From Vulcanimicrobiota bacterium (lineage in GTDB: Bacteria; Vulcanimicrobiota; Xenobia; Xenobiales; JADMJV01), in the NCBI GenBank assembly GCA_050250895.1, contig JBFWNU010000001.1, positions 3,392,139-3,456,138 on the forward strand: DNA of 64,000 bases. The letters are read 5' to 3'. Made by a program: the position numbers and the translations under genes. Shown in pieces: positions 1-64,000 of this stretch; positions within the stretch are counted from its first letter, which is position 1; every line of letters starts with the position of its first letter. The notes beneath the pieces are model-generated. The model was not told the DNA's origin. It worked only from the letters and a program-made list of their open reading frames with translations, and did not search any database.

Positions 1-1071
1 GCTGAGCAAGCTCTCGAAAGCCAGCGGTAACGCGCCCTCGCGTTCGCTAGCAGTTAGACCGTCGCTCGAGACCAGGTCCACCTCTTCGCCACCCTCCTCC
101 GAAACGGCCGTCAAGAACATGGCCAGATTGTGGCCGGCTGCCTCGAGGAAGGGCCACTCGGGCTCAAGAGCGGCGGGGGTCTCGCCCAGCTCGCCCAGAC
201 GGTCGAGGATCTCGCAGACCTGATCGACAGCGTCGGTGAGAATCAGCTCTTTATAGACCGAATCGATTTTCTCGCGCAGGCCTCGGCGACACTGCTCGAG
301 CGAACGTCGAAAGTCGTCGGCGCTGGCTTTACCGTCGGCCAGGCGCCGGCCGGTAGAAAAGACCAGATTGACCCAGGCCACCTCGGTGGGGCCGCCCTGG
401 CCCAGCTCGCGCTCGAGCTGCATGCCCAGCTCGGCAACGAGAGTGTCGGATAGGCGCATCGTCTCTTCGCGAAAGACGCTGGCAAACTCGGCCCGGTCCC
501 CGCCGCTCTCGCCCTTCTTGAGCCCGTCGGCCCACAGGCGACACTCTTCGGCCACGTCGTCGAGAGCGCGCTCCACCACCGCTCGTGATTCGGGGGTTTC
601 GATCCGCTCGAGGGCGCCGGTCAGGCCCGTGCGAAAGGCCGGATACTCCTCGAGCAGAGCGATGGTGTGGCGAGAATGGCCCTGGCCGGCCGCAAAGGCC
701 TCGAGGTGCGTCAGCAGACGATTTAGATAGGGCAACAGGGCTGGGCCCTGGTTGAAACGGTCGGCGTGCTGCTGGCGCGAGGCGCGGATCTGCTCGCGAC
801 ATTGCAGCGCGCGCTGAGCCAACGGTTCGAGCTGCTGCTCGTCAGCCCGGCTCAGTTCGTCGACGGCGGCTCGATAGTCGTCGAGGGCTTCTTCGAGGGC
901 GACGCACTGCTGGGCGGTCAGCTCGGGATTATCCTCTGACTCAGCGGCGAACTGGGTGCAGGCCTGCTCGAGTTGGGGGGCCAGCTGAGCGGCCAGCTCG
1001 TGGACCCTGGCCAGATCCTTGCTCTGGGCGGCGCTGAAAAGGTCGTCGATGGTGATCACTGGTGAAGTCAT
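1..1071 (-). CDS. Hypothetical alpha-helical protein (partial, runs off the left edge)
   Basis: ATG at 1071 (MTSPVITIDDLFSAAQSKDLARVHELAAQLAPQLEQ...). Reads open with genome-typical codons towards the window edge; not in the ORF track, consistent with no stop in the window. Confidence 0.7.
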   Translation of the reverse strand, partial: MTSPVITIDDLFSAAQSKDLARVHELAAQLAPQLEQACTQFAAESEDNPELTAQQCVALEEALDDYRAAVDELSRADEQQLEPLAQRALQCREQIRASRQQHADRFNQGPALLPYLNRLLTHLEAFAAGQGHSRHTIALLEEYPAFRTGLTGALERIETPESRAVVERALDDVAEECRLWADGLKKGESGGDRAEFASVFREETMRLSDTLVAELGMQLERELGQGGPTEVAWVNLVFSTGRRLADGKASADDFRRSLEQCRRGLREKIDSVYKELILTDAVDQVCEILDRLGELGETPAALEPEWPFLEAAGHNLAMFLTAVSEEGGEEVDLVSSDGLTASEREGALPLAFESLLS

Positions 1072-1140
1072 GGCGGAGATTTCTCCGAGGTCGGGACCAA
1101 TCCTACGAGGCTCCCGGCTCTGGTGGGCGAAGCTCTAAAA

Positions 1141-1947
1141 ATGCGCCGGCTGGTCATCTTCGTTTTGCTGTTGTCACAGCTCGGCTGGGCCGACGATGTG
1201 GCCAGCCTGGTCACCGACATGCGGGGGATCGCGCGCGACCTGATCGGGCAGGGGGCGGCGCGCCAGGAATACGAGGAATTCGTCAAGCGCCATCAACTCA
1301 AGGCTCTCTCCTATCCGACCTACATCAAGAACAAGCTGGCCTTCGAGGCCACCCGCGACGCCGGCCTGTGGCACATCGGTTATCGCATCACCGACGAAGA
1401 GCCCAACTCCGACCAGATTTGGAGGCAGTGGCGCCAGCTGTCGCGAGTGGGTAGGGGTCAGGTCACGGCTCAAGCCGAGTGCGACGAACTCTCGGCCCTC
1501 TATGCCTTTCTGGCTCGTAAGTTGGGGGTCAACGGGGTAGGGTTGTTCTGGCCCACCTCAAACCACACCGTGGCCGTTTGGCAACTTACCGACTCGCAGG
1601 GCAGTCCGGTGCGAGTGGTGGTTCCGACGACGCCAATTTTCCTGGGTCGCCATGACGGCTTTGACGCCCGCGGCTTTGATCCGTGGAAGCAAGAGGTGAT
1701 TTACGAGTATGGGCGAGGCGATGCCCCCGATGACTTTCCCCTGGCGCCCGGTCTGACTCGCTTCTTCCTGCAGCAGTTGCGCGACTACGGAGGCGCCTCG
1801 CAAAAGCTTCTGCACGAACTGCGCTACCTGCGTCAAGAAGCGTGGCTGGGCAAGCGTTCTGAGTCAAAGCTCTCGGCCCTGGAACGGCACTTCACCTCGT
1901 CCCCCGACCAGCGCGCCATCGCAGCCTTCAGGCGCAGCTTCCCCTGA
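1141..1947 (+). CDS. Secreted hypothetical protein, possible transglutaminase/papain-like Cys-His fold
   Basis: Sec signal MRRLVIFVLLLSQLGWA; motifs AECDELSALYAFLARKLGV and NHTVAVW resemble a transglutaminase-like core. Confidence 0.6.
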   Translation: MRRLVIFVLLLSQLGWADDVASLVTDMRGIARDLIGQGAARQEYEEFVKRHQLKALSYPTYIKNKLAFEATRDAGLWHIGYRITDEEPNSDQIWRQWRQLSRVGRGQVTAQAECDELSALYAFLARKLGVNGVGLFWPTSNHTVAVWQLTDSQGSPVRVVVPTTPIFLGRHDGFDARGFDPWKQEVIYEYGRGDAPDDFPLAPGLTRFFLQQLRDYGGASQKLLHELRYLRQEAWLGKRSESKLSALERHFTSSPDQRAIAAFRRSFP

Positions 1948-1981
1948 AGGCTCCGGCCCCGAGCATGAGGAATGGAGCGCC

Positions 1982-4093
1982 ATGCGTTCCCAGGCTCCCC
2001 GGATACCGGGGGTGGAGCTGCTCGATGAGTTAGGGGCGGGGGCTCGCAACCTGGTCTTTCGCGGGCGCCGCCGCGGCCGGGAGGCGGCCATCAAGCTTCC
2101 CCGGCGACGCCATGAGCCCGAGCAGACCTACGAGGAGTATCGCCGCGAGGCCGGCCTTCAGGCCCGCGTGCGAGGGGCCGGTCTGCCCGAGGTTTACGAG
2201 GTGGGACGCAGCGGGGCCACTCCATTCCTGGTGAGCGAGTTTGTCGAGGGCGTCTCCCTGGCGGAAAAGCTCAAGAGTGGTCCGCTCTCTAGCGAGCAAG
2301 TGCGGCGCCTGGCGATGGAATTGGCCCAAACCCTGGGGGTTGTCCACGAGCGCGGGCTGGTCCATCGCGACGTCAAGCCCTCCAACGTCATGTTGACCCC
2401 TGAGGGTCGGGCCCGCCTGATCGATTTTGGATTGGCCAGCCGCTCCTATTTGCAAGAGCACGGCACTCTCACCGGTACTTTCCTCTACGCCGCCCCCGAG
2501 CAGACCGGCATGCTCTGCCGGGCCGTCGATGGCCGAGCCGATCTCTACTCCTTGGGAGCCTTGCTCTTCGAATGTCTTACCGGGGCACCGCCCTTCAAGG
2601 CCAACGATGCGGCCGAACTCATCCGGCTGCACGCGGTAGCGCCGGTGCCGCCTTTGAGCAGTCTTTGTGCGGCCCCGGCCGACCTGGTGACCATCGTCGA
2701 GAAGCTGCTGGCCAAAGATCCCGACGATCGGTTCGAGAACGCCTGGAAGTTGCTGAACTCGCTGGGGGTGCTGGCCGAGGTACCCATCGAGAGTGTCTTT
2801 CTGGGCAGAGATCAAGAGCTCGCTCGGCTCGAAAAGGAGTGGGGTCGCGCCCTGGAGGGTCGAGGCCGGATGGGCGTGATCGCTGGCGAGTCAGGTTGCG
2901 GCAAAACGATGTTGGTCGAGACCTTCGCGCGTGGATGCAGCCGCCACCTGGTGCTGCGGGGCAAGTGCGATCCCACCCGTACCAACCCGTTTGCTCTCTT
3001 GCTCGAACTCTTTTCGGATCTGCCCCAGACACCCGAAGTGGCCCGGGCCGCGGGCGAGAGCGCGCGACTGCTGGCCGGCTTCTCGCCGCGGTTGGCCTGG
3101 CTCGAGCCCGACGGCCAGGCCCCTGGCGAAGTGGACCCGGCCCAGTATTATCAGGTGTTGACCGATTTTTGGCTAGCCCTGGCCCGCCAGCCTCTGCTGG
3201 TGGTGATCGACGATCTCCAGTGGCTGGACCCGTCGAGCGCGCAGATCCTCAAGCGGGTGATGGAAAGCCTGGCTCGCACTCGCTGCCTGCTGCTGGCTAC
3301 CCACCGCAACCCGGAGTCGAGCGAATTCGAGAATCTCGTCCTCTGTCGCCTGGCTCCTTTGACGGCGAGCCAGACCGAGCAACTGGTGACCGAATTGCTC
3401 GGGGCGCCACCTGAAGCAAATCTGATCGAGCAGGTCATTTTGGCCGCCGGTGGCAACCCGCTGGCCACCGTGGCTACAGTCGAGGCCGCGCTCGACGCGG
3501 GCGTTTTCGTGCCGCATTGGGGCGGCTGGCGAGTCGAGAGCGAGGGACTGACAGCGCTGGAGCTGTCGGGCGACGTGATGGAGTTGGTCCTGCGCCGGCT
3601 CGACCACCTTGCTCCCGAGCAGCGTCGGGTGCTCGAGGCGGCCGCGGTTTTGGGCCTGCGCTTCGAGTCCGGACTGTTGCGAGAAGTCACCCGTTGTGCC
3701 GAAGAAGAGCTGTACACCGTGCTGGCCGAGGCCTGTCGATTGAGGCTGCTAGAAGCGCATCCGGGTGGAATTTATCGGTTCGTGCATGATCGCGTTCGCG
3801 AGGCTCTATCTGGCCTCGACGAGGAGCTTCGACGAGAGCTTCACCTACGGGCGGCGCGAGCGCTGGCCGACCAGCCCGCCAATCTTTTCGCCCGGGCCGA
3901 ACACTACTGGTCGGCCACCGCCGGGCAGCCAGACGCGGCCACCGCCCAGGCGTGCGAGCAGGCCGCGAGTCTGGCCCTGGAGCGAGCCGCAGCCGACGAA
4001 GCCTATCTGTTTTTTACGCGCGCCGAGAGCAGCCGTCCCCCGGGCATCGAGGTAACGGCCGCCTATCAGCAGTCCTTTGGCGAAGCTTGCTAA
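1982..4093 (+). CDS. Ser/Thr protein kinase + AAA ATPase; N-terminal part of an interrupted kinase-AAA-TPR-GAF-GGDEF gene
   Basis: HRDVKPSN, DFG, APE kinase motifs; Walker A GESGCGKT; Walker B VVIDDLQW; FVHDRVRE. Ends at TAA 4091-4093, in frame with the next ORF. Confidence 0.85.
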   Translation: MRSQAPRIPGVELLDELGAGARNLVFRGRRRGREAAIKLPRRRHEPEQTYEEYRREAGLQARVRGAGLPEVYEVGRSGATPFLVSEFVEGVSLAEKLKSGPLSSEQVRRLAMELAQTLGVVHERGLVHRDVKPSNVMLTPEGRARLIDFGLASRSYLQEHGTLTGTFLYAAPEQTGMLCRAVDGRADLYSLGALLFECLTGAPPFKANDAAELIRLHAVAPVPPLSSLCAAPADLVTIVEKLLAKDPDDRFENAWKLLNSLGVLAEVPIESVFLGRDQELARLEKEWGRALEGRGRMGVIAGESGCGKTMLVETFARGCSRHLVLRGKCDPTRTNPFALLLELFSDLPQTPEVARAAGESARLLAGFSPRLAWLEPDGQAPGEVDPAQYYQVLTDFWLALARQPLLVVIDDLQWLDPSSAQILKRVMESLARTRCLLLATHRNPESSEFENLVLCRLAPLTASQTEQLVTELLGAPPEANLIEQVILAAGGNPLATVATVEAALDAGVFVPHWGGWRVESEGLTALELSGDVMELVLRRLDHLAPEQRRVLEAAAVLGLRFESGLLREVTRCAEEELYTVLAEACRLRLLEAHPGGIYRFVHDRVREALSGLDEELRRELHLRAARALADQPANLFARAEHYWSATAGQPDAATAQACEQAASLALERAAADEAYLFFTRAESSRPPGIEVTAAYQQSFGEAC

Positions 4094-4117
4094 CGGTCGG
4101 GTCACTTTCAGGAGGGG

Positions 4118-6928
4118 ATGCGACGCCTGAGCGCGGCCCTGGAAAAATCCCAGGACCCCCTCTCTCGAGCCGAGACCCACCGCCAGCTGGCCCTGCTCAA
4201 CGTCACCTTTGGCGACAGCACTCGAGCCGTGGCTCATCTGCGCTCGGCCTTTGCCGAGCTGGGTATTCGCAAGGCCGCCAGTCCCTTCGGGCGAGCCCTT
4301 TCTTCGGTTGGTCATCTGCTCGGCTTCGGGGCGAACCGGGTGCCGGCCGAAGCGGGCATTCGCCTGGCCGTGGTGGCTTGCCGGGCTTGCCTGGCCGAAG
4401 GCCATGTGGGGGAGGCGATCGAGGCCCTGGCGGTGGGCACGAAACTAGCTCGTCGCGTCGAGCTTTGCCCCTCGCTGGTGCTGCTCACCAGCATGCAGGC
4501 CGTGGCTCTGGCCGGGGGCGGCTGGTTGGGTGCCGCCGAGCGGCGCCAGGCTCAGGCCGAGCGAATGGCCGAGCAATTGGGCGACCCCAGTGTGCAGGCG
4601 CAGCTGGGGCTGACCCGCACTTTCTACCTCCGCACCCGCGGCGATGAAGTCGCGGCCGCCGCCAACAGCGAAGAGTGTCTGTTGGAACGAGGGGCCTGGC
4701 TGGCCACCCCCGACTATCTCTTGATGTGCGGCGATCTGGCCCACAACCTGCACTTTCGCGGCTTGCCCGGACCCTCGCGCGACTGGTTGGATTTCAGCGT
4801 GAAGAGAGCTCGCCACGAGAACTATCCTTTCACCGTCATCGGCCCCATCGCGCCCACCATGGCCATGCTCGGGCGTCCGGCCGAGGCCCGCGACCAGCTC
4901 GAGCGGAACAACCCGCCCGCCGATGCTTCTCCGTTGCGTTTGGCCACCCATCTCGAGGCGAGATTGCACCTGCTGTTGGAGAGCGGTGAACTCGGCCAGG
5001 AAGCCGACCGCATCATCGAAGAGTTCGATAACCTGGGGCTCTACATCCAGACCGCCCCCATCCAGGTGCGAGCCTTCTTCATTCTGGAAGGGTATGCTAG
5101 GCTGCGGCAGAGCGAGGCGGGTCCGATTCGCCATCAAGAACTCAAGAAGGCCTTGGGCCGGCTGGCGCGGGATCGCAAATTGCCTCTCTTCCGGGCCAGT
5201 CATGACGCGATCGAGGCGGGTTATGAGCGTCTCTGCGGCCGGCTTGGGCGAGCCGAGCGGCTGCTGATCAAAGCTGACGAGCTGGCCCGGCGCCACGACA
5301 ACCTGGTGGTGCGCGTCGAAGTGGCCCGTCAGCGCGCCTGGATTCTTCAAGCTCGAGGCCACCAGCAAGCCGCCTGGCGAGAGGCCCGTCTGGCCGCTTC
5401 GATGGCCGCCGAGGTCGGTTGGCTGTCGGCGGCCCAGACGCTCGAGCGACAGTTCGGATTAGAACGCCGTTCTGCAAGCTTCGACAGCTCCGGCTCGGGG
5501 TCGTCCCAGAGTGCCATGACCCTCCGGCTGCAACGCCATCTGGAGGCTTTGCTCGAGGTGACCTCGGCGGCTCATCAAACCTTCGATCCGGTGGCGCTCG
5601 GGCAGCTGATGCTCAAAGAGTTGCTGCGCCTGTTCGGAGCCGAGCGGGCCTATCTTTTTCTCGACGAACGGGGCCAGTTGACGTTTCAGGCCGGTCTTTC
5701 CTCGGCGGGGCAAACCTTGGAGGCCGGCGGTGACTACAGCCGCACCGTCATCGAGCGGGTGGCCCGCACCGGCGAGCCGCTGCTGCTGAGCGGCACCGAC
5801 GAGGGCGAAGTGCTGGGCTCGGCCAGCGTAGTGGCCCACGACCTGCGCAGCATTGTGGCCGTGCCCCTGGCTTTGCGCGATCGTTCGCTGGGTGTGGTCT
5901 ATCTTGATAGCCGCCTGGCTCGGGGCGTGTTCGGGCCCGATGACGTCAGCATCTTGCAGGCCCTGGCCTATCAGGTGGCCGTCACTCTCGAGATGGCCCG
6001 ATCGGCCAGCCTGGAAGTGCAGGTGCGGGCCGAGCGCGAGCAACGTCGCCTGGCCGAGCAGTTGAGCGAGTTCATCGGCACCATCCTTCCGCTTTTGGAG
6101 CAAGAGGCAATCCTCGCTTGCACTCTGGATCTGCTCGAATCGCTCACCGGCTATGAGTCGGCCTATGTGATGTTGGCAACGGCCGGCCAGTTCGAGGCGG
6201 GACCGGTTCGCGGCCAGCCTGTCTCGAGCCTCGAGGGCGCACCTCTCGAGTTGGTGGGCGAGGGTGTCTCGCTTTTCTCTGCCTGGCTCAAAGGCGGTCG
6301 TAGCCGCCTGGGAATGGTGGTGCTCGAGCGGGCCAGTGACCGCCCCTTCACTCGGCGGGAACAAGAGTTGACCCTGGCCTGTTTGGGCTACGCCGGCATG
6401 GCCATCGAGAACGCCAGGCTGTTCGCCGACGTCGAACGGCTGGCCACCACCGACGAGTTGACCGGGGCCAACAATCGGCGCCACTTTTTCGCTCGAGCCG
6501 AAGAGGAGTTCCGGCGCGCCGACCGATTGGGCCATAGCCTCTGTCTGGCTCTGTTCGACATCGACCACTTCAAGAAGTTCAACGATACCTACGGCCACGC
6601 GGTGGGCGACCTGGTCTTGAGCACCACCTCGAAGCGCTGCCAGGCTTGTTTGCGTAGCATCGACATCATGGGTCGGTATGGTGGTGAGGAGTTCGCCGTG
6701 GTATTGGTGGGCACCGGGCTAGACGACGCCGTGGCCACGGCCGACCGCTTGCGCAGAGCGGTTGGCGACGAACCGTTCGACACTCCTCACGGCCCGTTAC
6801 AGGTGAGCATCAGCCTGGGCGTGGCTCTACGCGGCTCGGATGAGGCCGTGGAGACGGTGCTGGAACGAGCCGACCAGGCCCTCTATCGGGCTAAGGATGC
6901 GGGGCGGAATCGCGTCGAGCGCGGCTAG
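4118..6928 (+). CDS. TPR-like/GAF/GAF/GGDEF diguanylate cyclase; C-terminal part of the interrupted gene
   Basis: GAF (LRSIVAVPL...GVVYLDSR); DELTG, DIDHFKKFNDTYGH, RYGGEEF, RxxD I-site (RSID). Same frame as 1982..4093. Confidence 0.85.
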   Translation: MRRLSAALEKSQDPLSRAETHRQLALLNVTFGDSTRAVAHLRSAFAELGIRKAASPFGRALSSVGHLLGFGANRVPAEAGIRLAVVACRACLAEGHVGEAIEALAVGTKLARRVELCPSLVLLTSMQAVALAGGGWLGAAERRQAQAERMAEQLGDPSVQAQLGLTRTFYLRTRGDEVAAAANSEECLLERGAWLATPDYLLMCGDLAHNLHFRGLPGPSRDWLDFSVKRARHENYPFTVIGPIAPTMAMLGRPAEARDQLERNNPPADASPLRLATHLEARLHLLLESGELGQEADRIIEEFDNLGLYIQTAPIQVRAFFILEGYARLRQSEAGPIRHQELKKALGRLARDRKLPLFRASHDAIEAGYERLCGRLGRAERLLIKADELARRHDNLVVRVEVARQRAWILQARGHQQAAWREARLAASMAAEVGWLSAAQTLERQFGLERRSASFDSSGSGSSQSAMTLRLQRHLEALLEVTSAAHQTFDPVALGQLMLKELLRLFGAERAYLFLDERGQLTFQAGLSSAGQTLEAGGDYSRTVIERVARTGEPLLLSGTDEGEVLGSASVVAHDLRSIVAVPLALRDRSLGVVYLDSRLARGVFGPDDVSILQALAYQVAVTLEMARSASLEVQVRAEREQRRLAEQLSEFIGTILPLLEQEAILACTLDLLESLTGYESAYVMLATAGQFEAGPVRGQPVSSLEGAPLELVGEGVSLFSAWLKGGRSRLGMVVLERASDRPFTRREQELTLACLGYAGMAIENARLFADVERLATTDELTGANNRRHFFARAEEEFRRADRLGHSLCLALFDIDHFKKFNDTYGHAVGDLVLSTTSKRCQACLRSIDIMGRYGGEEFAVVLVGTGLDDAVATADRLRRAVGDEPFDTPHGPLQVSISLGVALRGSDEAVETVLERADQALYRAKDAGRNRVERG

Positions 6929-7712
6929 CCGACCACTGGTCGATCATCACCAGCGTGGCCAGCCAGGCCATGCCCGTGGCCCAGCCGGCGGCCACATCCG
7001 AAGGGTAGTGAACCCCCAGCACCAGACGGCTGGTTCCCACAAAACAACCCACGCTCACCAGAACGGTCGACAGAGCCATCCAGCGCTCGCGAAGACGGCT
7101 GCGTAGCAGGTAGGCCAGCAGCCCATAGATGAGAATCGAGGCCGCCGCATGCCCGCTGGGAAAACTGAAGTTCGACTCGGTCAGCAGGGGCTGATCGAAT
7201 TGGGGTCGCTCGCGCTGATAGATCATCTTGAGCACCTGCACCAACAGGCCGTTGCCGAGCAGTCCGACCACCCACAGGGTCAGGGCCCGTTTGTGCTTGG
7301 TAAACAGGAAGAACAAACCCACCCCGAAGCCCAGCAGATAGCTCATCTCGCGTCCCGCCAGGAAGGTTACCACCCGAAAAAAGTGGACCTCGAAGGGGCT
7401 GGCCTGGTGATGAGCCGCGTGTACGAAGGCCAGATCCCAATCGTCCACCCACTCACCCTCGGTGACCCAGTCGGCCAGGTGTAGAAAGGCCGAACTGGCC
7501 AGAAACAGACCCAGCAGAGCCAGGCCCGAAGCGGTTAACAGGCGTTTCAAGACAGGCTGCAGTACTTTTGGAGCCTGCCAACTCTCCAGGCGGGGCCAGA
7601 TGCTGGTCAGCAGGCGATAGGCCGAGAAAATGACCAGAAGCAGCATCAGGGTCATCAGCAGAGCGGTCTCGAAAGGGTGCCCCCCCAGCAGTTTGGCTAG
7701 ATCCTCTATCAT
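6891..7712 (-). CDS. PAP2 family membrane phosphatase
   Basis: K..YQRERP, SFPSGH, SRLVLGVHYPSDV motifs and TM helices. Start MIEDLAK overlaps the upstream gene's stop. Confidence 0.9.
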   Translation of the reverse strand: MIEDLAKLLGGHPFETALLMTLMLLLVIFSAYRLLTSIWPRLESWQAPKVLQPVLKRLLTASGLALLGLFLASSAFLHLADWVTEGEWVDDWDLAFVHAAHHQASPFEVHFFRVVTFLAGREMSYLLGFGVGLFFLFTKHKRALTLWVVGLLGNGLLVQVLKMIYQRERPQFDQPLLTESNFSFPSGHAAASILIYGLLAYLLRSRLRERWMALSTVLVSVGCFVGTSRLVLGVHYPSDVAAGWATGMAWLATLVMIDQWSASRARRDSAPHP

Positions 7713-8653
7713 GCGGCGCGTGCCTGTTCCTGTTGAGGCTCCGCTTGGCGAACTCCCTGCCACAGGGTGTGATAGATGATCAGCCCATAGACAGCCGGGA
7801 GGATGACGTCGACCACTCGAAAGACGGCCGTGGCCACGGCAGCCTGGTTGAGAGACAAGGAGGTCTTTTGAGCCATGAAGGCGACCATCCCGGCCTCGGT
7901 CACGCCAGCCCCGGCCGGCAGAGGAGAAAGCCGTCCCAGCAGGGTGGGAATCACGAAGGCCGCGGCCAGCGGCCACGGCTCGAAGGGCAAGTCGAGCGCG
8001 TAGACCACCAGAAATAGGTTACCCACGCTGGTCAGGTTGGCGAGCGTGGTCCAGAAAAGGGACCAGCCCAGCACTCTACGGTCCCACAGCAGGGCCATGG
8101 CTTCGAAGAAGTTGTTGCAGCGATCCTCGGGCAGGACCTTGCGCAGGCCACCTTTGATCCAGGCTCGACTCTTCTCGATGGCCAGCACGGTGATGAGGGC
8201 GAGCAACAGCAGGCTCAAGACCACCGCCGGGATGCGAAGCTGGGGATACCAGTAGCAGAGCACGATTCCGGTCACCAACAAAAAGAACTGGTCGAGCCCG
8301 CTGTTGGCCAGTACGGGGCCAGCGGTTTTCTCGACCGGCACGCCCAGCTGGCTCATGGTGGCCGCGCGAAAAGCCACCCCACCGGGCAGCAGGCTGGCGG
8401 CCTGGCTGCCGGCATAACCCCACAACACCGAACGCCTGTCGACTTCGGTGACGGCCTCCATCAGGATGCAGAACCGGGCCGCCTTGGCCAACAGATAGAC
8501 GGCCGATAGGAAGACCATCAAGCCCAGGCTAGACCAGCTGAAGTGCTGCCAGGCCGAGCGCATCGCCTGGGCGTCGAGATACTTGAACCCGGCCACGAAG
8601 ACACCCACCAGGGTCAACACCGATAGAACGCGATTGAGGGTAGTGGTGTTCAT
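7709..8653 (-). CDS. Lysylphosphatidylglycerol synthase TM-region / flippase-like protein (UPF0104)
   Basis: Multi-TM protein with LLPGG and PLPAGAGVTEAGM...FR motifs; GGAG RBS before ATG 8653. Confidence 0.8.
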   Translation of the reverse strand: MNTTTLNRVLSVLTLVGVFVAGFKYLDAQAMRSAWQHFSWSSLGLMVFLSAVYLLAKAARFCILMEAVTEVDRRSVLWGYAGSQAASLLPGGVAFRAATMSQLGVPVEKTAGPVLANSGLDQFFLLVTGIVLCYWYPQLRIPAVVLSLLLLALITVLAIEKSRAWIKGGLRKVLPEDRCNNFFEAMALLWDRRVLGWSLFWTTLANLTSVGNLFLVVYALDLPFEPWPLAAAFVIPTLLGRLSPLPAGAGVTEAGMVAFMAQKTSLSLNQAAVATAVFRVVDVILPAVYGLIIYHTLWQGVRQAEPQQEQARAA

Positions 8654-9555
8654 CGCTCCTCCGGCAGCCACAGTTCCAGGGCGGCGGGCAAGACGTCGAC
8701 CGTCACCCACAGGCCCCCATTGGGGTCCTCGGGTAGTTGCCAAAACTCGGCGTCGTGGTGGATCGGAAAGCCGTTCCACAAGAATTCGAGTTGGCTCACC
8801 GAGTCGCTGCGGACACTCTCACATTGAGGAGTCTCGTCGGCCGCCAGGGCCCGTAAATAGGTCAGATACGACTCGCGTTCAGACTCTTTCACCCGGATGA
8901 TCTCCAGGCGACCGTCGTCAATTTTTGCATGCGGAGCCAGACCCAACCGGGGACCCACGGCGTTGGTATTCATAGCCTCGAGCAACAGGTACGGGCCTTC
9001 CTCTTCCCGGCCGTCCAGGCGAATACGCTGGCAGCTGGACGGGGATTCGAGCAAGACTTCGGCCAGGGTAGCCGCCCCCCGCAGAACGCTCTTGCCATTG
9101 TCAGGGCGATAGCGCGAGAGCGACTCGGCGTAAAGACCGAAGCCGCCGCCTTCGAGGAAAAAGCAGTCCCCCCAGGGAGCCTGAATGCGCCCCACATCCA
9201 TCGGTTGGCGGCGCGGGTTGGCCAGACCGGCCAGCACTTCAAATGGGTCGCCCATCACTCCCAGGGCATGCCCGACATTGTTGGCCGTGCCGTTGGGGAC
9301 GAGCGCCAGCGGGATCTTCTTGCCGATGAGTCGGGTGGCTACCGCCCGCAGCGTCCCGTCGCCCCCTACCGCGACCACCAGACCCTTGGCTTCGGGCAGG
9401 ATCTGGTCGAGGTCGTGTTCGGTGCGAGTGGCTCGGTAGACGGGCTCAAAGCCTGCCTTCTCCAGAGCCTGCTGATATTGCTTGGATTGGTCTTCGGCGC
9501 TTCCGCCAGCGTTCGGGTTATAGATCAGCAAAGCTTCCTTGGGGGTGGTAGGCAA
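8650..9555 (-). CDS. Diacylglycerol kinase family lipid kinase (YegS/BmrU-like)
   Basis: IYNPNAG, GGDGT, GTANN, DDGRLE motifs. Confidence 0.9.
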   Translation of the reverse strand: MPTTPKEALLIYNPNAGGSAEDQSKQYQQALEKAGFEPVYRATRTEHDLDQILPEAKGLVVAVGGDGTLRAVATRLIGKKIPLALVPNGTANNVGHALGVMGDPFEVLAGLANPRRQPMDVGRIQAPWGDCFFLEGGGFGLYAESLSRYRPDNGKSVLRGAATLAEVLLESPSSCQRIRLDGREEEGPYLLLEAMNTNAVGPRLGLAPHAKIDDGRLEIIRVKESERESYLTYLRALAADETPQCESVRSDSVSQLEFLWNGFPIHHDAEFWQLPEDPNGGLWVTVDVLPAALELWLPEER

Positions 9556-9649
9556 CTCGATATCCTCGCATCAAAGGTTCTCTACTCAGGCTACCTGGAC
9601 GGGCCCCCTTCGACTATACCCAGCGGGTGAATGCCCCCCCATCCTGGTG

Positions 9650-9679
9650 GAGAGCCCCGGCTGTTACACCGGGGCTCTC
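9650..9679 (-). terminator. Stem-loop downstream of sodA
   Basis: GAGAGCCCCGG-N8-CCGGGGCTCTC inverted repeat about 20 nt after the sodA stop. Confidence 0.55.
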
Positions 9680-9700
9680 TGGGCCTTTGACGGAACTTGA

Positions 9701-10321
9701 TCAGGCTTCGACAAAGCGCTTTGCGACTTCTGTCCAGTTGATGATCTTGAAAAACGCGTCGACATAGTCGGCGCGACGGTTCTGGTAGTTGAGATAGTAG
9801 GCGTGCTCCCACACGTCGACGCCGAGCAGGGGAATGTGACCCTTCATATGGGGGCTATCCTGATTGGGAGTCGAGTGGATCTTCAACTCGCCAGCGGCCA
9901 GACACAGCCAGGCCCAACCGCTGCCGAACTGTCCGGTGGCGGCTTCTTTGAACTTCTTCTGAAAACCCTCGAGGTCGCCGAAGTGCTTTTTGATGGCTTG
10001 AGCCAGGGCTCCACCGGGTTTGCTTTCGCCGCCCGGAGCGATGACGTTCCAGAAGAGCGAGTGGTTGGCGTGACCGCCGCCGTTGTTGCGAACGGCTTCG
10101 CGGATATCCTCGGGGATACTGCCGATGTTGCGTAGCAGTTCTTCGACGGTGCGGCCCTGCAGGTCCGAGTGGCCTTCGAGGGCTTTGTTGAGTTTATCGA
10201 CATAACCCTGATGGTGCTTGGTGTGGTGAATCTTCATGGTGGCCGCATCGATCACGGGTTCGAGAGCAGCGTAGTCGTAGCCGAGAGCAGGCAATTGAAA
10301 CTTGGTTTTAGTGGTACTCAT
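9701..10321 (-). CDS. sodA: Superoxide dismutase (Mn/Fe family, Mn-type signature)
   Basis: HHTKHH, NNGGGHANHSLFW, FGSGWAWL, DVWEHAYY; AAAGGAG RBS 8 nt before ATG 10321. Confidence 0.95.
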   Translation of the reverse strand: MSTTKTKFQLPALGYDYAALEPVIDAATMKIHHTKHHQGYVDKLNKALEGHSDLQGRTVEELLRNIGSIPEDIREAVRNNGGGHANHSLFWNVIAPGGESKPGGALAQAIKKHFGDLEGFQKKFKEAATGQFGSGWAWLCLAAGELKIHSTPNQDSPHMKGHIPLLGVDVWEHAYYLNYQNRRADYVDAFFKIINWTEVAKRFVEA

Positions 10322-10419
10322 GGGGTCCACTCCTTTCTAGGTGTACCCGATTATCCTAGCGGCGCGCCGGGGATAGGGTCTTGACCCACTCGGATAGCCC
10401 CCCTCCCCGCTACCGGATA

Positions 10420-10587
10420 TCACGGGCAGCCGGCCGGTGTGCGGAGCGGTCTGACACTGGCCACGAGGTCGGGCTGGTTCACGCGCGCGTTGGCGAGTTC
10501 GCCTTTTCGCTCGATGGCGTAGCCGATGAGGGCCAGCACGAAGAGGTAGAAGACGGCTAGTCCGGCCGAGGCGGTGATAACTAACAT
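10420..10587 (-). CDS. Small single-TM hypothetical protein (55 aa)
   Basis: AAGGAGGT RBS; MLVITASAGLAVFYLFVLALIGYAIERK. Confidence 0.6.
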   Translation of the reverse strand: MLVITASAGLAVFYLFVLALIGYAIERKGELANARVNQPDLVASVRPLRTPAGCP

Positions 10588-10601
10588 GACAACCTCCTTG
10601 A

Positions 10602-10627
10602 GGGGGCCGACCCGCGGGTCGGCCCCC
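10602..10627. terminator. Perfect GC palindrome downstream of the SDR gene
   Basis: GGGGGCCGACCCGCGGGTCGGCCCCC. Confidence 0.5.
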
Positions 10628-10633
10628 AATCTT

Positions 10634-11383
10634 CTAAACTTGAGTGAGTCCGCCGTCGGCCACCAGCTCGGCGCCCACCACGAACGAAGAGTCGCTGCTA
10701 GCTAGGAACAAAGCGGCGGAGGCCAGCTCTTCAGGGCGGCCGAAGCGCTTGAGGGGAATCTCTTGCACGACCTGCTGTTGCCAGGCTTCTTGTTCCTGCT
10801 GGCTCAGTCCGATAGTCTCGAAGATGGGCGTGGCCACCGGGCCCGGGCTGATGGCGTTGACCCGGATGCCGCGGCCGATCAGCTCGGCCGAAAGGGTTCG
10901 AGCCAGTGATCTGAGGGCGGCTTTCGAGGCCGAATAGACGCTGGTGTTGGGCATGCCCGACTGGTTGGCCACCGAGGTGTTGAGCACGATCGAGGCTCCG
11001 TCGGCCAGGTACGGAAGGGCCTTCTGAATGGCGAAGTAAGGGCCTTTGAAGTTGACCTGCAAGAGGTGGTCAAAGTGGGCCTCGTCGACCTGGTCGATGG
11101 GGGCGAAGGCAGCCACGCCCGCGTTGAGGAAGAGCACGTCGACTTTGCCCCAGGCCCGGTCGACCTGGGAGAAAAGCTGGGTGAGATGTTGGGGGTCCGA
11201 GATATCCCCCTGAATGGCCAGGACCTGGTCGCCCAACTCGCCAGCGGCCTGGTCGAGCACTTCCTGGCGGCGCCCGGTGATGGCCACGCGGGCCCCTTCT
11301 TTAAGGAAGAGCCTGGCGGCGGCCAGGCCGATGCCGCTACTGCCTCCGGTGATGACTGCAACTTTGTTTTCAAGTCTACTCAT
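10634..11383 (-). CDS. Short-chain dehydrogenase/reductase (SDR)
   Basis: TGGSSGIG, NAG, YSASK, NAISPG, DGG motifs. Confidence 0.95.
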   Translation of the reverse strand: MSRLENKVAVITGGSSGIGLAAARLFLKEGARVAITGRRQEVLDQAAGELGDQVLAIQGDISDPQHLTQLFSQVDRAWGKVDVLFLNAGVAAFAPIDQVDEAHFDHLLQVNFKGPYFAIQKALPYLADGASIVLNTSVANQSGMPNTSVYSASKAALRSLARTLSAELIGRGIRVNAISPGPVATPIFETIGLSQQEQEAWQQQVVQEIPLKRFGRPEELASAALFLASSDSSFVVGAELVADGGLTQV

Positions 11384-11465
11384 TTGGGAATCCTTTCGGG
11401 ACGGGTTTCGATAGACGCATTCAATCATAGTTGACCGGTCGGTAAAGTGATGTCCGTCACCGTTG

Positions 11466-11507
11466 TGTCAGGTCTGTCTTGACAGTCTCCGGGTCTGGCG
11501 CTAGCAT
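11466..11507 (+). promoter_or_regulatory. Sigma70-type leaderless promoter with an overlapping TGTCA-N9-TGACA dyad
   Basis: TTGACA (11479-84), 17-nt spacer, TAGCAT (11502-07), then 6 nt to ATG 11514. The inverted repeat at 11466-11484 covers the -35. Confidence 0.7.
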
Positions 11508-11513
11508 CGAGAG

Positions 11514-11864
11514 ATGTGGACACTCAAGCAGAGGGCGATGGCCTGCTCGTTTTGCGGGCACGACGAGAAGACCGTAGCCAAGCTGATCGCCGGCCCCCCG
11601 GGTATCTTTATTTGTGGCGGCTGCGTCGGATTGTGCCAGCAGGTGCTCAGGGGCGACGCCACTCCGGATTTCTCCCGGCTCGACCAACTTTCTGAACTCG
11701 AACTGTTGGCGTCGCTCAAGGCGACCCAGGATTGCGTAGCCGCCGTCGAGGGGATGCTGGCCGAACGGGTCGCGCAACTGCGTCTGCGGGGAGTAGCCTG
11801 GCAAGAGATCGGCCAGGCTTTGGGAATTTCGCGCCAGGCCGCCTGGGAACGATTTCGAGTTTAA
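11514..11864 (+). CDS. ClpX C4-type zinc-finger protein with C-terminal HTH
   Basis: CSFCG...KLIAGP..FIC..CV.LC; WQEIGQALGISRQAAWERF. Confidence 0.85.
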   Translation: MWTLKQRAMACSFCGHDEKTVAKLIAGPPGIFICGGCVGLCQQVLRGDATPDFSRLDQLSELELLASLKATQDCVAAVEGMLAERVAQLRLRGVAWQEIGQALGISRQAAWERFRV

Positions 11865-12050
11865 CTCACCTGATGCGCGATCAAACCTCGTCTTGCGACG
11901 CTATCACGCCCAACTGCTGCGTCGCGGTCACCACTGCGGTGCGCCCCTCCGGGAGCTTCGCAGCCAATACAACCTGGTATTATCCGCTCCTCGCATTTGA
12001 ACGCGCTATCGCCGCAATCCTTCGCCCCGGCTACGCATCAGGCGGCTTTA
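11862..12050. mobile_element. MITE-like / ERIC-like non-coding hairpin element
   Basis: TA-flanked imperfect TIRs (TAACTCACCTGATGCG ... CGCATCAGGCGGCTTTA) and an internal imperfect inverted pair (TTGCGACGCTATCACGCCCAACTGC / GCATTTGAACGCGCTATCGCCGCAA). Confidence 0.5.
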
Positions 12051-12085
12051 ACGAACTTGTGACCGGCTGTGGTTAGCCTCATCCG

Positions 12086-12766
12086 GTGAGCAACATCGAC
12101 ATTCATCTCAAGATCGACCGCCACCGGTCGGGTAACACTCGCATCCACGGCCGCGTGGGGGCCGACCAGCACGACGTCAACGTCTGGAAAGGTCCACAAC
12201 CTGGCGATGCCTACATCGAGGGACGCCAGAACGGGCAGCCCACCACGCTGCGCATCAACGGTGCCTTTTCGGACAGTGGCCAGGCCATTTTCGGCCGGGT
12301 GGCCGGAGTGCCGTTCAAAGGCAACTGGGCTCAGCAAGAGAGCGACGGCGACGCCCGGCTCGACCTGAACAAAGCCAATCTGACCATCGACAATGATCCC
12401 GCTGCCGGGACCACCGAGTCAAAAGGGACCGCTGTCAAGAGCAGCGGCAAAGTGGTCAACGCCGAAGGCGACGAAGAATTGACCCTTTTGGCTGACGGCC
12501 GCCGTATCAATCTTAGCGTGGACCGACAGCCGGGCGGCAACATCGAACTGCGCGGCCGCAGTGGAGACGGAAATTTTCGTGTCACCATGCGCCGCCACGG
12601 CCGCGAAGGCGACCTTCAGGTCGACGGTAGCTTGCCCGAGAACCTGGCTTTGCTACCCGTCATGTGGGAACTCTACGGCGACGACTCGGTCGAACCGCCG
12701 GCCAAGCCCCTGACCATGGGGGCGGCGGCAACCTTGAGCGCGTTCTGGGACACGCACCTGCGTTAG
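12086..12766 (+). CDS. Hypothetical beta-rich protein
   Basis: 226-aa ORF with typical codon usage; TAGCCT -10 element 6 nt before GTG. Confidence 0.7.
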   Translation: MSNIDIHLKIDRHRSGNTRIHGRVGADQHDVNVWKGPQPGDAYIEGRQNGQPTTLRINGAFSDSGQAIFGRVAGVPFKGNWAQQESDGDARLDLNKANLTIDNDPAAGTTESKGTAVKSSGKVVNAEGDEELTLLADGRRINLSVDRQPGGNIELRGRSGDGNFRVTMRRHGREGDLQVDGSLPENLALLPVMWELYGDDSVEPPAKPLTMGAAATLSAFWDTHLR

Positions 12767-14280
12767 CGCGGCGGGGGAGTGCCCACCAGCGACGGGTCCC
12801 AGAAATCGCCCGACTCATAGATGTGGCGCACCTGGCAGTAGATGAGCAGCGATTTGCTCACCGCCTCGGAGGCGGGCGTGCCTCGCCAGCGCAGACTCTG
12901 CTCTGTTAGCCGGCGCTCGCCATCACCTCGTTTGCGTAGCCGGTCCAAGAGCTGCAAAGCTACGGTCGACACTCCGGCTTCGGGACGGCAAGCTACGACC
13001 GGAGCGGGCCGCCCCACCAGCAGGCGCGCCATGGCTTCCAGCCGGCGCCCGTAGTTGTCGGGAGCATACAGATTGTTGGCCAGCCATCGTTGCCCCTCGA
13101 CCAGTTGCTCGAGTGAGAAACCAGCGGGCTTGATGTTGGTCTGCCAGGGCCAGCCGAAGGCCACCTCGCGATCCTCCAGTCGCCCCTCGCGTCGGAGCCG
13201 GGCGTAAAGCGGGGTGCCCATCGGGGCCACCAGGCTAGAAAGAGTGAAAAGTGGCACGGGCGACTCCTGGGCGAAGGCAAATTGCCGCTCGAAAATGCTG
13301 GGGTCGTCGTTGTCAAAGCCGACCATCATTCCGGCGTGGACCAGAATTCCGTGCTCGAGAAATCGGCTGATGTCGGCGATCAAATCCCTCCCGACGTTCT
13401 GTCGTTTGCCGGTTTCTCGAAGGCTCGCCTCGTTAGGCGTTTCGACTCCGATGAAGACTTCACTCAGACCGGCCGAAGCCGCCAGTTCGAGCAGTTGGGG
13501 ATCGCGGGCAGCGTCGATCGAGGCCTGAGTTGCCAGCAGCACAAAGTTGCCTCGGCGCCGATTCCAGTCGCGAACCGCCTCGAGCACCTCGCGCGCCCGG
13601 GCGCGATGCACCAGGAAATTGTCGTCGCAGACGAAGACCCGCGAGGCCCCGGCTGCGAGCAGCCCGTCGAGTTCTTGCAAGATGTTGGCCACCGGCTTAA
13701 ACCGCTGACGGCGGCCCAGATACTGAATGACATCACAGAACTCACATTGGAACGGACATCCTCGCGACGTCTGAAGAGCCCCCAGCCGGGCGCGTTTGAC
13801 CAGGTCGCGGCTCCATCGCGGGATAGGACTGGTCTCTAACTCGGGTCGCGTCCCCAGATAGGTGTCCCCGGCCTGACCCCGAGCCAGATCCGAAAAGAGC
13901 CCCTCGGCGATCTCTTCGATCTCTCCGGTCACCAGCACATCGCAATGATCGCGCACCGCTTCAGGATCGAGGGTGACCCCGGGACCCCCCATAACGACGG
14001 TTAGTCCCCGTCGGCGATAGCTGTCGCCGAGGGCCCGCATGCGAGGCAACTGGCTCGACTTGCCGGTGATGGCCACCACCGAGCCGTCAAAGTCGAGAGA
14101 GGCGGGGGTAAGGCGCTCGTCGCACACATGCACCTCGAAGAACGGTTCGGCCATGCTGGTCAGGGTGGGCAACACCAGGTCGGCGATGGCGGCCAGGGGC
14201 GTGGCTCCCCACTCGCGGGCGCAGTCAAGCTCGAAGAACGAGGGGGGAGCGGACGGGTTGATCAGGTAAAGGCTAGGCAC
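12763..14280 (-). CDS. B12-binding radical SAM enzyme (HpnP/DUF4070-like putative methyltransferase)
   Basis: LYLINP N-terminus, MGGPGVT, QTSRGCPFQCEFC (CxxxCxxC), DDNF, GVET, GFDND. GTG 14280 overlaps the upstream stop. Confidence 0.9.
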   Translation of the reverse strand: MPSLYLINPSAPPSFFELDCAREWGATPLAAIADLVLPTLTSMAEPFFEVHVCDERLTPASLDFDGSVVAITGKSSQLPRMRALGDSYRRRGLTVVMGGPGVTLDPEAVRDHCDVLVTGEIEEIAEGLFSDLARGQAGDTYLGTRPELETSPIPRWSRDLVKRARLGALQTSRGCPFQCEFCDVIQYLGRRQRFKPVANILQELDGLLAAGASRVFVCDDNFLVHRARAREVLEAVRDWNRRRGNFVLLATQASIDAARDPQLLELAASAGLSEVFIGVETPNEASLRETGKRQNVGRDLIADISRFLEHGILVHAGMMVGFDNDDPSIFERQFAFAQESPVPLFTLSSLVAPMGTPLYARLRREGRLEDREVAFGWPWQTNIKPAGFSLEQLVEGQRWLANNLYAPDNYGRRLEAMARLLVGRPAPVVACRPEAGVSTVALQLLDRLRKRGDGERRLTEQSLRWRGTPASEAVSKSLLIYCQVRHIYESGDFWDPSLVGTPPPR

Positions 14281-16996
14281 CGAGAGTCCCCAATATCCTG
14301 AGATGGTGTTCCAGGGCCCTGGGGCGCAGAGACGCCACCACATCGGGCCAGCGAAGTTCCAGATTCAGGGCCAGGGAACGGGTCAGAAACTCGACTCGTT
14401 CGTCGACCGTTCCGTAGGCGGGCTGGGCCACTTCGACGAATTCGCCGCGGACCTGACCGGTGGGGGTAATCTGGGGATAGAAGGCCAGCAGTCGGGCCCC
14501 CGTTTCGACCGCCAGACGGGCGGCGCCCGAGCGAAACACGCGCCTTCGCCCACGAAATGCGACCACCACCCCGTCTTCACCGTCGTCCCAATCCACGGCC
14601 ACCACTGCCACCCCTGCGCGGGAAAGTGCTCGTCGAGCCAGGTCCAACTGAATGAGGGACTCGGCGGTGGGATGCTGGGCGGGGTAGCCGAGTTGGCGTC
14701 GGGCCATCGTGCCCAGGCGGCCCACCGCCGCCAGGGGTCGGCCGGGGAAGGCCTCAGGGCCTAGCAGCAGGGGATTGAGCCGCGAATGGACGATGGCTAA
14801 CACCGTTCCCCCTTCGGGCTCACTCCAGCCGCAGGCTGTAGTCCACTCGCTAGAGATGGCGTGGCGCCGCCATCGTGACCAGGTGTTGGCCAGCATGAAG
14901 CGGGTCAGTAGCGGGCTCCAGGGTTGCTCCACCTGGCTGACTTCGAGCAGTTGACGCAAAAGACCGAGCTCGGACCTCCACAGCCTGGTTGCCAGCCAGG
15001 GCTGGCTCAGCAGCCTGGTCAGCAGCCACGATCCCGCGGCATAAGGCAGAACCAGTCGACCCCATTGGGGTCCTCGTTCCCGCACCAGAGAAAGCCAGTT
15101 TTTGGCGGGCTTGTGTGGCCGTCCCGGGGGCGGGGCAGAAGGCGGTTGCATCGGGGGTGATTGGCCCATCACTAGAGCCACCAATCCATTCACGGTAGGT
15201 TCCTCGGCCAGGGCCTCAACAGAAATCTCCACCGCCAATTGAGCCTCGAGACTCCAGATCAGATCCACCAGCGCGAGCGAGTCCAGGCCAACCGTCAGCA
15301 GATTAGCGTCGGCGTCCAGGGATTGACCCGTCTTGCTCTCGAGAACCCTGAGCACGTAGCGGACCAGGCTCTGGGGCGTTCGCTGGCGGGGAAGAGTGGG
15401 CTGGGTCGGGCCCCACCCCCTTAGCAGGTATGCTGCTCGGCAGGCTTGACGACGGAGTTTGCCGCTGGTGGTTACCTCGAGAAAGCCGGCTTCGACCAGG
15501 CGAACATCGGCCAGAACCAACCCGTGATGGTGCCAGATGGCGTGGCGCAAGTCGGCAGCCAGGAGCTCTTGCTGGGGGGGCGACAAAGATGACCGGCGTA
15601 GCTCGCCGATGAGCACCGCCGACTCGGTCGACTCACCGCCAGCCCGGATGCCGACCACGGCGACCCGCCGCAATCGATTTCCGCCAGCCTGCAGGGCTGT
15701 GTCTTCGAGGGGAGCGGGCGGGAAGTTGCGGCCTCCGCAGATGAGCATATCATCTTGACGTCCCACCACGTAAAGTTGACCGTTCTCGCAATAGCCGCGG
15801 TCGCCGGTGTGAAGCCAGCCGTCCTCGATGACCGCCGGTCCGTCCTCGAGATAGCCCGCCATGAGCGAGTGGGACCGGACCAGAATTTCTCCTGGTTGGC
15901 CATCCGAAACCATGCCGTGTTCTCCCCAAATGGCCACCTGGTTGCCCGGCAGGGCCGGACCGCAACTGACGACATCGTGGTCGTTCACCAGCATTCCGCC
16001 GTCGCTGATGGTCACCGCACAAGTGGCCTCGGCCAGGCCGTAGCCGGCTCGAAAGGTCTCGGGACGAGCGCCGAAGGCTGCAAATTTTTGCCAGAAGTTG
16101 CGCATGGTTTCTGCTTGGATCGGCTCTCCTCCATTGGCTACGATCCTCAGACTGCTCAGGTCAAGACCCGCCAGGTCCCGGGCTCGTGACCTGGTGGTGG
16201 CGTGATGATAGCCCCAGTTCGGCATGAAGATCATGCTGCCCGAGAATTCGCTGACGGCGCGAAACAGCAGCGAGGGGTTGCGCACCCACCGGGTGGGTGG
16301 CAGGGTGACCAGACGACCCCCGACTAAAAGCGGCATCAACAGATTCACCACCAGTCCAGCGTCGTGGTACCAGGGCATCCACCCTACCGCCACGTCGTCA
16401 AGGCCGAACGGAAAGGTGCGGGCCACGCAGTCGACCTGGCTCAACAGAGCGTGGGCCGAGATGAGCACGCACTTCGAGGCGCCGCTGGTGCCGCTGGTGA
16501 ACTGCAAGAAGGCCGGCTCGGTGGCGGCTACCCTTCGGCCTTGAGCCTGCCGCTCGGGCAACCTGGCCGGGTCAAACTCGAGCACCGGGCAGGCTGCCTC
16601 AAGCTCGGCCCCGGGGGCGGCCACGACCGCCCGAATCGAGTATTTCTCCACCCGGGCAGCCAGGGTCGGCCCATAGACATCGGTGCGCCGGTATTGCGAG
16701 AGGTAGGGCAGGACAGCGGGAACCATCCCGGCGTAGAGGGCGCCCAGGAAGGCCAGGATCATGGCCAGGTCGTGCTCGCCCGCCAACAAGACGCGGCTGC
16801 CCGGCTCGAGACCGGCCGCCTCGAACCAGGCTGCGCTCCGGCGCACCCGTTGCAGCAACTGCCGATAGCTGACTTTTTCCTCGAGGTCTGGCTTGGGTAG
16901 TGACACCACTCCCCAGCTTCTGAGATCAGGCTCATCCCAGCGATCCAGAAGGTCGGCCAGGGGCGTGTCACAGTCGCCCCGAAGGCCGTGGGGCAT
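14273..16996 (-). CDS. Fatty acyl-AMP ligase-ACP-acyltransferase fusion
   Basis: LQFTSGTSG, WMPWYHDAGL, GYGLAEAT, LHTGD, TTSGKLRR (FAAL); GLDSLA (ACP Ser); C-terminal domain resembling lipid A/HtrB acyltransferases (VAFRGRRRVFRSGAARLAVETGA). Confidence 0.85.
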   Translation of the reverse strand: MPHGLRGDCDTPLADLLDRWDEPDLRSWGVVSLPKPDLEEKVSYRQLLQRVRRSAAWFEAAGLEPGSRVLLAGEHDLAMILAFLGALYAGMVPAVLPYLSQYRRTDVYGPTLAARVEKYSIRAVVAAPGAELEAACPVLEFDPARLPERQAQGRRVAATEPAFLQFTSGTSGASKCVLISAHALLSQVDCVARTFPFGLDDVAVGWMPWYHDAGLVVNLLMPLLVGGRLVTLPPTRWVRNPSLLFRAVSEFSGSMIFMPNWGYHHATTRSRARDLAGLDLSSLRIVANGGEPIQAETMRNFWQKFAAFGARPETFRAGYGLAEATCAVTISDGGMLVNDHDVVSCGPALPGNQVAIWGEHGMVSDGQPGEILVRSHSLMAGYLEDGPAVIEDGWLHTGDRGYCENGQLYVVGRQDDMLICGGRNFPPAPLEDTALQAGGNRLRRVAVVGIRAGGESTESAVLIGELRRSSLSPPQQELLAADLRHAIWHHHGLVLADVRLVEAGFLEVTTSGKLRRQACRAAYLLRGWGPTQPTLPRQRTPQSLVRYVLRVLESKTGQSLDADANLLTVGLDSLALVDLIWSLEAQLAVEISVEALAEEPTVNGLVALVMGQSPPMQPPSAPPPGRPHKPAKNWLSLVRERGPQWGRLVLPYAAGSWLLTRLLSQPWLATRLWRSELGLLRQLLEVSQVEQPWSPLLTRFMLANTWSRWRRHAISSEWTTACGWSEPEGGTVLAIVHSRLNPLLLGPEAFPGRPLAAVGRLGTMARRQLGYPAQHPTAESLIQLDLARRALSRAGVAVVAVDWDDGEDGVVVAFRGRRRVFRSGAARLAVETGARLLAFYPQITPTGQVRGEFVEVAQPAYGTVDERVEFLTRSLALNLELRWPDVVASLRPRALEHHLRILGTLGA

Positions 16997-18716
16997 GCTG
17001 GATTGCCTGGTCACCGTCTCGTCACGAGATTTTCTAGTGGGTACGATGGTGATGTTGGGATCATTTGTCCGCCACCATCCGGACTTCGTCGGGGAGCTGA
17101 TGGTGGTCCATGACGATCTCGACCCAGAGCAGCAAGAATGGTTGCAGCAACGGATTGGAAGGGCGGTCGGCTTCGTCCCTGCCGACCCTTCCCTGGTGGG
17201 TGCCACCGCTCTGTTGCGGCACCGATTGGCGCGATTTGAGCGACGTTATCGTCAGTTCTACTCATTGCAGGCAATTTCACTCGAGGGCTACCGAAAGGTA
17301 ATCTTCTGCGACAGTGACACCCTTTTCCTTGCGCCCGTCCGGGACCTCTTCCAAGAGTCGTCCGAGTTGTTGGCCTGCCGGGATCGGATGACCATCCTGG
17401 GCCAACGCCGCTGCCGTAGAACCTTCGAGCCGGCTCCGCACAATGCGTTTGAAGCGACCTTCAATGCGGGTTTCATGGTATTCGATGGCAGCCGGCTCGG
17501 GGCCCCGGTCTTCGAGTCGGCTCTACGCTGGCTACGCCCAGAAATTCTGGCTGAGGTGCCGAATCACACCGATCAGTTTGTCCTGAATCATCTTTATGAG
17601 GGACGGGTCCACTGGCTCAGCAATCGATACAATTTCTTGCTGTCGGTGGCCCAAGAGCTTTTTGGCCAGGGGGGCCTCGAGGCGTCGCAGGTGCGAGTGG
17701 TTCACTTTGCCGGCAACGACGCGACTCCCTGGACCGACTATCAAGCGACACCCCCAACTCGGGTCTTCTATGAGGCCTGGCACCAACTGGCCGACGAGCT
17801 GCTTCGGGTCGGCTTGTCGGCGTATTCCAACCCGCAAGGCCCGGGTGGGAACTACCTGGCCCACGGCCTGGTCTGGCGGTCTGAGGTGCCCCTCGAGGCG
17901 CCCCGGACCGGCAGGCCGCCTGACGTAAGAATTCGTTGGGGAGCGACGCCTGAACCTGATGCCAGTTGGAAGCGACTTCCTTATGGCTGGGCCAAACCCG
18001 ACCAGTTTCTGGCCATCACCCCTGGGGGCGGACGCCTGTGGGTCTCTCGGGGCCAAGAGATTTGTCTCGACCAGCAGTCAGAGGACCCGCAGCTATTCTG
18101 GCTCTATTTGGTGGGCCTGGCTACCGGGGCTCTGTTGCTCGAGCGGGGTGAGTTGGTCCTGCATGGAGATGCCGTGGTGCTCGACGACCGGGCCGTGGTT
18201 TTAGGCGGACCGTCAGGTTGCGGCAAGTCCACGCTGGCCTGTCAGTTGGGCGGCCGTCTGCTTTGCGACGACGTGACGGTGGTGCGCAACAGCCCCGCCG
18301 GTCTGACCGTGTTGGCGGGCCTGGGGCCGCTTAAACCTCGGCTGCTTGGCCTGGCCAAGAACGGCCATCCGGCGCAAGAGGTCTTGAGCGGCCGGCCTGC
18401 CCGAGCGGCTATCCCCATCGAGCCGGCAGGTTCCCAGTTTCCGCTGGCGGCAGTCTATCTCCTCGACCAGCCCCCGGCCAGGATCCGGGGAGCGCGCCTG
18501 GCGGCCCTGGCCAAGACGCTGTTCTATCGGCCCGAACTGGCCGCCGCCCTGGGGCGCGCTCGGGAGAACTTCGACCACTTGCAGACTCTAGCCAGGACCC
18601 GGGTGGTGGGGCTCGAGTCCGCCGACCCGGCCGAGCAATCCAGGCGTATTCTTGCCGACCTGGAAGGAAAGATTTTCTGTCCCCCCGAGGAAGAGAGCGG
18701 CCATGGCCTGGTTTGA
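16995..18716 (+). CDS. GT8 glycosyltransferase fused to an HPr-kinase-like (lasso-peptide kinase type) domain
   Basis: GT8 motifs CDSD, FNAGFMV, DQFVLN, YNF, HFAG; kinase motifs LHGDAV, GPSGCGKST, CDD. Confidence 0.85.
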   Translation: MLDCLVTVSSRDFLVGTMVMLGSFVRHHPDFVGELMVVHDDLDPEQQEWLQQRIGRAVGFVPADPSLVGATALLRHRLARFERRYRQFYSLQAISLEGYRKVIFCDSDTLFLAPVRDLFQESSELLACRDRMTILGQRRCRRTFEPAPHNAFEATFNAGFMVFDGSRLGAPVFESALRWLRPEILAEVPNHTDQFVLNHLYEGRVHWLSNRYNFLLSVAQELFGQGGLEASQVRVVHFAGNDATPWTDYQATPPTRVFYEAWHQLADELLRVGLSAYSNPQGPGGNYLAHGLVWRSEVPLEAPRTGRPPDVRIRWGATPEPDASWKRLPYGWAKPDQFLAITPGGGRLWVSRGQEICLDQQSEDPQLFWLYLVGLATGALLLERGELVLHGDAVVLDDRAVVLGGPSGCGKSTLACQLGGRLLCDDVTVVRNSPAGLTVLAGLGPLKPRLLGLAKNGHPAQEVLSGRPARAAIPIEPAGSQFPLAAVYLLDQPPARIRGARLAALAKTLFYRPELAAALGRARENFDHLQTLARTRVVGLESADPAEQSRRILADLEGKIFCPPEEESGHGLV

Positions 18717-19269
18717 CGGTCACGTGCGTGACCTGGGTGGGATTGACGAGCAACTGTTAGCACCGTTGCGCCAGCAAGTTTTGGAACGGGCCGACTTCTG
18801 GGCCGGAGCCGACCGCCTAAAGCCCAACCATTTTGCCTGTTTCGAGGGGGCGGCCGAGCATATCGTCTTTCGCTATCCCCAGAGCCCGTCCGACCACCGG
18901 CAGTCGGGCGACTTTCCGTTCTATCGCAAGTGGGCGCCTTTGATCGAACCCATCATCGAAGCCGCCACGGTCAGTTACGGGTTTGCGCGGGGACAGGCCT
19001 CGCGCATCATGCTGGCCAAACTTCGGGCCGGCGGCGAACTGGGGGTGCACGTTGACGCCGCCCCGTCGGCCGAGGTCCCGCACAAGATCCATGTCCCGCT
19101 GGTGACCAAGCCCGAAGTGGTCTTTATCGCCGAAGACGAGGCTTATCACCTGTCCGCTGGGCGGGCCTGGGAGGTCAATAATCGGGTTCTGCATGGTGGG
19201 CGCAACCCTTCGACCATCGACCGGATTCACTTGATTTTTGACTACTTTGACGCCCATGACTTGCACTGA
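18703..19269 (+). CDS. Aspartyl/asparaginyl beta-hydroxylase-like 2OG-Fe(II) oxygenase (copy 1)
   Basis: RIMLAKL, HVD, HKIHVPLVT, EVNNRVLH, DRIHLIFD. Confidence 0.85.
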   Translation: MAWFDGHVRDLGGIDEQLLAPLRQQVLERADFWAGADRLKPNHFACFEGAAEHIVFRYPQSPSDHRQSGDFPFYRKWAPLIEPIIEAATVSYGFARGQASRIMLAKLRAGGELGVHVDAAPSAEVPHKIHVPLVTKPEVVFIAEDEAYHLSAGRAWEVNNRVLHGGRNPSTIDRIHLIFDYFDAHDLH

Positions 19270-20215
19270 GGCCACTCGGTTCAAAGCTTGTCCCGGCATG
19301 ACCGCCTGGTTGCTCGAGCGACAGGTCAGCCTGCTGGTCACCGGCTATGCCAGCGCCCGCCTCTTTCTGGTTGGCAGCCAGCAGGGCCGATTGAGCTTCC
19401 AGGAGCGGGACTTCGTGCCGTGTATGGGGGTGGCTGCCCATCGAGGCCTGATTTACCTCGGCACCCGTACCAGTCTCTGGAGCTTCGACCCCAAGCCCGG
19501 ATACCTCAAGCCGGTTCGCTGCTGGGTGACCGACAACGTGCGCATTCACGATGTCGGGGTCGACCGGGTTGGAACTCCCCTGCTGGTCAACACCCTGCAC
19601 AACTGTCTGGTGACTCCACGCTCGCGGGGTATCGGCTTTGAGGTGGTCTGGAAGCCCGACTTCATCAGTTCGACCGAACAGGGTGACCGCTGTCACCTCA
19701 ACGGCCTGGCCATGCACGCCGGCCGGGCGTGTTTTGTCACCCTGGTGGCCCGCAGCGACGAGGTCGACGGCTGGCGCCAAAGCAAAGTAGGTGGCGGTTG
19801 TGTGGTCGAAGTGTCGAGCCAGCGGGTCGTGCTCGACGGCCTGACCATGCCCCACTCGCCCAGGCTTTACCGTGATCGTCTGTGGGTGCACGACTCTGGC
19901 AGCGGATGGTTGGGCTGGGTCGACCAGACTCGAGGACGATTCGTTCGCCACGCCTTTGTTCCGGGCTTTCCCAGAGGACTCTGCTTCTGCGGAGACTACG
20001 CCCTGGTTGGAGTTTCGACCATCCGTTACTTTGGTCAGACCGAGTTTCCCATCGAGGCAGAGTTGACCAGTCGGGAACTCGACGATTTTTGCGGGGTCTG
20101 TGTGATCTGTCTCGAGACGGGAGCCACGGTGGGGACGCTCTCGTTCGAGGGTCTGGCCGAGGTGTATGACCTGGAAGTGATCCCAGCCCCGCACCTCGAG
20201 TTGAGGTGGACTTGA
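19256..20215 (+). CDS. TIGR03032 (DUF4915) family protein
   Basis: IHDV, VNTLHNCL, WKPDFIS, DRCHLNGLAM, MPHSPR, PGFPRGL. Confidence 0.85.
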   Translation: MTCTEATRFKACPGMTAWLLERQVSLLVTGYASARLFLVGSQQGRLSFQERDFVPCMGVAAHRGLIYLGTRTSLWSFDPKPGYLKPVRCWVTDNVRIHDVGVDRVGTPLLVNTLHNCLVTPRSRGIGFEVVWKPDFISSTEQGDRCHLNGLAMHAGRACFVTLVARSDEVDGWRQSKVGGGCVVEVSSQRVVLDGLTMPHSPRLYRDRLWVHDSGSGWLGWVDQTRGRFVRHAFVPGFPRGLCFCGDYALVGVSTIRYFGQTEFPIEAELTSRELDDFCGVCVICLETGATVGTLSFEGLAEVYDLEVIPAPHLELRWT

Positions 20216-20760
20216 GCTGGTTCGAAGGCAAGATCCGTGAGCTGGGTCCGGTCAACTGTACCGAGCTGACGGCGATGGTCGAACGGACCTCGAAGGCGGT
20301 CTGGACAGCCCAGAGTTTTCGGCAAGATCATTATGCGGTGCACCACCAGACCCGCTCGCTCATTTTTCGCTTTCTGACCGGCGATGGGCTCGAGGGTGTA
20401 GACCAGCCCCCCTGGCTGGCCTGGAAGAGCCTGGTCGAGCCGGTCATCGCCCAGGCTGTTGAAAGCTACGGCTACCGGCAGGGGCGATGCGCCCGGATCA
20501 TGCTGGCCAATCTGCCGGCAGGCTCGTCGATTTCACCCCATCGCGATGTCGGCGAGTCGTTCGCCCGCACCCATCGGCTGCATGTGCCTTTGCTCACCCA
20601 TCCCGAGGTGTGCTTCGAACTCGACGGCGAGCCCTTTCACCTGGCCCAGGGACATGCTTACGAAATCAACAATCTGCTCTCGCATGGGGTGACCAACCCG
20701 GGCCCAGGAGACCGCGTCCACCTCATCTTCGACTATTACGAGGCCTATGAACAGACCTAA
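20206..20760 (+). CDS. Aspartyl/asparaginyl beta-hydroxylase-like oxygenase (copy 2)
   Basis: Paralogue of 18703..19269: RIMLANL, HRD, HRLHVPLLT, EINNLLSH, DRVHLIFD. Confidence 0.85.
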   Translation: MDLSWFEGKIRELGPVNCTELTAMVERTSKAVWTAQSFRQDHYAVHHQTRSLIFRFLTGDGLEGVDQPPWLAWKSLVEPVIAQAVESYGYRQGRCARIMLANLPAGSSISPHRDVGESFARTHRLHVPLLTHPEVCFELDGEPFHLAQGHAYEINNLLSHGVTNPGPGDRVHLIFDYYEAYEQT

Positions 20761-21382
20761 GGTTTTTGGAGTAGGCTTGCCCAAGACCGGCACCACTTCT
20801 CTGGGGCGCGCTCTCGAGTGGATGGGCTATCGGGTCTGCGGCGGGCTCGGTCAAAGGGTGCGCGCCCGGGTCGAGAGCGGCGACCCCATCGAGGCCGTGG
20901 TGCCAGAGTTGGTCGAGCGCGAAGTCGAGCGCCATGACGCTTTTCAAGATAATCCCTGGCCGGTGCTTTTTGAAGAGATGGCCCGACGGTTTCCCGATAG
21001 TCTTTTCGTCTTGACCCTGCGTCCCGAGCAGGAATGGCTGGCCAGCTTCGTTCGCCATTTCGGCTCACGGCACTCTCCCTTGCGCGAGTGGATCTTCGGG
21101 GCGGGAGCGCCGGAGGGTAACGAACAGGCCTATCTTGATTTCTTCCGAGTTCACTATCGTCGGGTCCTGGAGCATTTTGCCGACCAATCCCATCGGCTGT
21201 TGGTACTTCGCTTATGCGAGGGAGAAGGCTGGCAACCCTTGTGCCAGTTTCTGGGACAACCCCAGCCGGACCAGCCCTTTCCCCACCTCAACAGCGCTCG
21301 GGCCAGGGCCCAGCGCCAACTGGATCAGGTGGTCGACGAGCTACGCCGGCAGCGACGTCACCAGTCCGAGTCGTTTTCGTAG
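20747..21382 (+). CDS. Sulfotransferase family protein (Sulfotransfer_4-like)
   Basis: KVFGVGLPKTGTTSL, LTLRP..WLAS, GWQPLCQFLG..P..PFPHLN. Confidence 0.85.
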   Translation: MNRPKVFGVGLPKTGTTSLGRALEWMGYRVCGGLGQRVRARVESGDPIEAVVPELVEREVERHDAFQDNPWPVLFEEMARRFPDSLFVLTLRPEQEWLASFVRHFGSRHSPLREWIFGAGAPEGNEQAYLDFFRVHYRRVLEHFADQSHRLLVLRLCEGEGWQPLCQFLGQPQPDQPFPHLNSARARAQRQLDQVVDELRRQRRHQSESFS

Positions 21383-22131
21383 CCGAGTTCGAGCAGCAGG
21401 TCTCCAAAGCGTCTTTTGAACTCGCCTTTGATCTGGCTATTGAAGTGGTCACGCCAGTCTCCGGCGACTCCGCGCCGGTAGTGGTGATGGACGTCGACCT
21501 GACCGCGCGGGCGTCCCTGGCTCTGGGCCTCAAAGCCGTATCGGTCGAGGGCTTGCTCGAGCAATTCCTGGCAGTCGAGGCGCAAGAACGCAAAAGCCTG
21601 GTGCAAGACCGGTCGAGGCGACTCGATCAGGTCTTCAAAACGGAGTCTCAACAAGCGGTCGGACCACCCGCCACACTCGCGCAACTGCTCGAGGTAGACC
21701 GAGCTATAGTCAAGCTCGAGCAGCAGGCCTTGCTCCATGGGGAGGCTCTCGAGGCTTTGTCGGTGCTCGGCCTGGTAGGCGTGCCTCACCGGGTGGGAAT
21801 AGCGGTGGGAATAGTAGCACGAGACCAGCATGTCCCGCGGGTCTCGGATGAATTCACAGCCGCGGTAGTCGACTCTTTCCAATCGTTCGATCACAGCTGC
21901 GTGAGCGTTGCGGTGCAAGACCACATCCGAGCTGTTCAGGGCGCTTTCCCAACGGTGCAGCATTTGCAGCCAGGCGGCGATCGATTGGGGATGGCGGTGG
22001 GCGCGGGCGGGCAAGTGCTTGGGGCGATGCTCCTGAGTTAGGTCGAGGTCCAGGCCACGCGCTACGAACTTGACCACCTCGCGAACAAAGGTCGAGGCGC
22101 AACGGTGATGACACAGAAAGGCCCTGACCAT
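21358..22131 (-). CDS. Sulfotransferase domain protein (Sulfotransfer_1-like)
   Basis: HHRCAST, IRDPRDMLVSCYYS, RFEDL, RRGVAGDWRDHF. Confidence 0.85.
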   Translation of the reverse strand: MVRAFLCHHRCASTFVREVVKFVARGLDLDLTQEHRPKHLPARAHRHPQSIAAWLQMLHRWESALNSSDVVLHRNAHAAVIERLERVDYRGCEFIRDPRDMLVSCYYSHRYSHPVRHAYQAEHRQSLESLPMEQGLLLELDYSSVYLEQLRECGGWSDRLLRLRFEDLIESPRPVLHQAFAFLRLDCQELLEQALDRYGFEAQSQGRPRGQVDVHHHYRRGVAGDWRDHFNSQIKGEFKRRFGDLLLELGYENDSDW

Positions 22132-22132
22132 C

Positions 22133-23767
22133 TCACGCCTTGCCCGCCTCGACCCACTCCAAGAAGCGTCCCACCAGAATGGTCCGGACCAGGACCTTCA
22201 GGGCGAGATGGTAGGCCCCCGCCGAGAAATCGTCGTCGGCCGGAAGATGATGGAACAGGGGGCGAACCTGATCCCAGTCGATGAAGTGGTTGCAGAGTTG
22301 GCTGTTAGTCAGTCGCTCGAGTTCGCCGCGAAGCGCGGGCGCACAGCCGCGCAAACGGGCTTGCCAGCCAACGTCTTGCATGCCCACGGTGGACCGGTCG
22401 AGGACCAGGTCGGGCACGATCCCTCGCAGGCTGTCGCGCACGGCCCGGCGCTTTTGTCCCTCGCGAGCAAAGAACTCGCGGGGGGCCTGCAGGCAGAACT
22501 CCACCATTCGAAGATCGGTGGTGGGGTCGAGTTCTTCCAGTCCAAAGCGCCCTCGCCAGTAGTTATGCAAAGCACCCACTTTGCCCCGCAGATAGATGCG
22601 CAAGAAACGACCGCGGGGGCTCTGGTCGATGGCTCGCAATCGCTTCTCGAGTTCCAGTTCTCGGGCTCGTTCCGGCCGCAGGGCGAGGTCGGCCTTGCGC
22701 ACCGCGCTGCCCCGGCGAAGCCCAAGCGAGGTGGCCAGACGTTTCTTCCAGTTGGTCTTGGGCAGGCCCGAGGAGGAGAAGAGCAGATTGCCTCCCCGAC
22801 CTCCGATGAGAACGGTCAAGCCAGTCTCGACGGCCCGGGCCGCGATCTTTTCTCCCCAGCCTCCGAAGAGATGACGGGCGGGCTCGCCGGTGAGAGCGTG
22901 CCACTGGTCGTCGATGGCGGCCAGCGGATCACCGGGATCGCGTACATACTCGATCTTCAGGTTGGGATATTGCACGAGCACAGCGTCGATGAAGGGCTCG
23001 TCGCGATAGCTACGCCCAGGCGGCGCGGGCGCCTGACAATCTTCGGGTGGCAAGTAGGTGAAGCAGGGAAACTTTCGCTCGGGCCTTTGCCGGGCCGCCA
23101 GGCACGCTACCGAAGTCGAGTCCAACCCTCCGCTCAGGTGAAAGCCCACCTGTGTGTCCTGGGTCAGACAGTCCTCGACGGCGCAGGTGAAGAGGTCTCG
23201 AAACCGAGACTCGAGTTCGGGCAATTCCCCTCGACGCAGAGGACGATGCCAACGAAAGTCCGCCGGAGACCAATAGCTCTGGATTCGCGTCTGTTGTCCG
23301 TCAAAAAGCAAGAGATGACCCGGGGGAAGCTGGCGCAGGTCTTTAAACATAGTGCGGCTGGGCTCGGCTGTGCGCAAACCGCCTCCCACCAGCGCTGCGG
23401 CCACCGCCAACGGGTCGACCTCGGTCCCCACGCCGGGCAATTGCCGTAACCGGCGGATGTGGTTCGACAGCCAGAGCGGGTCGCCCGAACGATAGTAGAG
23501 GGTTCGGCCCCCCAGCGGTCCTCGGATGGCCACCAGCCTTCGTTCCTCGGTGTTCCAAAAGACGGCGCAAAAGTCATGGGCGACCCGGCTGCATTCGGCC
23601 GCCCCTTTGCTCAAGTAGGCCGCCAACAAGTGCTGCACGCCGCTGGCATCGACGGGAAGGTCAGACCGAAAGCGGGCGTCGGCCACGCCGAGCCAGGGCC
23701 CCACGGCTTCGCCGGACCCGCCGCCGACTGCGACCCGCCCATCGACTTCAAGGCAGAAATCAGCCAA
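22133..23767 (-). CDS. Asparagine synthetase-like lasso peptide cyclase (C protein)
   Basis: LPPGH, HLSGGLDSTSV, GGRGGN, DPTTDLRMVEFCL. Starts 3 nt after the precursor A1 stop. Confidence 0.85.
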   Translation of the reverse strand: MADFCLEVDGRVAVGGGSGEAVGPWLGVADARFRSDLPVDASGVQHLLAAYLSKGAAECSRVAHDFCAVFWNTEERRLVAIRGPLGGRTLYYRSGDPLWLSNHIRRLRQLPGVGTEVDPLAVAAALVGGGLRTAEPSRTMFKDLRQLPPGHLLLFDGQQTRIQSYWSPADFRWHRPLRRGELPELESRFRDLFTCAVEDCLTQDTQVGFHLSGGLDSTSVACLAARQRPERKFPCFTYLPPEDCQAPAPPGRSYRDEPFIDAVLVQYPNLKIEYVRDPGDPLAAIDDQWHALTGEPARHLFGGWGEKIAARAVETGLTVLIGGRGGNLLFSSSGLPKTNWKKRLATSLGLRRGSAVRKADLALRPERARELELEKRLRAIDQSPRGRFLRIYLRGKVGALHNYWRGRFGLEELDPTTDLRMVEFCLQAPREFFAREGQKRRAVRDSLRGIVPDLVLDRSTVGMQDVGWQARLRGCAPALRGELERLTNSQLCNHFIDWDQVRPLFHHLPADDDFSAGAYHLALKVLVRTILVGRFLEWVEAGKA

Positions 23768-23770
23768 TGG

Positions 23771-23911
23771 TCACGACAAGGCGTAAGAAGGAGCAGTCCC
23801 CCCGCCGTCGCCCGGATTGGTATCCATGTTGGTAGCCAGGGTGTTGGAGATATCGAGGCGCGTGAGAACGGGGGCGTTCCACGGTCTGCGCAGGCTGGGC
23901 TCATTACTCAT
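23771..23911 (-). CDS. Lasso peptide precursor A1 (46 aa): MSNEPSLRRPWNAPVLTRLDISNTL-ATNMDTNPGDGGGTAPSYALS
   Basis: Hand-translated. Leader motif WxxPxLxxLxIxxT; C-terminal Ser; lies between the RRE and cyclase genes. Confidence 0.85.
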   Translation of the reverse strand: MSNEPSLRRPWNAPVLTRLDISNTLATNMDTNPGDGGGTAPSYALS

Positions 23912-23985
23912 TGCCAGCCGTTTCGACGGCCTCAATCGGGGCCCTGCTGAAGGATTAGCGCGACCGATGCCAAAAGCGACAATCG

Positions 23986-24252
23986 ATGCTCTCGCGCAGT
24001 AACAACATCGTCGCTAGCGAACTTGATGGGGACCTCGTCATGATGAGCGTGGATACCGGTAATTACTATTCTCTCGACGAGGTGGGAGCGGCCATCTGGG
24101 AGCTGCTCGACCAGCCCCGTCCGACCGGTGAACTCGTAGAAGGGTTAGTCAAACGCTTCGAGGTCGAGCGCGAGACCTGTCTGGAAGATATCAAGCCCTT
24201 TTTGGCCGAACTGTTAGCCGAGGGGATCTTGATCGAGACCGCTCAAGATTGA
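23986..24252 (+). CDS. PqqD-family RiPP recognition element (lasso B1)
   Basis: ELDGDLVMMSVDTGNYYSLDEVGAAIWELL...FEVERETCLEDI..FL..L...GI. Confidence 0.92.
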   Translation: MLSRSNNIVASELDGDLVMMSVDTGNYYSLDEVGAAIWELLDQPRPTGELVEGLVKRFEVERETCLEDIKPFLAELLAEGILIETAQD

Positions 24253-24383
24253 TAACTGCCCATTCCGCCCCCGCCATCTGGCGGGTTGCCAGCGAGGGTG
24301 GTAGAGAGCGTGTTGGCGATCTCGAGCCGGGTTAGCCGGGGTGCCCGCCAGGCACGGCGCGGCATTTCTTGTATGTCTGACAT
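24243..24383 (-). CDS. Lasso peptide precursor A2 (46 aa): MSDIQEMPRRAWRAPRLTRLEIANTL-STTLAGNPPDGGGGMGSYQS
   Basis: Hand-translated. Paralogous to A1 (W.AP.LTRL.I.NTL.T....NP.DGGG...SY..S). Confidence 0.85.
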   Translation of the reverse strand: MSDIQEMPRRAWRAPRLTRLEIANTLSTTLAGNPPDGGGGMGSYQS

Positions 24384-24424
24384 AGCCGAAGCTTCGGCTT
24401 CGGGTAGGTCAGTCCTGCCTCAGA

Positions 24425-24616
24425 TTAGAAGGCGAAGGCGCTGGTCAGATTGGCCACCAGATCGTTGGCCTCGTCGTCGTCCTCGAAGGCCTCGGCGCCC
24501 AGGTTGATGTGGTCGCAAGGGGCGACCGTCCCCGCCACTTCGGGAGCCTGGCCGGCAAAACTCCAGAGTTGATTCTGGTTCTGGAGTTGACTGGTGGAGA
24601 TGTAAGTGTCTTTCAT
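24425..24616 (-). CDS. Small acidic hypothetical protein (63 aa)
   Basis: GAGGT RBS; DHINLG motif; acidic tail. Confidence 0.6.
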   Translation of the reverse strand: MKDTYISTSQLQNQNQLWSFAGQAPEVAGTVAPCDHINLGAEAFEDDDEANDLVANLTSAFAF

Positions 24617-24713
24617 CGTCGTGAAACCTCGCTGCCCTTTGATTCTGCCACAGCAGCCTTAAAGAAACCTTGAGCCCGCCAGGGATCTCGCCTTGACGAC
24701 GGAAGGTCGGGGC

Positions 24714-26051
24714 ATGAAGCGCCCTTCACAACTCGAGCAGTTTCTTGAGAGCCAGCAGGAGGTCGGCCAGACCGAGTCCCATGGCGCCTTTACCATCGCC
24801 CGAGACGAGGCGCTCAGAAAACTGGCCTCGTTTCGGCTGCCCTTCGAGCGCGCCTGGGTACTCAAGATCGTGCAGGCGGCGGTGGCCTCGGGGGCGCCTT
24901 CGCTCGACATCAAGCAAACCTCCACCGATACCGAATTCCACTTCGCCGCTCCCAAGAGCTGGACGCTCGAGCGGTTGGAGGCGGCCTTCTTCAACCCCCA
25001 AATGTCAGGAGATCGCGCCCTGGACCATCTCCTGGCGGGTCTGTGGGGCGCCAGCCTCAACGATGGCCGGCCTTTCCAACTGCTCTGGCCCGGCTGCCCC
25101 GAATCGCTGATCTGGTCGGGCCGCGAGATGACCCGCATCCAGGACCCCGAACCGGTGAGACAAATGCAACTGGTGGTCTCGCACCGGCGCCTCGAGGAAG
25201 GCAAGGGGATCTTCGGTATTCGCTACATTCAGGCCGCCCAGCGCAACGCCGACATTCTCAAGACGCTGACCCACCGGGCCTTCACCTGTTCCATTCCGCT
25301 GCGGGTCGACGCCCGTCGCATGGACGCCCTGCCGCTCTCTCCCAATCACGGTTATAGCCAGGCCAATCATCCCGTCTGTGTGGGCTGGGCCCCCGGCGGT
25401 TCGCTTGTCCTGCCGCCGGGGACCTTCGCGGGTGTGCTCCCCTCCGAACAGACCCACAAAAAAGAGGCCACGCGCTCGCTATCTTCTCAGGTGGAACGGC
25501 CAGCCGTGCCCGACACTAACAAGGTTGTGGCCGCCTGGCTGATGACCACGCATTTTGAAGAGGTCAAAAGCGGCAAGAGCAAGACCTGGAAGCTGCGCGA
25601 CCAGGCCAGCAAGCTCTACTGGGTTCATGACGGGGTGATTCTTGGCTCGGAAGAACTCTTTCCCATCGAGAGGTCTGTTTCCATCGGAGTGTTTGCAGAC
25701 GCGGGCGACCTCAAACTGGACGTCACCGGCTTCGGCATCATCCACGAAGAGGCGCACGAGGCCCGCAGGAAGCGAGTGCTGCAGACGGCGGCCGCCGCTT
25801 TCGAAGCGGTCCCGGTCATCTCGCTGCAGGGCCTGGTCGAGGATGCCCAGCAATCGGGTCGCTCGGTAGGCACCGTCATGGCGGTGGGGGGAGTGTTGAC
25901 GCTGGCCCTATCGCCCTTGCACTCGTTGATGTTCTTCGCCGGGGCCGCCTTTTCTTATTACACGGCCGGCAACGTCGAGGCCGGCATCGAGAGTGGTTTG
26001 CAGACGGCCCTTTCTGACCTGCGGGCTCAGTACTTGTCCGAGTGGGGTTAG
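24714..26051 (+). CDS. Hypothetical membrane-anchored protein with a possible degenerate GHKL/HATPase-like N-terminus
   Basis: GAFTIARDEALRKLASFRLP...WVLKIVQAAVASGA; two C-terminal TM helices. Confidence 0.65.
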   Translation: MKRPSQLEQFLESQQEVGQTESHGAFTIARDEALRKLASFRLPFERAWVLKIVQAAVASGAPSLDIKQTSTDTEFHFAAPKSWTLERLEAAFFNPQMSGDRALDHLLAGLWGASLNDGRPFQLLWPGCPESLIWSGREMTRIQDPEPVRQMQLVVSHRRLEEGKGIFGIRYIQAAQRNADILKTLTHRAFTCSIPLRVDARRMDALPLSPNHGYSQANHPVCVGWAPGGSLVLPPGTFAGVLPSEQTHKKEATRSLSSQVERPAVPDTNKVVAAWLMTTHFEEVKSGKSKTWKLRDQASKLYWVHDGVILGSEELFPIERSVSIGVFADAGDLKLDVTGFGIIHEEAHEARRKRVLQTAAAAFEAVPVISLQGLVEDAQQSGRSVGTVMAVGGVLTLALSPLHSLMFFAGAAFSYYTAGNVEAGIESGLQTALSDLRAQYLSEWG

Positions 26052-26135
26052 AGTGTGCCATGGCCAAGCTTCTGACCGACGCAAAGGGATTCTGCTAGCA
26101 GAGGGCGGCCGTCCGCGGGGGGCGAAGCCTGGTGA

Positions 26136-26504
26136 ATGGAAGAAGAACGCATCGATCCGGAGGATATTCGCCGTCTATCTCGCGGTCTGACGGCTTGCAA
26201 CGTAGGGTTAGGCGGCTATCTGGCCATCACTGTTTTTCTTGGGATTGGCACTTTGCGCGAGTTGTTCGAGGGGATGGCCCTGGCCCTGCCTTTGACTACC
26301 AAACTGCTGCTCGGGCCGCTGGCTCTGCTGACGCCGATCGCGCTGGTGCTAGCGGTGGTGGCCAAAGAGGTTATCTTGAGTGGAAGGCCGCTCCAGAGCC
26401 TGCGGGTCAATATCTACTTCCTGGTGGGTTTCGTGGTGCTGTGGATGTTCATGCTGAAAGGCATGCTCGCGCCCTTGTATCAGCTGATCGGCAACCTGGG
26501 CTAG
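26136..26504 (+). CDS. Small membrane protein resembling a PilC/GspF segment
   Basis: Three TM helices; ELFEGMALALPLTTKLLL and MLAPLYQLIGNLG. Confidence 0.55.
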   Translation: MEEERIDPEDIRRLSRGLTACNVGLGGYLAITVFLGIGTLRELFEGMALALPLTTKLLLGPLALLTPIALVLAVVAKEVILSGRPLQSLRVNIYFLVGFVVLWMFMLKGMLAPLYQLIGNLG

Positions 26505-26505
26505 A

Positions 26506-27066
26506 CTATTTTCGGTCGCCGCCACCCATCAAGAACGGCTCGGGTTGGCGGGGATTGAGCCGCTGAGCCACCTCGTTGTTGAGGCGCGCCGAGAAGGTCT
26601 CGTGATCGTCGCGGTTCGAGATGTTGACCGGGCCGAGTTCGGCCCGCACCTGGGCGGTCACCTCAGCGCGACGAGCGGCTTGCGCCTCTTCGAAATCGTT
26701 GAGCCCGCCCACGATGGACGCACGGGGGCGAGCAGCATCGCCGGAGCCGGCATTACCAGCATTTCCCGCATCACCAGCGTTGCCAGCGTCGCCAGCGTTG
26801 CCAGCGTCGCCAGCGTTGCCCGCGTCACCAGCGTTGCCTGCGCCCCCGGCGTTGCCCGCGCCACCCACTGCGGCGGGAGCGTCGCTGGCGAACTGTTGCC
26901 AACCCTGATTGGCGGCGTTCGAGCCAGATAGCATCTGGAGGAGCAGGTTGAGCAGCTCGGCCAAACCGGGCTGTTGCTGGGCTGTTCCGGTCTGAATTCC
27001 GTTGTTGGAGAAGCCGACAGGGGAGAAGTTGGGTTGTTGAAAGTTGATTCCTGAAATGGTCGCCAT
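26506..27066 (-). CDS. Low-complexity hypothetical protein with AG[ND] repeats
   Basis: GAGGAGG RBS; MATISGINFQQ; tandem AGN/AGD repeats. Confidence 0.7.
   Translation of the reverse strand: MATISGINFQQPNFSPVGFSNNGIQTGTAQQQPGLAELLNLLLQMLSGSNAANQGWQQFASDAPAAVGGAGNAGGAGNAGDAGNAGDAGNAGDAGNAGDAGNAGNAGSGDAARPRASIVGGLNDFEEAQAARRAEVTAQVRAELGPVNISNRDDHETFSARLNNEVAQRLNPRQPEPFLMGGGDRK
26750..26862. repeat. 9/18-bp coding tandem repeat (GCCAGCGTY-type) encoding AGNAGD
   Basis: Visible tandem units such as gccagcgtt/gccagcgtc. Confidence 0.8.
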
Positions 27067-27534
27067 GTCGGCCTCCTCGCGTGGTGTGTGCTTATCTTAT
27101 GGGCCAGGTATGGAGCCGAGGTTGGAAACGAGCCGGAAACATGTTGAAAATTTGTTGCAGTTTGTTGCGGGAATGTTGCCTTTGCGCCAGGGCCTAACTG
27201 CAGGTTCCGGTGGCGATCCCGCAGTTGACCGCATCGGCGGCGCCCAGGCAGGAGTTCGAGCAACAGGCTCGCCACCCCTCGAGAATTTCTCTCCCCAGTC
27301 GCTGGACAACCTGGATTCGAGGGTGGCTAACAGTCGTGGGTCGTTGGCTCGTACCCCCCATCCAACCCCAAGGGTGGTTCGCTCCAGGGTGACTTGCATT
27401 GAGTGGGATTCGGGGAGGCTGGTCGCTATCCTGGTCGTCATATTCGGGCCCGCGGAATAGGAGGATTCTACTGTTAAACTGGTTTTGCCTCGGACGATGG
27501 AGTAAGCGAGGGAGAAAGGCGGAGAGGACGTTCG

Positions 27535-28179
27535 ATGCGAATTCTGCTGGTTGCTCCTGGAGCGGCCGAATCCCAGGCCCTGGCCGAGGAGCTGCGACGG
27601 CTCCTGGCGCTCGAGGTCGTCATCGTCAGTAGCGCCGATGATGCTCTGTACCAACTGCGCGATGCTCGCGACTTTGCGTTAGTGGTGACCGAACTAGACT
27701 TGCGCGGCCAGTCCGGGCTCGAGCTGGCGGCCACGGTGAGGAGCCGGCAACGCACGCGCCATATCCCCATTCTCGTCTGCGGCGAGGATACCACCACGGA
27801 CACCATCGTGGCTCTCGCCCGCGTGGGTATCCGTCACTACCTGGCCAAGCCGTTTTCGGCCGAGGCGTTGCGCGCCAAGTTGCGGGCTTGCTTTGAGACC
27901 GGCGCGGTCAGGCTGCCCCGAAAGCAGCGCCTGATGTTGCTGCTGGAGCTTGATGACGAGGGCGTCGAGGAATTGACGACCTTTCTGGCCGACTCGATCG
28001 GCCAGCTGGTCGAGCAATTCGAATGTTCCCCCGGAATGCTCTCTTCGGTCGGCCAGCTCTTGTTGCCTGAAGTCTGGAGCAAAGTCGAGCAAGCCCAGTT
28101 GGCCAAACATCAGGGCGTGTCCATTGTCAGGCGCCTCGAGGCCTACCGCGCGGAGCGGCGCAACCGGGCTCTAGGCTGA
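27535..28179 (+). CDS. Atypical (pseudo-)receiver domain protein
   Basis: REC fold (RILLV, LVVTELDL..QSGLEL, PILV, YLAKPF). The phospho-Asp position is Glu and the acidic pocket is absent. Confidence 0.75.
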   Translation: MRILLVAPGAAESQALAEELRRLLALEVVIVSSADDALYQLRDARDFALVVTELDLRGQSGLELAATVRSRQRTRHIPILVCGEDTTTDTIVALARVGIRHYLAKPFSAEALRAKLRACFETGAVRLPRKQRLMLLLELDDEGVEELTTFLADSIGQLVEQFECSPGMLSSVGQLLLPEVWSKVEQAQLAKHQGVSIVRRLEAYRAERRNRALG

Positions 28180-28285
28180 CTCTCCCGTTCACATGCTTGT
28201 TACATGGCCTGGGAGCCAGCCGAGATCGGACCGACCTTCGAGCTCTAACATCATCCCAGACCACAACGTGAAGGGATACACACAC

Positions 28286-28975
28286 ATGATCATTTCGCCG
28301 CACCAACACGCCCACTCCGGTAACTTCCTGGCTGGCCCGACGGGTGGGCACCACCACGGTCCAGTCGGCGGCTCATCGAGCCAGCCCGGAGACCGCATCC
28401 AAATCTCCATGGAGGCTCAAATGTCGGTAGGCACCGGCGGTCGGCAGTCGGCCAATCCATTGCTGGCTGGGCTGCAGGACAACTTTGGCCCTCAGGGAGC
28501 CAATCAGTGCGGCCGCCCGGGTCAGGGGGGCGCCAGGGGCGCCGAGGCCCGGCTGCGACGCGGACTAGAGCGCTGCCAGCAGGCCCGGAGCCCCAGGCAG
28601 CGCCAGGCGGCGGGAACCGAACTGAGGAACGAGTACCAGAGCTGCAAAGCCCAGCAGGTTCGCCTGAATCCGGGGCTTGAGGTCAAAGTTCTCTTGACCC
28701 TGTTGATGATGGGAGCGGGCGACCAGCAGGGCGGCCAGGCGGGCGGCGGGCAACAGTGCCCCGGGGGCCAGGGCGAGTCGGGCGACCGCGGTGGCTGCCA
28801 CAAGCCCAAGGACAAAGACAAGTGCAAGGACAAGCACCACGACCGCGACCACGACCACGACAAAGGCAAACGCTGCAAAGACAAGCAAAAAGCTGAGCCG
28901 AACCGCCTTCGGGAGATCACCCACGGGCCCAAGGGCGGTCCGGCCCGGATCGGGGGAACGACCAGGGTCGCCTGA
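28286..28975 (+). CDS. Hypothetical low-complexity protein with a His/Asp/Lys/Cys-rich tail
   Basis: MIISPHQHAH; DRIQIS motif; CHKPKDKDKCKDKHHDRDHDHD. Confidence 0.6.
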   Translation: MIISPHQHAHSGNFLAGPTGGHHHGPVGGSSSQPGDRIQISMEAQMSVGTGGRQSANPLLAGLQDNFGPQGANQCGRPGQGGARGAEARLRRGLERCQQARSPRQRQAAGTELRNEYQSCKAQQVRLNPGLEVKVLLTLLMMGAGDQQGGQAGGGQQCPGGQGESGDRGGCHKPKDKDKCKDKHHDRDHDHDKGKRCKDKQKAEPNRLREITHGPKGGPARIGGTTRVA

Positions 28976-31900
28976 TTCGTCTTATTGCTTCTGGGCACGC
29001 ATCGTGCCCAGGAGCTCGGGCGAGGGCATCGGCGTAGGTGGTCAATAGTTGAATTTCCTCAGGGCCGAACGCTAGCGGATCTCGATCGCACAGGTGTAGC
29101 ACTCCCAACAGGTCTTGTTCGGTGGAGAGAGGGATAGTGATGGACCGGCCGTGAGCGTCATCGGAGTGGCTGACGGGACGCAACAATCGCTGCGAACCCT
29201 CGCCTCGTCCCAACATGGCCTTGAAGATGGGGTGGACGTGCTCGCTTGGATCTGGATCGCCAGCCTGTGAGACTCTCTCCAATTCCATCGGAACGCGCCA
29301 ATCCGTGAATCCCACCCAGGCCCCCGTGTAGCCAGCCCGATCGACCATGGTCTGGCAGACATTGGCAACCAGCTCCTGTTCGGGAGTGTCGAGATCGGTT
29401 CGGGCCAAAATCGGCAACAAGGTGAGCAGTTGCCGGCTTTTGGCAAAAAGCCGCCCGGCCTGGCGCTGGAGAGTGACATTTTCGCCCGAGCAAAGCAGTC
29501 CCACCGGCTGCCCGGCGGCGTCCCTTAGGATGGCCCGGCGGAAGAAAAAGTGCTGACGCCCCTGGCTGGTCTGCAAGCTCCCTTCCCAGCCCCGCGGGAA
29601 TTCGCCCTGGCCGAGGAAAAAGAGGCGACCCTCAGCTGCCGGCTCGGGCTGCGATGCGTCCAGAATACTCAAACCCAGGCTAAGACCCGTATCGTGATCC
29701 GACGGCGAGTTGAGGCGACAAATTCGGCCCTGCTCGTCGATCACCATCAAAAGGCCTCCGGCCAGTTCAAAGAGCTGAGCAAGGTCGGTCTCCTGCTCGC
29801 TCACCACCAGCCGCTCCAAGGCACCATGACTATCGAGTAGCGGGGCCAGGCCGAGCGTGCAGGCTACAGGTTGGCCGGCCTGTGACCGGTAGACCGTCTG
29901 GGTCAAGGCGCGTCCCCGGGTCAACTGCTCCCATACCGGTTCGTTGCGAGTCAACTGGCCAAGCAGCTTCGCGGGGTCGGGTTCTTCTCGGTCACGGTAA
30001 CGAGAGTTGGCGAATTGGACGGTGCCCTGGGAGTCGGTCAGCAGAAGGGGAAAGGGGCAGTGCTCAGCCGCCAGCGAGGACGGCAGGGCACGCTCGAAGG
30101 CCACCTTTTGCGGGGTGATATCCACGAAGGTCAACACCGCTCCCACAATAATGTTCTCGAGGGTCCGATACGGCATGATGCGGAGCGAATAGAAGCGTCC
30201 ATCGCGACCGGTCACCTCCACCTCGTGGCTCACCAGGGTGGCCAGAACCTCACGCACATCCTCGACCAGTCTGGCTTGATCGTAGTCTAGCCGCGGCGCA
30301 ATGTCGCTCAGCGGCCGCCCAACATCAGACGGAATGAGATGACTAACCTGGGTGGCAGAGGGGGTAAAGCGCACGATGCTCAAGTCGTTTCCCACGAAGA
30401 TCATGGCAATCTCGGTGCTGCTGAGCAGATTGGTCATGTCGGCGGCCGTCTGGAGCAAGTCCTCGTTTTTTGCTCGAAACTCGACATTCACGGTGGTCAG
30501 CTCTTCATTGAGCGATTGCAACTCTTCTTTGGATGTCTCCAACTCTTCGTTGGTGCTTTGCAGCTCCTCGTTGGAGGATTGCAGCTCCTCGTTAGCTGCC
30601 TTGAGTTCTTCGTTGCTGGTCTCGAGTTCTTCGATGGTGGCGCGCAGATATTGCTGAGCCGCGATGAGATCGCTCTCGAGTTCACGCACCCGCCGACCGT
30701 CGCTGGCCGCTTCCTCGGACTGTCCCGGGGCTTGCCTGGAACGAAATACGACCAGCAAAGAACCGGCTGAGCCAGGACCGAGGGGCTCGACGGTGGCGTC
30801 GACCAGCCAGGCCTCGCCCCCGTCTTCCAACCTTATGCCCTCAAACGAGACGGCCTTGCCGGTCTGGGCAACCTGGGCCACGGACGTCATCAGGCTAACC
30901 CTCAGTTCCTTTTTGGCCAGGGCCATGAGGTTGAGGGTCGCCTCCCCGCGCGGAGGGTCCAGGAACCGACCCGAAGGACCGTGGATGTAGACCACCTCGC
31001 CGCGGTGGTCGACCACTACCCCGGTGGGGCAGTGCCGTTCTAGCAAGGCGGCTTGAACCGAGAGCTTGACGTCAGGGACGGGGGCAAGCGGCCGTCGGCC
31101 GGCCGGAAACGGGGCCTGGGCGGGTGCCCTGGGGAGCGAAAGAGGCGTGTTCCAGGGCGTAGGGATGTCGGTCTTGACAAAGAGCTTCCAGCGCTTGTCG
31201 AGGACCTCGAACAGATCCGACTCGCCGATCGTTTCCGAGTTGCCCAGGAAGAGGATCCCGCCGGGCTTGAGGGCGTAGTGAAAGAGCCCCAGGATACGTT
31301 GCTGCAACTCGGGTTGCAGGTAAATCAACAGGTTGCGGCAGCTGATGAGGTCCAGCCTCGAAAAGGGGGGGTCGTTGAGCAGGCTTTGCTCGGCGAATAT
31401 CAGCACGTCGCGAAGCCGCTGGCGAACATGATAGGAGTTTCCGATTTTGTCGAAGTAGGCCGTCAGCCGCTCGGGGGCCACATCCAGGGCGATTCCCTCC
31501 GGGTAGATTCCCCTGCGGGCGATGTCGATGGCGCTGGCATCGATATCGCTTGCGAATACGGCGACTTTTAGCCGCCGCCCGATGGCTTCCAGCCGCTCGA
31601 GCAAAAGCATCGCGATAGAATAGGCCTCCTCCCCTGTCGAACAAGCCGGGACCCAGGCCCTGACCACATCATCGGGTCCTCGGCTCTCGTCGAGCAGGCT
31701 AGCAATGACCTCTTCGAGGCTTTGGAAGGCGTCTGGGTCCCGGAAGAAGCTGGTAACCCCGATGAGCAGTTCTCTCGAGAGGCGGTCGAGCTCGGTCGGC
31801 TCTGCTTGCAGAAAAGCCAGATACTCCGCCAGTCCGTCGATGCGCTGGCGAGCCATGCGGCGTTCGACCCGGCGTCGAATGGTGTTCTCTTTGTAGAGCG

Positions 31901-32558
31901 AAAAATCGTGGCCCGTCCGTGTTCGGAGCACAAGGAGCAGGTCTTTGAGCGAGGGGCCGGCCTCCTCGTCCGGCCATGCCTGGGCTTGCGGCCCCGGCAC
32001 CAGGAGAAGCCGGCTCAGTCGGGAGGGCATGTCCTCTACTGCCAGGGTCCAGTCGACCACGCCTGCCGTGAGGGCGCTACGCGGCATGGCATCGTATTCG
32101 GCTCCGGTAGGATCTTGAACGGCCGTCACTCCACCGCTCTCTTTGATGGCCGCCAGACCCAGGGTCCCGTCGGAACCGGTCCCGGAGAGGATCAGGCCGG
32201 CCCCAAACTCACCAGCCTCCTGGGCCAGGGAACGGAAGAAGAAGTCGATGGGAGTCAGGGGGCTGCCGGGCGAGGCGAGTTCGACCAGCTGAAAATGCTG
32301 CCGGAAGAGCCTCGTGTAAGCGCCCGGGGGGGATACATAGACGGTGTTGGGCGCGATCGGCATACCGTCCTCGATCTCTACCACCGGGATCTGGGTATGC
32401 TTGCTCAACAGTTCTGGTAGCAGGCTGCGATGCCCAGGCTTGGCGTGTTGCACGATGACAAAGGCCATGCCCGGCTCGGACGGGACGTGTTCCAGGAACG
32501 CCTCAAGCGGCTTGAGGCCTCCGGCCGAGGCGCCGATGCCGACCACGGGAAACTTCAC
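28917..32558 (-). CDS. CheB methylesterase-CheR methyltransferase-coiled coil-PAS-GAF fusion
   Basis: GASAGG, VQH, GSDG (CheB); LLIGVTSFFRD, ACSTGEEAYS, SCRNLLIY (CheR); NEELQS repeats; PAS and GAF domains. Confidence 0.92.
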   Translation of the reverse strand: MKFPVVGIGASAGGLKPLEAFLEHVPSEPGMAFVIVQHAKPGHRSLLPELLSKHTQIPVVEIEDGMPIAPNTVYVSPPGAYTRLFRQHFQLVELASPGSPLTPIDFFFRSLAQEAGEFGAGLILSGTGSDGTLGLAAIKESGGVTAVQDPTGAEYDAMPRSALTAGVVDWTLAVEDMPSRLSRLLLVPGPQAQAWPDEEAGPSLKDLLLVLRTRTGHDFSLYKENTIRRRVERRMARQRIDGLAEYLAFLQAEPTELDRLSRELLIGVTSFFRDPDAFQSLEEVIASLLDESRGPDDVVRAWVPACSTGEEAYSIAMLLLERLEAIGRRLKVAVFASDIDASAIDIARRGIYPEGIALDVAPERLTAYFDKIGNSYHVRQRLRDVLIFAEQSLLNDPPFSRLDLISCRNLLIYLQPELQQRILGLFHYALKPGGILFLGNSETIGESDLFEVLDKRWKLFVKTDIPTPWNTPLSLPRAPAQAPFPAGRRPLAPVPDVKLSVQAALLERHCPTGVVVDHRGEVVYIHGPSGRFLDPPRGEATLNLMALAKKELRVSLMTSVAQVAQTGKAVSFEGIRLEDGGEAWLVDATVEPLGPGSAGSLLVVFRSRQAPGQSEEAASDGRRVRELESDLIAAQQYLRATIEELETSNEELKAANEELQSSNEELQSTNEELETSKEELQSLNEELTTVNVEFRAKNEDLLQTAADMTNLLSSTEIAMIFVGNDLSIVRFTPSATQVSHLIPSDVGRPLSDIAPRLDYDQARLVEDVREVLATLVSHEVEVTGRDGRFYSLRIMPYRTLENIIVGAVLTFVDITPQKVAFERALPSSLAAEHCPFPLLLTDSQGTVQFANSRYRDREEPDPAKLLGQLTRNEPVWEQLTRGRALTQTVYRSQAGQPVACTLGLAPLLDSHGALERLVVSEQETDLAQLFELAGGLLMVIDEQGRICRLNSPSDHDTGLSLGLSILDASQPEPAAEGRLFFLGQGEFPRGWEGSLQTSQGRQHFFFRRAILRDAAGQPVGLLCSGENVTLQRQAGRLFAKSRQLLTLLPILARTDLDTPEQELVANVCQTMVDRAGYTGAWVGFTDWRVPMELERVSQAGDPDPSEHVHPIFKAMLGRGEGSQRLLRPVSHSDDAHGRSITIPLSTEQDLLGVLHLCDRDPLAFGPEEIQLLTTYADALARAPGHDACPEAIRRIRRPWSFPRSGPDRPWARG

Positions 32559-32594
32559 GGGCGCGTCTTCTCCACGAGGTGGTTCGTGGCCTCG

Positions 32595-34903
32595 TCAGAG
32601 GTCCATCGGCAAAACAACCCGGACGGTGGTGCCCCGGCCGGCCTCGGAAAGCACTCGGATTTCGCCCAGGTGCCGGCGGACGATACCCAGCGCTTCGGAA
32701 AGCCCCATCCCTCGCCCCAGGCATTTGGTGCTGTAGAAGGGCTCGAACATGCGAGACTTCTGCTCCTGGGTCATGCCTTTGCCCGTGTCGGAAACCTCCA
32801 GGTAGGCGCGCGGCTTCTCGCCGCTCAGGACTCCCACGCTCAGCGTGACTTTGCCGGCCTCGGGAGGAAGTGCCTCGACGGCATTCCCTACCAGGTTGCG
32901 GATCAGGATCTTCATCAGGGCGGGGTCGCCCCAAACCTCGGCCTCAGGTTGCTCGAAACGCATTTCCAGGCTGGAAGTCCCCACCATGGCTCGCAACTCG
33001 GGCTCCAACGAGCGTAGCAGCTGACCCAGGCTCTGTCGCCTGGGCAGAAAGGCGCCCTCGCCCGAATAGGACAGCATCTTTTGGCATAGTTCACCGGCCC
33101 GGCGGGCGGCCGTTTCGATCTCGGCGAACTGCTCCTGGCTCGGGTCGTGAGGGTCGGCTTGGGCCGCCAGGAGATCGACGTAACCACTTGAAGCCAATTG
33201 TTGAAATCATGGGCCACCCCCGCCGAGAGTCTCCCCAGTCCTTCATGGCGGCGTGCGGTCTCTAGCTCGGCCCGCAACTGAGCCGCCTTGCGTTCGCTCT
33301 CGCGCTGGCTGGTCACGTCGCTAATCACGACCCTCAGACGCGCGTCTCCCGGCTCGGGACGACTCTCGAATCGGGCCAGGAATGGTCCTCGGTTTCCGCC
33401 CCGCATGCGAACCTCGCAAGTCGACACCTCGCCGACAGCCAGGCGCGCGAGTTCACGGGCGTCCGCCTCCACTGCCAGAGTTGCCAATCTCACCCCGGCC
33501 AGCTCTCGGCGTTGGATTCCCAGTAGCCAGGTGGCCGTCAAGTTGGCCGAACGAACTCTCCCGGCTTGATCCAGGGTCAGATAGCCCACCGGGGCGTGTT
33601 CGTAGAGGTCGCGGTAGTTGTCGCGACTGGCCTCGAGCTCCCGTTGGGCTCGTTGAAGCTCTTCGTTCTGCAGCTCGAGTTCGAGGTGGTGAACCTGGAG
33701 TTCGTGCAGCAGATGAGCCACTCGGTCGGGGGTCAACTCGGCCAGTTCGGCTTGTTCGGCGGAGTTGGGTGGGCGGGTCTCGAGCAGGTGCAGGGCGCGG
33801 TCGCGCAGGCGCGAGAAGACGCGAGGCAACACCTCGCCGAGCAGCCGCGCCTGTTCGGCACTGGGGCTCGAGTCCTGAGGACGTTCGAGCGGGATGACCA
33901 CGGTCACGGTGGTGCCTTCCCCCGGGCTCGTCTCGAGCTTGCAGTGCCCCCCAAAGAGTTCCGCCCTTTCCCTGATCGAATCGAGTCCCACCCCGTTTCC
34001 GTCGGGCCGGGCCGACTCGTGCTGGGAGCCCCGTCCCTGGTCGCTGACGCTGAGCCACACCTTCTGATCGGCCTCCGCCAGTGTCACTCTGGCAGAGGCC
34101 GAGCCAGAGTGTCTCACGACATTGCTGAGGGCTTCTTGAACGATTCTAATCAGGTTGCTCTGCAGAAGCGGGGCCACCCGATCGACCAGGGTCGGCTCGA
34201 GCTCAAGCCGCACCTCGAGGTCGGTTTCGTTGCGCACCCGTTCGATGACCCGCTCGAGAGCTGGCAATAGACCGGTCTCTTCCAGCCCGCTCGGGCGCAG
34301 TTGGTCGACCAATTTTCGCCCCTCGGCCACGGCTTCGTCGAGGGCGCCCGTGACTACCTCAAACAGCGAGCCAGTCTTCGGGTCAAGGTTTTGTCCGAGC
34401 TTCTCGAGGGTGAGCCTGGCTCCGATGATCTGCTGGAGCAGACCGTCGTGAAGTTCTCGGGCAACATGGATTCGCTCGGCTTCCTGAGCCTCGAGCAGAC
34501 CGCTGGCAACCCCCTTCAGCCTTTCTTTGGCCACCTCGAGGGCCTTGCGTTCCCGCATTTCGCGGCGCAGATCGTGGAGTATCAGAGTATGGCAGGATAG
34601 GTTCGCGGATGACCACAAGGCCAGCTGGCACTCCACCGGGAGGGCGAGACCATCGGCCCCTACCAGCCAGGCCAGATGACTCGTCGAGGGTTCGGGAGAC
34701 AGCGCTTGAAGCCACTCGCTCAGATCGGACCAACTCGAGGCCAGCCACTCGTCCGGTCGGGTGGGTAGCCGTCCGGCCACCCCCAACCACTTGAGCACGG
34801 CAGCACTGGCTCTAAGAACGCGGCCGTCTCCATCGATGGTCAGAATGGCCACGGAGGTCGAATTGAAAAAATCGCTCGGCGAGCGGTCCAAACCTGGCTG
34901 CAT
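32595..34903 (-). pseudogene. Frameshifted double histidine kinase (PAS-HisKA_3-HATPase-PAS-HisKA-HATPase)
   Basis: ARELHDG, QEALSNVVRH, DQGRG, GVGL; then AHDFNNWLQ, a frame change near 33190, and GYVDLL...NAVEA, DTGKGM, FYSTK, GRGMGL. Confidence 0.8.
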
Positions 34904-35185
34904 GTCACCCCCGGCCAGGCGCAAAATGGCGACCCTCGCGGGACCGCCGCGGCTCACACCTGGACACGGCCAACTTCGTTTGTCGATATCGTTCACCTGT
35001 CGAATGGGTCCGAAAAGCATTTTGGGCCCGCTCTGGTTGGCTTGAAGGCATCTGGAGGAAGGCGGCTAATTACCTCCTCGGGGGGGTTTACGCTACGGTG
35101 TGTCCGACGCCATCGGCGACGGCGAAGTGGACCCTTCAAGACGTTTCGACCGTGTCGGTTGGTGCGGTGTTGAGGAGTTGCTTTA

Positions 35186-36238
35186 ATGAATGTCACGAGC
35201 GCTAAGATCCTGGTCGTCGACGATGACTCGGGGGTCGTTCGGCTGGTAACCAAAGTGCTGCACCAGCAAGGCTACAGCCAGGTCCACGGCACTACCGAGG
35301 CCACCGAGGTGATCGACATCTGCCGGGACTTCCAACCAGATCTGTTATTGCTCGATCTGAACATGCCGGGCCTGAGCGGGTTGGAGATTTTGGAGTTGTT
35401 ACAGGGCGAGACCTACGACTTCGAGCCTGTCTCGGTCATCGTGCTAACCGGCGAGCGAGCCCGCGAGGCGCGAATCGAGGCCCTGCGTCTGGGGGCCCGA
35501 GATTACATCGTCAAGCCGTTTGATTTCGAGGTGGTGGCCCGCATCAAGAATCTGCTGGAACGCCACCTGCTGAGCAAAGAGGTTTATTTCCACAATCGGG
35601 AGTTAGAAGAAAAGGTGCGTCTGCGCACCGCCGACCTCGAGAACGCCCAGCTCGAGACGGTGAAGCGCCTGGGCATCGCGGCCGAGTATCGAGACGATGA
35701 TACGGGCGTGCACGTGACCCGGATGAGTTCCTACGTGGGGCGATTGGCACGGGCCCTGGGCGAGCCTGAGCGCGGGTCCGACCTGATCCAGTGGGCGGCC
35801 AAGTTGCACGACATCGGCAAAATCGCTATTCCTGACGCCATTCTCTTGAAGCCCGGCAAGTTGACCTTCGAAGAATTCGAGCAGATGAAGCAACACACGG
35901 TCATCGGGGCCAGAATCTTGTCAGGGGCCCAATCGGAATTGTTGCAAATGGCCGAAGTCATCGCCTTGAGTCATCACGAGAAGTGGGACGGGAGCGGTTA
36001 TCCAGAGGGGCTGGCCGGAGACGCTATACCCAGGGTGGCGCGCATGGTGGCGGTGTGCGACGTGTTTGACGCGCTGACTTCGTCGCGGCCCTACAAGAAG
36101 GCCTGGACGGTGGAGGCTGCCCTGGAAGAGATTCGGCGCGGTCGGGGTCAGCATTTCGACCCCGAGCTGGTGGACGTTTTTTTGGAGAATTTCGAAGCGA
36201 TCGTGGGCCGCGAAGGGAGCGCCCTGGGTGAACGGTGA
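35186..36238 (+). CDS. Response regulator with HD-GYP phosphodiesterase (RpfG-like)
   Basis: VVDDD, LLDLNMP; [27 protein letters not shown]. Confidence 0.95.
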
Positions 36239-36878
36239 CCTGATGGACGACGCGCTGGTGGCCCGGGCGGGTACGGTTTTATTCCCTTTCTTTCGAGCCC
36301 TGGCCCACGACATGGCGGGGCCGCTCACCATCACCCTGGGCACCGTGCAACTCTCGCTTCGCTTGTTGCCAAAGGGGGCAGAATGGCGCGAGGACTTTCA
36401 GGAGATCGAGTCGGCCACCGAGAAGCTTCGAGACTTCACGGGCAACCTGAGCCGCCTGTCACGCTATTTGCCCGAAGAGCGGCAGGACTCGGCTCAGGAA
36501 CTGGTCGACGACCTGGAATACCTGACCACTTCGGTGGCTCGACGCAGTGGCGTGCCTTTTGATTTCGTTCGCCGTGGCCAGACCCGACCTTTCTCGGTGA
36601 AAGGCAACCCCTGGCTGTTGAGGGCAGGGTGCCTCGCTTTGCTCGGCAGCGCGGTCGGCCAGAGCGGCGCCCGGGTCGAGTGCGACTGCACTGACCATCA
36701 GCTCACTTTGAGGCTGGTCGGGGCTCAACACAGCGACGCCGGCTTGCCGCGTCCGGATCAGGCCGGCTGCTTTAGCCTGGGGGTCGAGTTGCTCGAGAGC
36801 CAGGGGGCGAAGATTGCGACCGCCGGAGGCTGTCCCGAGATCACGCTGGTGGCAGCCGAAGACCCGTCTGATGGCTAA
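36228..36878 (+). CDS. Degenerate histidine kinase / putative histidine phosphotransferase
   Basis: H-box [11 protein letters not shown]; no recognisable N/G1/F/G2 boxes in the C-terminal half. Confidence 0.55.
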
Positions 36879-39429
36879 CCCCTCTGAGGATAAAGACCTC
36901 CAAGCACGCTACCACCGGGCTACCCGGCTGTGCCAATTGCTGCAAGCTCAGAAGCGCATCGGTAAGCTCGTGCTCCAGCGCCGGAATCGGAAGGCTCTTT
37001 TGCAGGAGGCTTGCCAAACTCTGGTCACAGAAGGCGGCTTTCTGCTGGCCTGGGGCGCCCTGTGGGACGGACAGAGTAAGACCCCCACCTATGTGGCCAC
37101 TTCTCGAACAGACCAGGATTTCTTGGTCAAGGTGCAGGCCGGTCGTTTCCCTCAATGCGTGAGGACATGCATGCAGCAAGGGGGAGTGACCAGGGTCAGC
37201 CAGCCTGACCAGTGCCCGGATTGTGTCTGCGGGTGCAGCCGGGCAGAAGGCGCGGTGCTGTGTCTGCGGCTCGAATATGGCAAGCAACTCATCGGCTTTC
37301 TCTCGGTCTGGCTCGATCCCGGCCTCCTGGCTGCGGAGGTAGAGGCCTTGTTGCAGGAAACGGTCGATGACCTGTCCCTGGCCCTCCATGAGCTGGACCC
37401 TCAGCCGGGCGAGGGGGGCCTTCACCTTCGTTACGCCCGTATGCGGCTGGCCCTGATCGAGTTCGCGGCGGAACACAATCTGCAAGATCTGTTGACACGG
37501 GTGCTCGACGAGGTGGGGGCCTCGGTGCGCAGTCCTCTGGGTTTCTTTCACTTCGTGGCCGAGGACCAGAACAGTCTTACCATGCAGCAATGGTCTACCT
37601 CGACCCGGGAGGGGTTGTGCCACGCCGATGCCGAGGCCAAACATTACCCCATCGACGAAGCAGGTCTCTGGGCTGATTGTGTCCGTACCGGCAGGACGAT
37701 GGTCTACAACGACTACGACGCACTCCCGCACAGGAAAGGACTGCCTGAAGGGCACGCCGAGTTGACCCGGCTTTTGCTGGCGCCGGTCCTGCGCGGCAAT
37801 CTCGTGGTGGCCATCCTCGGCTTTGGCAACAAGCCAGAAGAATACACCGAGCGCGACGTCGAACTGGTCTCGTTTTTTGCCGACGTCACCTGGGAGATCG
37901 TGCGCCAAAAGCGCACCCATCTGGAGCAAGAGCGTTTGCTGCGAGCCGTCGAGCAGGTGGACGAAATGGTCGTGATTACCGACGACCAGGGGATTATCGA
38001 GTATGTCAACCCCGCTTTCGAGCGGGTTACCGGCTATTCTCGTGCCGAGGCGATAGGTCAGAACCCACGCCTCTTGCAGAGCGGCGAGCACGACCCGGCC
38101 TTCTATCAGGAACTGTGGAGCACGATCACGGCCGGTCGCACTTTTTGTAGCCGCATGATCAACCGCAAGAAGGATGGCACTCGCTTTACCGAGGAGGCGA
38201 CCATTTCGCCGGTGCGGGACCGGGCCGGCAAGATCACCAACTATGTGGCCGTCAAGCGCGACATCTCGGCCCGGTTGGCTTTGGAAGATCAGCTTCGACA
38301 ATCGTTGAAGATGGAGTCGGTGGGGCGGTTGGCCGGTGGGGTGGCCCATGATTTCAACAATGGCCTCAACGTCATCCTGGGCCATGCTGAACTCGCCCTC
38401 GCTTCCCTGTCGCCCGAGGATCCGCTCTATGCGGAGTTAAGCGAGATTCGCAAAGCGGCCATTCGTTCGGCTGGCCTCACCCGTCAACTCCTGGCCTTCG
38501 CCCGGCGTCAGTCCGTGGCCCCGGAGGTGCTCGACCTCAACCACGCCCTGGAGGACCTGCTCAATATGCTGCGCCGTCTCATGGGAGAAAATATCGAACT
38601 CCTGTGGCGAGCCGGCCCTGACCTGTGGCACGTGCATCTGGACCCTGCGCAGCTGTATCAGGTGCTGGTGAATCTGTGTGTCAATTCACGCGACGCCATT
38701 GCCGAGCACGGTAGGGTCACGATCGAGACCGGGAACGTAGTCTTGGACGAAGCCTACTGTTCAACTCACCGAGGGGCCCGACCGGGCGAGTTCGTCTGTT
38801 TGACGGTCAGCGACGACGGCTGTGGCATGGACGAGCAGACTCGCGCTAAGGTGTTCGAACCGTTCTTTACCACCAAGCCGCTGGGGAGTGGCACGGGCCT
38901 GGGGCTGGCGACCGTCTATGGCATCGTCAAGCAGAACGAGGGCTTTGTCTTCGTCGACAGCGAGCCGGGCCATGGTACAACCTTTAGGCTTTACTTTCCG
39001 CGCCATCTCGGCGAGGGTCCCATCCAGCGGACCGACGCCAGCGCGCTCGAATTTCCCACCGGCAACGGCCAGACGATCCTGGTGGTGGAGGACGATGCGG
39101 CGATTCTCAAGTTGGCCCGCAGAATGCTAGGACACCTCGGATACAAAGTGTTGACCGCGTCCGGGCCTCTGCAGGCGCTGGAGTTGGCCGAGCAAGAGCC
39201 GGGCCCCATCGATTTGCTGCTCACCGATGTCATCTTGCCAGAGATGAACGGCCGGCAGCTAGCCGAGCGACTAGGTTCTCTTATGCCGGGACTTCGGCTG
39301 CTCTACATGTCGGGCTACACGGCCGACATCATCACCTCTCACGGGATCGTCGAGGAGGGGTTGCAGTTGTTGGGTAAACCGTTCTCGGTGGCAGAGCTGG
39401 CGGCCGCCGTCGGCAAAGCTCTGGGTTGA
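36871..39429 (+). CDS. Hybrid sensor kinase GAF-GAF-PAS-HisKA-HATPase-REC
   Basis: [54 protein letters not shown]. Confidence 0.93.
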
Positions 39430-39474
39430 CCCGAGCACGAAGGTTATCGGCGGACCCTTTCCGTAACCAGGCAG

Positions 39475-41703
39475 GTGGACAGCTTCAACATTCTCCTGCT
39501 CGAAGACGATTTCGCCTTCCGCGAAGCGGTGACGGAGGAACTCACCGAAGCCGGCTACCATGTCACCCCGGTGGCCGGGGGCACCGAAGCGGTGGCCCGC
39601 ATTGCCGAGATCAGTTACGATCTCGTGATCGTGGATATCCGGATGAAGGGAATCGACGGTCTCGAGGCCCTGGCCCGCATGCGCGACCATCAGCAGGATC
39701 TGGCCTGCATCGTGATGACCGGTTTCGCCGAGGAAGAGGCGGCTGTGCGAGCCGCCCGCCTGGGCGTGCGAGGATACCTTCGCAAGCCTTTCAAATTGCG
39801 GGAGTTGCTCGATTGCGTAGAGGGGGTCGTGCGGGGGCAACGTCGTCGTCGCAGCCAGGAGGAGGTCTATGAAGAGCTGGCCGAGTCGCTCAGATGGTCG
39901 GCTCGGGCCATTTCGAAGCTGAGCGGCAAGCCCGAACTCGAGCAGGCCGTCGAAGTGGCCGAAGCCCTGACCGGTCATCTGGGCTGGGATCCTTTGCGCT
40001 GTGCCCGGACCCAGCTGCTGGCTTCGGCGGCCGGGGCGGGGCTGAGCCCCCCTGCAACCCTGGCCGAGGCGGCTTTGAATCTACCAGAGCGCTGGGACGG
40101 GACCGGTCCGCGTGCGGTCCAGGGCGAGGCCATCCCCCTCGACGCTCGAGTGGTCTCGCTGGCGCTGGCCAAAGCCGCCGGCCAGCCGCCGGCCGGCCAG
40201 TGCGACCCGTACTTGCTGGATTCGCTGGAGCGTCTCTCTCCTCCCGAGGGGCGCCAGGCCTGGCGCCGGCGTCGTAAGCTGCTGGGTCTGGGTCAAACCC
40301 TACTGCAGATCGGCGAGCTGTCGGGCGCAGCCGTTGCCTTCGCCGAGATCGTCCGCGGGCAGCCCGAGGGGCCCGATGCGGTCACGGCCTATCTCGGTTG
40401 GTCGCGCTGCTGCCCGGGTCAAGAAGGCGAGCAGTTGCTCGAAAAGGCTCTCGAGTGTGCCCGCCGAGCGGGACCGCTGGTCCAGGCCCGCTGTTGCCTC
40501 GAAGTCGGGCTGCGGCTGCGCGAGGCCCAGCCCGACCGGGCCCGAGAACTGCTGCACCAGGCGCTCGATGGGCTGGGCGAGGGCTCCGAGCGAGAAGTGA
40601 CCAGGTTAGCTTTGTGGCAACCTCCCGCACCGTTTCCAACTCACGAACTCAAACGCGTGCTGGGGCCGCGGACCGAGGCGGCCGCGGGTTGGATGCTGCC
40701 CCTGGTGGCCCAGGGCCTGAGCGAGGGCTATCTCGAGCGGGCCCTGGCGACGCGCTACTTTCTGGGTCATCCCGCCTCGATCATCGGGGCTCTGGAACGG
40801 GGCGTCCTCGACCCTCGCCAGCGGGCGGCGGTAGCGGGTTGCCTAACCCCTCAGGGCTGGCCTCATCGGCTGGTCGAACTGCTCAAGGACGATCCCGACC
40901 CTCAGGTCCGCAAAGCGGCCAACGGAAGTCTGGCCGCGGCCGTGGAAGGGCAGCTGCCGATTCTGCGCATTTACTCGCTGGGAGCCTTCGAGGTGCTGGT
41001 GGGCGAATCGCCCATCGGCGGCAAACAGTGGAAGGGCAACAAGAATCGCTACCTGTTAGCCCTGCTGGCCTCGCGCGAGGCGCCAGCCAGTGACGAGGTG
41101 CTCATCGACATCTTCTGGCCCGACTCTCACGAGACCGGCAAACGCGGTCTCTACAACGCCGTCTCGCTGTACCGGCGCATTCTCAAACCGGAAGGGTGGG
41201 AGGGTCCCACCGACTACATCCAGCGAGACCTGACCGGCATCGGCCTCAATCCCGAGCGTGAGCACTGGCACGATCTCAGCGAATTGCGAGGCCTGCTGCG
41301 CGAACTCAAGGACGAGGTTCAGGCGGAACGGGCGGTGGTGCGCGGCCGCCAGGTGGTCGACCTCTATCGCGGTCCCTATCTTGATGGCTGCTACCTCGAC
41401 TGGGCGATCCGCCAGCGCGATTCGCTCGAACTCGAGGTGATCGAGGGCTTGCTCACCGCCGCTGGCCTGGCTTCGGGGGCCGAGCTGTATCAAGAGGCGA
41501 TGGAACTCAGTGGTCAGGTGTGCGAGTATGACAACTGCAACCAGCCTTCCCACTTGCTCTACATGGAATCTTGCCTATCCCTCGGTCGTCCCGAGCAGGC
41601 TCTGCGACGTTTCGGGGACCTCGAGAAGGCCCTCTCGCGCGAGATGGGTATCGAGCCCTCGACCGACCTGTTGCGAGCCTACCACAAAGCTAAACTCCTT
41701 TAG
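39475..41703 (+). CDS. Response regulator: REC-degenerate HD-GYP-TPR-wHTH/BTAD (SARP-like)
   Basis: IVDIRM; LPERWDGTGP; LRIYSLGAFEV; LYRGPYLDG...W; GIEPS. Confidence 0.85.
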   Translation: MDSFNILLLEDDFAFREAVTEELTEAGYHVTPVAGGTEAVARIAEISYDLVIVDIRMKGIDGLEALARMRDHQQDLACIVMTGFAEEEAAVRAARLGVRGYLRKPFKLRELLDCVEGVVRGQRRRRSQEEVYEELAESLRWSARAISKLSGKPELEQAVEVAEALTGHLGWDPLRCARTQLLASAAGAGLSPPATLAEAALNLPERWDGTGPRAVQGEAIPLDARVVSLALAKAAGQPPAGQCDPYLLDSLERLSPPEGRQAWRRRRKLLGLGQTLLQIGELSGAAVAFAEIVRGQPEGPDAVTAYLGWSRCCPGQEGEQLLEKALECARRAGPLVQARCCLEVGLRLREAQPDRARELLHQALDGLGEGSEREVTRLALWQPPAPFPTHELKRVLGPRTEAAAGWMLPLVAQGLSEGYLERALATRYFLGHPASIIGALERGVLDPRQRAAVAGCLTPQGWPHRLVELLKDDPDPQVRKAANGSLAAAVEGQLPILRIYSLGAFEVLVGESPIGGKQWKGNKNRYLLALLASREAPASDEVLIDIFWPDSHETGKRGLYNAVSLYRRILKPEGWEGPTDYIQRDLTGIGLNPEREHWHDLSELRGLLRELKDEVQAERAVVRGRQVVDLYRGPYLDGCYLDWAIRQRDSLELEVIEGLLTAAGLASGAELYQEAMELSGQVCEYDNCNQPSHLLYMESCLSLGRPEQALRRFGDLEKALSREMGIEPSTDLLRAYHKAKLL

Positions 41704-41743
41704 GAGGCTTGCGGCCGACCTGAGGAGGGCTTAGTATCAGACT

Positions 41744-42322
41744 ATGCTCGCCCATCGCGAAAGACGCTCCTTTTCCCCAGAGGAGTACCTGGCTTTAGAA
41801 GAGCGCAGCCAGACCCGCAGCGAGTACTATCAGGGCGACATCTACTCGATGACCGGCGGCTCGGTCGAGCATAACCAGATCGTCCGCAATCTCGCCGGGG
41901 CGCTGCTTCCCCAGCTCAAAGGGGGCGCGTGCCAGCTTTTTGTGTCAGACCTGAGGCTCTGGGTGGCTCAACACCAGTTGTTCACCTATCCCGACCTCTA
42001 TGTCGTCTGTGGTGAACTACCGCGCTTCGAGGGCCGTCGCGATACCCTGACCGACGCGACCCTTATTGTCGAGATTCTCTCACCATCGACCGAGGTCTAT
42101 GACCGAGGCGAGAAGTTTCTCTTCTATCAGTCCTTGCCGTCCTTTCGAGAATACGTGTTGGTGGCCCAGGACCGCTCTCTGCTCGAACGCAGAACCCTGA
42201 CCAGACCTGGCGAATGGCTTTCTTCCCAATTCACCGCTGCCGAGGATCGGGTCGAACTGGCCAGCGTCGGGGCTGACCTCGTGGTCGGGGACCTCTATCA
42301 TCAGGTCGCCTTTCCCGGTTAG
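41744..42322 (+). CDS. Uma2 family endonuclease
   Basis: EEYLALE, EYYQG, YPDLYVVC, VEILSPST..YDRGEK, EYVLV; leaderless promoter (TTGCGG-17-TAGTAT). Confidence 0.9.
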   Translation: MLAHRERRSFSPEEYLALEERSQTRSEYYQGDIYSMTGGSVEHNQIVRNLAGALLPQLKGGACQLFVSDLRLWVAQHQLFTYPDLYVVCGELPRFEGRRDTLTDATLIVEILSPSTEVYDRGEKFLFYQSLPSFREYVLVAQDRSLLERRTLTRPGEWLSSQFTAAEDRVELASVGADLVVGDLYHQVAFPG

Positions 42323-42368
42323 TCCGCGGTTCACGTTCTTTTCAGTGTCAACGGGTAGGCTGGTGAGC

Positions 42369-45300
42369 ATGAATGTGCAGCCATACCCTTCCGCCGGAGG
42401 GAAGAAGTCTTCTCGAAGAGCCGCCAAATCTTCGAAGTCACACCCCAAGAAGCCGTCGACCCCGCCCAAAAGCGACCCCGCTTCCAGGCCGACCTTCGCC
42501 GAGCCCAGCCTTTCGCCCGACGGCAAAGAGTTAGTCTTCGTCTCGGGCGGCGACATCTGGACTGCACCCAGCCAAGGCGGCGAGGCCCGGCTGCTGCTGT
42601 CGGACCCGGCCACCGAGTCGCGTCCGTTGTTCTCGCCTGACGGCCAGCAATTGGCCTTCGTGTCCAATCGCTCCGGCCACGCCAATGTCTATACGCTTGC
42701 GGTCGACACGGGTCAGGTGAAGCGGCTCACCTACTCTGACAGCAACGACAGCCTCGAGGCCTGGTCGCCCGACGGCAAGTATCTCTATTTCTCCAACGGC
42801 AGTCAGGATATCGAAGGTTGCCGTGACATCTTTCGCATCCCCAGCGGCGGCGGCACTCCGATGCCGGTCAGCGCCGACCGATTTACCGATGAATACTTTG
42901 CCGCCCCCTCGCCAACCGGCGAGGGACTGGCCTTCACCGGCCACGGCACTGGCACCCACCAGTGGTGGCGCAACGGCCACTCCAACCTGGACCGTTCGCA
43001 GATTTATCTGCACCAGGATGGCGACTATCAGCAGTTGACCGACGGCGACTCCAAGGACATGTGGCCCATGTGGAGCCCCGACGGCCAGAACCTCTACTTC
43101 GTCTCTGACCGGAGCGGAACCGAGAATATCTGGGTGCGCTCCATGGAGGACGACAACCCTCGCCAACTGACGCACTTTAACGCGGGGCGGGTGCTCTGGC
43201 CCAGCATCGCTTCTGACGGCAAGTCGATCGTGTTCGAACGCGATTCGAAGCTCTACTGCATGAACACCAAGAGCGGCCGCAGCCACGAGGTGCCCATCAC
43301 TCGCCGCGGAGCCCCGGCCAGCGTCGCTCCCGAACGCCGGGACCTGAGCGGTGAACTCGATTCTTTCACCCTTTCCCCTGACGGCAAGAAGGTCGCTTTT
43401 CTAGCCCACGGCGAGGTTTTCGCCGCCCCGGCGGGCAAAGGCGGACCGATCCATCGGGTCACCGCTTCGGCCGCCGAAGAATTCGGTCTGGTGTGGTCTC
43501 CCGATAGCCAGAAGCTGGCTTATGTTTCCCAGCGCGACGGCGAGCGTCATCTTTATCTCTATGACTTCCTGACCAGCCACGAGACGCAACTGACCAGCGC
43601 CAAAGCGGGCGACGGCAATGCTTGTTTTTCACCCGACGGCAAGAACCTGGCCTTCGTGCGCCAGGGCAAGACCCTGTGCAGCCTGAACCTGGCCAACGGC
43701 AAAGAAAAGGTGCTGGCCGAGGGTCTCTTCGGTCAACCGCCCTTTGATATGGGCCGGCCCATCGCCTGGTCGCCCGATAGCCGCTGGGTCGCCTATCGCA
43801 GCAGCGACGAGAACGCCTTCAACAACGCCTGGATCGTGCCCGCCAAAGGGGGCGAATCCCGCCAGGTGTCGTTCTTGCCCAACACCTTTGGCGACACCTT
43901 GAGTTGGAGCCCCAACGGCAAGTTCTTGCTGCTGGACTCGTCTCAACGAACCGAAAAAAGCGTCCTGACCCGGGTGGACCTGGTGGCTCCCCACGCCACC
44001 TTCGCCGAAGACGACTTTGCTGCTCTGTTCAAGCCCGAAGAGGCGGCCTCGAAAGAGCCGCTCACCGTCGAGATCGATTTTGCCGGCGTGCGCGAGCGCC
44101 AGCGCGTGGGCAATTTGCCCATCGATATTCAGAGCCAGACGATCAGTCCTGACGGCAAACTGGCTTTGCTGCACGGCCTCTCGGGTGGGCAATCCAATCT
44201 GTTCTTGCTGCCTCTGGAAGGCGACCACCGCGAACTGGTTCAGTTGACCAGCAGCCCCGGTTGGAAGCAAGACGCCCAGTTCTCGCCCGACCAAAAGCAG
44301 GTTTACTATCGCGAGAATGGTGTCATCAAGACCGTCTCGGTCGAGGACCGCAGCACCCGCACACTCGATTTGTCGGCCACCATCGAAGTCGACTTCGCCA
44401 AGGAAAAGCAGGCTGCTTTCGAGCAGGCCTGGAGCTACCTGCGCGACCAGTTCTATGATCCCGGCATGCACGGGCTCGATTGGGAGGGCTTGCGCAACCA
44501 CTATCAACCCCTCATCACCGGGGCCGCCAATCCCGACGAGATGCGGCGCCAGCTGGCCTTGATGATGGGCGAGCTCAATGCTTCGCACCTGGGCGTGGGT
44601 GCCCCGGCTGGCGGTGGTCAGGTGGTGGGCCGCACCGGTCTTGATTTCGAGCGTGGCGAGTATGAAGATTCGGGTCGCTTCAAGGTCAGTGGCGTGCTGG
44701 CCGAGGGACCCGCCGGTCTGGCCGGCGTGAAGGTGGGCGATGTCCTCACCGCCGTCAACGGTGAGCCGCTCGAGGCGACCACCAACCTCGATCAGGTTCT
44801 ATCCCATCAGGTGGGACGCAAGGTGGCCCTCACCCTCGAGTCGCAGGGCGACACCAAAGAGGTGGTGGTGGCTCCGGTCACGGCCGGCCAGGAGCGGAAC
44901 TTGCGCTATCGCGAATGGGTCGATTCTAACCGGCAGAAGGTGGAGGAATTGAGCGGCGGGCGGCTGGGTTATGTCCACATCGCCGACATGTCCTCGGGCG
45001 CCCTCGAGCAACTCTATCAAGACCTCGACGCTACCAACCAGGCCCGCGAGGGAATCGTCATCGACGTTCGCAACAATAACGGCGGCTTCGTCAATGCCTA
45101 TGCCCTCGACGTCTTTGCGCGCAAAGGCTATCTGAGCATGACCAACCGCGATACTCCCACCGCTCCGGCCCGGCGTCTGCTTGGCCAGCGCTCGCTAGAG
45201 CTGCCTACCATCCTGTTGACCAATCGGCAGACGTTATCCGATGGCGAGGATTTCTCCGAAGGCTATCGGGCGCTCAAGCTGGGGAAAGTAGTGGGCGAGC

Positions 45301-45536
45301 CCACTTCGGGTTGGATCCTCTTTACCAGCGGGGCTGAATTGGTGGACGGCACCAGGATTCGTCTGCCCTTCTCGGAGGTGCTCGACCACCGAGGTCAGCC
45401 CATGGAGATGAATCCCCGACCCGTCGATGTGGCTGTCGACCGGCCCCTGGGCGAGAGCTATACCGACAGGGATGTGCAGCTCGAGACGGCAGTTTCGGAG
45501 CTGTTGAGCCAGATGGACGCCACCAAAGACGCGTAG
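42369..45536 (+). CDS. Tricorn-like S41 family peptidase with PD40 beta-propellers and PDZ
   Basis: Many WSPDG repeats; GELNASH, GYVHI, IDVRNNNGG, SDGE, GEPT. Confidence 0.92.
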   Translation: MNVQPYPSAGGKKSSRRAAKSSKSHPKKPSTPPKSDPASRPTFAEPSLSPDGKELVFVSGGDIWTAPSQGGEARLLLSDPATESRPLFSPDGQQLAFVSNRSGHANVYTLAVDTGQVKRLTYSDSNDSLEAWSPDGKYLYFSNGSQDIEGCRDIFRIPSGGGTPMPVSADRFTDEYFAAPSPTGEGLAFTGHGTGTHQWWRNGHSNLDRSQIYLHQDGDYQQLTDGDSKDMWPMWSPDGQNLYFVSDRSGTENIWVRSMEDDNPRQLTHFNAGRVLWPSIASDGKSIVFERDSKLYCMNTKSGRSHEVPITRRGAPASVAPERRDLSGELDSFTLSPDGKKVAFLAHGEVFAAPAGKGGPIHRVTASAAEEFGLVWSPDSQKLAYVSQRDGERHLYLYDFLTSHETQLTSAKAGDGNACFSPDGKNLAFVRQGKTLCSLNLANGKEKVLAEGLFGQPPFDMGRPIAWSPDSRWVAYRSSDENAFNNAWIVPAKGGESRQVSFLPNTFGDTLSWSPNGKFLLLDSSQRTEKSVLTRVDLVAPHATFAEDDFAALFKPEEAASKEPLTVEIDFAGVRERQRVGNLPIDIQSQTISPDGKLALLHGLSGGQSNLFLLPLEGDHRELVQLTSSPGWKQDAQFSPDQKQVYYRENGVIKTVSVEDRSTRTLDLSATIEVDFAKEKQAAFEQAWSYLRDQFYDPGMHGLDWEGLRNHYQPLITGAANPDEMRRQLALMMGELNASHLGVGAPAGGGQVVGRTGLDFERGEYEDSGRFKVSGVLAEGPAGLAGVKVGDVLTAVNGEPLEATTNLDQVLSHQVGRKVALTLESQGDTKEVVVAPVTAGQERNLRYREWVDSNRQKVEELSGGRLGYVHIADMSSGALEQLYQDLDATNQAREGIVIDVRNNNGGFVNAYALDVFARKGYLSMTNRDTPTAPARRLLGQRSLELPTILLTNRQTLSDGEDFSEGYRALKLGKVVGEPTSGWILFTSGAELVDGTRIRLPFSEVLDHRGQPMEMNPRPVDVAVDRPLGESYTDRDVQLETAVSELLSQMDATKDA

Positions 45537-45564
45537 CCAACGCACTCGGGAGGCTGCCTTCTCA

Positions 45565-45915
45565 TCATTGCGCGCTGTCTTGAGGGTGACACAGGCAATA
45601 GACTCGGCTCCAGTCATCGAAAACGTGCAGCCCCGCCGCTTCGATGGCCCGTCGCAGGCGGGGCCTGGCGCCCACGTCGGGTCGGTTGAGCTTGACGAAG
45701 CCCAGGCTCTTCAACATCTCGGCCGGGTTCTCCGGCCATTCTCGGGTGGGCACGATGACGACGCCCGGGTAGGCGTGCAGAGGGTGACCTTCTTCGGCAA
45801 AGGCCGACGCCACCCAGGGGAGGTCGGTAGGGTCCGAAGGTAGATAGGTCTCCTCCTTCTGATGAGATTGCACGCAAGGCTCCAGGCCGTCACGACCCAG
45901 TCGGTAGATGAACAA
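45565..45915 (-). CDS. Hypothetical protein (possibly the 3' part of a disrupted gene with 45932..46111)
   Basis: 116-aa ORF with plausible codon usage; no clear RBS. Confidence 0.4.
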   Translation of the reverse strand: MFIYRLGRDGLEPCVQSHQKEETYLPSDPTDLPWVASAFAEEGHPLHAYPGVVIVPTREWPENPAEMLKSLGFVKLNRPDVGARPRLRRAIEAAGLHVFDDWSRVYCLCHPQDSAQ

Positions 45916-45931
45916 GGTTTCAGGTCCTCAG

Positions 45932-46111
45932 TCAGTTATCGCTCGTGGATTGGGTTCGAGAGCCGTCGGCCACCAGAATGATGTCGAGGCGGCTCAACAG
46001 CCCGAGTTCGGATAGGTAGCTCGCCATCTCGGTGAGGTGAGCTTCTTCGTCGATCAACCCGTCAACTCGGGTCATGATTTCAAGATTCGCCAGTAGCTGT
46101 CTCCATTTCAT
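45932..46111 (-). CDS. Small hypothetical protein (59 aa)
   Basis: MKWRQLLANLEIMTRVDGLIDEE; fills the gap downstream of the CBS gene. Confidence 0.35.
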   Translation of the reverse strand: MKWRQLLANLEIMTRVDGLIDEEAHLTEMASYLSELGLLSRLDIILVADGSRTQSTSDN

Positions 46112-46155
46112 GGGACTATCCTGCCAGCATGCGTTCGACAAGCTGTCAACACTTC

Positions 46156-46767
46156 TTACACCTGGTGCCGGCGGAGTTGATACAGAAGTCTGGCCATGTC
46201 CAGAGTGGTGATGATGCCCGCAATCCGGTTGGCCTCGTCGGTCACGAGAATTCTGTGAAGACGAAACGAGGTCATTAGACGCAGCACATCCTCGACCGAG
46301 TCGCTCGGTCGCACTTTGAGCGGAAACTTTGTCATGACATCGCCTGCAGTCAGGCTCTCGACTCGTCTGCGGAAATCTGGTAGTGCGAGGGTGGTGACGA
46401 GGTCGGTTTGCGAGACGACGCCTTTGAGGGTCCCATCCTCTGCGGTGACGGGGACCCCTGTGATCATCCTGCGTAGCAGGGCGCCCGCGAGTTGGGTCAA
46501 CTTCATGGCGACCGGCACACAGAAGACATCGGTGGTCATGATGTCCTTGACCGTGAGGGTGCGCAACTCGAACTGCCCGAGCATCTCGGGCATCCACTCC
46601 AGATGCTCTGCCTCGAATTCCAGAAAGAGTTCTCGGAGGGCTTCTCGATCTTGACTGGTTTCAGACCGGATGGTCTGGGCAAAGTCCGACACGAGCACCT
46701 GCCCCCGACTATCCAGTTCCTCAAAGCCCAGGATGCGGGCCATTTCTTCGGTATTCATCACGCCCAT
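46156..46767 (-). CDS. CBS domain-pair protein
   Basis: VKDIMT, ITGVPV, GVVSQTDL, GDVMT, HRILV, GIITTLD. Confidence 0.9.
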   Translation of the reverse strand: MGVMNTEEMARILGFEELDSRGQVLVSDFAQTIRSETSQDREALRELFLEFEAEHLEWMPEMLGQFELRTLTVKDIMTTDVFCVPVAMKLTQLAGALLRRMITGVPVTAEDGTLKGVVSQTDLVTTLALPDFRRRVESLTAGDVMTKFPLKVRPSDSVEDVLRLMTSFRLHRILVTDEANRIAGIITTLDMARLLYQLRRHQV

Positions 46768-46852
46768 GCTGTTTGTCCCCGAAAGCTGATAGTTGCGAGG
46801 GTAGCTTAAGGGACTATCATCAACAGGCGCTCAACAGAAACGATCTCCAGCG

Positions 46853-47815
46853 TCAGGCACAGACGAGGGCCAGGGCGGAAAAAAACTCGGCTTCGGTCTC
46901 GACCCTTTTGACCGCCTCGAAGTGGTGAAATTCGCCGAACCGGCTGGCCAGTTTCAGCCATTGCTTGAGGCGCTTGAGCCTTCGCGACTCAGAATAGCCC
47001 CCGTGGGCCAGGCTGTGCTCGATCAGGCCGTGCAAGAGGTGCCCCCAGCCAGGGTCGTGGCCTGGGCACGGCAGACCGAGGGCTCTCGCGACCTGCAAGG
47101 GTAGGGCCGGATTGGCCAGGGCCCCTCGCCCCAGCATGAAGTGGATGCAGCCGGTTTGCTCCTGGCAACGGTGAAAGTCGTCTAGAGTCCAGATGTCGCC
47201 GTTGGCGACCAGGGGAATATCCAGGGCCGCGCGCACCTCTCCCAGCGGCTTCCAATAGACCGGTGGAGTATAGCCCTGGGTGCGAGTGCGGGCATGGATG
47301 GTGAGCCACGAGGCGCCCCCTTCAGCCGCCATGGCCGCATTCTCGTAGACCTCGTCAATACAGTCCCAGCCAAGCCTCAGCTTGGCCGAGACGGGTATCT
47401 CGGCAGGCACGGCCGCCCGCACCGCCGAGACCACGGCCCGAATGCGCTGGGGGTGCTTGAGCAGCGTGGCTCCTCCGTCGTGGCGATTGACGGTGGGCGC
47501 CGGGCATCCGAAGTTGATGTCGATCCCGTTAGCCCCGGCTCGGCAGGCGGTGGCGGCGGACTTTGCCATAGCCTCCGGCTCCCCGCCCAGCAGCTGGACT
47601 TGCACGGGTAACCCGGTCAGGGTGCGAGCTCCGTGTCTTAGCTCGGGCACGTGCCGCTCGAAGACCTTGCGGGGGATGGGCAGCTGAGTGACGCGCAAGA
47701 ACTCGGTCACGGCAAAGGTGAAGGCGCCGCAAGCTCCCTGAAGAGAGCGCATGGGAGCGTCGGTGATGCCGTCCATCGGAGCCAGGACGAGAGCGGGCGT
47801 ATCAGCTTTGAGCAT
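46853..47815 (-). CDS. dusC: tRNA-dihydrouridine synthase (DusC-like)
   Basis: LAPMDG, TEFLRV, DINFGCPAPTVNRHDGGA, HART, NGDI, MLGRG. Confidence 0.88.
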   Translation of the reverse strand: MLKADTPALVLAPMDGITDAPMRSLQGACGAFTFAVTEFLRVTQLPIPRKVFERHVPELRHGARTLTGLPVQVQLLGGEPEAMAKSAATACRAGANGIDINFGCPAPTVNRHDGGATLLKHPQRIRAVVSAVRAAVPAEIPVSAKLRLGWDCIDEVYENAAMAAEGGASWLTIHARTRTQGYTPPVYWKPLGEVRAALDIPLVANGDIWTLDDFHRCQEQTGCIHFMLGRGALANPALPLQVARALGLPCPGHDPGWGHLLHGLIEHSLAHGGYSESRRLKRLKQWLKLASRFGEFHHFEAVKRVETEAEFFSALALVCA

Positions 47816-47853
47816 CGTCGGCCATCTTAGCCGTAAAAGCTCAGGACCGCAAG

Positions 47854-49281
47854 CTAGGCCAGGGCTAGCTGGCTCTGCATCAGCCGCAGGGTGGTTTCAG
47901 TCCGCTGCGGGCCGTGTTGGCGGCCCAATTCTTGCACCGAGCTCTCTCCATCCAGGGCCGCCGCGAGCCTGGCCTGGTCGCCCTCCAGACGCTGCATCAG
48001 GGGCCACCCACACTCGTGCACCAGAAAGGCGTGGCCTTCACGATGGTCGGTGTACATGCTCACCCCCGCTTGGAGGCTGGGCCGCCAGTCGGGGTCGGGC
48101 CAGCCCGGGTCGTGAGCCGCGACCAGCGCGTCAAGCCAGGCCTCGATGCGGGTCGAGCCCTGGCGGTTGAACAGGGGTAACTCGGCCAATATCGACCAGC
48201 CTGGTAACCCCGGTTGTAGGCGGCGTATGAAGACCAGACCTTGACAGAGTTGATGAATGCCCTGCTCGGTGTAGCTGTCCAGGTAGGCTCGGTATTCGGC
48301 GCAGAACTTGGGCCAGGGCAAATTCTTGTCGATGTGGCGGTCGATGTAGTGATGAAGGCTGTAGCGGGCCCGCTCGAGCACCGCGATGCCCCACCCCTCT
48401 TGTCCCCCCAGCCAGTCCTGCAGCCGCTCCAAGTAGGTCCCTGCCCGCATGATCGGATAATCGAGGACCATCACGAAGGTACCGTGGTCGGCCAGCCTTT
48501 CGGGCAGGCCCCTTACCAAGCGTTCCGAGACCATCTCGCCACTGGGTCCGCCGGTTCGATGCAGGGCCATGGTGGGGTTGGGGGTGGCCACGAAAGGCGG
48601 ATTGGCGGTGATCAAATCAAAGCTCTGTCCGCTCACCGGCTGGTAGAGATCGCCCTCTACGAACTCGCAGTTGGACAGCCCGTTGAGCGCGGCGTTGAAG
48701 CGAGAATAGGCGAGGGCTCGAGGGTTGAGGTCGACGCCCACCACCCTCTCGGCGTGAAAGCCGGCCAGGATCGCATGCACGCCGGAGCCGGTGCAAAGAT
48801 CCAGGACCCGGCCCACGGGCCGTCGCGGAGTCAGACGGAGCAGGCTGAAGCTGTCTGCTCCCAATTGATAGACGTGGCCTGGCTGGTTGCTTCCGGGCAG
48901 AAGGGCAGGGTCGGTCACGATCAGGGCCTGCTCGACCGGATAGATATCGACCCTCGCTTTGAGGCCCCGCTGGTTTTCTTCGAGTAGCCCCAACTCCAGA
49001 CCCAGCTCGACTAGCGCTCCGCCGAGGCACTCTTCCACCTCGGAGCGCCGCAGGCGTCGGCGAGCAAACCAAAGACCGGCCATCCTGGCCACCGAGGACT
49101 GGTCGCGGTCGAGAAGCCAGCTGAGCCCTGGCAAGATGCCCAGCTTCGCCATGGGTAACTCGTCGAGTTCGAGCAGGCGGCAGAGGGCTTCTTCACTGTA
49201 GCCGAGTCCCTGGAGTTTTTGGCGAAGGTCCGGAATGAGGGCCCTCTGTTGGGAAGTAGGGGGGTGTTCCAGCGGCCGCAT
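47854..49281 (-). CDS. Class I SAM-dependent methyltransferase (HemK/MTS-like)
   Basis: VLDLCTGSG, VDLNPRA, ANPPF. Confidence 0.85.
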   Translation of the reverse strand: MRPLEHPPTSQQRALIPDLRQKLQGLGYSEEALCRLLELDELPMAKLGILPGLSWLLDRDQSSVARMAGLWFARRRLRRSEVEECLGGALVELGLELGLLEENQRGLKARVDIYPVEQALIVTDPALLPGSNQPGHVYQLGADSFSLLRLTPRRPVGRVLDLCTGSGVHAILAGFHAERVVGVDLNPRALAYSRFNAALNGLSNCEFVEGDLYQPVSGQSFDLITANPPFVATPNPTMALHRTGGPSGEMVSERLVRGLPERLADHGTFVMVLDYPIMRAGTYLERLQDWLGGQEGWGIAVLERARYSLHHYIDRHIDKNLPWPKFCAEYRAYLDSYTEQGIHQLCQGLVFIRRLQPGLPGWSILAELPLFNRQGSTRIEAWLDALVAAHDPGWPDPDWRPSLQAGVSMYTDHREGHAFLVHECGWPLMQRLEGDQARLAAALDGESSVQELGRQHGPQRTETTLRLMQSQLALA

Positions 49282-49384
49282 GGAAGAGGGTTGGCGACAT
49301 CCGACGGGGCTCCTCTAATTACACCGGGGCGTCGCCCGGGACTTGGGCCGCCGGCCTGAGCAAGCAGTTGAGAGGTAGGACCCC

Positions 49385-49705
49385 ATGGACCGACTGGACT
49401 ATTTTGAGGAGAACGGCTATTTCGACGCACTGTCTGACGCTGAACTCGACGCTTTGCGAAAGGCCCGCGACGACTATGGCGAGATCAAAGGTGACCTGCA
49501 GGCCCTGGTCTCCAAATTGAAAGGCAAGGGCCCCGCTCTGGAATTGCTGTCGGAGTTCTTGCTGCACGCGGTGGACCGCGCGGTCGTGAAAGCCCACGCT
49601 GAATTCTGCTGCTGTCTCGAACTCAAGAACGACGAAGTGCGCAAGCTCAACGCTCGGATCGACGAGCTGGAATTGCGTTTGGCTCAGCTGCTCAAAAATC
49701 CGTGA
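49385..49705 (+). CDS. Hypothetical coiled-coil protein
   Basis: RBS-like GAGGTAGGA; 106-aa helical ORF. Confidence 0.7.
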   Translation: MDRLDYFEENGYFDALSDAELDALRKARDDYGEIKGDLQALVSKLKGKGPALELLSEFLLHAVDRAVVKAHAEFCCCLELKNDEVRKLNARIDELELRLAQLLKNP

Positions 49706-50595
49706 TCGGCGAGTTGCCAGGCGGCCAGCTCATCGGCCAGGGCTAAGGCCGCAGGGCTGCGGCGCTGGCCCGTCGGCCAGGTCACCCAGAGGCGGTGGAC
49801 GATGGCCACCGGCGGGCTGGCCACGATGGCCAGGCTGCCGGCGGCCAGGCGATCGAGCACACAAACCAGCGGGATGACCGTCGCCCCCAGGCCGGCCTCG
49901 GCCAACCGGATGGCTACCTCGAGTTGATTGGTCTCGGCCACGATGCGACGGGGATAGCCGCGCGTGGGCCAGCCGTCGATGGCTTCGCCGCTGCCTTCGG
50001 GCACCCGCGGCACGATATAGCCGAAGTCTCGCCAGTGGCCCGGCTCGCACCCGGCGGCCACGATCACCGAGGGGGCGTCGGGACCAGGCTCGGCCTCGAG
50101 GCCAGCCCGGGTGGGGGGAGTGGCCACCACTCCGAAGTCGAGCTCGCCCGCCAACAAGCGCCGCTCCATGGCGTCGGGTTCCATGGCCAACAGCTGGGGG
50201 CGCACCCGCGGGTGGTCGGCCAACAAGCGGGCGCACACGGCCGGCAGAATATACTGGCAAACCGAGTTCGTTCCACCCACGGCTACCGGGCCCGCTGGCC
50301 TGGAGCGGTCGGGCGGAGCAACCCGCTCGGCCAGTTCGTCGAGGGCCGCCAGCAGATTCTTGGCTTCTGAGGCCAGGGCGCTGCCGGCCGGCGTCAGTCC
50401 GCGCAAGCGGCGGTCCCGCACGATCAACGGGCCGAGCTGGCCTTCGAGGTTGGCGATGGCTTTGCCCACCGCTTGCGGAGAGACGTGCAGATACTCGGCT
50501 GCCGCCTGAAAACTGCCGAACTCGATCGAGGCCAGGAAATACCTCAATCCGTCGATGCTCAAACTCGGAGAAGAGAGAAACTGGGCGCTTTTCAC
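49684..50595 (-). CDS. LysR family transcriptional regulator (start uncertain)
   Basis: LRYFLASIEFGSFQAAAEYLHVSPQAVGKAIANLE, LTPAG, GELDFGV, AGLG. Confidence 0.88.
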   Translation of the reverse strand: MKSAQFLSSPSLSIDGLRYFLASIEFGSFQAAAEYLHVSPQAVGKAIANLEGQLGPLIVRDRRLRGLTPAGSALASEAKNLLAALDELAERVAPPDRSRPAGPVAVGGTNSVCQYILPAVCARLLADHPRVRPQLLAMEPDAMERRLLAGELDFGVVATPPTRAGLEAEPGPDAPSVIVAAGCEPGHWRDFGYIVPRVPEGSGEAIDGWPTRGYPRRIVAETNQLEVAIRLAEAGLGATVIPLVCVLDRLAAGSLAIVASPPVAIVHRLWVTWPTGQRRSPAALALADELAAWQLADHGFLSS

Positions 50596-50692
50596 AACTA
50601 GAAGTTTCGATATTAGCCAAGAAAATACTGCTTGCCTCACATTGGCGCGATCGGATAGGCTCTGCCTGCAAATCGCAACCAAGGAGTCCCTC

Positions 50693-51754
50693 GTGCCCAC
50701 TAAGATTCTGATGCTTATCGGAACCCGCCCGGAAGCCATCAAGATGGCTCCCGTCTACCAGGCTCTGGCCGACGATCCACGCTTTGACGTGCGCCTGGTC
50801 TCGACCGGCCAACACGGCGACCTGCTAGCCCAGGCGCTGGCCACCTTCGGCCTTGTGCCCGACCTCGATCTCGGCCTGATGAGCCCCGGCCAGTCGCTGG
50901 GGCAATTGGTCGGCCGCATGTTGTCGGCTCTCGACACCGTGTTTGAGCGAGAGGCTCCCGATCAGGTGCTAGTCCATGGCGACACGGCCACCGGCTTCGC
51001 CGGAGCTCTGGCCGCGTTCTACCGCGGCCTGCCGTGTGCCCATGTCGAGGCGGGCCTGCGCAGCTATCGGCTGGACGCCCCCTTCCCCGAGGAGTTCCAT
51101 CGCCAGGTGGTGGCCAAGGCCGCCTCGCTGCACTTTGCCCCCACCGCCGAAGCAGCCGCCAACCTCGAAGCCGAGGGGGTCGACCCGGCCCGCATCGTCA
51201 TCACCGGCAGCACCTCGGTGGATGCCGTAGCCAGCGTGTTGGCGCGCCGCCCGCCGCGGCAGAAATTGGTGGTGGTCACGGCCCATCGGCGCGAGAACGG
51301 CCGAGCCCTGGCCGGCATCCTCACGGCCGTGGGCGAGTTGGCCCAACGCTATCCCGACCATCGCTTCGTCTTTCCTCTGCATCCCAACCCGGCCGTGCGG
51401 GCGGCGGTGGCCAGATATCTGCCGGTCGCTCCCAATCTCGAGTTGTGCGAGGCGCTGGCCTATCAAGACTTCCTGCCCCTACTAGCCCAGGCCCGTTTGA
51501 TTCTGACCGACTCGGGAGGCATCCAGGAAGAGGCGGCCTTCCTGGGCAGCCGCGTTCTGCTGCTACGGGACACCACCGAGCGGCCCGAGGCGGTGGCCTG
51601 CGGGAGCACCCTGGTGGTGGGCACTACGCCCCAGGCCATCCTGGCTGCGGCCACAGCCGCCCTCGAGCAAGACGCGCCGGCCCTCGGCTCGAACCCCTTT
51701 GGCCCTCCCGGCGCCGCCCGCAAGATCGCCCAGAGCCTTGGGGTGGCGGCATGA
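50693..51754 (+). CDS. wecB: UDP-N-acetylglucosamine 2-epimerase (non-hydrolysing)
   Basis: GTRPEAIK, TGQH, HGDT, HVEAGLR, PFPEE, HRREN, TDSGGIQEEA, TERPE; AAGGAG RBS. Confidence 0.93.
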   Translation: MPTKILMLIGTRPEAIKMAPVYQALADDPRFDVRLVSTGQHGDLLAQALATFGLVPDLDLGLMSPGQSLGQLVGRMLSALDTVFEREAPDQVLVHGDTATGFAGALAAFYRGLPCAHVEAGLRSYRLDAPFPEEFHRQVVAKAASLHFAPTAEAAANLEAEGVDPARIVITGSTSVDAVASVLARRPPRQKLVVVTAHRRENGRALAGILTAVGELAQRYPDHRFVFPLHPNPAVRAAVARYLPVAPNLELCEALAYQDFLPLLAQARLILTDSGGIQEEAAFLGSRVLLLRDTTERPEAVACGSTLVVGTTPQAILAAATAALEQDAPALGSNPFGPPGAARKIAQSLGVAA

Positions 51755-52452
51755 CCCGGGCCCTGGTGGTGGTAGCCCACCCTGACGACGAGACCCTCTT
51801 CTTCGGAGGCACCATCGCCTCGCGACCCGAGGTGCAGTGGGAGGTCGCCTGTGTCACCGATGGTGGCCCCCGGGCCGCCGAACGGGCCGACGAACTCGAA
51901 CGGGCCGCCGCTCGCCTGGGGGTGACCCGGATTCACCGGCTCGACCTTCCCGATAACCCGGCCCAACGCCTCGACCTCAAAGTTCTGGTCCCGCGCCTGC
52001 GCCGGTTGGGCGACTTCGACGAGATCTACACTCACGGCCCGCTCGGCGACTACGGGCATCCCCACCATCAGGATGTCTGTCTGGCCGTGCACCGAGCCTT
52101 TGCCGGCCACCCCGGCTTGTGGACCATCGCCACCGGAGTGCTGCCCGAGCGCCTGGTCACCCTGAGCCCCAGCGCCTTTGCCGTGAAGGCCGAGATTATG
52201 GCCTCGATCTACGCCCACGAACACCAACGCTTCTTGCTGGTCCTACCCGTGACCGCCAGCGAGGGCTTCGTCCGCGTGGGTACCGAAGAAGTCGAGGCGC
52301 TGCATGGCTATCTCAGCGGTGGGCGTCGGCTGGCCCGCGGGCGGGTGGCCGTCTACAAAGACCTGGTACCGATGGTCGAAGCTGGCTCAGTCGAGTCGTC
52401 GGCCCACGGCTTCTTTGCCGCCTACCAGTATGAGACTGTGGAGAGACGGTAG
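51751..52452 (+). CDS. PIG-L/LmbE family deacetylase
   Basis: AHPDDE and GDYGHPHH; ATGA overlap with wecB. Confidence 0.88.
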   Translation: MTRALVVVAHPDDETLFFGGTIASRPEVQWEVACVTDGGPRAAERADELERAAARLGVTRIHRLDLPDNPAQRLDLKVLVPRLRRLGDFDEIYTHGPLGDYGHPHHQDVCLAVHRAFAGHPGLWTIATGVLPERLVTLSPSAFAVKAEIMASIYAHEHQRFLLVLPVTASEGFVRVGTEEVEALHGYLSGGRRLARGRVAVYKDLVPMVEAGSVESSAHGFFAAYQYETVERR

Positions 52453-52545
52453 ACGGTAGTTAGAGTTGGGGGCGTGACGGTCGTCACATAGCTTCTCTCT
52501 TTGCGGCGCTAGACTGTAGCCATTCCACCAAGGAGAGAGAAGCCG

Positions 52546-52785
52546 ATGCACATCCAGCCGGGACAATTCGAAACCCCGCAGTTCAAGGTGCCTCACAAGC
52601 CCTGGAGTTCTAACACCGAGGTCGCCGGCGGGGGTTACGCCGCCGACCCCATCGACACCGTGACGCTCGCCCAGGCGTCCACTCCCTCGCCCACGGCCGA
52701 CCTGAGCAAGATGACCCGCGAGCAGATCATGGAGATGTTGCGGAGAATGCGGCCGTCCGAAGGCGGCCGGACCGGTTACGGATAA
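52546..52785 (+). CDS. Small hypothetical protein (79 aa)
   Basis: AAGGAG RBS; DTVTLA motif. Confidence 0.6.
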   Translation: MHIQPGQFETPQFKVPHKPWSSNTEVAGGGYAADPIDTVTLAQASTPSPTADLSKMTREQIMEMLRRMRPSEGGRTGYG

Positions 52786-52806
52786 GCTTTGTAGCGCAGA
52801 AAAGAC

Positions 52807-52833
52807 AAATCCCTCGCCCCGGCGAGGGATTTT
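52807..52833. terminator. Bidirectional intrinsic terminator
   Basis: AAATCCCTCGCC-CC-GGCGAGGGATTTT between the convergent small gene and the tRNA. Confidence 0.75.
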
Positions 52834-52840
52834 CAATTGG

Positions 52841-52918
52841 TGGTCGGAGTGCGCAGATTTGAACTGCGGACCTCTTGCTCCCTAAGCAAGCGCTCTAACC
52901 AAGCTGAGCTACACCCCG
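52841..52918 (-). tRNA. tRNA-Pro, anticodon AGG
   Basis: CGGGGTG/CACTCCG acceptor, GCTC/GAGC D-stem, CTTGC-TTAGGGA-GCAAG anticodon arm, CGCAG-TTCAAAT-CTGCG T-arm, encoded CCA; 78 nt. Confidence 0.93.
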
Positions 52919-52938
52919 GTGGCGCATACTATAGCATC

Positions 52939-53352
52939 CTACGAGGTACGCGTCAACCGTTGGCGAAGGTCGAGCATCGAGGCGCTCCAGTCCTCGAAGT
53001 TGCCCGATTCTTCCCACAATTCGAGCAGTTCGCAGGGGCGTCGCTCGACCCGGTCGAGGGCTTGGAGAGCGGTGGCTACCAGCCCGGGTTCGGGCTGGTC
53101 GTCGTGCTCGTTGACCCACTCGATGAACGACTCCCGCAGCACATCGGCCGGGGGCGGGTTACCCTTAAGGCAGGCCAGCGCCTCGGCCGCCGCCACGGCC
53201 CGGGCGGCGGTCGGCTGTTCGAGGTAGTCGCGGCAGTCGATCACTTCCCGGAGGGTCTCTTCCACAAAGGGAAGGCCCTCCGAGTCTTCCAGGTCCAGCA
53301 CCCAGTCGCAGGCGCTGTCGTTCTGAAAGCTATGAACTCCCCAGGTTCCCAT
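52939..53352 (-). CDS. DUF4259 family protein
   Basis: MGTWGVHSFQNDSACDW, AVAAAE, ELLELWEE. Confidence 0.8.
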   Translation of the reverse strand: MGTWGVHSFQNDSACDWVLDLEDSEGLPFVEETLREVIDCRDYLEQPTAARAVAAAEALACLKGNPPPADVLRESFIEWVNEHDDQPEPGLVATALQALDRVERRPCELLELWEESGNFEDWSASMLDLRQRLTRTS

Positions 53353-55088
53353 CAGCAGCTCGAGATCGGCACCCGCACCAGTTTATTGCCGCGGGCGACA
53401 GCTTTGAAGATGCTGCCGTCGTGGCTGGCGAAGATGCTCTGGTTGCTGTCGGCGATAGCGTTGCTGCCTTTCATGTCGGCGATGCCGCGCATCTCGGCGT
53501 CAAGGTCGGCCCGGTCGTGGACGAAGTTCTTCAGCTTGCCGTCGGCGCCAAAGACCAGCGTCACGCCGTTCTGGGCGTCGATGGTGAAGCCTTCATAGCC
53601 CTCCACGCCGACCACGGGAGCCTCTTCGGTGTAGCGCAGGCTGAGGAACTGCTCGCCGGCTTTGTTGGTGTGCACGTCGAGGGTCTCGAGGTTGGCGCCT
53701 TCGGGCAGGCCCAGCTCCTTGGCCTTAGAGGCTACGAACTCGGCCGCCTGCTCGGGGTTGAGCGGCTGGTTGAGCTCGAGCTTGGGCAGGGCGGCCAGGC
53801 GGGCTTCTTCTTGCTCGAAGTCGGCCGGGGTCACGATTTCGCGCTTGAGGAAAGCCGACTTGATGGCCTCGGCATAGTGGCCGCCGTTCTCCTGGTCGGC
53901 CCGGATCATCCCCAGGGCGATCTCTTTATAGCGGGCTCGGCTCGACGAGCCCGACTCGATGGCTTTGACCAGGGCCGGCCCGGCCACATCGGAGGCCGTC
54001 TTGAGGGCTTCTTGCGGGCACTGACGATCGTCGTAGATGGCCTTCATGTAGATGTTCTCGAGAACATCGTAGAAAGCTCCCGAGAACAGGCGCGAGAACG
54101 AGTGCACCTCGCGGCCCAGGTGATCCTCGTCGCCACGGCCCGGAGGCAGTTCGCTGGGATCGACATAGGTGAAGCTGTTGAGGGCCGTGCGCAACCAGGT
54201 CTTGTGGTCGTCGTCGGGGTTGCTGTTGTCGCGCTTGGAAGCGGCGCCAAATTCTTCGGCCAGGCTCGAGAGCACGTTGTGGTGGCGCAGGCTGCCGCCG
54301 GTCTGCTGCATCAGCTTGTCGTTGGAGTTGGCCTCGTCCAGGCAGTAGAGCATGGCGGCGCAGTCGCCGAAGGCTTCGTGGAAGCCGCCGGTTTCGGGGT
54401 CCCAGGTGCCGAAGAAGCCGGGGCGCAGTCCGTCGAGCAGAGCGTGGCCGGTCTCGTGGCTCACGATGTCGGCCGAGTTGGCCGTGCGCACGTGGGCGTT
54501 CAAACCGGGGGAATCGAAGTAGAAGAAGTTGGTGCCGCCTTCCCAACGGCTGTAGTAGGCGTTGCGGCCCTCTTGCTTGTGAGGAGTGACGTCGATCGAC
54601 TCACTGCCGAAGGCCCAGTCGATCTTCGAGCCGCGGTAGCGCTCGAACAGGTCCAGCGTCTTGTAGGTGGCGGTGAAAGAGTTGAGCTGGGCGATGCCGT
54701 CCGTGTTGGGCGCAGCCAGGTAGTTGCCGTTTTCATCGGCGCGAATGACGGTCCGGCCGGGGTCGGTCACGTGGACACGCGGGCCCGACAGGTTCTCGCC
54801 GATCTTGCTGCGCTCGAAGTCGAGCAGGATGGGACCACTCACGAACGGGTCCTGAGCGTAAACGTTGACTTTGATGTTGGGGGAGGGAGCGGGCGGCTGC
54901 TGGGGCGGAGGATCCTGAGGGGGCGGATCCTGGGGCGGAGTCTGGCTCGGCGGTTGCTGCGGGGGCTGCTGGTTGCTGAGCTGGACCTGGTCGCTGGGCG
55001 CGCTGTCCTGGCTGGGTCTGGGCGCAGGCTTATGGCAGCCGCAGGCACGGTGAGATAGGGGGGATACCGAGCTGGTGTTGATGTTCAT
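53352..55088 (-). CDS. Zinc metalloprotease (M4/M36 gluzincin-like)
   Basis: NAYYS, HETGH, GGFHEAFGD, EVHSFS; Pro/Gln-rich N-terminal linker; GGAGG RBS. Confidence 0.85.
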   Translation of the reverse strand: MNINTSSVSPLSHRACGCHKPAPRPSQDSAPSDQVQLSNQQPPQQPPSQTPPQDPPPQDPPPQQPPAPSPNIKVNVYAQDPFVSGPILLDFERSKIGENLSGPRVHVTDPGRTVIRADENGNYLAAPNTDGIAQLNSFTATYKTLDLFERYRGSKIDWAFGSESIDVTPHKQEGRNAYYSRWEGGTNFFYFDSPGLNAHVRTANSADIVSHETGHALLDGLRPGFFGTWDPETGGFHEAFGDCAAMLYCLDEANSNDKLMQQTGGSLRHHNVLSSLAEEFGAASKRDNSNPDDDHKTWLRTALNSFTYVDPSELPPGRGDEDHLGREVHSFSRLFSGAFYDVLENIYMKAIYDDRQCPQEALKTASDVAGPALVKAIESGSSSRARYKEIALGMIRADQENGGHYAEAIKSAFLKREIVTPADFEQEEARLAALPKLELNQPLNPEQAAEFVASKAKELGLPEGANLETLDVHTNKAGEQFLSLRYTEEAPVVGVEGYEGFTIDAQNGVTLVFGADGKLKNFVHDRADLDAEMRGIADMKGSNAIADSNQSIFASHDGSIFKAVARGNKLVRVPISSC

Positions 55089-55219
55089 CGAGTCCTCCGA
55101 TTTTTAATCCGACCCGCGCATCATTCCATGGCACCTGACGGCTTGTGTTAACTGTGTGTAAAGTTTGCCTTGGCTGCGGCTGTTGATAATCTGTTGAAGG
55201 CTTTGAGCATACTGCCAGT

Positions 55220-55423
55220 ATGAACAAAGACGATTGTATTCTAGTGCTTCGGCGCGCCTTTGGCCTGGACGAAGAGACAGCAGAGCGAGTCTTCGTCAGG
55301 TTTAACGAGAATACGCCGCCCAAGCGTGGCTATCGGGGGCTTCAGCACGTGATGGAGAGCTTGCTTCGGCACGTCTATGAAGAGACGCTGGGCAGCGTCG
55401 AGTCGATCGACCTGGCTTCTTGA
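55220..55423 (+). CDS. Small hypothetical protein (67 aa)
   Basis: CATACT -10-like element 6 nt before ATG; plausible helical protein. Confidence 0.5.
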   Translation: MNKDDCILVLRRAFGLDEETAERVFVRFNENTPPKRGYRGLQHVMESLLRHVYEETLGSVESIDLAS

Positions 55424-56094
55424 GTCTGGCCGCCGAGCGCGGTGTTGAGGAAGTCCTCGAACGGGCGCTTGGTCCTGACGTGAAAGACGGGCACGCGCTC
55501 GAGCTGTTCGGGGGGGAGTCGGTAGTGCTCACAGACCAGACTGATACGGGGGTCTTTGATTTCTCGGCGGTCGACCTCGGTGACCTCGTGGCGTAGCTTG
55601 CCCTGAAACTGAAAGAGCAGGTTGGTCTTCGGTTGGATGGTGGCCAGCGGGCGATAGCGATGCAGAATGAGTTGGCCGCCGGCCAACCCGCTGGGCACGT
55701 CTACGTAGAGCACACTGACCTTAAGCGGATAGGGCGGCATGTCGGGAACCGTCCAGGATTTGAGGCTCCTATCTACATGCGGGGCCACATGGCCGCCCTC
55801 ATAGATGACCAGGGGATTGAGAAAAAAGGCGTTGCCGCGAGGATGGAGCACATCCCGTAGGTAGAGGGAGAACTCAGGAAAGTGGGCTTCGACCTGCTCG
55901 AGCCCTTCGCGCCGGAACGCCACCGAGAAGCCGAGTGTGCCGGCAAAGCGCGCGTTGAGGGTCGAGGCGGAAAGCAGCGGATTGGCCATCAGTTTTTGGC
56001 GCAACTCGGCCAGCCAGTCGGCCGGATAGGCCTCTTCGAACTGGCGAAACGGGCGAAAAAAAGAGAGCTTCGGATCGCCTCGGGGCATTCCCAT
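55375..56094 (-). CDS. 2OG-Fe(II) oxygenase
   Basis: HVD...VSVLY...GGQL...HEV...RISLV; the start could be 56142. Confidence 0.8.
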   Translation of the reverse strand: MGMPRGDPKLSFFRPFRQFEEAYPADWLAELRQKLMANPLLSASTLNARFAGTLGFSVAFRREGLEQVEAHFPEFSLYLRDVLHPRGNAFFLNPLVIYEGGHVAPHVDRSLKSWTVPDMPPYPLKVSVLYVDVPSGLAGGQLILHRYRPLATIQPKTNLLFQFQGKLRHEVTEVDRREIKDPRISLVCEHYRLPPEQLERVPVFHVRTKRPFEDFLNTALGGQTQEARSIDSTLPSVSS

Positions 56095-56140
56095 GGATTC
56101 AACAGGAAATTTCTCGACCCTTTGGAAGTAGCCCCGGCCC

Positions 56141-57424
56141 ATGCGACTATCGCCCGATACCGTCGAGTTCGTGCTACTGTCCTTCGAAGGCCCTGACCTC
56201 TACTCATTGGTGGGCGGTCTAGGTGTGCGCGTTAGCGAGTTGGCCCACTGTCTGGCCGAGCAGGGCTATCGCACCCGTCTGTATTTCGTGGGCGACCCTC
56301 ACAAGCCCCATATTCAAGAAATGGTGGGCGGCAAGCTCACCTATCATCGTTGGTGCCAGTGGCTCTCGGCCCTCAATCCCGAGGGTGTCTACACGGGTGA
56401 AGCGCGCAAAGCGTCCGATTTCACCAACTCTTTGCCCGACCATCTCATTCGCTTCGTGCTGGCGCCCAACGCCGAGCACGGCAAGACCACCGTGGTCCTG
56501 GCTGAAGACTGGCACACGGCCGGAGCGGTTTGCGGTCTGTCGCGAGCCGTTTTCCGCGAGGGTCTGTCGCGGCGCACTCTCATCATGTGGAACGCCAACA
56601 ACACCTTCGGCTTTGGCGGCATCGATTGGGAGGCCCTGCGCCAGGCCTGCGCCATCACCACCGTGAGTCGCTATATGAAGCAGGTGATGCAAGAGGTGGG
56701 AGTCAACCCGCTGGTGATTCCCAACGGCATTCCCAAACGCTGGCTCGAGCCGGTAGATAAAGCCGTCACCCAGAGTTTGCGCAAGCTGTTTCCTGATGTG
56801 CTACTGGCCAAGGTCGGGCGCTACCACCCTGACAAGCGCTGGCTGATGGCGGTCGAGGCCCTGGGCGAGCAAAAGCGGCTCGGGCTCAAGCCCAAGATGG
56901 TCATTCGCGGAGGCTCCGAAAACCACCGCATCAATATCCTCGAGAAAGCGTGGCAGCAGGGCCTGGTCTGGAGCGAAGTGGTGCTCGACCGACCTTCGCC
57001 GGCGGCTATCGTCGAAGAACTCAAGCGTCACGCCGAGGCCGACATTCTCGAGTTGCGCTTCTTCGTGCCGGAAGAGTTCCTGCGCTGTCTTTACGCGGCC
57101 GCCGACGCCACTCTGGCCAACTCGGGCCACGAACCCTTCGGCCTGGTCGGTCTCGAGGTGATGGCCTGTGGCGGGGTCGCGTTCACCGGCTGCACCGGCG
57201 AAGACTACGCCCATTCCTTCAACAATGCGGTGGTCATCGGTAGTGACGACCACCGCGAGATCACGGTTTACCTGCGCAACCTGCTGCAAGACCCCAAGAC
57301 GGCTCGACAGATTCGCAAGCTCGGTCAGGCAACCTGTCCTAACTATCTCTGGGAGGTCGTGGTCGACGAGATGTTCCGCAAGATCGAGTTTGTGGCCTGG
57401 ATTCGCGGGGTAGACCTCGACTAG
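56141..57424 (+). CDS. GT-B glycosyltransferase (GT4/glycogen synthase-like)
   Basis: GGLG, EDWHT, TVSRY, IPNGI, EPFGLVGLEVMACG. Confidence 0.85.
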   Translation: MRLSPDTVEFVLLSFEGPDLYSLVGGLGVRVSELAHCLAEQGYRTRLYFVGDPHKPHIQEMVGGKLTYHRWCQWLSALNPEGVYTGEARKASDFTNSLPDHLIRFVLAPNAEHGKTTVVLAEDWHTAGAVCGLSRAVFREGLSRRTLIMWNANNTFGFGGIDWEALRQACAITTVSRYMKQVMQEVGVNPLVIPNGIPKRWLEPVDKAVTQSLRKLFPDVLLAKVGRYHPDKRWLMAVEALGEQKRLGLKPKMVIRGGSENHRINILEKAWQQGLVWSEVVLDRPSPAAIVEELKRHAEADILELRFFVPEEFLRCLYAAADATLANSGHEPFGLVGLEVMACGGVAFTGCTGEDYAHSFNNAVVIGSDDHREITVYLRNLLQDPKTARQIRKLGQATCPNYLWEVVVDEMFRKIEFVAWIRGVDLD

Positions 57425-57444
57425 AACATTTTCAAGGAGTCAAG

Positions 57445-57939
57445 ATGAGCGCCACCAAAACTCACACCAGCCCTCGCTCCGAACGGCTGACCAATCTTCA
57501 GCGGACCCTCGTGCTGGTCAAACCCGACGCCGTGCAGCGCGGGCTGATCGGTTCCATCGTAGGCCGCTTCGAAAGCCGCGGCCTGGCCGTGGTCGCGATG
57601 AAGCTACTCAAGATGGACGAAAAACGCGCCGGCAACCTGTATGAGCCCCACCGCGGCCGTCCCTTCTACGAGCCCCTGGTCGGCTACATGACCTCGGGTC
57701 CCATCGTCGCCCTGTGCCTCGAAGGCGTCAACGCCATCGCCATGGTGCGCAAGATGCTGGGCGCCACCAATCCCCTCGAAGCCGAGCCGGGAACCATCCG
57801 TGGCGACTACTCACAGCGGGTCGACTTCAACTGTGTGCACGGTTCCGACTCGCCCGAAAGCGCCGCTCGCGAGCTGCCGATTTTCTTCGACGCCGACGAG
57901 ATGGTCGACTACGATCCTTGCCACACCCACTGGATCTAG
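57445..57939 (+). CDS. ndk: Nucleoside diphosphate kinase
   Basis: RTLVLVKPDAVQRGL, GATNP, PGTIRGD, NCVHGSDS. Confidence 0.96.
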   Translation: MSATKTHTSPRSERLTNLQRTLVLVKPDAVQRGLIGSIVGRFESRGLAVVAMKLLKMDEKRAGNLYEPHRGRPFYEPLVGYMTSGPIVALCLEGVNAIAMVRKMLGATNPLEAEPGTIRGDYSQRVDFNCVHGSDSPESAARELPIFFDADEMVDYDPCHTHWI

Positions 57940-57988
57940 TCTTCAGCATCCTCGCAAAAAGTGCCGCGCCGAGCGACCTGGGGGGGTC

Positions 57989-58804
57989 GTGAGGGGCGGC
58001 ACTCTTTATCTTGTGGCCACTCCCATCGGCAACCTCGGCGACGTAAGCCGGCGTTGCCTCGAGGTGCTCGGCCAGGTCGATCTGATCGCCAGCGAATCGC
58101 CCCCGGCTGCCAAACGGCTGCTCTCGGCCCTGGGCCTGCGCGGACGGGTGGTGCCCTTTCGCGAGGCCAACCGCGAGCAGGCCGCCCGCGACATCCTGGC
58201 CCGCCTAAAAGAGGGCCAGGCGGTGGCCCTGCTCAGCGAGGCCGGCATGCCGGCCATCTCGGACCCCGGCTGGACCCTGGTCCGGGCCTGCCACGAACAG
58301 GGGTTGGCCGTCACCTGTGTGCCCGGAGCTTCGGCTCTTACCGTGGCCGTGTCCTTATCGGGTCTACCCTCGCGCCGGCTGGTCTTCGAGGGCTTCTTGC
58401 CGCGCAAGGGCGGCGAGCGCCGCGAGGCCATCGAGCAGCTTCGCCGCGAGGCTCGCACCATCGTGCTCTTCGAGGCTCCTCACCGCATCCGCGAAACCGT
58501 GACCGACTTATTAGCGGCCCTGGGCGACCGCGAGGCCTTTCTCGGTCGCGAGTTCACCAAGCAGTTCGAGACCCTGCGTCTGGGCCGCCTTTCGACCTTG
58601 CTAGAAGACCTCGACGAACCGCGGGGCGAGTACGTGCTGGTTCTGGGTCCGGTCGATTCCGAGGATGAAACTCCTGAACTCGACCCTGAGTGGGTCGACT
58701 TTCTGCGCGACCAGGGGCTTTCCACCAGGCAGATGGCGGCCATTCTGGCTCGCCAGACCGGCCTGCCGCGGCGCCAACTCTACCAGCAACTGATGGGGGA
58801 GTGA
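57989..58804 (+). CDS. rsmI: 16S rRNA (cytidine1402-2'-O)-methyltransferase
   Basis: LYLVATPIGNLGD, SEAGMPAISDPG, PGASA, FEGFLP, FEAPHR, REFTKQFE, RGE. Confidence 0.93.
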   Translation: MRGGTLYLVATPIGNLGDVSRRCLEVLGQVDLIASESPPAAKRLLSALGLRGRVVPFREANREQAARDILARLKEGQAVALLSEAGMPAISDPGWTLVRACHEQGLAVTCVPGASALTVAVSLSGLPSRRLVFEGFLPRKGGERREAIEQLRREARTIVLFEAPHRIRETVTDLLAALGDREAFLGREFTKQFETLRLGRLSTLLEDLDEPRGEYVLVLGPVDSEDETPELDPEWVDFLRDQGLSTRQMAAILARQTGLPRRQLYQQLMGE

Positions 58805-58866
58805 GCAAGCAACCGTTTGCTTTGCGCACAGGAACGGCGGACCAACCGCAGAAAATTCCCCTGGTG

Positions 58867-59238
58867 ATGATAAATCAACCTGGCCAAAACCGCCGCCGCT
58901 ATGTTCGGCTCGCTGCCGACGAGAAGATCGATTGTGCCATCGGTGGCCAGGACGTCGTCCACGTCGTTGGCATCGGTAGCCACGGGCACGGGATGCGGGT
59001 CATCACCGACCGCGAGTTGCCCGACGGCGAAGAGATTCCAGTCTCGCTGGTGTTGGCCGGAGAAGAGTCCCAGGCCCAGGCCCGGGTGGTCTGGCAAGAA
59101 TCGTGGGACTTCGGCTTCTGCAACCGGCATGTGGCCGGCATCGAATTCACTCAGGTCAGCGATAGCTTACGCCAGAAACTGCTCGACCTGATCCCCGACG
59201 AAGACAGCCGCGAACCCGTCCCTGACGACGAGTTCTAG
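58867..59238 (+). CDS. PilZ domain protein
   Basis: NRRRYVR (RxxxR), GMRV, ARVVW, AGIEF. Confidence 0.75.
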   Translation: MINQPGQNRRRYVRLAADEKIDCAIGGQDVVHVVGIGSHGHGMRVITDRELPDGEEIPVSLVLAGEESQAQARVVWQESWDFGFCNRHVAGIEFTQVSDSLRQKLLDLIPDEDSREPVPDDEF

Positions 59239-59275
59239 CGGGGAGCGGCCTGCGGCCGAGGGGGCCGCGGGGCAG

Positions 59276-59669
59276 ACAACCACCCCGGGTCGTTGTCCGG
59301 CGGCCGCGAGGCAGACAACCACTCCAGGTCGTTGTAAACAACCACCCCGGGTCGTTGTCCGGCGGGGGCGAGGCAGACAACCACTCCAGGTCGTTGTAAA
59401 CAACCACCCCGGGTCGTTGTCCGGCGGCCGCGAGGCAGACAACCACTCCAGGTCGTTGTAAACAACCACTCCAGGTCGTTGTCCGGGGGCCGATGAGCAA
59501 GACAACCACTCCAGGTCGTTGTAAACAACCACCCCGGGTCGTTGTCCGGCGGGGGCGAGGCAGACAACCACTCCAGGTCGTTGTAAACAACCACCCCGGG
59601 TCGTTGTCCGGCGGGGGCGAGGCAGACAACCACTCCAGGTCGTTGTAAACAACCACCCCGGGTCGTTGT
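59276..59669. repeat. Intergenic array of 13 near-palindromic 21-mers (ACAACCACYCCRGGTCGTTGT) with a ~62-bp period
   Basis: Copies start at 59276, 59315, 59338, 59377, 59400, 59439, 59462, 59502, 59525, 59564, 59587, 59626 and 59649. Confidence 0.95.
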
Positions 59670-59743
59670 CCGGCGGGCGAGTTAGGGGGCGGCTCAAGCC
59701 TCCTCGACGAGGCAAAGAAAAAACGGCGCCGGAGCGCCGTCTA

Positions 59744-61057
59744 CTAGCTTTTGAAGGGGTTGCAGCGGTCGTACCAGGGCGGGGACGGCTGCGGATCGGG
59801 ATCGGGATCGGGATCGGGATCCGGATCGGGGTCGGGGGTGTGGTTCATCGCGAACACTTCGTCGACGAAGACTTTGCCGGCCCGGGTGGTCCGCTCGACG
59901 ATAGGGCCGAGCTCTTCCTCGCTGGGGTGGAAACTGTCGCCAATCTCCATCGTGATCGAGAAGACTCCGTTGGCGTGGTGAATGTCGTGGGAGCCACCGC
60001 TGGTGGGGTAGAGCCCGATGCTCTGCATCAAGCGGTAGCGGGTGTCGCCCAGGGCATCGTTCATCTTCGTGCCGACCGCTCGATAGGTCTCGACGTTTTC
60101 GACTTCCTTGTTCTCGTGGCCCCAAGGATAGAGAATCATGCCACCGTAGGAGTGAAAGTCGAGCACGCCTTTGACGTTGCCGTGGTTGAGTTCGAGTTCG
60201 AGCAACTTCTGGATCTCGATCTCGGAGGCACCGGACGGGCCGCGATAGGTGTCGCGGAAAGGATTGTCGCTGGTGGCCCGGCCGTCATCGCGGTAGTTGC
60301 AAGGCTCGTCGCCGGCGGGACGATAGATAGTGGCGTGCTCGGGGTTGTTGTCGGCATAGTTGCGGTTGAGGTCGACGCCGACCGGGTTGCCAGTGGTCGG
60401 ACCACAGGGCGTCTCTTCGATAGGCCGGCGGTTCTTGCGCCACCACGAGTCTTGTTCGCGCGAGTAGGTGTAGCCGTCGGGGTTGACCACCGGGACGAAC
60501 CAGATTTCGTTGTTGTCGAGGCGGCTCTTGCCAGCTTCGCTGCTGGAATACTCGGCCAGCACTTCGCGGGCGATGCTCATCGGCACTTCGGTGGTAGCCC
60601 ACTCACGAGCGTGATGGCAGCCGGTGACGACCACGGCCGGCTTGGCGGTGGAGTCCGAGGCCACGTTGTTGGTCACTTTGAGGGCGTAAATCTCGCGGCC
60701 TTCGTGGGTCTGGCCCAGGCTGACGCGCTTGGCCAGGTTGGGATACTGCTGCTGAAGCTGGTCAAGCTGGTCGGCCAGCTGGTCATAGCTGTGGTAGACG
60801 GCCATGGACTCGGGCTTTTTCATCTGCAGGTTGTCTTTGAAGTCCTTGAGGACCTTCTCGACGTTGACGTTGGCCAGCTGCGGGTCTGGCATGTCATCGT
60901 TGCGCTGCAGGTAGTCCAGAATCTCCTCGTCCTGCAGTTGGAGGTCCCTATTGCTGTCGATTGAACGAGCCTTCTCGGTCCGCTCGGGATGTACCTTATA
61001 GATGTCCTGTCCGCTCACGAACTGGTAGTTGCCTGCCCCCGCTGCCGATACTGCCAT
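59744..61057 (-). CDS. M14 zinc carboxypeptidase (carboxypeptidase T-like)
   Basis: HHAREW, NPDG, WRKNRR, GVDLNRNY, DFHSYG, TMEIG; (PD)n tail; AAAGGA RBS. Confidence 0.92.
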   Translation of the reverse strand: MAVSAAGAGNYQFVSGQDIYKVHPERTEKARSIDSNRDLQLQDEEILDYLQRNDDMPDPQLANVNVEKVLKDFKDNLQMKKPESMAVYHSYDQLADQLDQLQQQYPNLAKRVSLGQTHEGREIYALKVTNNVASDSTAKPAVVVTGCHHAREWATTEVPMSIAREVLAEYSSSEAGKSRLDNNEIWFVPVVNPDGYTYSREQDSWWRKNRRPIEETPCGPTTGNPVGVDLNRNYADNNPEHATIYRPAGDEPCNYRDDGRATSDNPFRDTYRGPSGASEIEIQKLLELELNHGNVKGVLDFHSYGGMILYPWGHENKEVENVETYRAVGTKMNDALGDTRYRLMQSIGLYPTSGGSHDIHHANGVFSITMEIGDSFHPSEEELGPIVERTTRAGKVFVDEVFAMNHTPDPDPDPDPDPDPDPQPSPPWYDRCNPFKS

Positions 61058-61452
61058 GACGAATCCTTTCGAAGTCTCTCGAACAGGGGTTCGAGACCCT
61101 GTTCGGGAGCGTGTTTGCTTCGTCAAACTAGCACTCGATGGCGACGCTCTCGTTTCTTTTTTGTTAACAGTCGCGCCAGGGGCTTCAAATCGGAGGTTGC
61201 ATGAACTGTTTTCTTTCTTTCGAGAAGGGATTTGATTTTTCTTCAAGAAATTCTTTTTCGACGGGCCCAGAACCGCAGAACCTAGGGCCGCAGCTTGTCC
61301 TCAGAGGCGGAGTTTCCCAGGCTAAAGGGGATCATTTCTCTGAGTGTGAGAAAAAACCCGTGAATTCGGGGGTTTTCGAGGAGGACAAGAGAAAAGCGGC
61401 GAGAAGATGGGGCCCGTCAAAAAATCAACACATCGCACTTGGAGGTATTCAA

Positions 61453-61761
61453 ATGGCGGTCAAAGCGAAAGCTAAGAAGTCCAAAGTTATCGGTAAGGCT
61501 GATCTCATTTCGGCTATCGCTGATAAGACCAATCGCTCGAAGAAGGAAGCGGCCGAGACCCTCAATGTGGTTCTCGACACGATTCAGGAGCATCTCAAGA
61601 AGGGCCGCGGCGTTCGCCTGATCCCGTTTGGTAGCTTCGAGATTCGCGAGCGTAAAGGTCGTACCGGTCGCAACCCGCGCACCGGCGAGAAGATCAAGAT
61701 CGCTGCCCGCAAAGTCCCCGCTTTCCGTCCCGGCAAAGCGCTGCGCGACGCTGTGAAGTAG
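61453..61761 (+). CDS. hup: HU family DNA-binding protein
   Basis: KADLI, FGSFE, RTGRNPRTGE, VPAFRPGKALRDAV; GGAGG RBS. Confidence 0.95.
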   Translation: MAVKAKAKKSKVIGKADLISAIADKTNRSKKEAAETLNVVLDTIQEHLKKGRGVRLIPFGSFEIRERKGRTGRNPRTGEKIKIAARKVPAFRPGKALRDAVK

Positions 61762-61778
61762 CTGACTTCGGTCCCGTG

Positions 61779-61810
61779 AAAGGCGGCTGCGGCCGCCTTT
61801 TTTCTTTTCT
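61779..61810 (+). terminator. Intrinsic terminator after HU
   Basis: AAAGGCGGC-TGCG-GCCGCCTTT followed by a T-run. Confidence 0.85.
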
Positions 61811-62078
61811 GGGGCAGAATTCCGGCGGGCAGGAGGGGAAACACGTTCTCTCTTGTATAGGGATTCTTTGGTCCTCTATAGGAAAGACCGTTCGAGGGGT
61901 AGATCCTCTTGAGTATAACGTTAGGGAATCGGGGTTAAGAGTCAGACCACCGGGTAAATTGATCGGGAGATGGGTGTCTCACGGCGGATTTTGTTGTTTT
62001 GTTACAGGGTTTTTTGTTGGTTCGGAGAAGGAGTTGAGAAGCCGGTTGGCCCCTGGTAGGAGACTGATTTACTAAGGA

Positions 62079-64000
62079 ATGAGCAACGGGATGATTGAGA
62101 GCAAGGCGCCGACGCTACCGGCCGGATCGCCTACGCTTTTGGTACAGCTCGTCGGGAGGCTCGAGGGGGCCCTCGCCGAAGACGACCCTGTTTCTGCTTG
62201 CCGTTACTTGCGTGACGCCCTGGTCTTGTTGACCGGTTACTTCGCTGGCGCGGCCACCGGTGCTCTGAAGTCGGTCGGGCCCTTCTCACACACCATCACC
62301 TACCTGCTCGAGGATTCCAGTTCGATTCTGCAGGGCGAGAAGCTTCTACGCCAGGCTTTCACTGACTGGCAGGCCCACCCTCATCACCCGGCCTACGAAA
62401 GTCTCCGAGACGTTTTCTACATTTCCAGCCGACTGCAGTCGAGTCGACTCGCTCCCCGCCGCCACACCCGCTGGTTGCAGGTAGCGGGCAGACCGGTGCT
62501 GGGCCTCGAAGAGCTGCCCAAGTGGACCCGGCGCCTGCGGCTGCGGGTCGCCAGCGGGGACGTCGACTTTTGTCGTGAACAACTTGGAAAGTACCTTCCC
62601 TTACTTCATGTGTGGGTGAAAGCATGCAGCCAGTTTTTCCAGGACTGGTCCCAGGCCGTCGAACCTGTTCAGAATAACGGTTCGGTCGACATCAAGGTGG
62701 TGTTGAAGAAGGATGACGTCCGCTTCGAACTTACTCCGCATTTTAACACCGAGCAGCTCGAATCCGAGGTCACCCTCTCTCGGGATGGCAACCTCGAACT
62801 CGGACAGCTGGGCGCGATCACCTCGCTGACGGGAGTTTCGTCGGGTGTCATGCCCGCGGTCCCTGCGGCTCCTGCCTCTTCTTTGCCTGAACTGCCCAGG
62901 ATCGAGCCCGAGGAGTCTGCCGCTGCGGCGGCCACGCCCGACCCCGCTCCAAGGGCCGAAACGCCCGTGGCTGAACCCACTCCTGCGGTTGAGGCACCGG
63001 TGCCGAACCCCGAGCCGGTCTCGGCTGCTCCGGCCGAGGAAGAAGATGACAACGACATCCAACTCGTTTGGGACGAGGCGACCGGTTCCTATCGCGTCGT
63101 AGCAGCGGTGGACCCTGACGCCGACATCGAGGGAGCATTACCGGTAACCCCCGAGCCGGTTCCTGCGCCCGAACCCCCGCCGGCACCGGCCGCTCAGGCT
63201 CCTCCCGAACCAACCCCGCCCGTGGCCGAACCAGAACCGACCGTCGAATTGCCTGTAATCCCGGCTGCTCAGGCTGCTCCGAGCTCACCCACGCCCGACC
63301 CCGGCCTGTCACCCGCCGAGTGGGCCCTCAAGGAGATCGCGGCCCTTCAGGAACAGATGCAAGAGCCGCATTCCGAGCCGGCTCCTGCACCCAACGCCGA
63401 AGAACTGTTCACCCAGGACTCGCCCGGGGGCGGCCTGGGCTTGGCCGCCCCCATTTCCGAGGCCGAGCGGGAAGCGTCCGAGCAGCAGCAATTCCAGGCG
63501 GACGAGGAGTCGGTGGAGTTCCCGAGCAGCCTGGACTCCGAGCCTGACCCCTCCATCGAGAAACTGCTCAATATCGGTCTGGCCACGGCTAGCGCCGAAG
63601 CCGAGCTGTTCAGTTCGCCGTCGGCCGCAACCGAACCCACCCCGACCGAGTCTGCACCCCCTGAACCGATCGAACCGCCGGCCATGCCCGAGCCCGAACC
63701 TGTCCCCGCGGCCGAGCCCGCTCCGGAGCCGGAAGCTTCAATCTTCGAACCGCCGGCCATGCCCGAGCCCGAACCTGTCCCCGCGGCCGAGCCCCAGCCG
63801 GCTCCGGAAGCTTCCGTCTTCGAGCCGCCAACCATGCCCGAACCCGAACCTGTTCCCGCAGTCGAGCCGGAGCCGGCTCCGGAAGCTTCAATCTTCGAAC
63901 CGCCGGCCATGCCCGAACCCGAACCCGTTCCCGCGGCCGAGCCCGATCCGGCTCCGGAAGCTTCGGTCTTCGAGCCGCCAACCATGCCCGAACCCGAACC
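62079..64000 (+). CDS. Large hypothetical protein with a Pro/Glu-rich repeat region (partial, runs off the right edge)
   Basis: ATG 62079 (MSNGMIESKAPTLPAGSP...); the same frame encodes the EPPAMPEPEP repeats near the window end. Confidence 0.75.
   Translation, partial: MSNGMIESKAPTLPAGSPTLLVQLVGRLEGALAEDDPVSACRYLRDALVLLTGYFAGAATGALKSVGPFSHTITYLLEDSSSILQGEKLLRQAFTDWQAHPHHPAYESLRDVFYISSRLQSSRLAPRRHTRWLQVAGRPVLGLEELPKWTRRLRLRVASGDVDFCREQLGKYLPLLHVWVKACSQFFQDWSQAVEPVQNNGSVDIKVVLKKDDVRFELTPHFNTEQLESEVTLSRDGNLELGQLGAITSLTGVSSGVMPAVPAAPASSLPELPRIEPEESAAAAATPDPAPRAETPVAEPTPAVEAPVPNPEPVSAAPAEEEDDNDIQLVWDEATGSYRVVAAVDPDADIEGALPVTPEPVPAPEPPPAPAAQAPPEPTPPVAEPEPTVELPVIPAAQAAPSSPTPDPGLSPAEWALKEIAALQEQMQEPHSEPAPAPNAEELFTQDSPGGGLGLAAPISEAEREASEQQQFQADEESVEFPSSLDSEPDPSIEKLLNIGLATASAEAELFSSPSAATEPTPTESAPPEPIEPPAMPEPEPVPAAEPAPEPEASIFEPPAMPEPEPVPAAEPQPAPEASVFEPPTMPEPEPVPAVEPEPAPEASIFEPPAMPEPEPVPAAEPDPAPEASVFEPPTMPEPE
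63672..64000 (+). repeat. 75-bp coding tandem repeat (EPP[AT]MPEPEPVPAxEPxPxPEAS[IV]F)
   Basis: Units start at 63672, 63747, 63822, 63897 and 63972 (truncated). Confidence 0.9.

Follow-up and report, generated by a model that had tools for sequence, protein, structure and literature searches.

Lasso peptides of the paeninodin type are among the closest described relatives of the locus analysed here: the paeninodin, ThcoK and SyanK systems, as the consulted sections of PMC8498205 and PMC9266682 describe them, share with it a WxxP leader, a discrete RRE, an HPr-type kinase and a C-terminal Ser, and the same sections include a review's mention of uncharacterised sulfotransferase genes beside paeninodin-type clusters. 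Pseudomycoidin (consulted sections of PMC6993621) carries a phospho-Ser and hexoses at its C-terminus, was made in E. coli without a leader peptidase and was isolated as a branched cycle lacking a bulky tail residue. Acylated lasso peptides are represented, in the parts of PMC13352647 and PMC11912497 drawn on, by albusnodin, GNAT-acylated lassos and the Tyr-acylated Snou-LP. Structurally characterised lasso rings comprise 7–9 residues, with rings of 10 obtained only by engineering (PMC13352647), and our literature searches for natural 10-residue rings returned nothing relevant.

The locus lies in a Vulcanimicrobiota bacterium (GCA_050250895.1, contig JBFWNU010000001.1, 3,392,139–3,456,138 of the forward strand); this whole stretch of 64,000 nt is referred to as the window, and positions follow its numbering (Table 1). 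All 12 of the genes originally proposed are real, at their predicted limits. Their description as contiguous, abutting or overlapping holds for the spacing of neighbouring genes (gaps of -71 to +74 nt, with the first ATGs of the FAAL and GT8-kinase genes overlapping back to back at 16994–16997), but the strands alternate and the genes form five transcription units, excluding a single operon. GC3 is uniform across the locus genes (0.64–0.76), no stops or frameshifts interrupt the twelve ORFs, and a promoter and terminator scan of the locus stayed at chance level. A further small ORF, orf63 (GC3 0.78), is separated from A2 by 41 nt; it had no family match and no usable look-alike, and was absent from the 5 relatives examined. 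Neither an exporter nor a nucleotidyltransferase gene was found in the locus. The locus is a mosaic, and the reading that we favour, with a probability of about 0.55, is of a kinase-type (paeninodin-like) lasso locus yielding phosphorylated, glycosylated and probably hydroxylated and sulfated macrolactam peptides with the help of a distant B2 protease.

Table 1. Features of the locus, with positions in the window and predicted transcription units numbered 1 to 5.
Feature	Position	Strand	Unit	Supporting match or description
B12-binding radical SAM enzyme (rSAM), DUF4070 type	12763..14343	-	1	Pfam Radical_SAM, DUF4070, weak B12-binding
FAAL-ACP-acyltransferase tridomain (FAAL), 907 aa	14273..16996	-	1	AMP-binding 39-383, PP-binding 547-609
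Glycogenin-like GT8 + HPr-type (PadeK-like) kinase fusion (GT8-kinase)	16995..18716	+	2	PF01501 at 4-248; HprK_rel_A E=1e-6, below cut-off
Asp/Asn beta-hydroxylase-like Fe/2OG enzyme 1 (AspH1)	18703..19269	+	2	PF05118
TIGR03032/DUF4915 protein	19256..20215	+	2	TIGR03032 293.7 bits, above cut-off 251.5
Asp/Asn beta-hydroxylase-like Fe/2OG enzyme 2 (AspH2)	20206..20760	+	2	PF05118
Sulfotransferase ST4 (Sulfotransfer_4 type)	20747..21382	+	2	PF17784 E=1.5e-33
Sulfotransferase ST1 (Sulfotransfer_1 type)	21358..22131	-	3	PF00685 E=3.9e-12
Lasso macrolactam synthetase (C, cyclase), 'GN' clade	22133..23767	-	3	NF033535 best NCBIfam model
Precursor A1, 46 aa	23771..23911	-	3	WxxPxLxxLxIxxT leader; W11; predicted acceptor Asp35; ends Tyr43-x-x-Ser46
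RRE (B1), discrete	23986..24252	+	4	NF033536 lasso_PqqD_Bac 82.3 bits, above cut-off 80
Precursor A2, 46 aa	24243..24383	-	5	WxxPxLxxLxIxxT leader; W12; predicted acceptor Asp36; ends Tyr44-x-Ser46
orf63, 63-aa acidic ORF	24425..24616	-	5	Upstream of A2, beyond the limits of the original prediction

The two predicted precursors proved to be present as proposed: the strict leader motif occurs in a short ORF twice in the 9.5-Mb genome, both times at the locus, and in none of 3 shuffles of the 3.95-Mb contig. A1 and A2 are 61% identical over 36 aa; across 30 aligned codons 19 residues are common, 9 of them encoded by synonymous codons, and the differences fall mostly at the third codon position (9/6/15). 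The segment Asn-Pro-x-Asp-Gly-Gly-Gly is kept in register in both while its surroundings have diverged, and each precursor has the [YW]xxPx[LVI] leader, the penultimate Thr and a C-terminal Ser. A1 matched the paeninodin family model NF033524 below its cut-off of 27 (18.8 bits, E=0.00096), and A2 had no NCBIfam match. Precursors picked from loci of the GT8 clade described below have a Tyr near the end in 24 of 25 cases and a terminal Ser in 22. A1 and A2 are genuine precursors.

The ring is less conventional. In the canonical register, with Thr at W+13 (Thr24 and core Ala26-Ser46 in A1; Thr25 and core Ser27-Ser46 in A2), the acceptor falls at core position 10 and both precursors lack Asp or Glu at positions 7–9; with Thr at W+16 (Thr27 and core Met29-Ser46; Thr28 and core Leu30-Ser46), the acceptor falls at position 7 and Met or Leu becomes residue 1. 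The only shared acceptor Asp predicts either a non-canonical 10-residue ring, somewhat the likelier outcome, or a 7-residue ring formed via a shifted cleavage site, which is the less likely option. This ring-size problem was overlooked in the original prediction.

The RRE finds its best PDB matches among lasso RREs. The cyclase scored 122.6 bits against NF033535, below the cut-off of 525; its best homolog is 36% identical, and it occupies a long branch in the tree, among lasso cyclases. Its N-terminal domain is shortened, leaving the protein 60–110 residues below the length of its relatives, and no B2 protease was found within the window (a B2-like match at the edge of the locus, with E=0.7 and 3 stops, was dismissed as noise). 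The short, long-branched cyclase, the missing local protease and the lack of an acceptor at positions 7–9 would suit peptides that are not cyclised at all, being either linear decorated products resembling LPP or relics of a decaying locus with a cyclase unable to act on the cores, and linear kinase/RRE RiPPs do exist (PMC13381572). Against this, which we regard as very improbable, the ATP-binding (SGGLDS at 212) and GxxGN (at 322) motifs of the cyclase are intact, A1 begins 3 nt upstream of the cyclase gene, the acceptor-bearing segment is kept in both copies, the reading frames are undamaged, and 3 of the 25 relatives' precursors likewise have their first acid at core position 10. The notion of a degenerate cyclase, raised by an Asn in place of the usual Asp, was also dismissed, Asn being the norm in its clade. 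Two B2 genes occur elsewhere in the host genome (G000), at C1:933382-933912 and C9:232865-233293, and among genomes with a B2-less GT8 locus a B2 was encoded elsewhere in 5/5 tested, compared with 1/14 controls; the leader would be removed by one of these, most likely the orphan B2 at G000:C1:933382-933912 (C1 and C9 being contigs of that genome).

The GT8-kinase fusion has a DxD motif at 106 and, in the kinase part, His390, a Walker A motif at 405 and DD at 425, with HGD where four paralogs show HAS or QAS. The GT8 family profile found glycogenin as its best PDB match, whereas the kinase domain matched no informative solved structure, and no full-length fused homolog was present among 7996 scored candidates. 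For comparison, 35 loci of the GT8 clade were retrieved via an alignment that contained the sister GT8 of the host genome and omitted the locus's own; the sister GT8 is the better-scoring query at every one of them, a number of them share a genome or stem from related ones, and the other cyclase clade prevails. Within this set, a lasso cyclase was found at 31/35 loci, a sulfotransferase at 33/35, a kinase at 24/35, an AspH and an RRE each at 18/35, and a B2 at only 11/35. The GT8, kinase, Asp-hydroxylase and sulfotransferase classes are found together with lasso cyclases in several phyla, as part of a lasso subfamily that is widespread and uncharacterised. These data uphold the earlier assignment of a paeninodin-like core with C-terminal Ser and HPr-type kinase, and they make a phosphorylated, glycosylated, sulfated and hydroxylated product plausible. 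The phosphoglycosyl route described for pseudomycoidin needs a nucleotidyltransferase, a gene absent from the locus.

AspH1 (HxD 116, distal His 164, Arg 174) and AspH2 (HxD 112, His 160, Arg 170) are 37% identical. The TIGR03032 family exceeds its cut-off in 3/201 genomes of the phylum, including the host, and was not mentioned in the literature searched. AspH-sulfotransferase-TIGR03032 fusions account for 4/149 TIGR03032 homologs and link hydroxylation to sulfation, for which the host genome encodes an APS kinase (PAPS supply). One rival explanation is a minimal RiPP within a surface-modification island, in which A1 and A2 are handled by the RRE, cyclase, kinase and GT8 alone, the AspH, TIGR03032 and sulfotransferase proteins serve surface proteins or glycans, and an acylated glycan or lipid is the product of the FAAL-ACP-acyltransferase and rSAM. 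Consistent with such an island, lasso genes were found at 0/80 TIGR03032 loci (28 of these >=12 kb; neighbours in metagenome loci were scanned with our own marker set and HMMs), so that TIGR03032 was dismissed as a lasso marker, and 17/50 long TIGR03032 homologs are TPR-GT41 fusions. An AspH-sulfotransferase pair plus TIGR03032 adjoins an IPTL-CTERM surface protein and an ST-AspH-ST unit adjoins a TonB receptor, both without a lasso core; TIGR03032 adjoins a large surface protein at another locus, and paeninodin-like clusters frequently lie within capsule loci (PMC13381572). The sulfotransferase types at the locus do not track lasso cyclases, since the ST4 type was found in 0/35 GT8 loci and the ST1 type had a clear match in 1/35. 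We nevertheless consider the minimal RiPP doubtful: AspH is present in about half of the GT8 loci, as counted above, translational coupling links AspH1, TIGR03032, AspH2 and ST4 to the GT8-kinase ahead of them, ST1 follows the cyclase after a gap of 1 nt, and the ORFs located between 8 and 30 kb showed neither a large surface protein nor a gene for polysaccharide export (inspected by eye, with 17 ORFs domain-scanned).

The FAAL part of the tridomain protein matched a fatty acyl-AMP ligase as its best NCBIfam model, below cut-off, and the predicted functional residues are Ser573 in the ACP and His737 and Asp802 in the acyltransferase. The C-terminal domain scored below gathering against PF03279 (E=0.017, 14.8 bits against 22.3), gave an LpxL-like Atlas match (0.93–0.94) and, as a family profile, retrieved PatA with E=1.4e-32. 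A single-sequence fold reached a pLDDT of only 42, and the alignment-based AF2 model was used instead (pLDDT 86.8; Foldseek to PatA, E=1.9e-9). The catalytic His is present in 22/23 aligned rows, and the acid of HX4D/E is missing here and in the nearest relatives alike. Homologs and the modelled fold together confirm the domain as a PatA/LpxM-fold acyltransferase. PatA is the mycobacterial PIM acyltransferase and acylates mannose.

Whether this module belongs to the peptide bears on the broadest reading, in which the peptides are the target of all ten enzymes and emerge as a macrolactam bearing lipid, sugar, phosphate, sulfate and hydroxyl groups, its acyl chain or backbone methylated by the rSAM. 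The abutting genes and uniform GC3 favour it, as do three other lasso loci that pair an adenylation enzyme with an LpxL/PatA-type acyltransferase. Two of these (L167 and L061) have an LpxL-type acyltransferase and an adenylation enzyme inside co-directional lasso operons; both were found through being in lasso loci and are not independent tests. The third (G538) has a FAAL-ACP-acyltransferase fusion 4.2 kb from B2, cyclase, kinase and RRE genes, although no precursor was found there. The G538 fusion is the sole non-seed match among 401 genomes of the Sphingomonas order; its homologous domain passes PF03279 with 33.7 bits and is the top-scoring relative of the domain at our locus (71 bits, compared with 70 for a non-lasso one), and the G538 cyclase shares a clade with ours (support 0.904). 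Against these stand 20 further acyltransferase loci, including four adenylation-acyltransferase fusions and a polysaccharide locus, none of which has lasso genes, and a lasso-specific acyltransferase clade was dismissed, since the lasso-adjacent domains form no single clade. The earlier proposal of acylation is thus strengthened by the three lasso loci and weakened by the other 20.

The rSAM (CxxxCxxC at 196; probable start GTG 14280, 8 nt inside the FAAL stop) falls below all NCBIfam cut-offs. Its ortholog (49–50% identical) lies in G010 beside FAAL and MBOAT genes, without lasso genes, a unit that also suits a surface-modification island, and rSAM was found in 0/35 GT8 loci. As it tracks the FAAL, a role as peptide methylase was dismissed; the enzyme most likely modifies the acyl chain, and the proposed methylation of the peptide is unlikely. 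TIGR03032 is similarly scarce in the GT8 loci (1/35), and a role on the peptide for each of the neighbours finds no support: TIGR03032, the AspH-sulfotransferase-TIGR03032 unit, the rSAM and most acyltransferase relatives occur without a lasso core. We therefore hold the broadest reading to be unlikely.

No orthologous locus was detected in the sequences searched: a single-protein cyclase scan of genome contigs gave no relative, the cyclase matched at only 25–36% in 60 relatives and weakly in 3 cases among plasmids, and the GT8 was found in 0/45 relatives. The left flank gene is kept in 4/5 relatives with unrelated neighbours and a right flank gene in 0/5, so that no empty insertion site is definable.

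In the favoured mosaic lasso reading, whose chemical steps are all inferred from the genes, motifs, folds and co-occurrence observed, the RRE would bind the WxxP leaders of A1 and A2, and the kinase half, by analogy with PadeK, would phosphorylate the C-terminal Ser of the linear precursor. The GT8 half may add hexose within the C-terminal Tyr-x-(x)-Ser, on Tyr, Ser or phosphate; beta-hydroxylation of the ring Asn/Asp is the probable role of the two Fe/2OG enzymes, and at least one sulfotransferase may sulfate a new hydroxyl, Tyr or sugar. A B2 encoded elsewhere would cleave the leader and the cyclase would join the new N-terminus to the conserved Asp. As the tails are Gly-rich and contain a single Tyr, the product may be held in a threaded state solely by the bulk of its C-terminal decorations, or may be a branched cycle. 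The divergent FAAL-ACP-acyltransferase and the rSAM would form a separately recruited unit that loads a fatty acid, modifies it on the carrier and passes it on as PatA does, the acceptor being a hydroxyl that probably belongs to a sugar; that this sugar sits on the peptide is somewhat less likely than not. A natural 10-residue macrolactam threaded by enzymatic stoppers (phospho-Ser, glyco- or sulfo-Tyr), its glycan acylated by the FAAL-ACP-PatA-type tridomain with an rSAM-modified fatty acid, is decidedly unlikely as a whole; if true, it would be a lipo-glyco-sulfo-phospho RiPP with a ring larger than any structurally characterised lasso ring and a new RiPP lipidation route recurring in unrelated phyla. 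Should the minimal RiPP hold, the locus would be one more member of the uncharacterised subfamily. The locus offers two short gene-encoded substrates and soluble enzymes for direct tests, which bear on natural 10-residue macrolactams, on the role of sulfotransferases beside paeninodin-like clusters and on PatA-like lipidation of a peptide glycan, and it would give a first handle on TIGR03032.

Comparison with known systems places the locus as follows, the published systems being taken as the consulted sections of each source present them. LPP (PMC13381572) has no cyclase and has a signal-peptidase-like protease, an NTP transferase and an ABC transporter, whereas our locus has a cyclase and lacks the other LPP genes among the genes scanned. 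Neither a sulfated lasso peptide nor a GT8-type RiPP glycosyltransferase was reported in the literature searched, although the genome tables of PMC13381572 or other lasso genome-mining papers may list such clusters. Pseudomycoidin glycosylation requires the nucleotidyltransferase PsmN, in place of which our locus has a glycogenin-like GT8; no PsmN-like NTP_transf_5 domain was found in the 12 genes or the scanned flanks, and one is present in a C9 cluster. In the davasin system (PMC11912497) a glycosyltransferase is likewise encoded in the cluster, IgtG carrying out iterative O-glycosylation of a lasso peptide; IgtG, from Streptomyces, is a GT2-deacetylase acting on the mature lasso, whereas our GT8 shares a polypeptide with a kinase, and the known relatives of that kinase use the linear precursor as substrate. 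Canucin A (PMC9266682) is comparable by reaction: CanE performs RRE-aided Fe/2OG beta-hydroxylation of a precursor Asp, but targets the C-terminal Asp, whereas our locus has two PF05118 enzymes and Asn/Asp in the ring. Lys acylation of described lassos uses acetyltransferases or GNATs, in contrast to the FAAL-ACP-PatA/LpxM-type module here, for which no report on a RiPP was found in the literature searched (the Snou-LP enzyme lies outside this comparison). The acyltransferase shares with PatA and LpxM the fold, the His and a downstream acidic residue, but with 17–19% identity, a TM of about 0.53 and fusion behind FAAL-ACP. New here are a PatA/LpxM-fold acyltransferase on a FAAL-ACP at a lasso locus, with such modules within or next to lasso clusters in three other genomes but at none of 20 further loci, and the predicted ring, of either 10 residues or, with a shifted cleavage site, 7. 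Relative to the paeninodin type, the locus lacks B2 and exporter, fuses the kinase to GT8, places its predicted acceptor at 10 (or a shifted 7) and adds two hydroxylases, TIGR03032 and the acyl module. The sister cluster in the host genome (G000:C1:3474407-3483408) differs in its standalone GT8, other cyclase clade, other sulfotransferase types and canonical acceptor, and has no AspH, TIGR03032 or acyl module; notwithstanding these differences, it shares with our locus a B2-less lasso core, a GT8 (35% identical), kinases, sulfotransferases and a Tyr-x-x-Ser precursor.

All twelve genes described in the original prediction, comprising two precursors (A1 and A2), an RRE, a cyclase and the tailoring genes, were found in the window as described, and the locus is real. 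The strict leader motif occurs in a short ORF only twice in the 9.5-Mb genome, both times at this locus, and not once when the main contig was shuffled three times; A1 and A2 are beyond chance. By codon position they differ at 9, 6 and 15 sites over 30 codons, with third positions dominating. The RRE scored above the lasso-specific cut-off, and the cyclase retains SGGLDS and carries GxxGN, the usual form within its clade. The Asp/Glu-rich ORF beside A2 may represent an additional substrate or an orphan. The locus is divided among five transcription units whose ends abut or overlap. The FAAL and GT8-kinase genes diverge from first ATGs that overlap each other, the two starts sharing the palindrome CATG (window 16994-16997) and leaving no intergenic promoter. 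A Shine-Dalgarno sequence is present at few of the genes.

Features of the window, its genome (G000) and the compared loci (L, fetched locus; G, genome; C, contig)
Feature	Location	Strand	Content
A1; A2	window 23771-23911; 24243-24383	-	46-aa precursors
63-aa ORF	window 24425-24616	-	Asp/Glu-rich; upstream of A2; GC3 gene-like
Small protein	window 11514-11864	+	ClpX C4 zinc finger joined to helix-turn-helix
Orphan B2	G000:C1:933382-933912 (L001)		leader protease
B2-containing lasso cluster	L025:3737-17836 (G000:C9)		93-aa precursor, two kinases, ABC transporter-like ORF, sulfotransferase, two PRMT/PrmA-like methyltransferases
Cys-rich precursor	L026:7926-8075 (G000:C1:2163925-2164074)		lasso-type; Cys-rich tail; C-terminus Tyr-Ser-Ala-Ser
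Sphingomonas canadensis operon (cultured)	L167:482-5478		LpxL-type acyltransferase, then acyl-CoA dehydrogenase-, adenylation enzyme-, carrier protein- and flavin halogenase-like ORFs (by eye)
Lasso cluster of relative G008	L061:4065-15568 (G008:C92)		complete: NTP transferase, kinase, RRE, B2, cyclase, 37-aa precursor
G538 locus	L188:14319-17255, L189:7406-12071 (G538:C1)		FAAL-ACP-AT fusion, carbamoyltransferase, SxtJ-like and SGNH genes adjoining B2, cyclase, GT2, kinase, RRE; flanking transposase-like ORFs
RRE-acyltransferase locus	L184:1-10400 (G008:C136)		NTP-transferase-like ORF, kinase, two RREs, several glycosyltransferases, small carrier-like ORF, acyltransferase; no cyclase
40-aa ORF	L184:361-483		YxPP motif; core nearly absent
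Puniceicoccaceae K14 locus	L174:7818-15172		FAAL-P450-carbamoyltransferase-MBOAT operon converging on lasso cluster with GT8-sulfotransferase fusion

Because the relatives, genome contigs and homologs searched contained no close ortholog of the locus in its entirety, each module was examined separately. Genome contigs scanned with 25 close GT8 homologs (the alignment contained the GT8 of the sister cluster, G000:C1:3474407-3483408, and not that of the window; the sister GT8 also gives the loci higher scores than the window GT8 does) yielded 35 loci, several from the same or kindred genomes. A sulfotransferase was present in 33, a cyclase in 31, a kinase in 24, an Asp/Asn beta-hydroxylase (AspH) and an RRE in 18 each, a B2 in 11, a nucleotidyltransferase in 6 and an adenylation enzyme in 2. 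The sulfotransferases there were of other types, the two types of the window occurring in 0/35 and 1/35; TIGR03032 was found once, 5.5 kb away within another operon, and radical SAM in none of the 35. Precursors were picked by eye from a pattern scan at 25 of the loci (ten had none; one duplicate was removed): Tyr lies near the C-terminal end in 24/25 and Ser is terminal in 22/25, as in A1 and A2. Tyr is the residue that glycogenin glucosylates.

No B2 was found in the window. The orphan B2 of the genome overlaps the end of an apparent type II secretion/pilus operon (read by eye) and lacks a close ortholog among 22 relatives (best 43%); a second B2 lies inside its own lasso cluster on contig C9. 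All five tested genomes whose GT8 locus is without B2 carry one elsewhere, and maturation in trans therefore looks usual for the GT8 lasso subfamily. At least three other RRE/kinase/cyclase clusters occur in the genome, one about 60 kb downstream of the window locus. The Cys-rich precursor is flanked by a kinase/sulfotransferase/RRE/cyclase set and, on the other side, by YcaO- and SagB-like ORFs, and its locus is possibly a lasso-azole hybrid.

Two leader-cleavage registers, counted from the leader Trp, bear on ring size. If the Thr is that at W+13 (followed by Leu and then Ala or Ser), the A1 and A2 cores hold no Asp or Glu at positions 7-9 and share Asp10; this Thr pattern is that of the Cys-rich precursor, whose acceptor is residue 9. 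Thr at W+16, also kept in both, would make residue 1 Met or Leu and put the Asp at position 7; the sister precursor and L176 have this spacing too. In 22/25 relative precursors some Thr places an acid at 7-9; in three (L146, L149, L171) the first acid is Glu10 and the alternative Thr is absent, making them further candidates for a 10-residue macrolactam. We favour a 10-residue ring for A1 and A2, at a probability of about 60%. Characterised lasso rings have 7-9 residues, with 10 tolerated in engineered fusilassin (PMC13352647), and no natural 10-residue ring was found in the literature searched, which covered few subscription journals. The tails are Gly-rich with a single Tyr. Because pseudomycoidin produced in the absence of its kinase and transferase came out as a branched cycle (PMC6993621), it is a reasonable idea, by analogy, that C-terminal decoration may act as a stopper.

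None of cyclase, RRE, kinase, B2, GT8 or AspH was detected (tblastn; HMMs from the GT8 loci) in the best 80 of 595 TIGR03032 metagenome loci, 28 of which are at least 12 kb. Long TIGR03032 homologs are for the most part fused, to TPR-GT41 (17/50 scanned), GNAT or GT2, and among 149 homologs an AspH-sulfotransferase-TIGR03032 fusion occurs in four and a nucleotidyltransferase fusion in two. From these fusions we infer a putative portable hydroxylate-then-sulfate module. On plasmids, the hydroxylase-sulfotransferase unit adjoins an IPTL-CTERM surface protein or a TonB receptor, without lasso genes. Because the unit of the window is translationally coupled downstream of the GT8-kinase and the cores contain Asn and Asp, A1 and A2 would be its most likely local substrates.

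The C-terminal acyltransferase (AT) domain of the 907-aa FAAL-ACP-AT protein is securely assigned to the PatA/LpxM fold (E=1.4e-32 for the family profile against PatA, a model pLDDT of 86.8 and a Foldseek E of 1.9e-9), and His737 and Asp802 occupy its catalytic positions, although the profile takes in general LpxL-like rows and the fold does not fix the acceptor. PatA itself acylates mannose. Related genes lie within co-directional lasso operons of S. canadensis and G008. In the former, AspH, sulfotransferase, RRE, precursor, cyclase and GT8 follow the halogenase-like ORF; the acyltransferase and the ORFs after it are a candidate source of an acyl unit, bound to a carrier and perhaps halogenated, for a lasso peptide, and the cultured strain offers a better experimental handle on lasso acylation than the window. 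In G008 the precursor cluster is followed by an acyltransferase, AMP ligase, PNPOx-P450 fusion and ATP-grasp. The sole non-seed match among 401 genomes of the Sphingomonas order was a full FAAL-ACP-AT fusion (G538), 4.2 kb from the lasso genes, whose cyclase belongs to the window clade; a precursor was looked for there and not found. Among 121 genomes of the own phylum, two non-seed places were found, one without any RiPP gene and one beside two RREs, a kinase, glycosyltransferases and a small carrier-like ORF. Flagellin-like and export-ATPase-like genes adjoin the RRE/kinase/acyltransferase set of L184. Three further searches (89 places scored, 852 genomes) gave lasso genes in none of 20 places taken from among their top-ranked hits, three of these places being <6 kb; four adenylation-AT fusions, a PKS terminus and a polysaccharide locus are among the 20. 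In the AT tree, a supported clade of 10 takes in the window domain; the clade is rich in carrier-linked acyltransferases and has three lasso-adjacent members, and the L061 enzyme lies outside it. The acyl module, an off-loading acyltransferase of a general kind, has come to lie next to lasso clusters repeatedly; its use on the peptide falls somewhat short of an even chance.

The probable start of the B12 radical SAM gene overlaps the FAAL stop by 8 nt, and its closest relative (49-50%, G010) stands back to back with a FAAL and precedes an MBOAT; over 34 kb no lasso marker was seen there. No NCBIfam model reached its cut-off for this protein, whose B12 domain would suggest methylation. The enzyme most likely acts on the acyl chain rather than on the peptide.

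As a mosaic, the locus combines a lasso core and a family-typical phospho/glyco set with two portable modules, one hydroxylase-sulfotransferase and one acyl. The original prediction took all parts to act on the peptide; about half of them demonstrably travel without it. Neither a sulfated lasso peptide, nor a mention of TIGR03032, nor a FAAL-ACP-LpxL route to RiPP acylation was found in the literature searched, which covered few subscription journals; the anomalous ring size and the PatA-like acyl module that recurs are both specific points open to testing and are absent from that literature. Sulfotransferase genes beside paeninodin-like clusters have been noted as uncharacterised (PMC8498205), and such clusters often sit among polysaccharide genes, blurring their borders (PMC13381572). 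The window locus lacks a local B2, has precursors that do not reach the NF033524 cut-off and has its Asp at 10 (W+13) or 7 (W+16); with two formal features missing and two candidate acceptor positions, it is a variant rather than a plain member of the paeninodin type, but one that would work like the paeninodin and pseudomycoidin clusters.

Follow-up and report, generated by a model that had tools for sequence, protein, structure and literature searches.

How large a ring can a natural lasso peptide have? The question is raised by two precursor genes, A1 and A2, in the 64,000-nucleotide stretch of a Vulcanimicrobiota genome analysed here (the window), since an earlier reading made from the sequence alone placed the macrolactam acceptor Asp of both at core position 10. 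That reading took characterised lasso rings to have 7–9 residues; the same range is given for natural rings in the available text of three sources (10.1101/2020.11.25.399105; PMC8498205; PMC5067487), which contains no characterised natural ring larger than 9, and the literature that we searched yielded no natural lasso peptide with a 10-residue ring. From sequence comparison, A1 and A2 may nevertheless form a 10-residue ring, which would exceed every characterised natural lasso ring by one residue, a possibility to which we give slightly less than even weight. A 10-residue ring is enzymatically feasible, as an unnatural fusilassin variant indicates (10.1101/2020.11.25.399105; PMC8498205), while a one-residue change in ring size usually cuts production strongly (PMC13352647).

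Both open reading frames called by the sequence-only reading are present on the minus strand (Table 1). In translation, A1 and A2 run ...RRPWNAPVLTRLDISNTL/ATNMDTNPGDGGGTAPSYALS and ...RRAWRAPRLTRLEIANTL/STTLAGNPPDGGGGMGSYQS, respectively, the slash marking a cut after NTL. Each has the leader pattern W..P.L..L.I..T-L and a C-terminal Ser, with the WxxPxL motif and Thr(-2) at W11, P14, L16 and T24 in A1 and at W12, P15, L17 and T25 in A2, if the core is taken to begin at residue 26 or 27. In this register the cores share, as had been listed from the sequence, a small residue 1 (Ala in A1, Ser in A2), T2, N7, P8, D10, G11–13, S17, Y18 and the terminal Ser; Tyr18 is the only bulky residue of the tail. 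The claim that D10 is the only possible acceptor in A2 holds, as its core has no other acidic residue, while that of A1 has D5 and D10. We rejected Asp5 of A1 as acceptor, because a five-residue ring is too small and has no counterpart in A2, and also a triculamin-type ring through a Lys side-chain, because neither core contains Lys. The two precursors are paralogues (56% identity), and their common Asp10 therefore counts as one inherited feature rather than two independent events. They are identical through NTL and diverge from the next residue, as expected for a leader/core boundary.

A1 and A2 are real genes and not chance reading frames, as judged from their flanking of the gene for a PqqD-type RiPP recognition element (RRE), the adjoining cyclase gene and profile matches. 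The 3' end of A2 overlaps that of the RRE gene convergently by 10 nt, and 4 nt separate the end of A1 from the start of the Asn_synthase-type gene. A profile built solely from this genome's three peptides retrieved P0005, P0008 and P0009 from among 1.84 billion proteins (E 5.6e-5 to 7.1e-4). Against the model for the paeninodin family of lasso peptides (NF033524), A1 scored below the cut-off (18.8 bits against 27; E 9.6e-4) and A2 gave no match at E <= 0.1. We infer that the two paralogues probably serve as precursors of a kinase-associated lasso peptide with a C-terminal Ser, extensively tailored and of the same type as paeninodin and pseudomycoidin.

Table 1. Features of the A1/A2 locus, in window coordinates.
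Feature	Coordinates	Strand	Length	Remarks
GT8 glycosyltransferase/HprK-like kinase fusion	16893..18716	+	607 aa	PF01501 at residues 38–282
Asp/Asn beta-hydroxylase-like protein	18652..19269	+	205 aa	PF05118, E 1.7e-6
TIGR03032/DUF4915 family protein	19238..20215	+	325 aa	PF16261, E 4.7e-89; TIGR03032, 293.6 bits (cut-off 251.5)
Asp/Asn beta-hydroxylase-like protein	20206..20760	+	184 aa	PF05118, E 1.9e-10
Sulfotransferase	20747..21382	+	211 aa	PF17784, E 1.5e-33
Sulfotransferase	21358..22131	-	257 aa	PF00685, E 3.9e-12; directly downstream of cyclase
Asn-synthetase-type lasso cyclase	22133..23767	-	544 aa from TTG	523 aa as called in the protein collection; PF00733, E 1.1e-23
Precursor A1	23771..23911	-	46 aa + stop	ATG start; P0002 in the protein collection
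A1 from alternative TTG start at 23935	23771..23935	-	54 aa	
A1 leader, residues 1–25	23911..23837	-		Thr(-2) register
A1 core, residues 26–46	23836..23774	-		Thr(-2) register
A1 Thr24 codon	23840..23842	-		canonical Thr(-2), P+10
A1 Thr27 codon	23831..23833	-		alternative Thr, P+13
A1 Asp35 codon	23807..23809	-		core position 10 (P+21); proposed macrolactam acceptor; read from the sequence and position table
B1, PqqD-type RiPP recognition element	23986..24252	+	88 aa	PF05402, E 6.7e-21; NF033536 (lasso_PqqD_Bac), 82.3 bits (cut-off 80)
Precursor A2	24243..24383	-	46 aa + stop	P0001 in the protein collection
A2 leader	24383..24306	-		
A2 core	24305..24246	-		
A2 Thr25 codon	24309..24311	-		canonical Thr(-2)
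A2 Thr28 codon	24300..24302	-		alternative Thr, P+13
A2 Asp36 codon	24276..24278	-		core position 10 (P+21); sole acidic residue in A2 core

The locus has several hallmarks of a lasso cluster: a PqqD-type RRE (B1), and a PF00733 macrolactam synthetase beside a precursor. This cyclase keeps the SGGLDS PP-loop motif and is short and divergent, with a score of 122.6 bits against NF033535, far under the NCBIfam cut-off of 525; identity to its two nearest homologues is 36% and 29%, and in comparison with 11 homologues about 57 residues at its N-terminus and about 31 internal ones are missing. The C-terminal Ser of the precursors is accompanied by an HprK-like kinase domain in the C-terminal half of the fusion protein: with the kinase of the sister cluster as tblastn query, this half was matched at 17850–18593 of the window (34.7% identity, E 8e-17), and residues 415–471 of the fusion gave weak matches to the curated kinase models HprK_rel_A/B. 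The fusion is the likely modifier of the C-terminal Ser. A look-up of sequencing runs for window positions 22100–24700 listed none, RNA runs included.

Contig searches of species genomes with the cyclase and with the A1/A2 alignment gave no close relative. Among 401 genomes of the same phylum, this genome included, the only matches outside it were weak ones in five genomes (E 1.4e-3 to 5.6e-3), of which one is a real leader with a six-residue core devoid of acidic residues and the others are doubtful. A word-based protein search with A2 returned A2 itself only, and tblastn of A1 and A2 on plasmids gave only chance matches inside unrelated genes. A tree of 26 RRE sequences, built to connect B1 with one linker class, placed it in an unresolved polytomy and is uninformative on this point. 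Two leucine-rich-repeat proteins, P0004 and P0006, matched the leader profile through their repeats and were dropped.

Residues were counted from the Pro of the leader motif (P+n), which puts the acceptor Asp of A1 and A2 at P+21. A crystal-structure paper on a precursor of the paeninodin-like kind numbers this motif W-15, P-12 and L-10 (PMC13381572), which puts core residue 1 at P+12 and Thr(-2) at P+10, and the sole acidic residue common to the two cores becomes Asp10. Counted from the Thr at P+10, the earliest acceptor that could be used in either core is residue 10, outside the 7, 8 or 9 of the lasso class, and an acceptor falls within that range only if the second Thr (7-residue ring) or a cut after P+12 (9-residue ring) is assumed. 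Our register table held 34 family peptides, four of them missed by the script's motif and counted by hand, and 21 have both a Thr at P+10 and an acidic residue. Read from this Thr, the ring has 9 residues in 11 peptides, 8 in four, 7 in two, 11 in one (P0010) and 10 in three (A1, A2 and P0011), that is, 7–9 in 17 of the 21. Thr-Leu also stands at P+10/P+11 in two further precursors from the same genome as A1 and A2 (L005, TL/A...D9; L007, TL/G...E9), the Thalassobaculum plasmid peptide that accompanies the closest RRE (43% identity) reads NTL/G, and a Priestia peptide annotated by NCBI as 'paeninodin family lasso peptide' reads T(+10)M(+11)/L...D9.

P0011, an unlinked metagenome peptide, aligns with A1 and A2 free of gaps from the Trp to the Asp-Gly, with 14 of 29 residues identical to A1. 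It has Thr at P+10 and Asp at P+21 with no Thr between them (P+13 and P+14 are both Ala), and therefore the Thr(-2) rule permits only a 10-residue ring in it. P0011 is a single weak match, from a profile search (E 0.62), on a 949-bp contig that offers no context.

The window contains no transglutaminase-like B2 leader peptidase (PF13471), so that neither the cutting peptidase nor the cut site is fixed from the locus, a feature of which the sequence-only reading made no mention. The whole-genome search gave four B2 matches, namely one in the C9 cluster, one orphan (C1:933577–933900) and two weak ones inside large proteins; the genome has two B2 genes. The orphan gene (C1:933382–933912) lies about 2.5 Mb from the locus and passes NF033537 (96.6 bits, cut-off 33). 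A complex model of B1, A2 and the orphan B2 scored 0.75 versus 0.07 for the best of three controls, although for so textbook a family this score may stem from solved structures that the model has memorised; the mark used is one that 51 of 78 solved complexes and two of 108 mismatched pairs attained. The runs showed at least 55% contact agreement and a partner pLDDT of at least 75, the B2 interface includes Cys117 and His150, and A2 residues 18–25 are confidently placed on B2. The model thus supports binding of the orphan B2 to B1 and to the A2 leader.

Sequence comparison does not tell a 10-residue ring apart from a shifted cut that would give a ring of 7 or 9. The sequence-only reading had itself offered a later-cut 7-residue ring beside the 10-residue one, and both proved compatible with the data, the latter through the published numbering and P0011 and the former through Thr at P+13 and a neighbouring cluster, with neither established. 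The smaller ring would make A1 and A2 ordinary small-ring lasso peptides with an unusually long leader linker: the second Thr would be the -2 residue, the cut would follow Asn or Thr, and Met1 or Leu1 would be joined to Asp7 (MDTNPGD, LAGNPPD). We consider this fairly unlikely, even though all rings would then lie inside the known 7–9 range. P0005, like A1 and A2, has a Thr at P+13 from which a 7-residue ring is read, and bears Asp at P+10 and Thr at P+11. The same pair of Thr followed by Thr or Asn gives rings of 7 in P0009 and 9 in P0010, for which the P+10 register gives 9 and 11 (hand count), and L099 of A. oryzae, with Thr only at P+12 to P+14, would have a 7-residue ring as well. The precursor of a neighbouring B2-less cluster in this genome reads Thr(+13)-Leu(+14)/GGPYDIE, so a linker of that length is used in the organism, and the RRE of that cluster is the closest relative of B1 in the genome (34% identity); Leu at core position 1, moreover, occurs in the annotated Priestia family member. 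Against a 7-residue ring, this register is not open to P0011, Asn or Thr at -1 appears only in peptides of ambiguous register, and the conserved NTL, which matches the junctions of unambiguous relatives, would go unexplained. The published numbering is also P-12 and not P-15 (PMC13381572), and in the complex model the confidently placed part of A2 ends at Thr25, which is weak evidence because the residues that it does not name are merely uncertain. A cut after P+12 (NTLA/T, NTLS/T) with Leu at -2, a reading that the sequence-only account had omitted, would join Thr1 to Asp9 (TNMDTNPGD, TTLAGNPPD) and give a 9-residue ring in all four peptides with an acceptor at P+21 (A1, A2, P0011 and P0005), or an 8-residue ring if the cut came two residues later. 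In P0005 the Thr(-2) falls at just this junction (T+11, Q+12/T+13), as it does in the two plasmid relatives L100 and L102, whose Thr at P+11 indicates that the junction can also follow P+12, and cores that start Thr-Thr or Thr-Asn and end x6-Asp-Gly-Gly recur in P0005, P0009 and L099. Among phosphorylated lasso precursors there are validated or predicted cases of Ile or Val at -2 (PMC10368454), and related LPP leaders are numbered P-13 (PMC13381572). However, three of the four peptides would have Leu, Leu and Ala rather than Thr at -2, a position for which no Leu substitute is documented, Thr1 is known only from predicted, uncharacterised peptides, and the conserved Thr at P+10 would be left without a role, all of which make such a cut decidedly unlikely in our view.

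It is likewise fairly improbable that no macrolactam forms, the cluster being in decay or incomplete, or the products being phospho-, glyco- or sulfo-peptides that stay linear or are modified in another way, with the Asn-synthetase homologue doing something other than joining the N-terminus to Asp. The missing B2 speaks for this: in the fetched stretches of 80 related metagenome loci, local jackhmmer found a B2 at 28, including most of those with a family-like precursor. So do the truncated cyclase with its low score, the acid-less cores behind the same leader in Thalassobaculum L098 and in the G060 peptide, whose core has six residues, and the linear phosphorylated peptides of Bacillota that share the RRE-binding motif (PMC13381572). 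Yet both precursors, the RRE, the PP-loop of the cyclase and all of the tailoring genes are intact open frames, and the Asp-Gly-Gly-Gly block is kept in both paralogues despite their identity of only 56%, and it recurs in P0011 and L099. The genome, moreover, has two B2 genes, the model supports binding of the orphan to B1 and the leader, and pseudomycoidin is produced even without B1 and B2 (PMC6993621).

From the genes, domains, leader motif, Asp position and spacing in relatives that we observed, we infer a cleavage site, ring closure, threading and modifications as follows for the 10-residue ring. B1 would bind the WxxPxL leader, and a B2 cysteine peptidase encoded elsewhere, most likely the orphan, would cut after the Thr-Leu of NTL. 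The short, divergent cyclase would then link Ala1 or Ser1, exposed as the N-terminus by the cut, with the conserved Asp to give a 10-residue macrolactam, while the GT8/HprK fusion and the sulfotransferases would decorate the C-terminal Ser and perhaps Tyr18, and their bulky groups may be required to stop the Gly-rich tail from slipping out of so wide a ring. More broadly, A1, A2 and P0011 might represent a natural subfamily of 10-ring lasso peptides with a short cyclase, a reading that we hold with distinctly more doubt than conviction. Since such a ring would be too wide for ordinary plug residues, the fold would be held by other means, in A1 and A2 by bulky phospho-, glyco- or sulfo-groups carried by Tyr or by the C-terminal Ser and in P0011 by a ring-to-tail disulfide (Cys6-Cys39), and one leader peptidase would serve several of the genome's clusters in trans.

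The limit of 7–9 residues is standard in descriptions of lasso peptides and is built into the tools that find and model them, LassoPred for instance accepting acceptors at 7–9 only (PMC12214591), and precursors outside this range are therefore missed or assigned the wrong register. A natural 10-residue ring, if real, would extend the scaffold that is accessible, demonstrate that cyclases can specialise for a larger size and test whether post-translational groups can replace bulky side-chains as a lock, so far no more than a speculation for pseudomycoidin. Should the ring instead have 7 or 9 residues, the family would show the Thr(-2) rule and the motif spacing pointing to different cuts, as well as the existence of B2-less clusters that must borrow a peptidase.

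Among known systems, paeninodin from Paenibacillus dendritiformis, pseudomycoidin from Bacillus pseudomycoides and PbaA from P. alginolyticus resemble A1 and A2 in the WxxPxL leader bound by a PqqD-type RRE, the Thr(-2) and the Asn-synthetase-type cyclase (PMC6993621; PMC13381572; PMC8498205). The cut made in a precursor, B1 and B2 assay in vitro has been mapped for PadeA (PMC5067487). An HprK-like kinase acts on their C-terminal Ser, and pseudomycoidin also receives a sugar; the A1/A2 locus likewise combines a C-terminal Ser with an HprK-like domain. The authors of the pseudomycoidin study speculate that bulky C-terminal groups aid threading, which matches the steric locks suggested in the sequence-only reading, and they established the Ala1-Asp9 ring by NMR, from an NOE between the amide of residue 1 and the Asp H-beta (PMC6993621). 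In contrast to the Ala1-Asp9 rings of the paeninodin type, the same numbering gives Asp10 in A1 and A2. Moreover, genes for B2 and an ABC exporter lie within the paeninodin-type clusters, whereas the window has neither; here the kinase is fused to a GT8 domain and accompanied by two sulfotransferases, two hydroxylase-like genes and a TIGR03032 protein, and the cyclase is about 100 residues shorter and at most 36% identical to anything found.

The engineered fusilassin 10-mer, made in vitro with FusA/B/C/E of Thermobifida fusca, is likewise a 10-residue macrolactam closed by a lasso cyclase, but it is unnatural, with the acceptor moved in a 9-ring substrate, and belongs to an actinobacterial YxxPxL system described without tailoring (10.1101/2020.11.25.399105; PMC8498205). 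BsfA of Bradymonas sediminis offers a parallel for the register, being a kinase-associated precursor that breaks the Thr(-2) rule by having Ile at -2, so that its junction had to be settled by motif spacing and in vitro cleavage; it differs in its YxxPxL motif at -17 to -12, Gly1-Asp8 ring, phospho-Ser3 and B2 within the cluster (PMC10368454). Finally, xanthomonins and huascopeptin have the 7-residue rings that A1 and A2 would have if the second Thr were the -2 residue. Their rings start with Gly. Those of A1 and A2 would instead start with Met or Leu, and that of A2 would contain two consecutive Pro residues.

The locus of A1 and A2, the two lasso precursor genes, belongs with the kinase-associated lasso clusters whose peptides end in Ser, the paeninodin/pseudomycoidin kind, an assignment made because of its PqqD-type recognition element (RRE), cyclase, GT8/kinase protein and other neighbouring genes; its tailoring gene set is unusually rich.

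Genes of the A1/A2 lasso cluster (window coordinates)
Feature	Position	Strand	Remarks
A1 precursor ORF	23771-23911	-	46 aa from ATG; 54 aa from upstream TTG at 23935
A2 precursor ORF	24243-24383	-	46 aa
PqqD-type RRE, 88 aa	23986-24252	+	between A1 and A2; PF05402, E 6.7e-21; NF033536 above cut-off
Asn_synthase-type cyclase	22133-23767		begins four bases past A1; PF00733, E 1.1e-23
Sulfotransferase	21358-22131	-	beyond cyclase
Second sulfotransferase	20747-21382	+	beyond cyclase
Asp/Asn-hydroxylase-like gene	20206-20760
TIGR03032/DUF4915 gene	19238-20215
Asp/Asn-hydroxylase-like gene	18652-19269
GT8/HprK-like kinase protein, 607 aa	16893-18716		N-terminal half is a GT8 glycosyltransferase

The 3' ends of the RRE gene and A2 overlap by 10 nt. 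The cyclase carries the SGGLDS PP-loop motif; set against 11 homologues, it is missing some 57 residues at the N-terminus and some 31 in the interior. Among 5.8 billion clustered proteins the best-matching relative shares 36% identity with it and the runner-up 29%, and no close relatives were found among 185,579 species genomes. The C-terminal half of the 607-aa protein is 34.7% identical to a sister-cluster HprK-like kinase (E 8e-17), HprK_rel matches being weak. A 63-aa ORF (24425..24616, -) immediately precedes A2 on its strand, with a Shine-Dalgarno-like GAGG, an acidic product ending …AFAF and no matching family; a perfect 16-nt palindrome, AGCCGAAGCTTCGGCT, separates it from the A2 start codon. 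A 452-aa protein with neither a Pfam nor an NCBIfam match (24693..26051, +) diverges from the precursor operon, and on the opposite side of the cluster (12763..17206, -) are a B12-binding radical SAM gene and a 977-aa AMP-binding/PCP protein.

Both A1 (MSNEPSLRRPWNAPVLTRLDISNTL-ATNMDTNPGDGGGTAPSYALS) and A2 (MSDIQEMPRRAWRAPRLTRLEIANTL-STTLAGNPPDGGGGMGSYQS) have entries among the called proteins of the protein collection (P0002 and P0001) and are 56% identical to each other. Their translations bear out the features that the sequence-only reading had listed as common to the two cores (small residue 1, T2, N7, P8, D10, GGG, SY and a terminal S), as well as its claim of a single acidic residue in the A2 core; that of A1 has two, D5 and D10. 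Counting from the Pro of the WxxPxL leader motif (P+n), their identity breaks off exactly at P+12. Where, then, does the leader end? In a crystal-structure paper, the motif of a paeninodin-like precursor is numbered W-15, P-12, L-10 (PMC13381572), which puts core residue 1 at P+12 and Thr(-2), the penultimate leader residue, at P+10. An NCBI-annotated family member, a Priestia plasmid peptide, obeys this numbering (T(+10)M(+11)/L...D9, the slash marking the junction), and pseudomycoidin has an Ala1-Asp9 ring by NMR (PMC6993621). Thr-Leu occupies P+10/P+11 in two other precursors of the same genome (TL/AVNAGPGTD in L005 and TL/GGMSKMVNE in the C9 precursor), and the Thalassobaculum plasmid peptide that partners the closest RRE (43% identity) reads NTL/G. 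The stretch of P0011, a peptide from an unlinked metagenome contig, that runs from its Trp through Asp-Gly aligns to A1 and A2 without gaps (14 of 29 residues identical to A1), and its Thr(+10) and Asp(+21) enclose no residues other than Ala, Met, Pro and Cys. Since P0011 lacks a second Thr, it is an independent case for which the Thr(-2) rule permits only a 10-ring; its Cys residues at core positions 6 and 39 could form a ring-to-tail lock.

To place these peptides in their family, we tabulated 34, including A1 and A2, by position relative to the motif Pro (four rows counted by hand). Their sources were a profile search through 1.84 billion proteins, a word-indexed search, the genome itself, 80 metagenome loci fetched via the cyclase, ten plasmid loci fetched via the RRE, and a phylum search (one peptide, from a same-family genome). 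Omitted were the long peptides of eight loci, which end ...KLGFSFEMAFPLSAR and belong to another subfamily, as well as two leucine-rich-repeat false positives and the other weak phylum-search matches. Twenty-one peptides combine Thr at P+10 with an acidic residue, giving rings of 9 (11 peptides), 8 (four), 7 (two), 11 (P0010 only) and 10 (A1, A2 and P0011); apart from the last three, 17 of 18 thus fall at 7-9. Thr lies at P+11 in three others (rings 9, 8, 9), at P+12 in two (7, 7) and at P+13 in one (7), while four have no Thr in that region and three no acidic residue.

The observation of a putative acceptor Asp at position 10 of A1 and A2 is real and is strengthened by this comparison, and the numbering valid for this leader type places the acceptor at 10 in A1, A2 and P0011. 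Of the possible outcomes for A1 and A2 we rate a 10-residue ring the likeliest, at somewhat under an even chance. Rival registers arise because both peptides contain a second Thr and because a shift by one residue is plausible. The second Thr (P+13) is common to A1, A2 and P0005 and, as Thr(-2), would give 7-rings beginning with Met, Leu and Phe. The same 'Thr then Thr/Asn' pair brings P0010 to 9 rather than 11 and is the sole Thr option in the A. oryzae peptide L099 (ring 7). In a neighbouring cluster of the genome, where we confirmed the precursor (...LPVPVVAATL/GGPYDIED) and found no leader peptidase (B2) nearby, Thr is at P+13, so this linker length is in use in this organism; the adjoining RRE is the most similar in the genome to that of the window (34% identity), whose linker class was not resolved by a tree of 26 RREs. 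We consider a 7-ring unlikely. More doubtful still is a 9-ring, from a cut after P+12, or, less probably, an 8-ring: in P0005, Asp occupies P+10 and Thr P+11, two further peptides (L100, L102) likewise have Thr at P+11, and a junction after P+12 yields a 9-ring in all four P+21 peptides, but only if position -2 is taken by Leu, Leu and Ala. Phosphorylated lasso precursors with Ile or Val in that position are documented (PMC10368454).

All characterised natural lasso peptides are stated to have rings of 7-9, and one unnatural 10-mer fusilassin variant is on record (bioRxiv 10.1101/2020.11.25.399105; PMC8498205). LassoPred limits acceptors to positions 7-9 (PMC12214591), and a 2026 review states that a one-residue change in ring size strongly cuts production (PMC13352647). 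Our full-text literature search, which mostly lay outside subscription journals and so does not prove absence, found no natural 10-residue ring; the 'unprecedented ring' of Metanodin was rejected as a new size, since it denotes Asn at position 1 (PMC12670498). That A1 and A2 give no macrolactam at all we rate as improbable as the 7-ring.

A whole-genome search for the transglutaminase-like leader peptidase B2 (PF13471) gave four matches, none within the window. One belongs to a canonical-looking cluster of contig C9, the only one of at least four cyclase-plus-RRE clusters with B2 in cis; across related metagenome loci, B2 was seen in 28 of the 80 stretches fetched, including most with a family-like precursor. 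An orphan B2 (C1:933382-933912; L006 8383..8913, +), flanked by type II secretion/pilus genes and pdxST and remote from any cyclase, clears the NCBIfam B2 model (96.6 bits; cut-off 33). Modelled with the RRE and A2, it scored 0.75 (best of three controls, 0.07), a mark attained by solved complexes in 51 of 78 cases and by mismatched pairs in 2 of 108, with contacts agreeing at least 55% between runs and partner pLDDT at least 75. A2 residues 18-25, ending at Thr25, are confidently placed on B2, whose interface takes in Cys117 and His150; this endpoint counts in favour of an NTL/ junction in A1 and A2, as does their divergence at P+12. For such a textbook family, this pass may derive from likeness to solved complexes, and it does not single out the B2 that acts on this cluster. 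The orphan B2 is a candidate trans-acting leader peptidase for three B2-less clusters.

Other precursors share the leader type. A third in this genome (L005, C1:2154000-2173999; 9926..10153, -; …RQTL/AVNAGPGTDGCDGGCDSCGCTYSAS), nearly identical to metagenome P0003, neighbours a YcaO cyclodehydratase, a ThcOx/nitroreductase-type dehydrogenase, an HprK-like kinase, a sulfotransferase and an Asn-synthetase-type cyclase, with no B2 nearby; its product could be a lasso/azole hybrid with a Cys-rich tail. The C9 precursor (L007 7559..7840, +; 93 aa; …KWENPIVYRMGVPGTL/GGMSKMVNEGG…) carries a Ser-terminated tail longer than 60 residues, in a cluster with sulfotransferase, PqqD, B2 and cyclase. Eight metagenome loci (L017, L022, L023, L024, L028, L029, L031, L072) encode a distinct subfamily of long peptides that extend about 60-70 aa past the motif and pair this W..P leader with a conserved C-terminal …P.TKLGFSFEMAFPLSAR… block, adjoined by lasso-type B2, RRE and cyclase genes. 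P0007 (148 aa), with three tandem leader-plus-core units in one ORF (…AWEAPAVTAMSIARTA/SLSGGGSD…), may be a multi-core precursor. On the Thalassobaculum sp. OXR-137 plasmid (NZ_CP139716.1; L098 4432..4659, -), there is an unannotated peptide whose leader is near-identical to that of A1/A2 (RRPWSAPRLSLLPIENTL) and whose 14-residue core (GPSTFSSGQAAHVS) contains neither Asp nor Glu; beside it are an Asn-synthase-related gene, two HprK-like genes, a sulfotransferase, PqqD and an adjoining IS21 element, but no B2. In the same-family genome, a peptide at about 931 (+) of L011 (MKRTWITPEITKLEIKETA/THPIGS) combines a paeninodin-type leader with a core of six residues, none of them acidic and the last a Ser, and resembles the linear phosphorylated peptides of PMC13381572.

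Threading of A1 and A2, and the role of their tailoring groups, we can only infer. Unmodified pseudomycoidin was found to be unthreaded by its authors, who speculate that C-terminal groups help (PMC6993621); by analogy with that finding and speculation, the suggestion of the sequence-only reading that the tailoring groups might serve as steric locks would be a reasonable one for A1 and A2.
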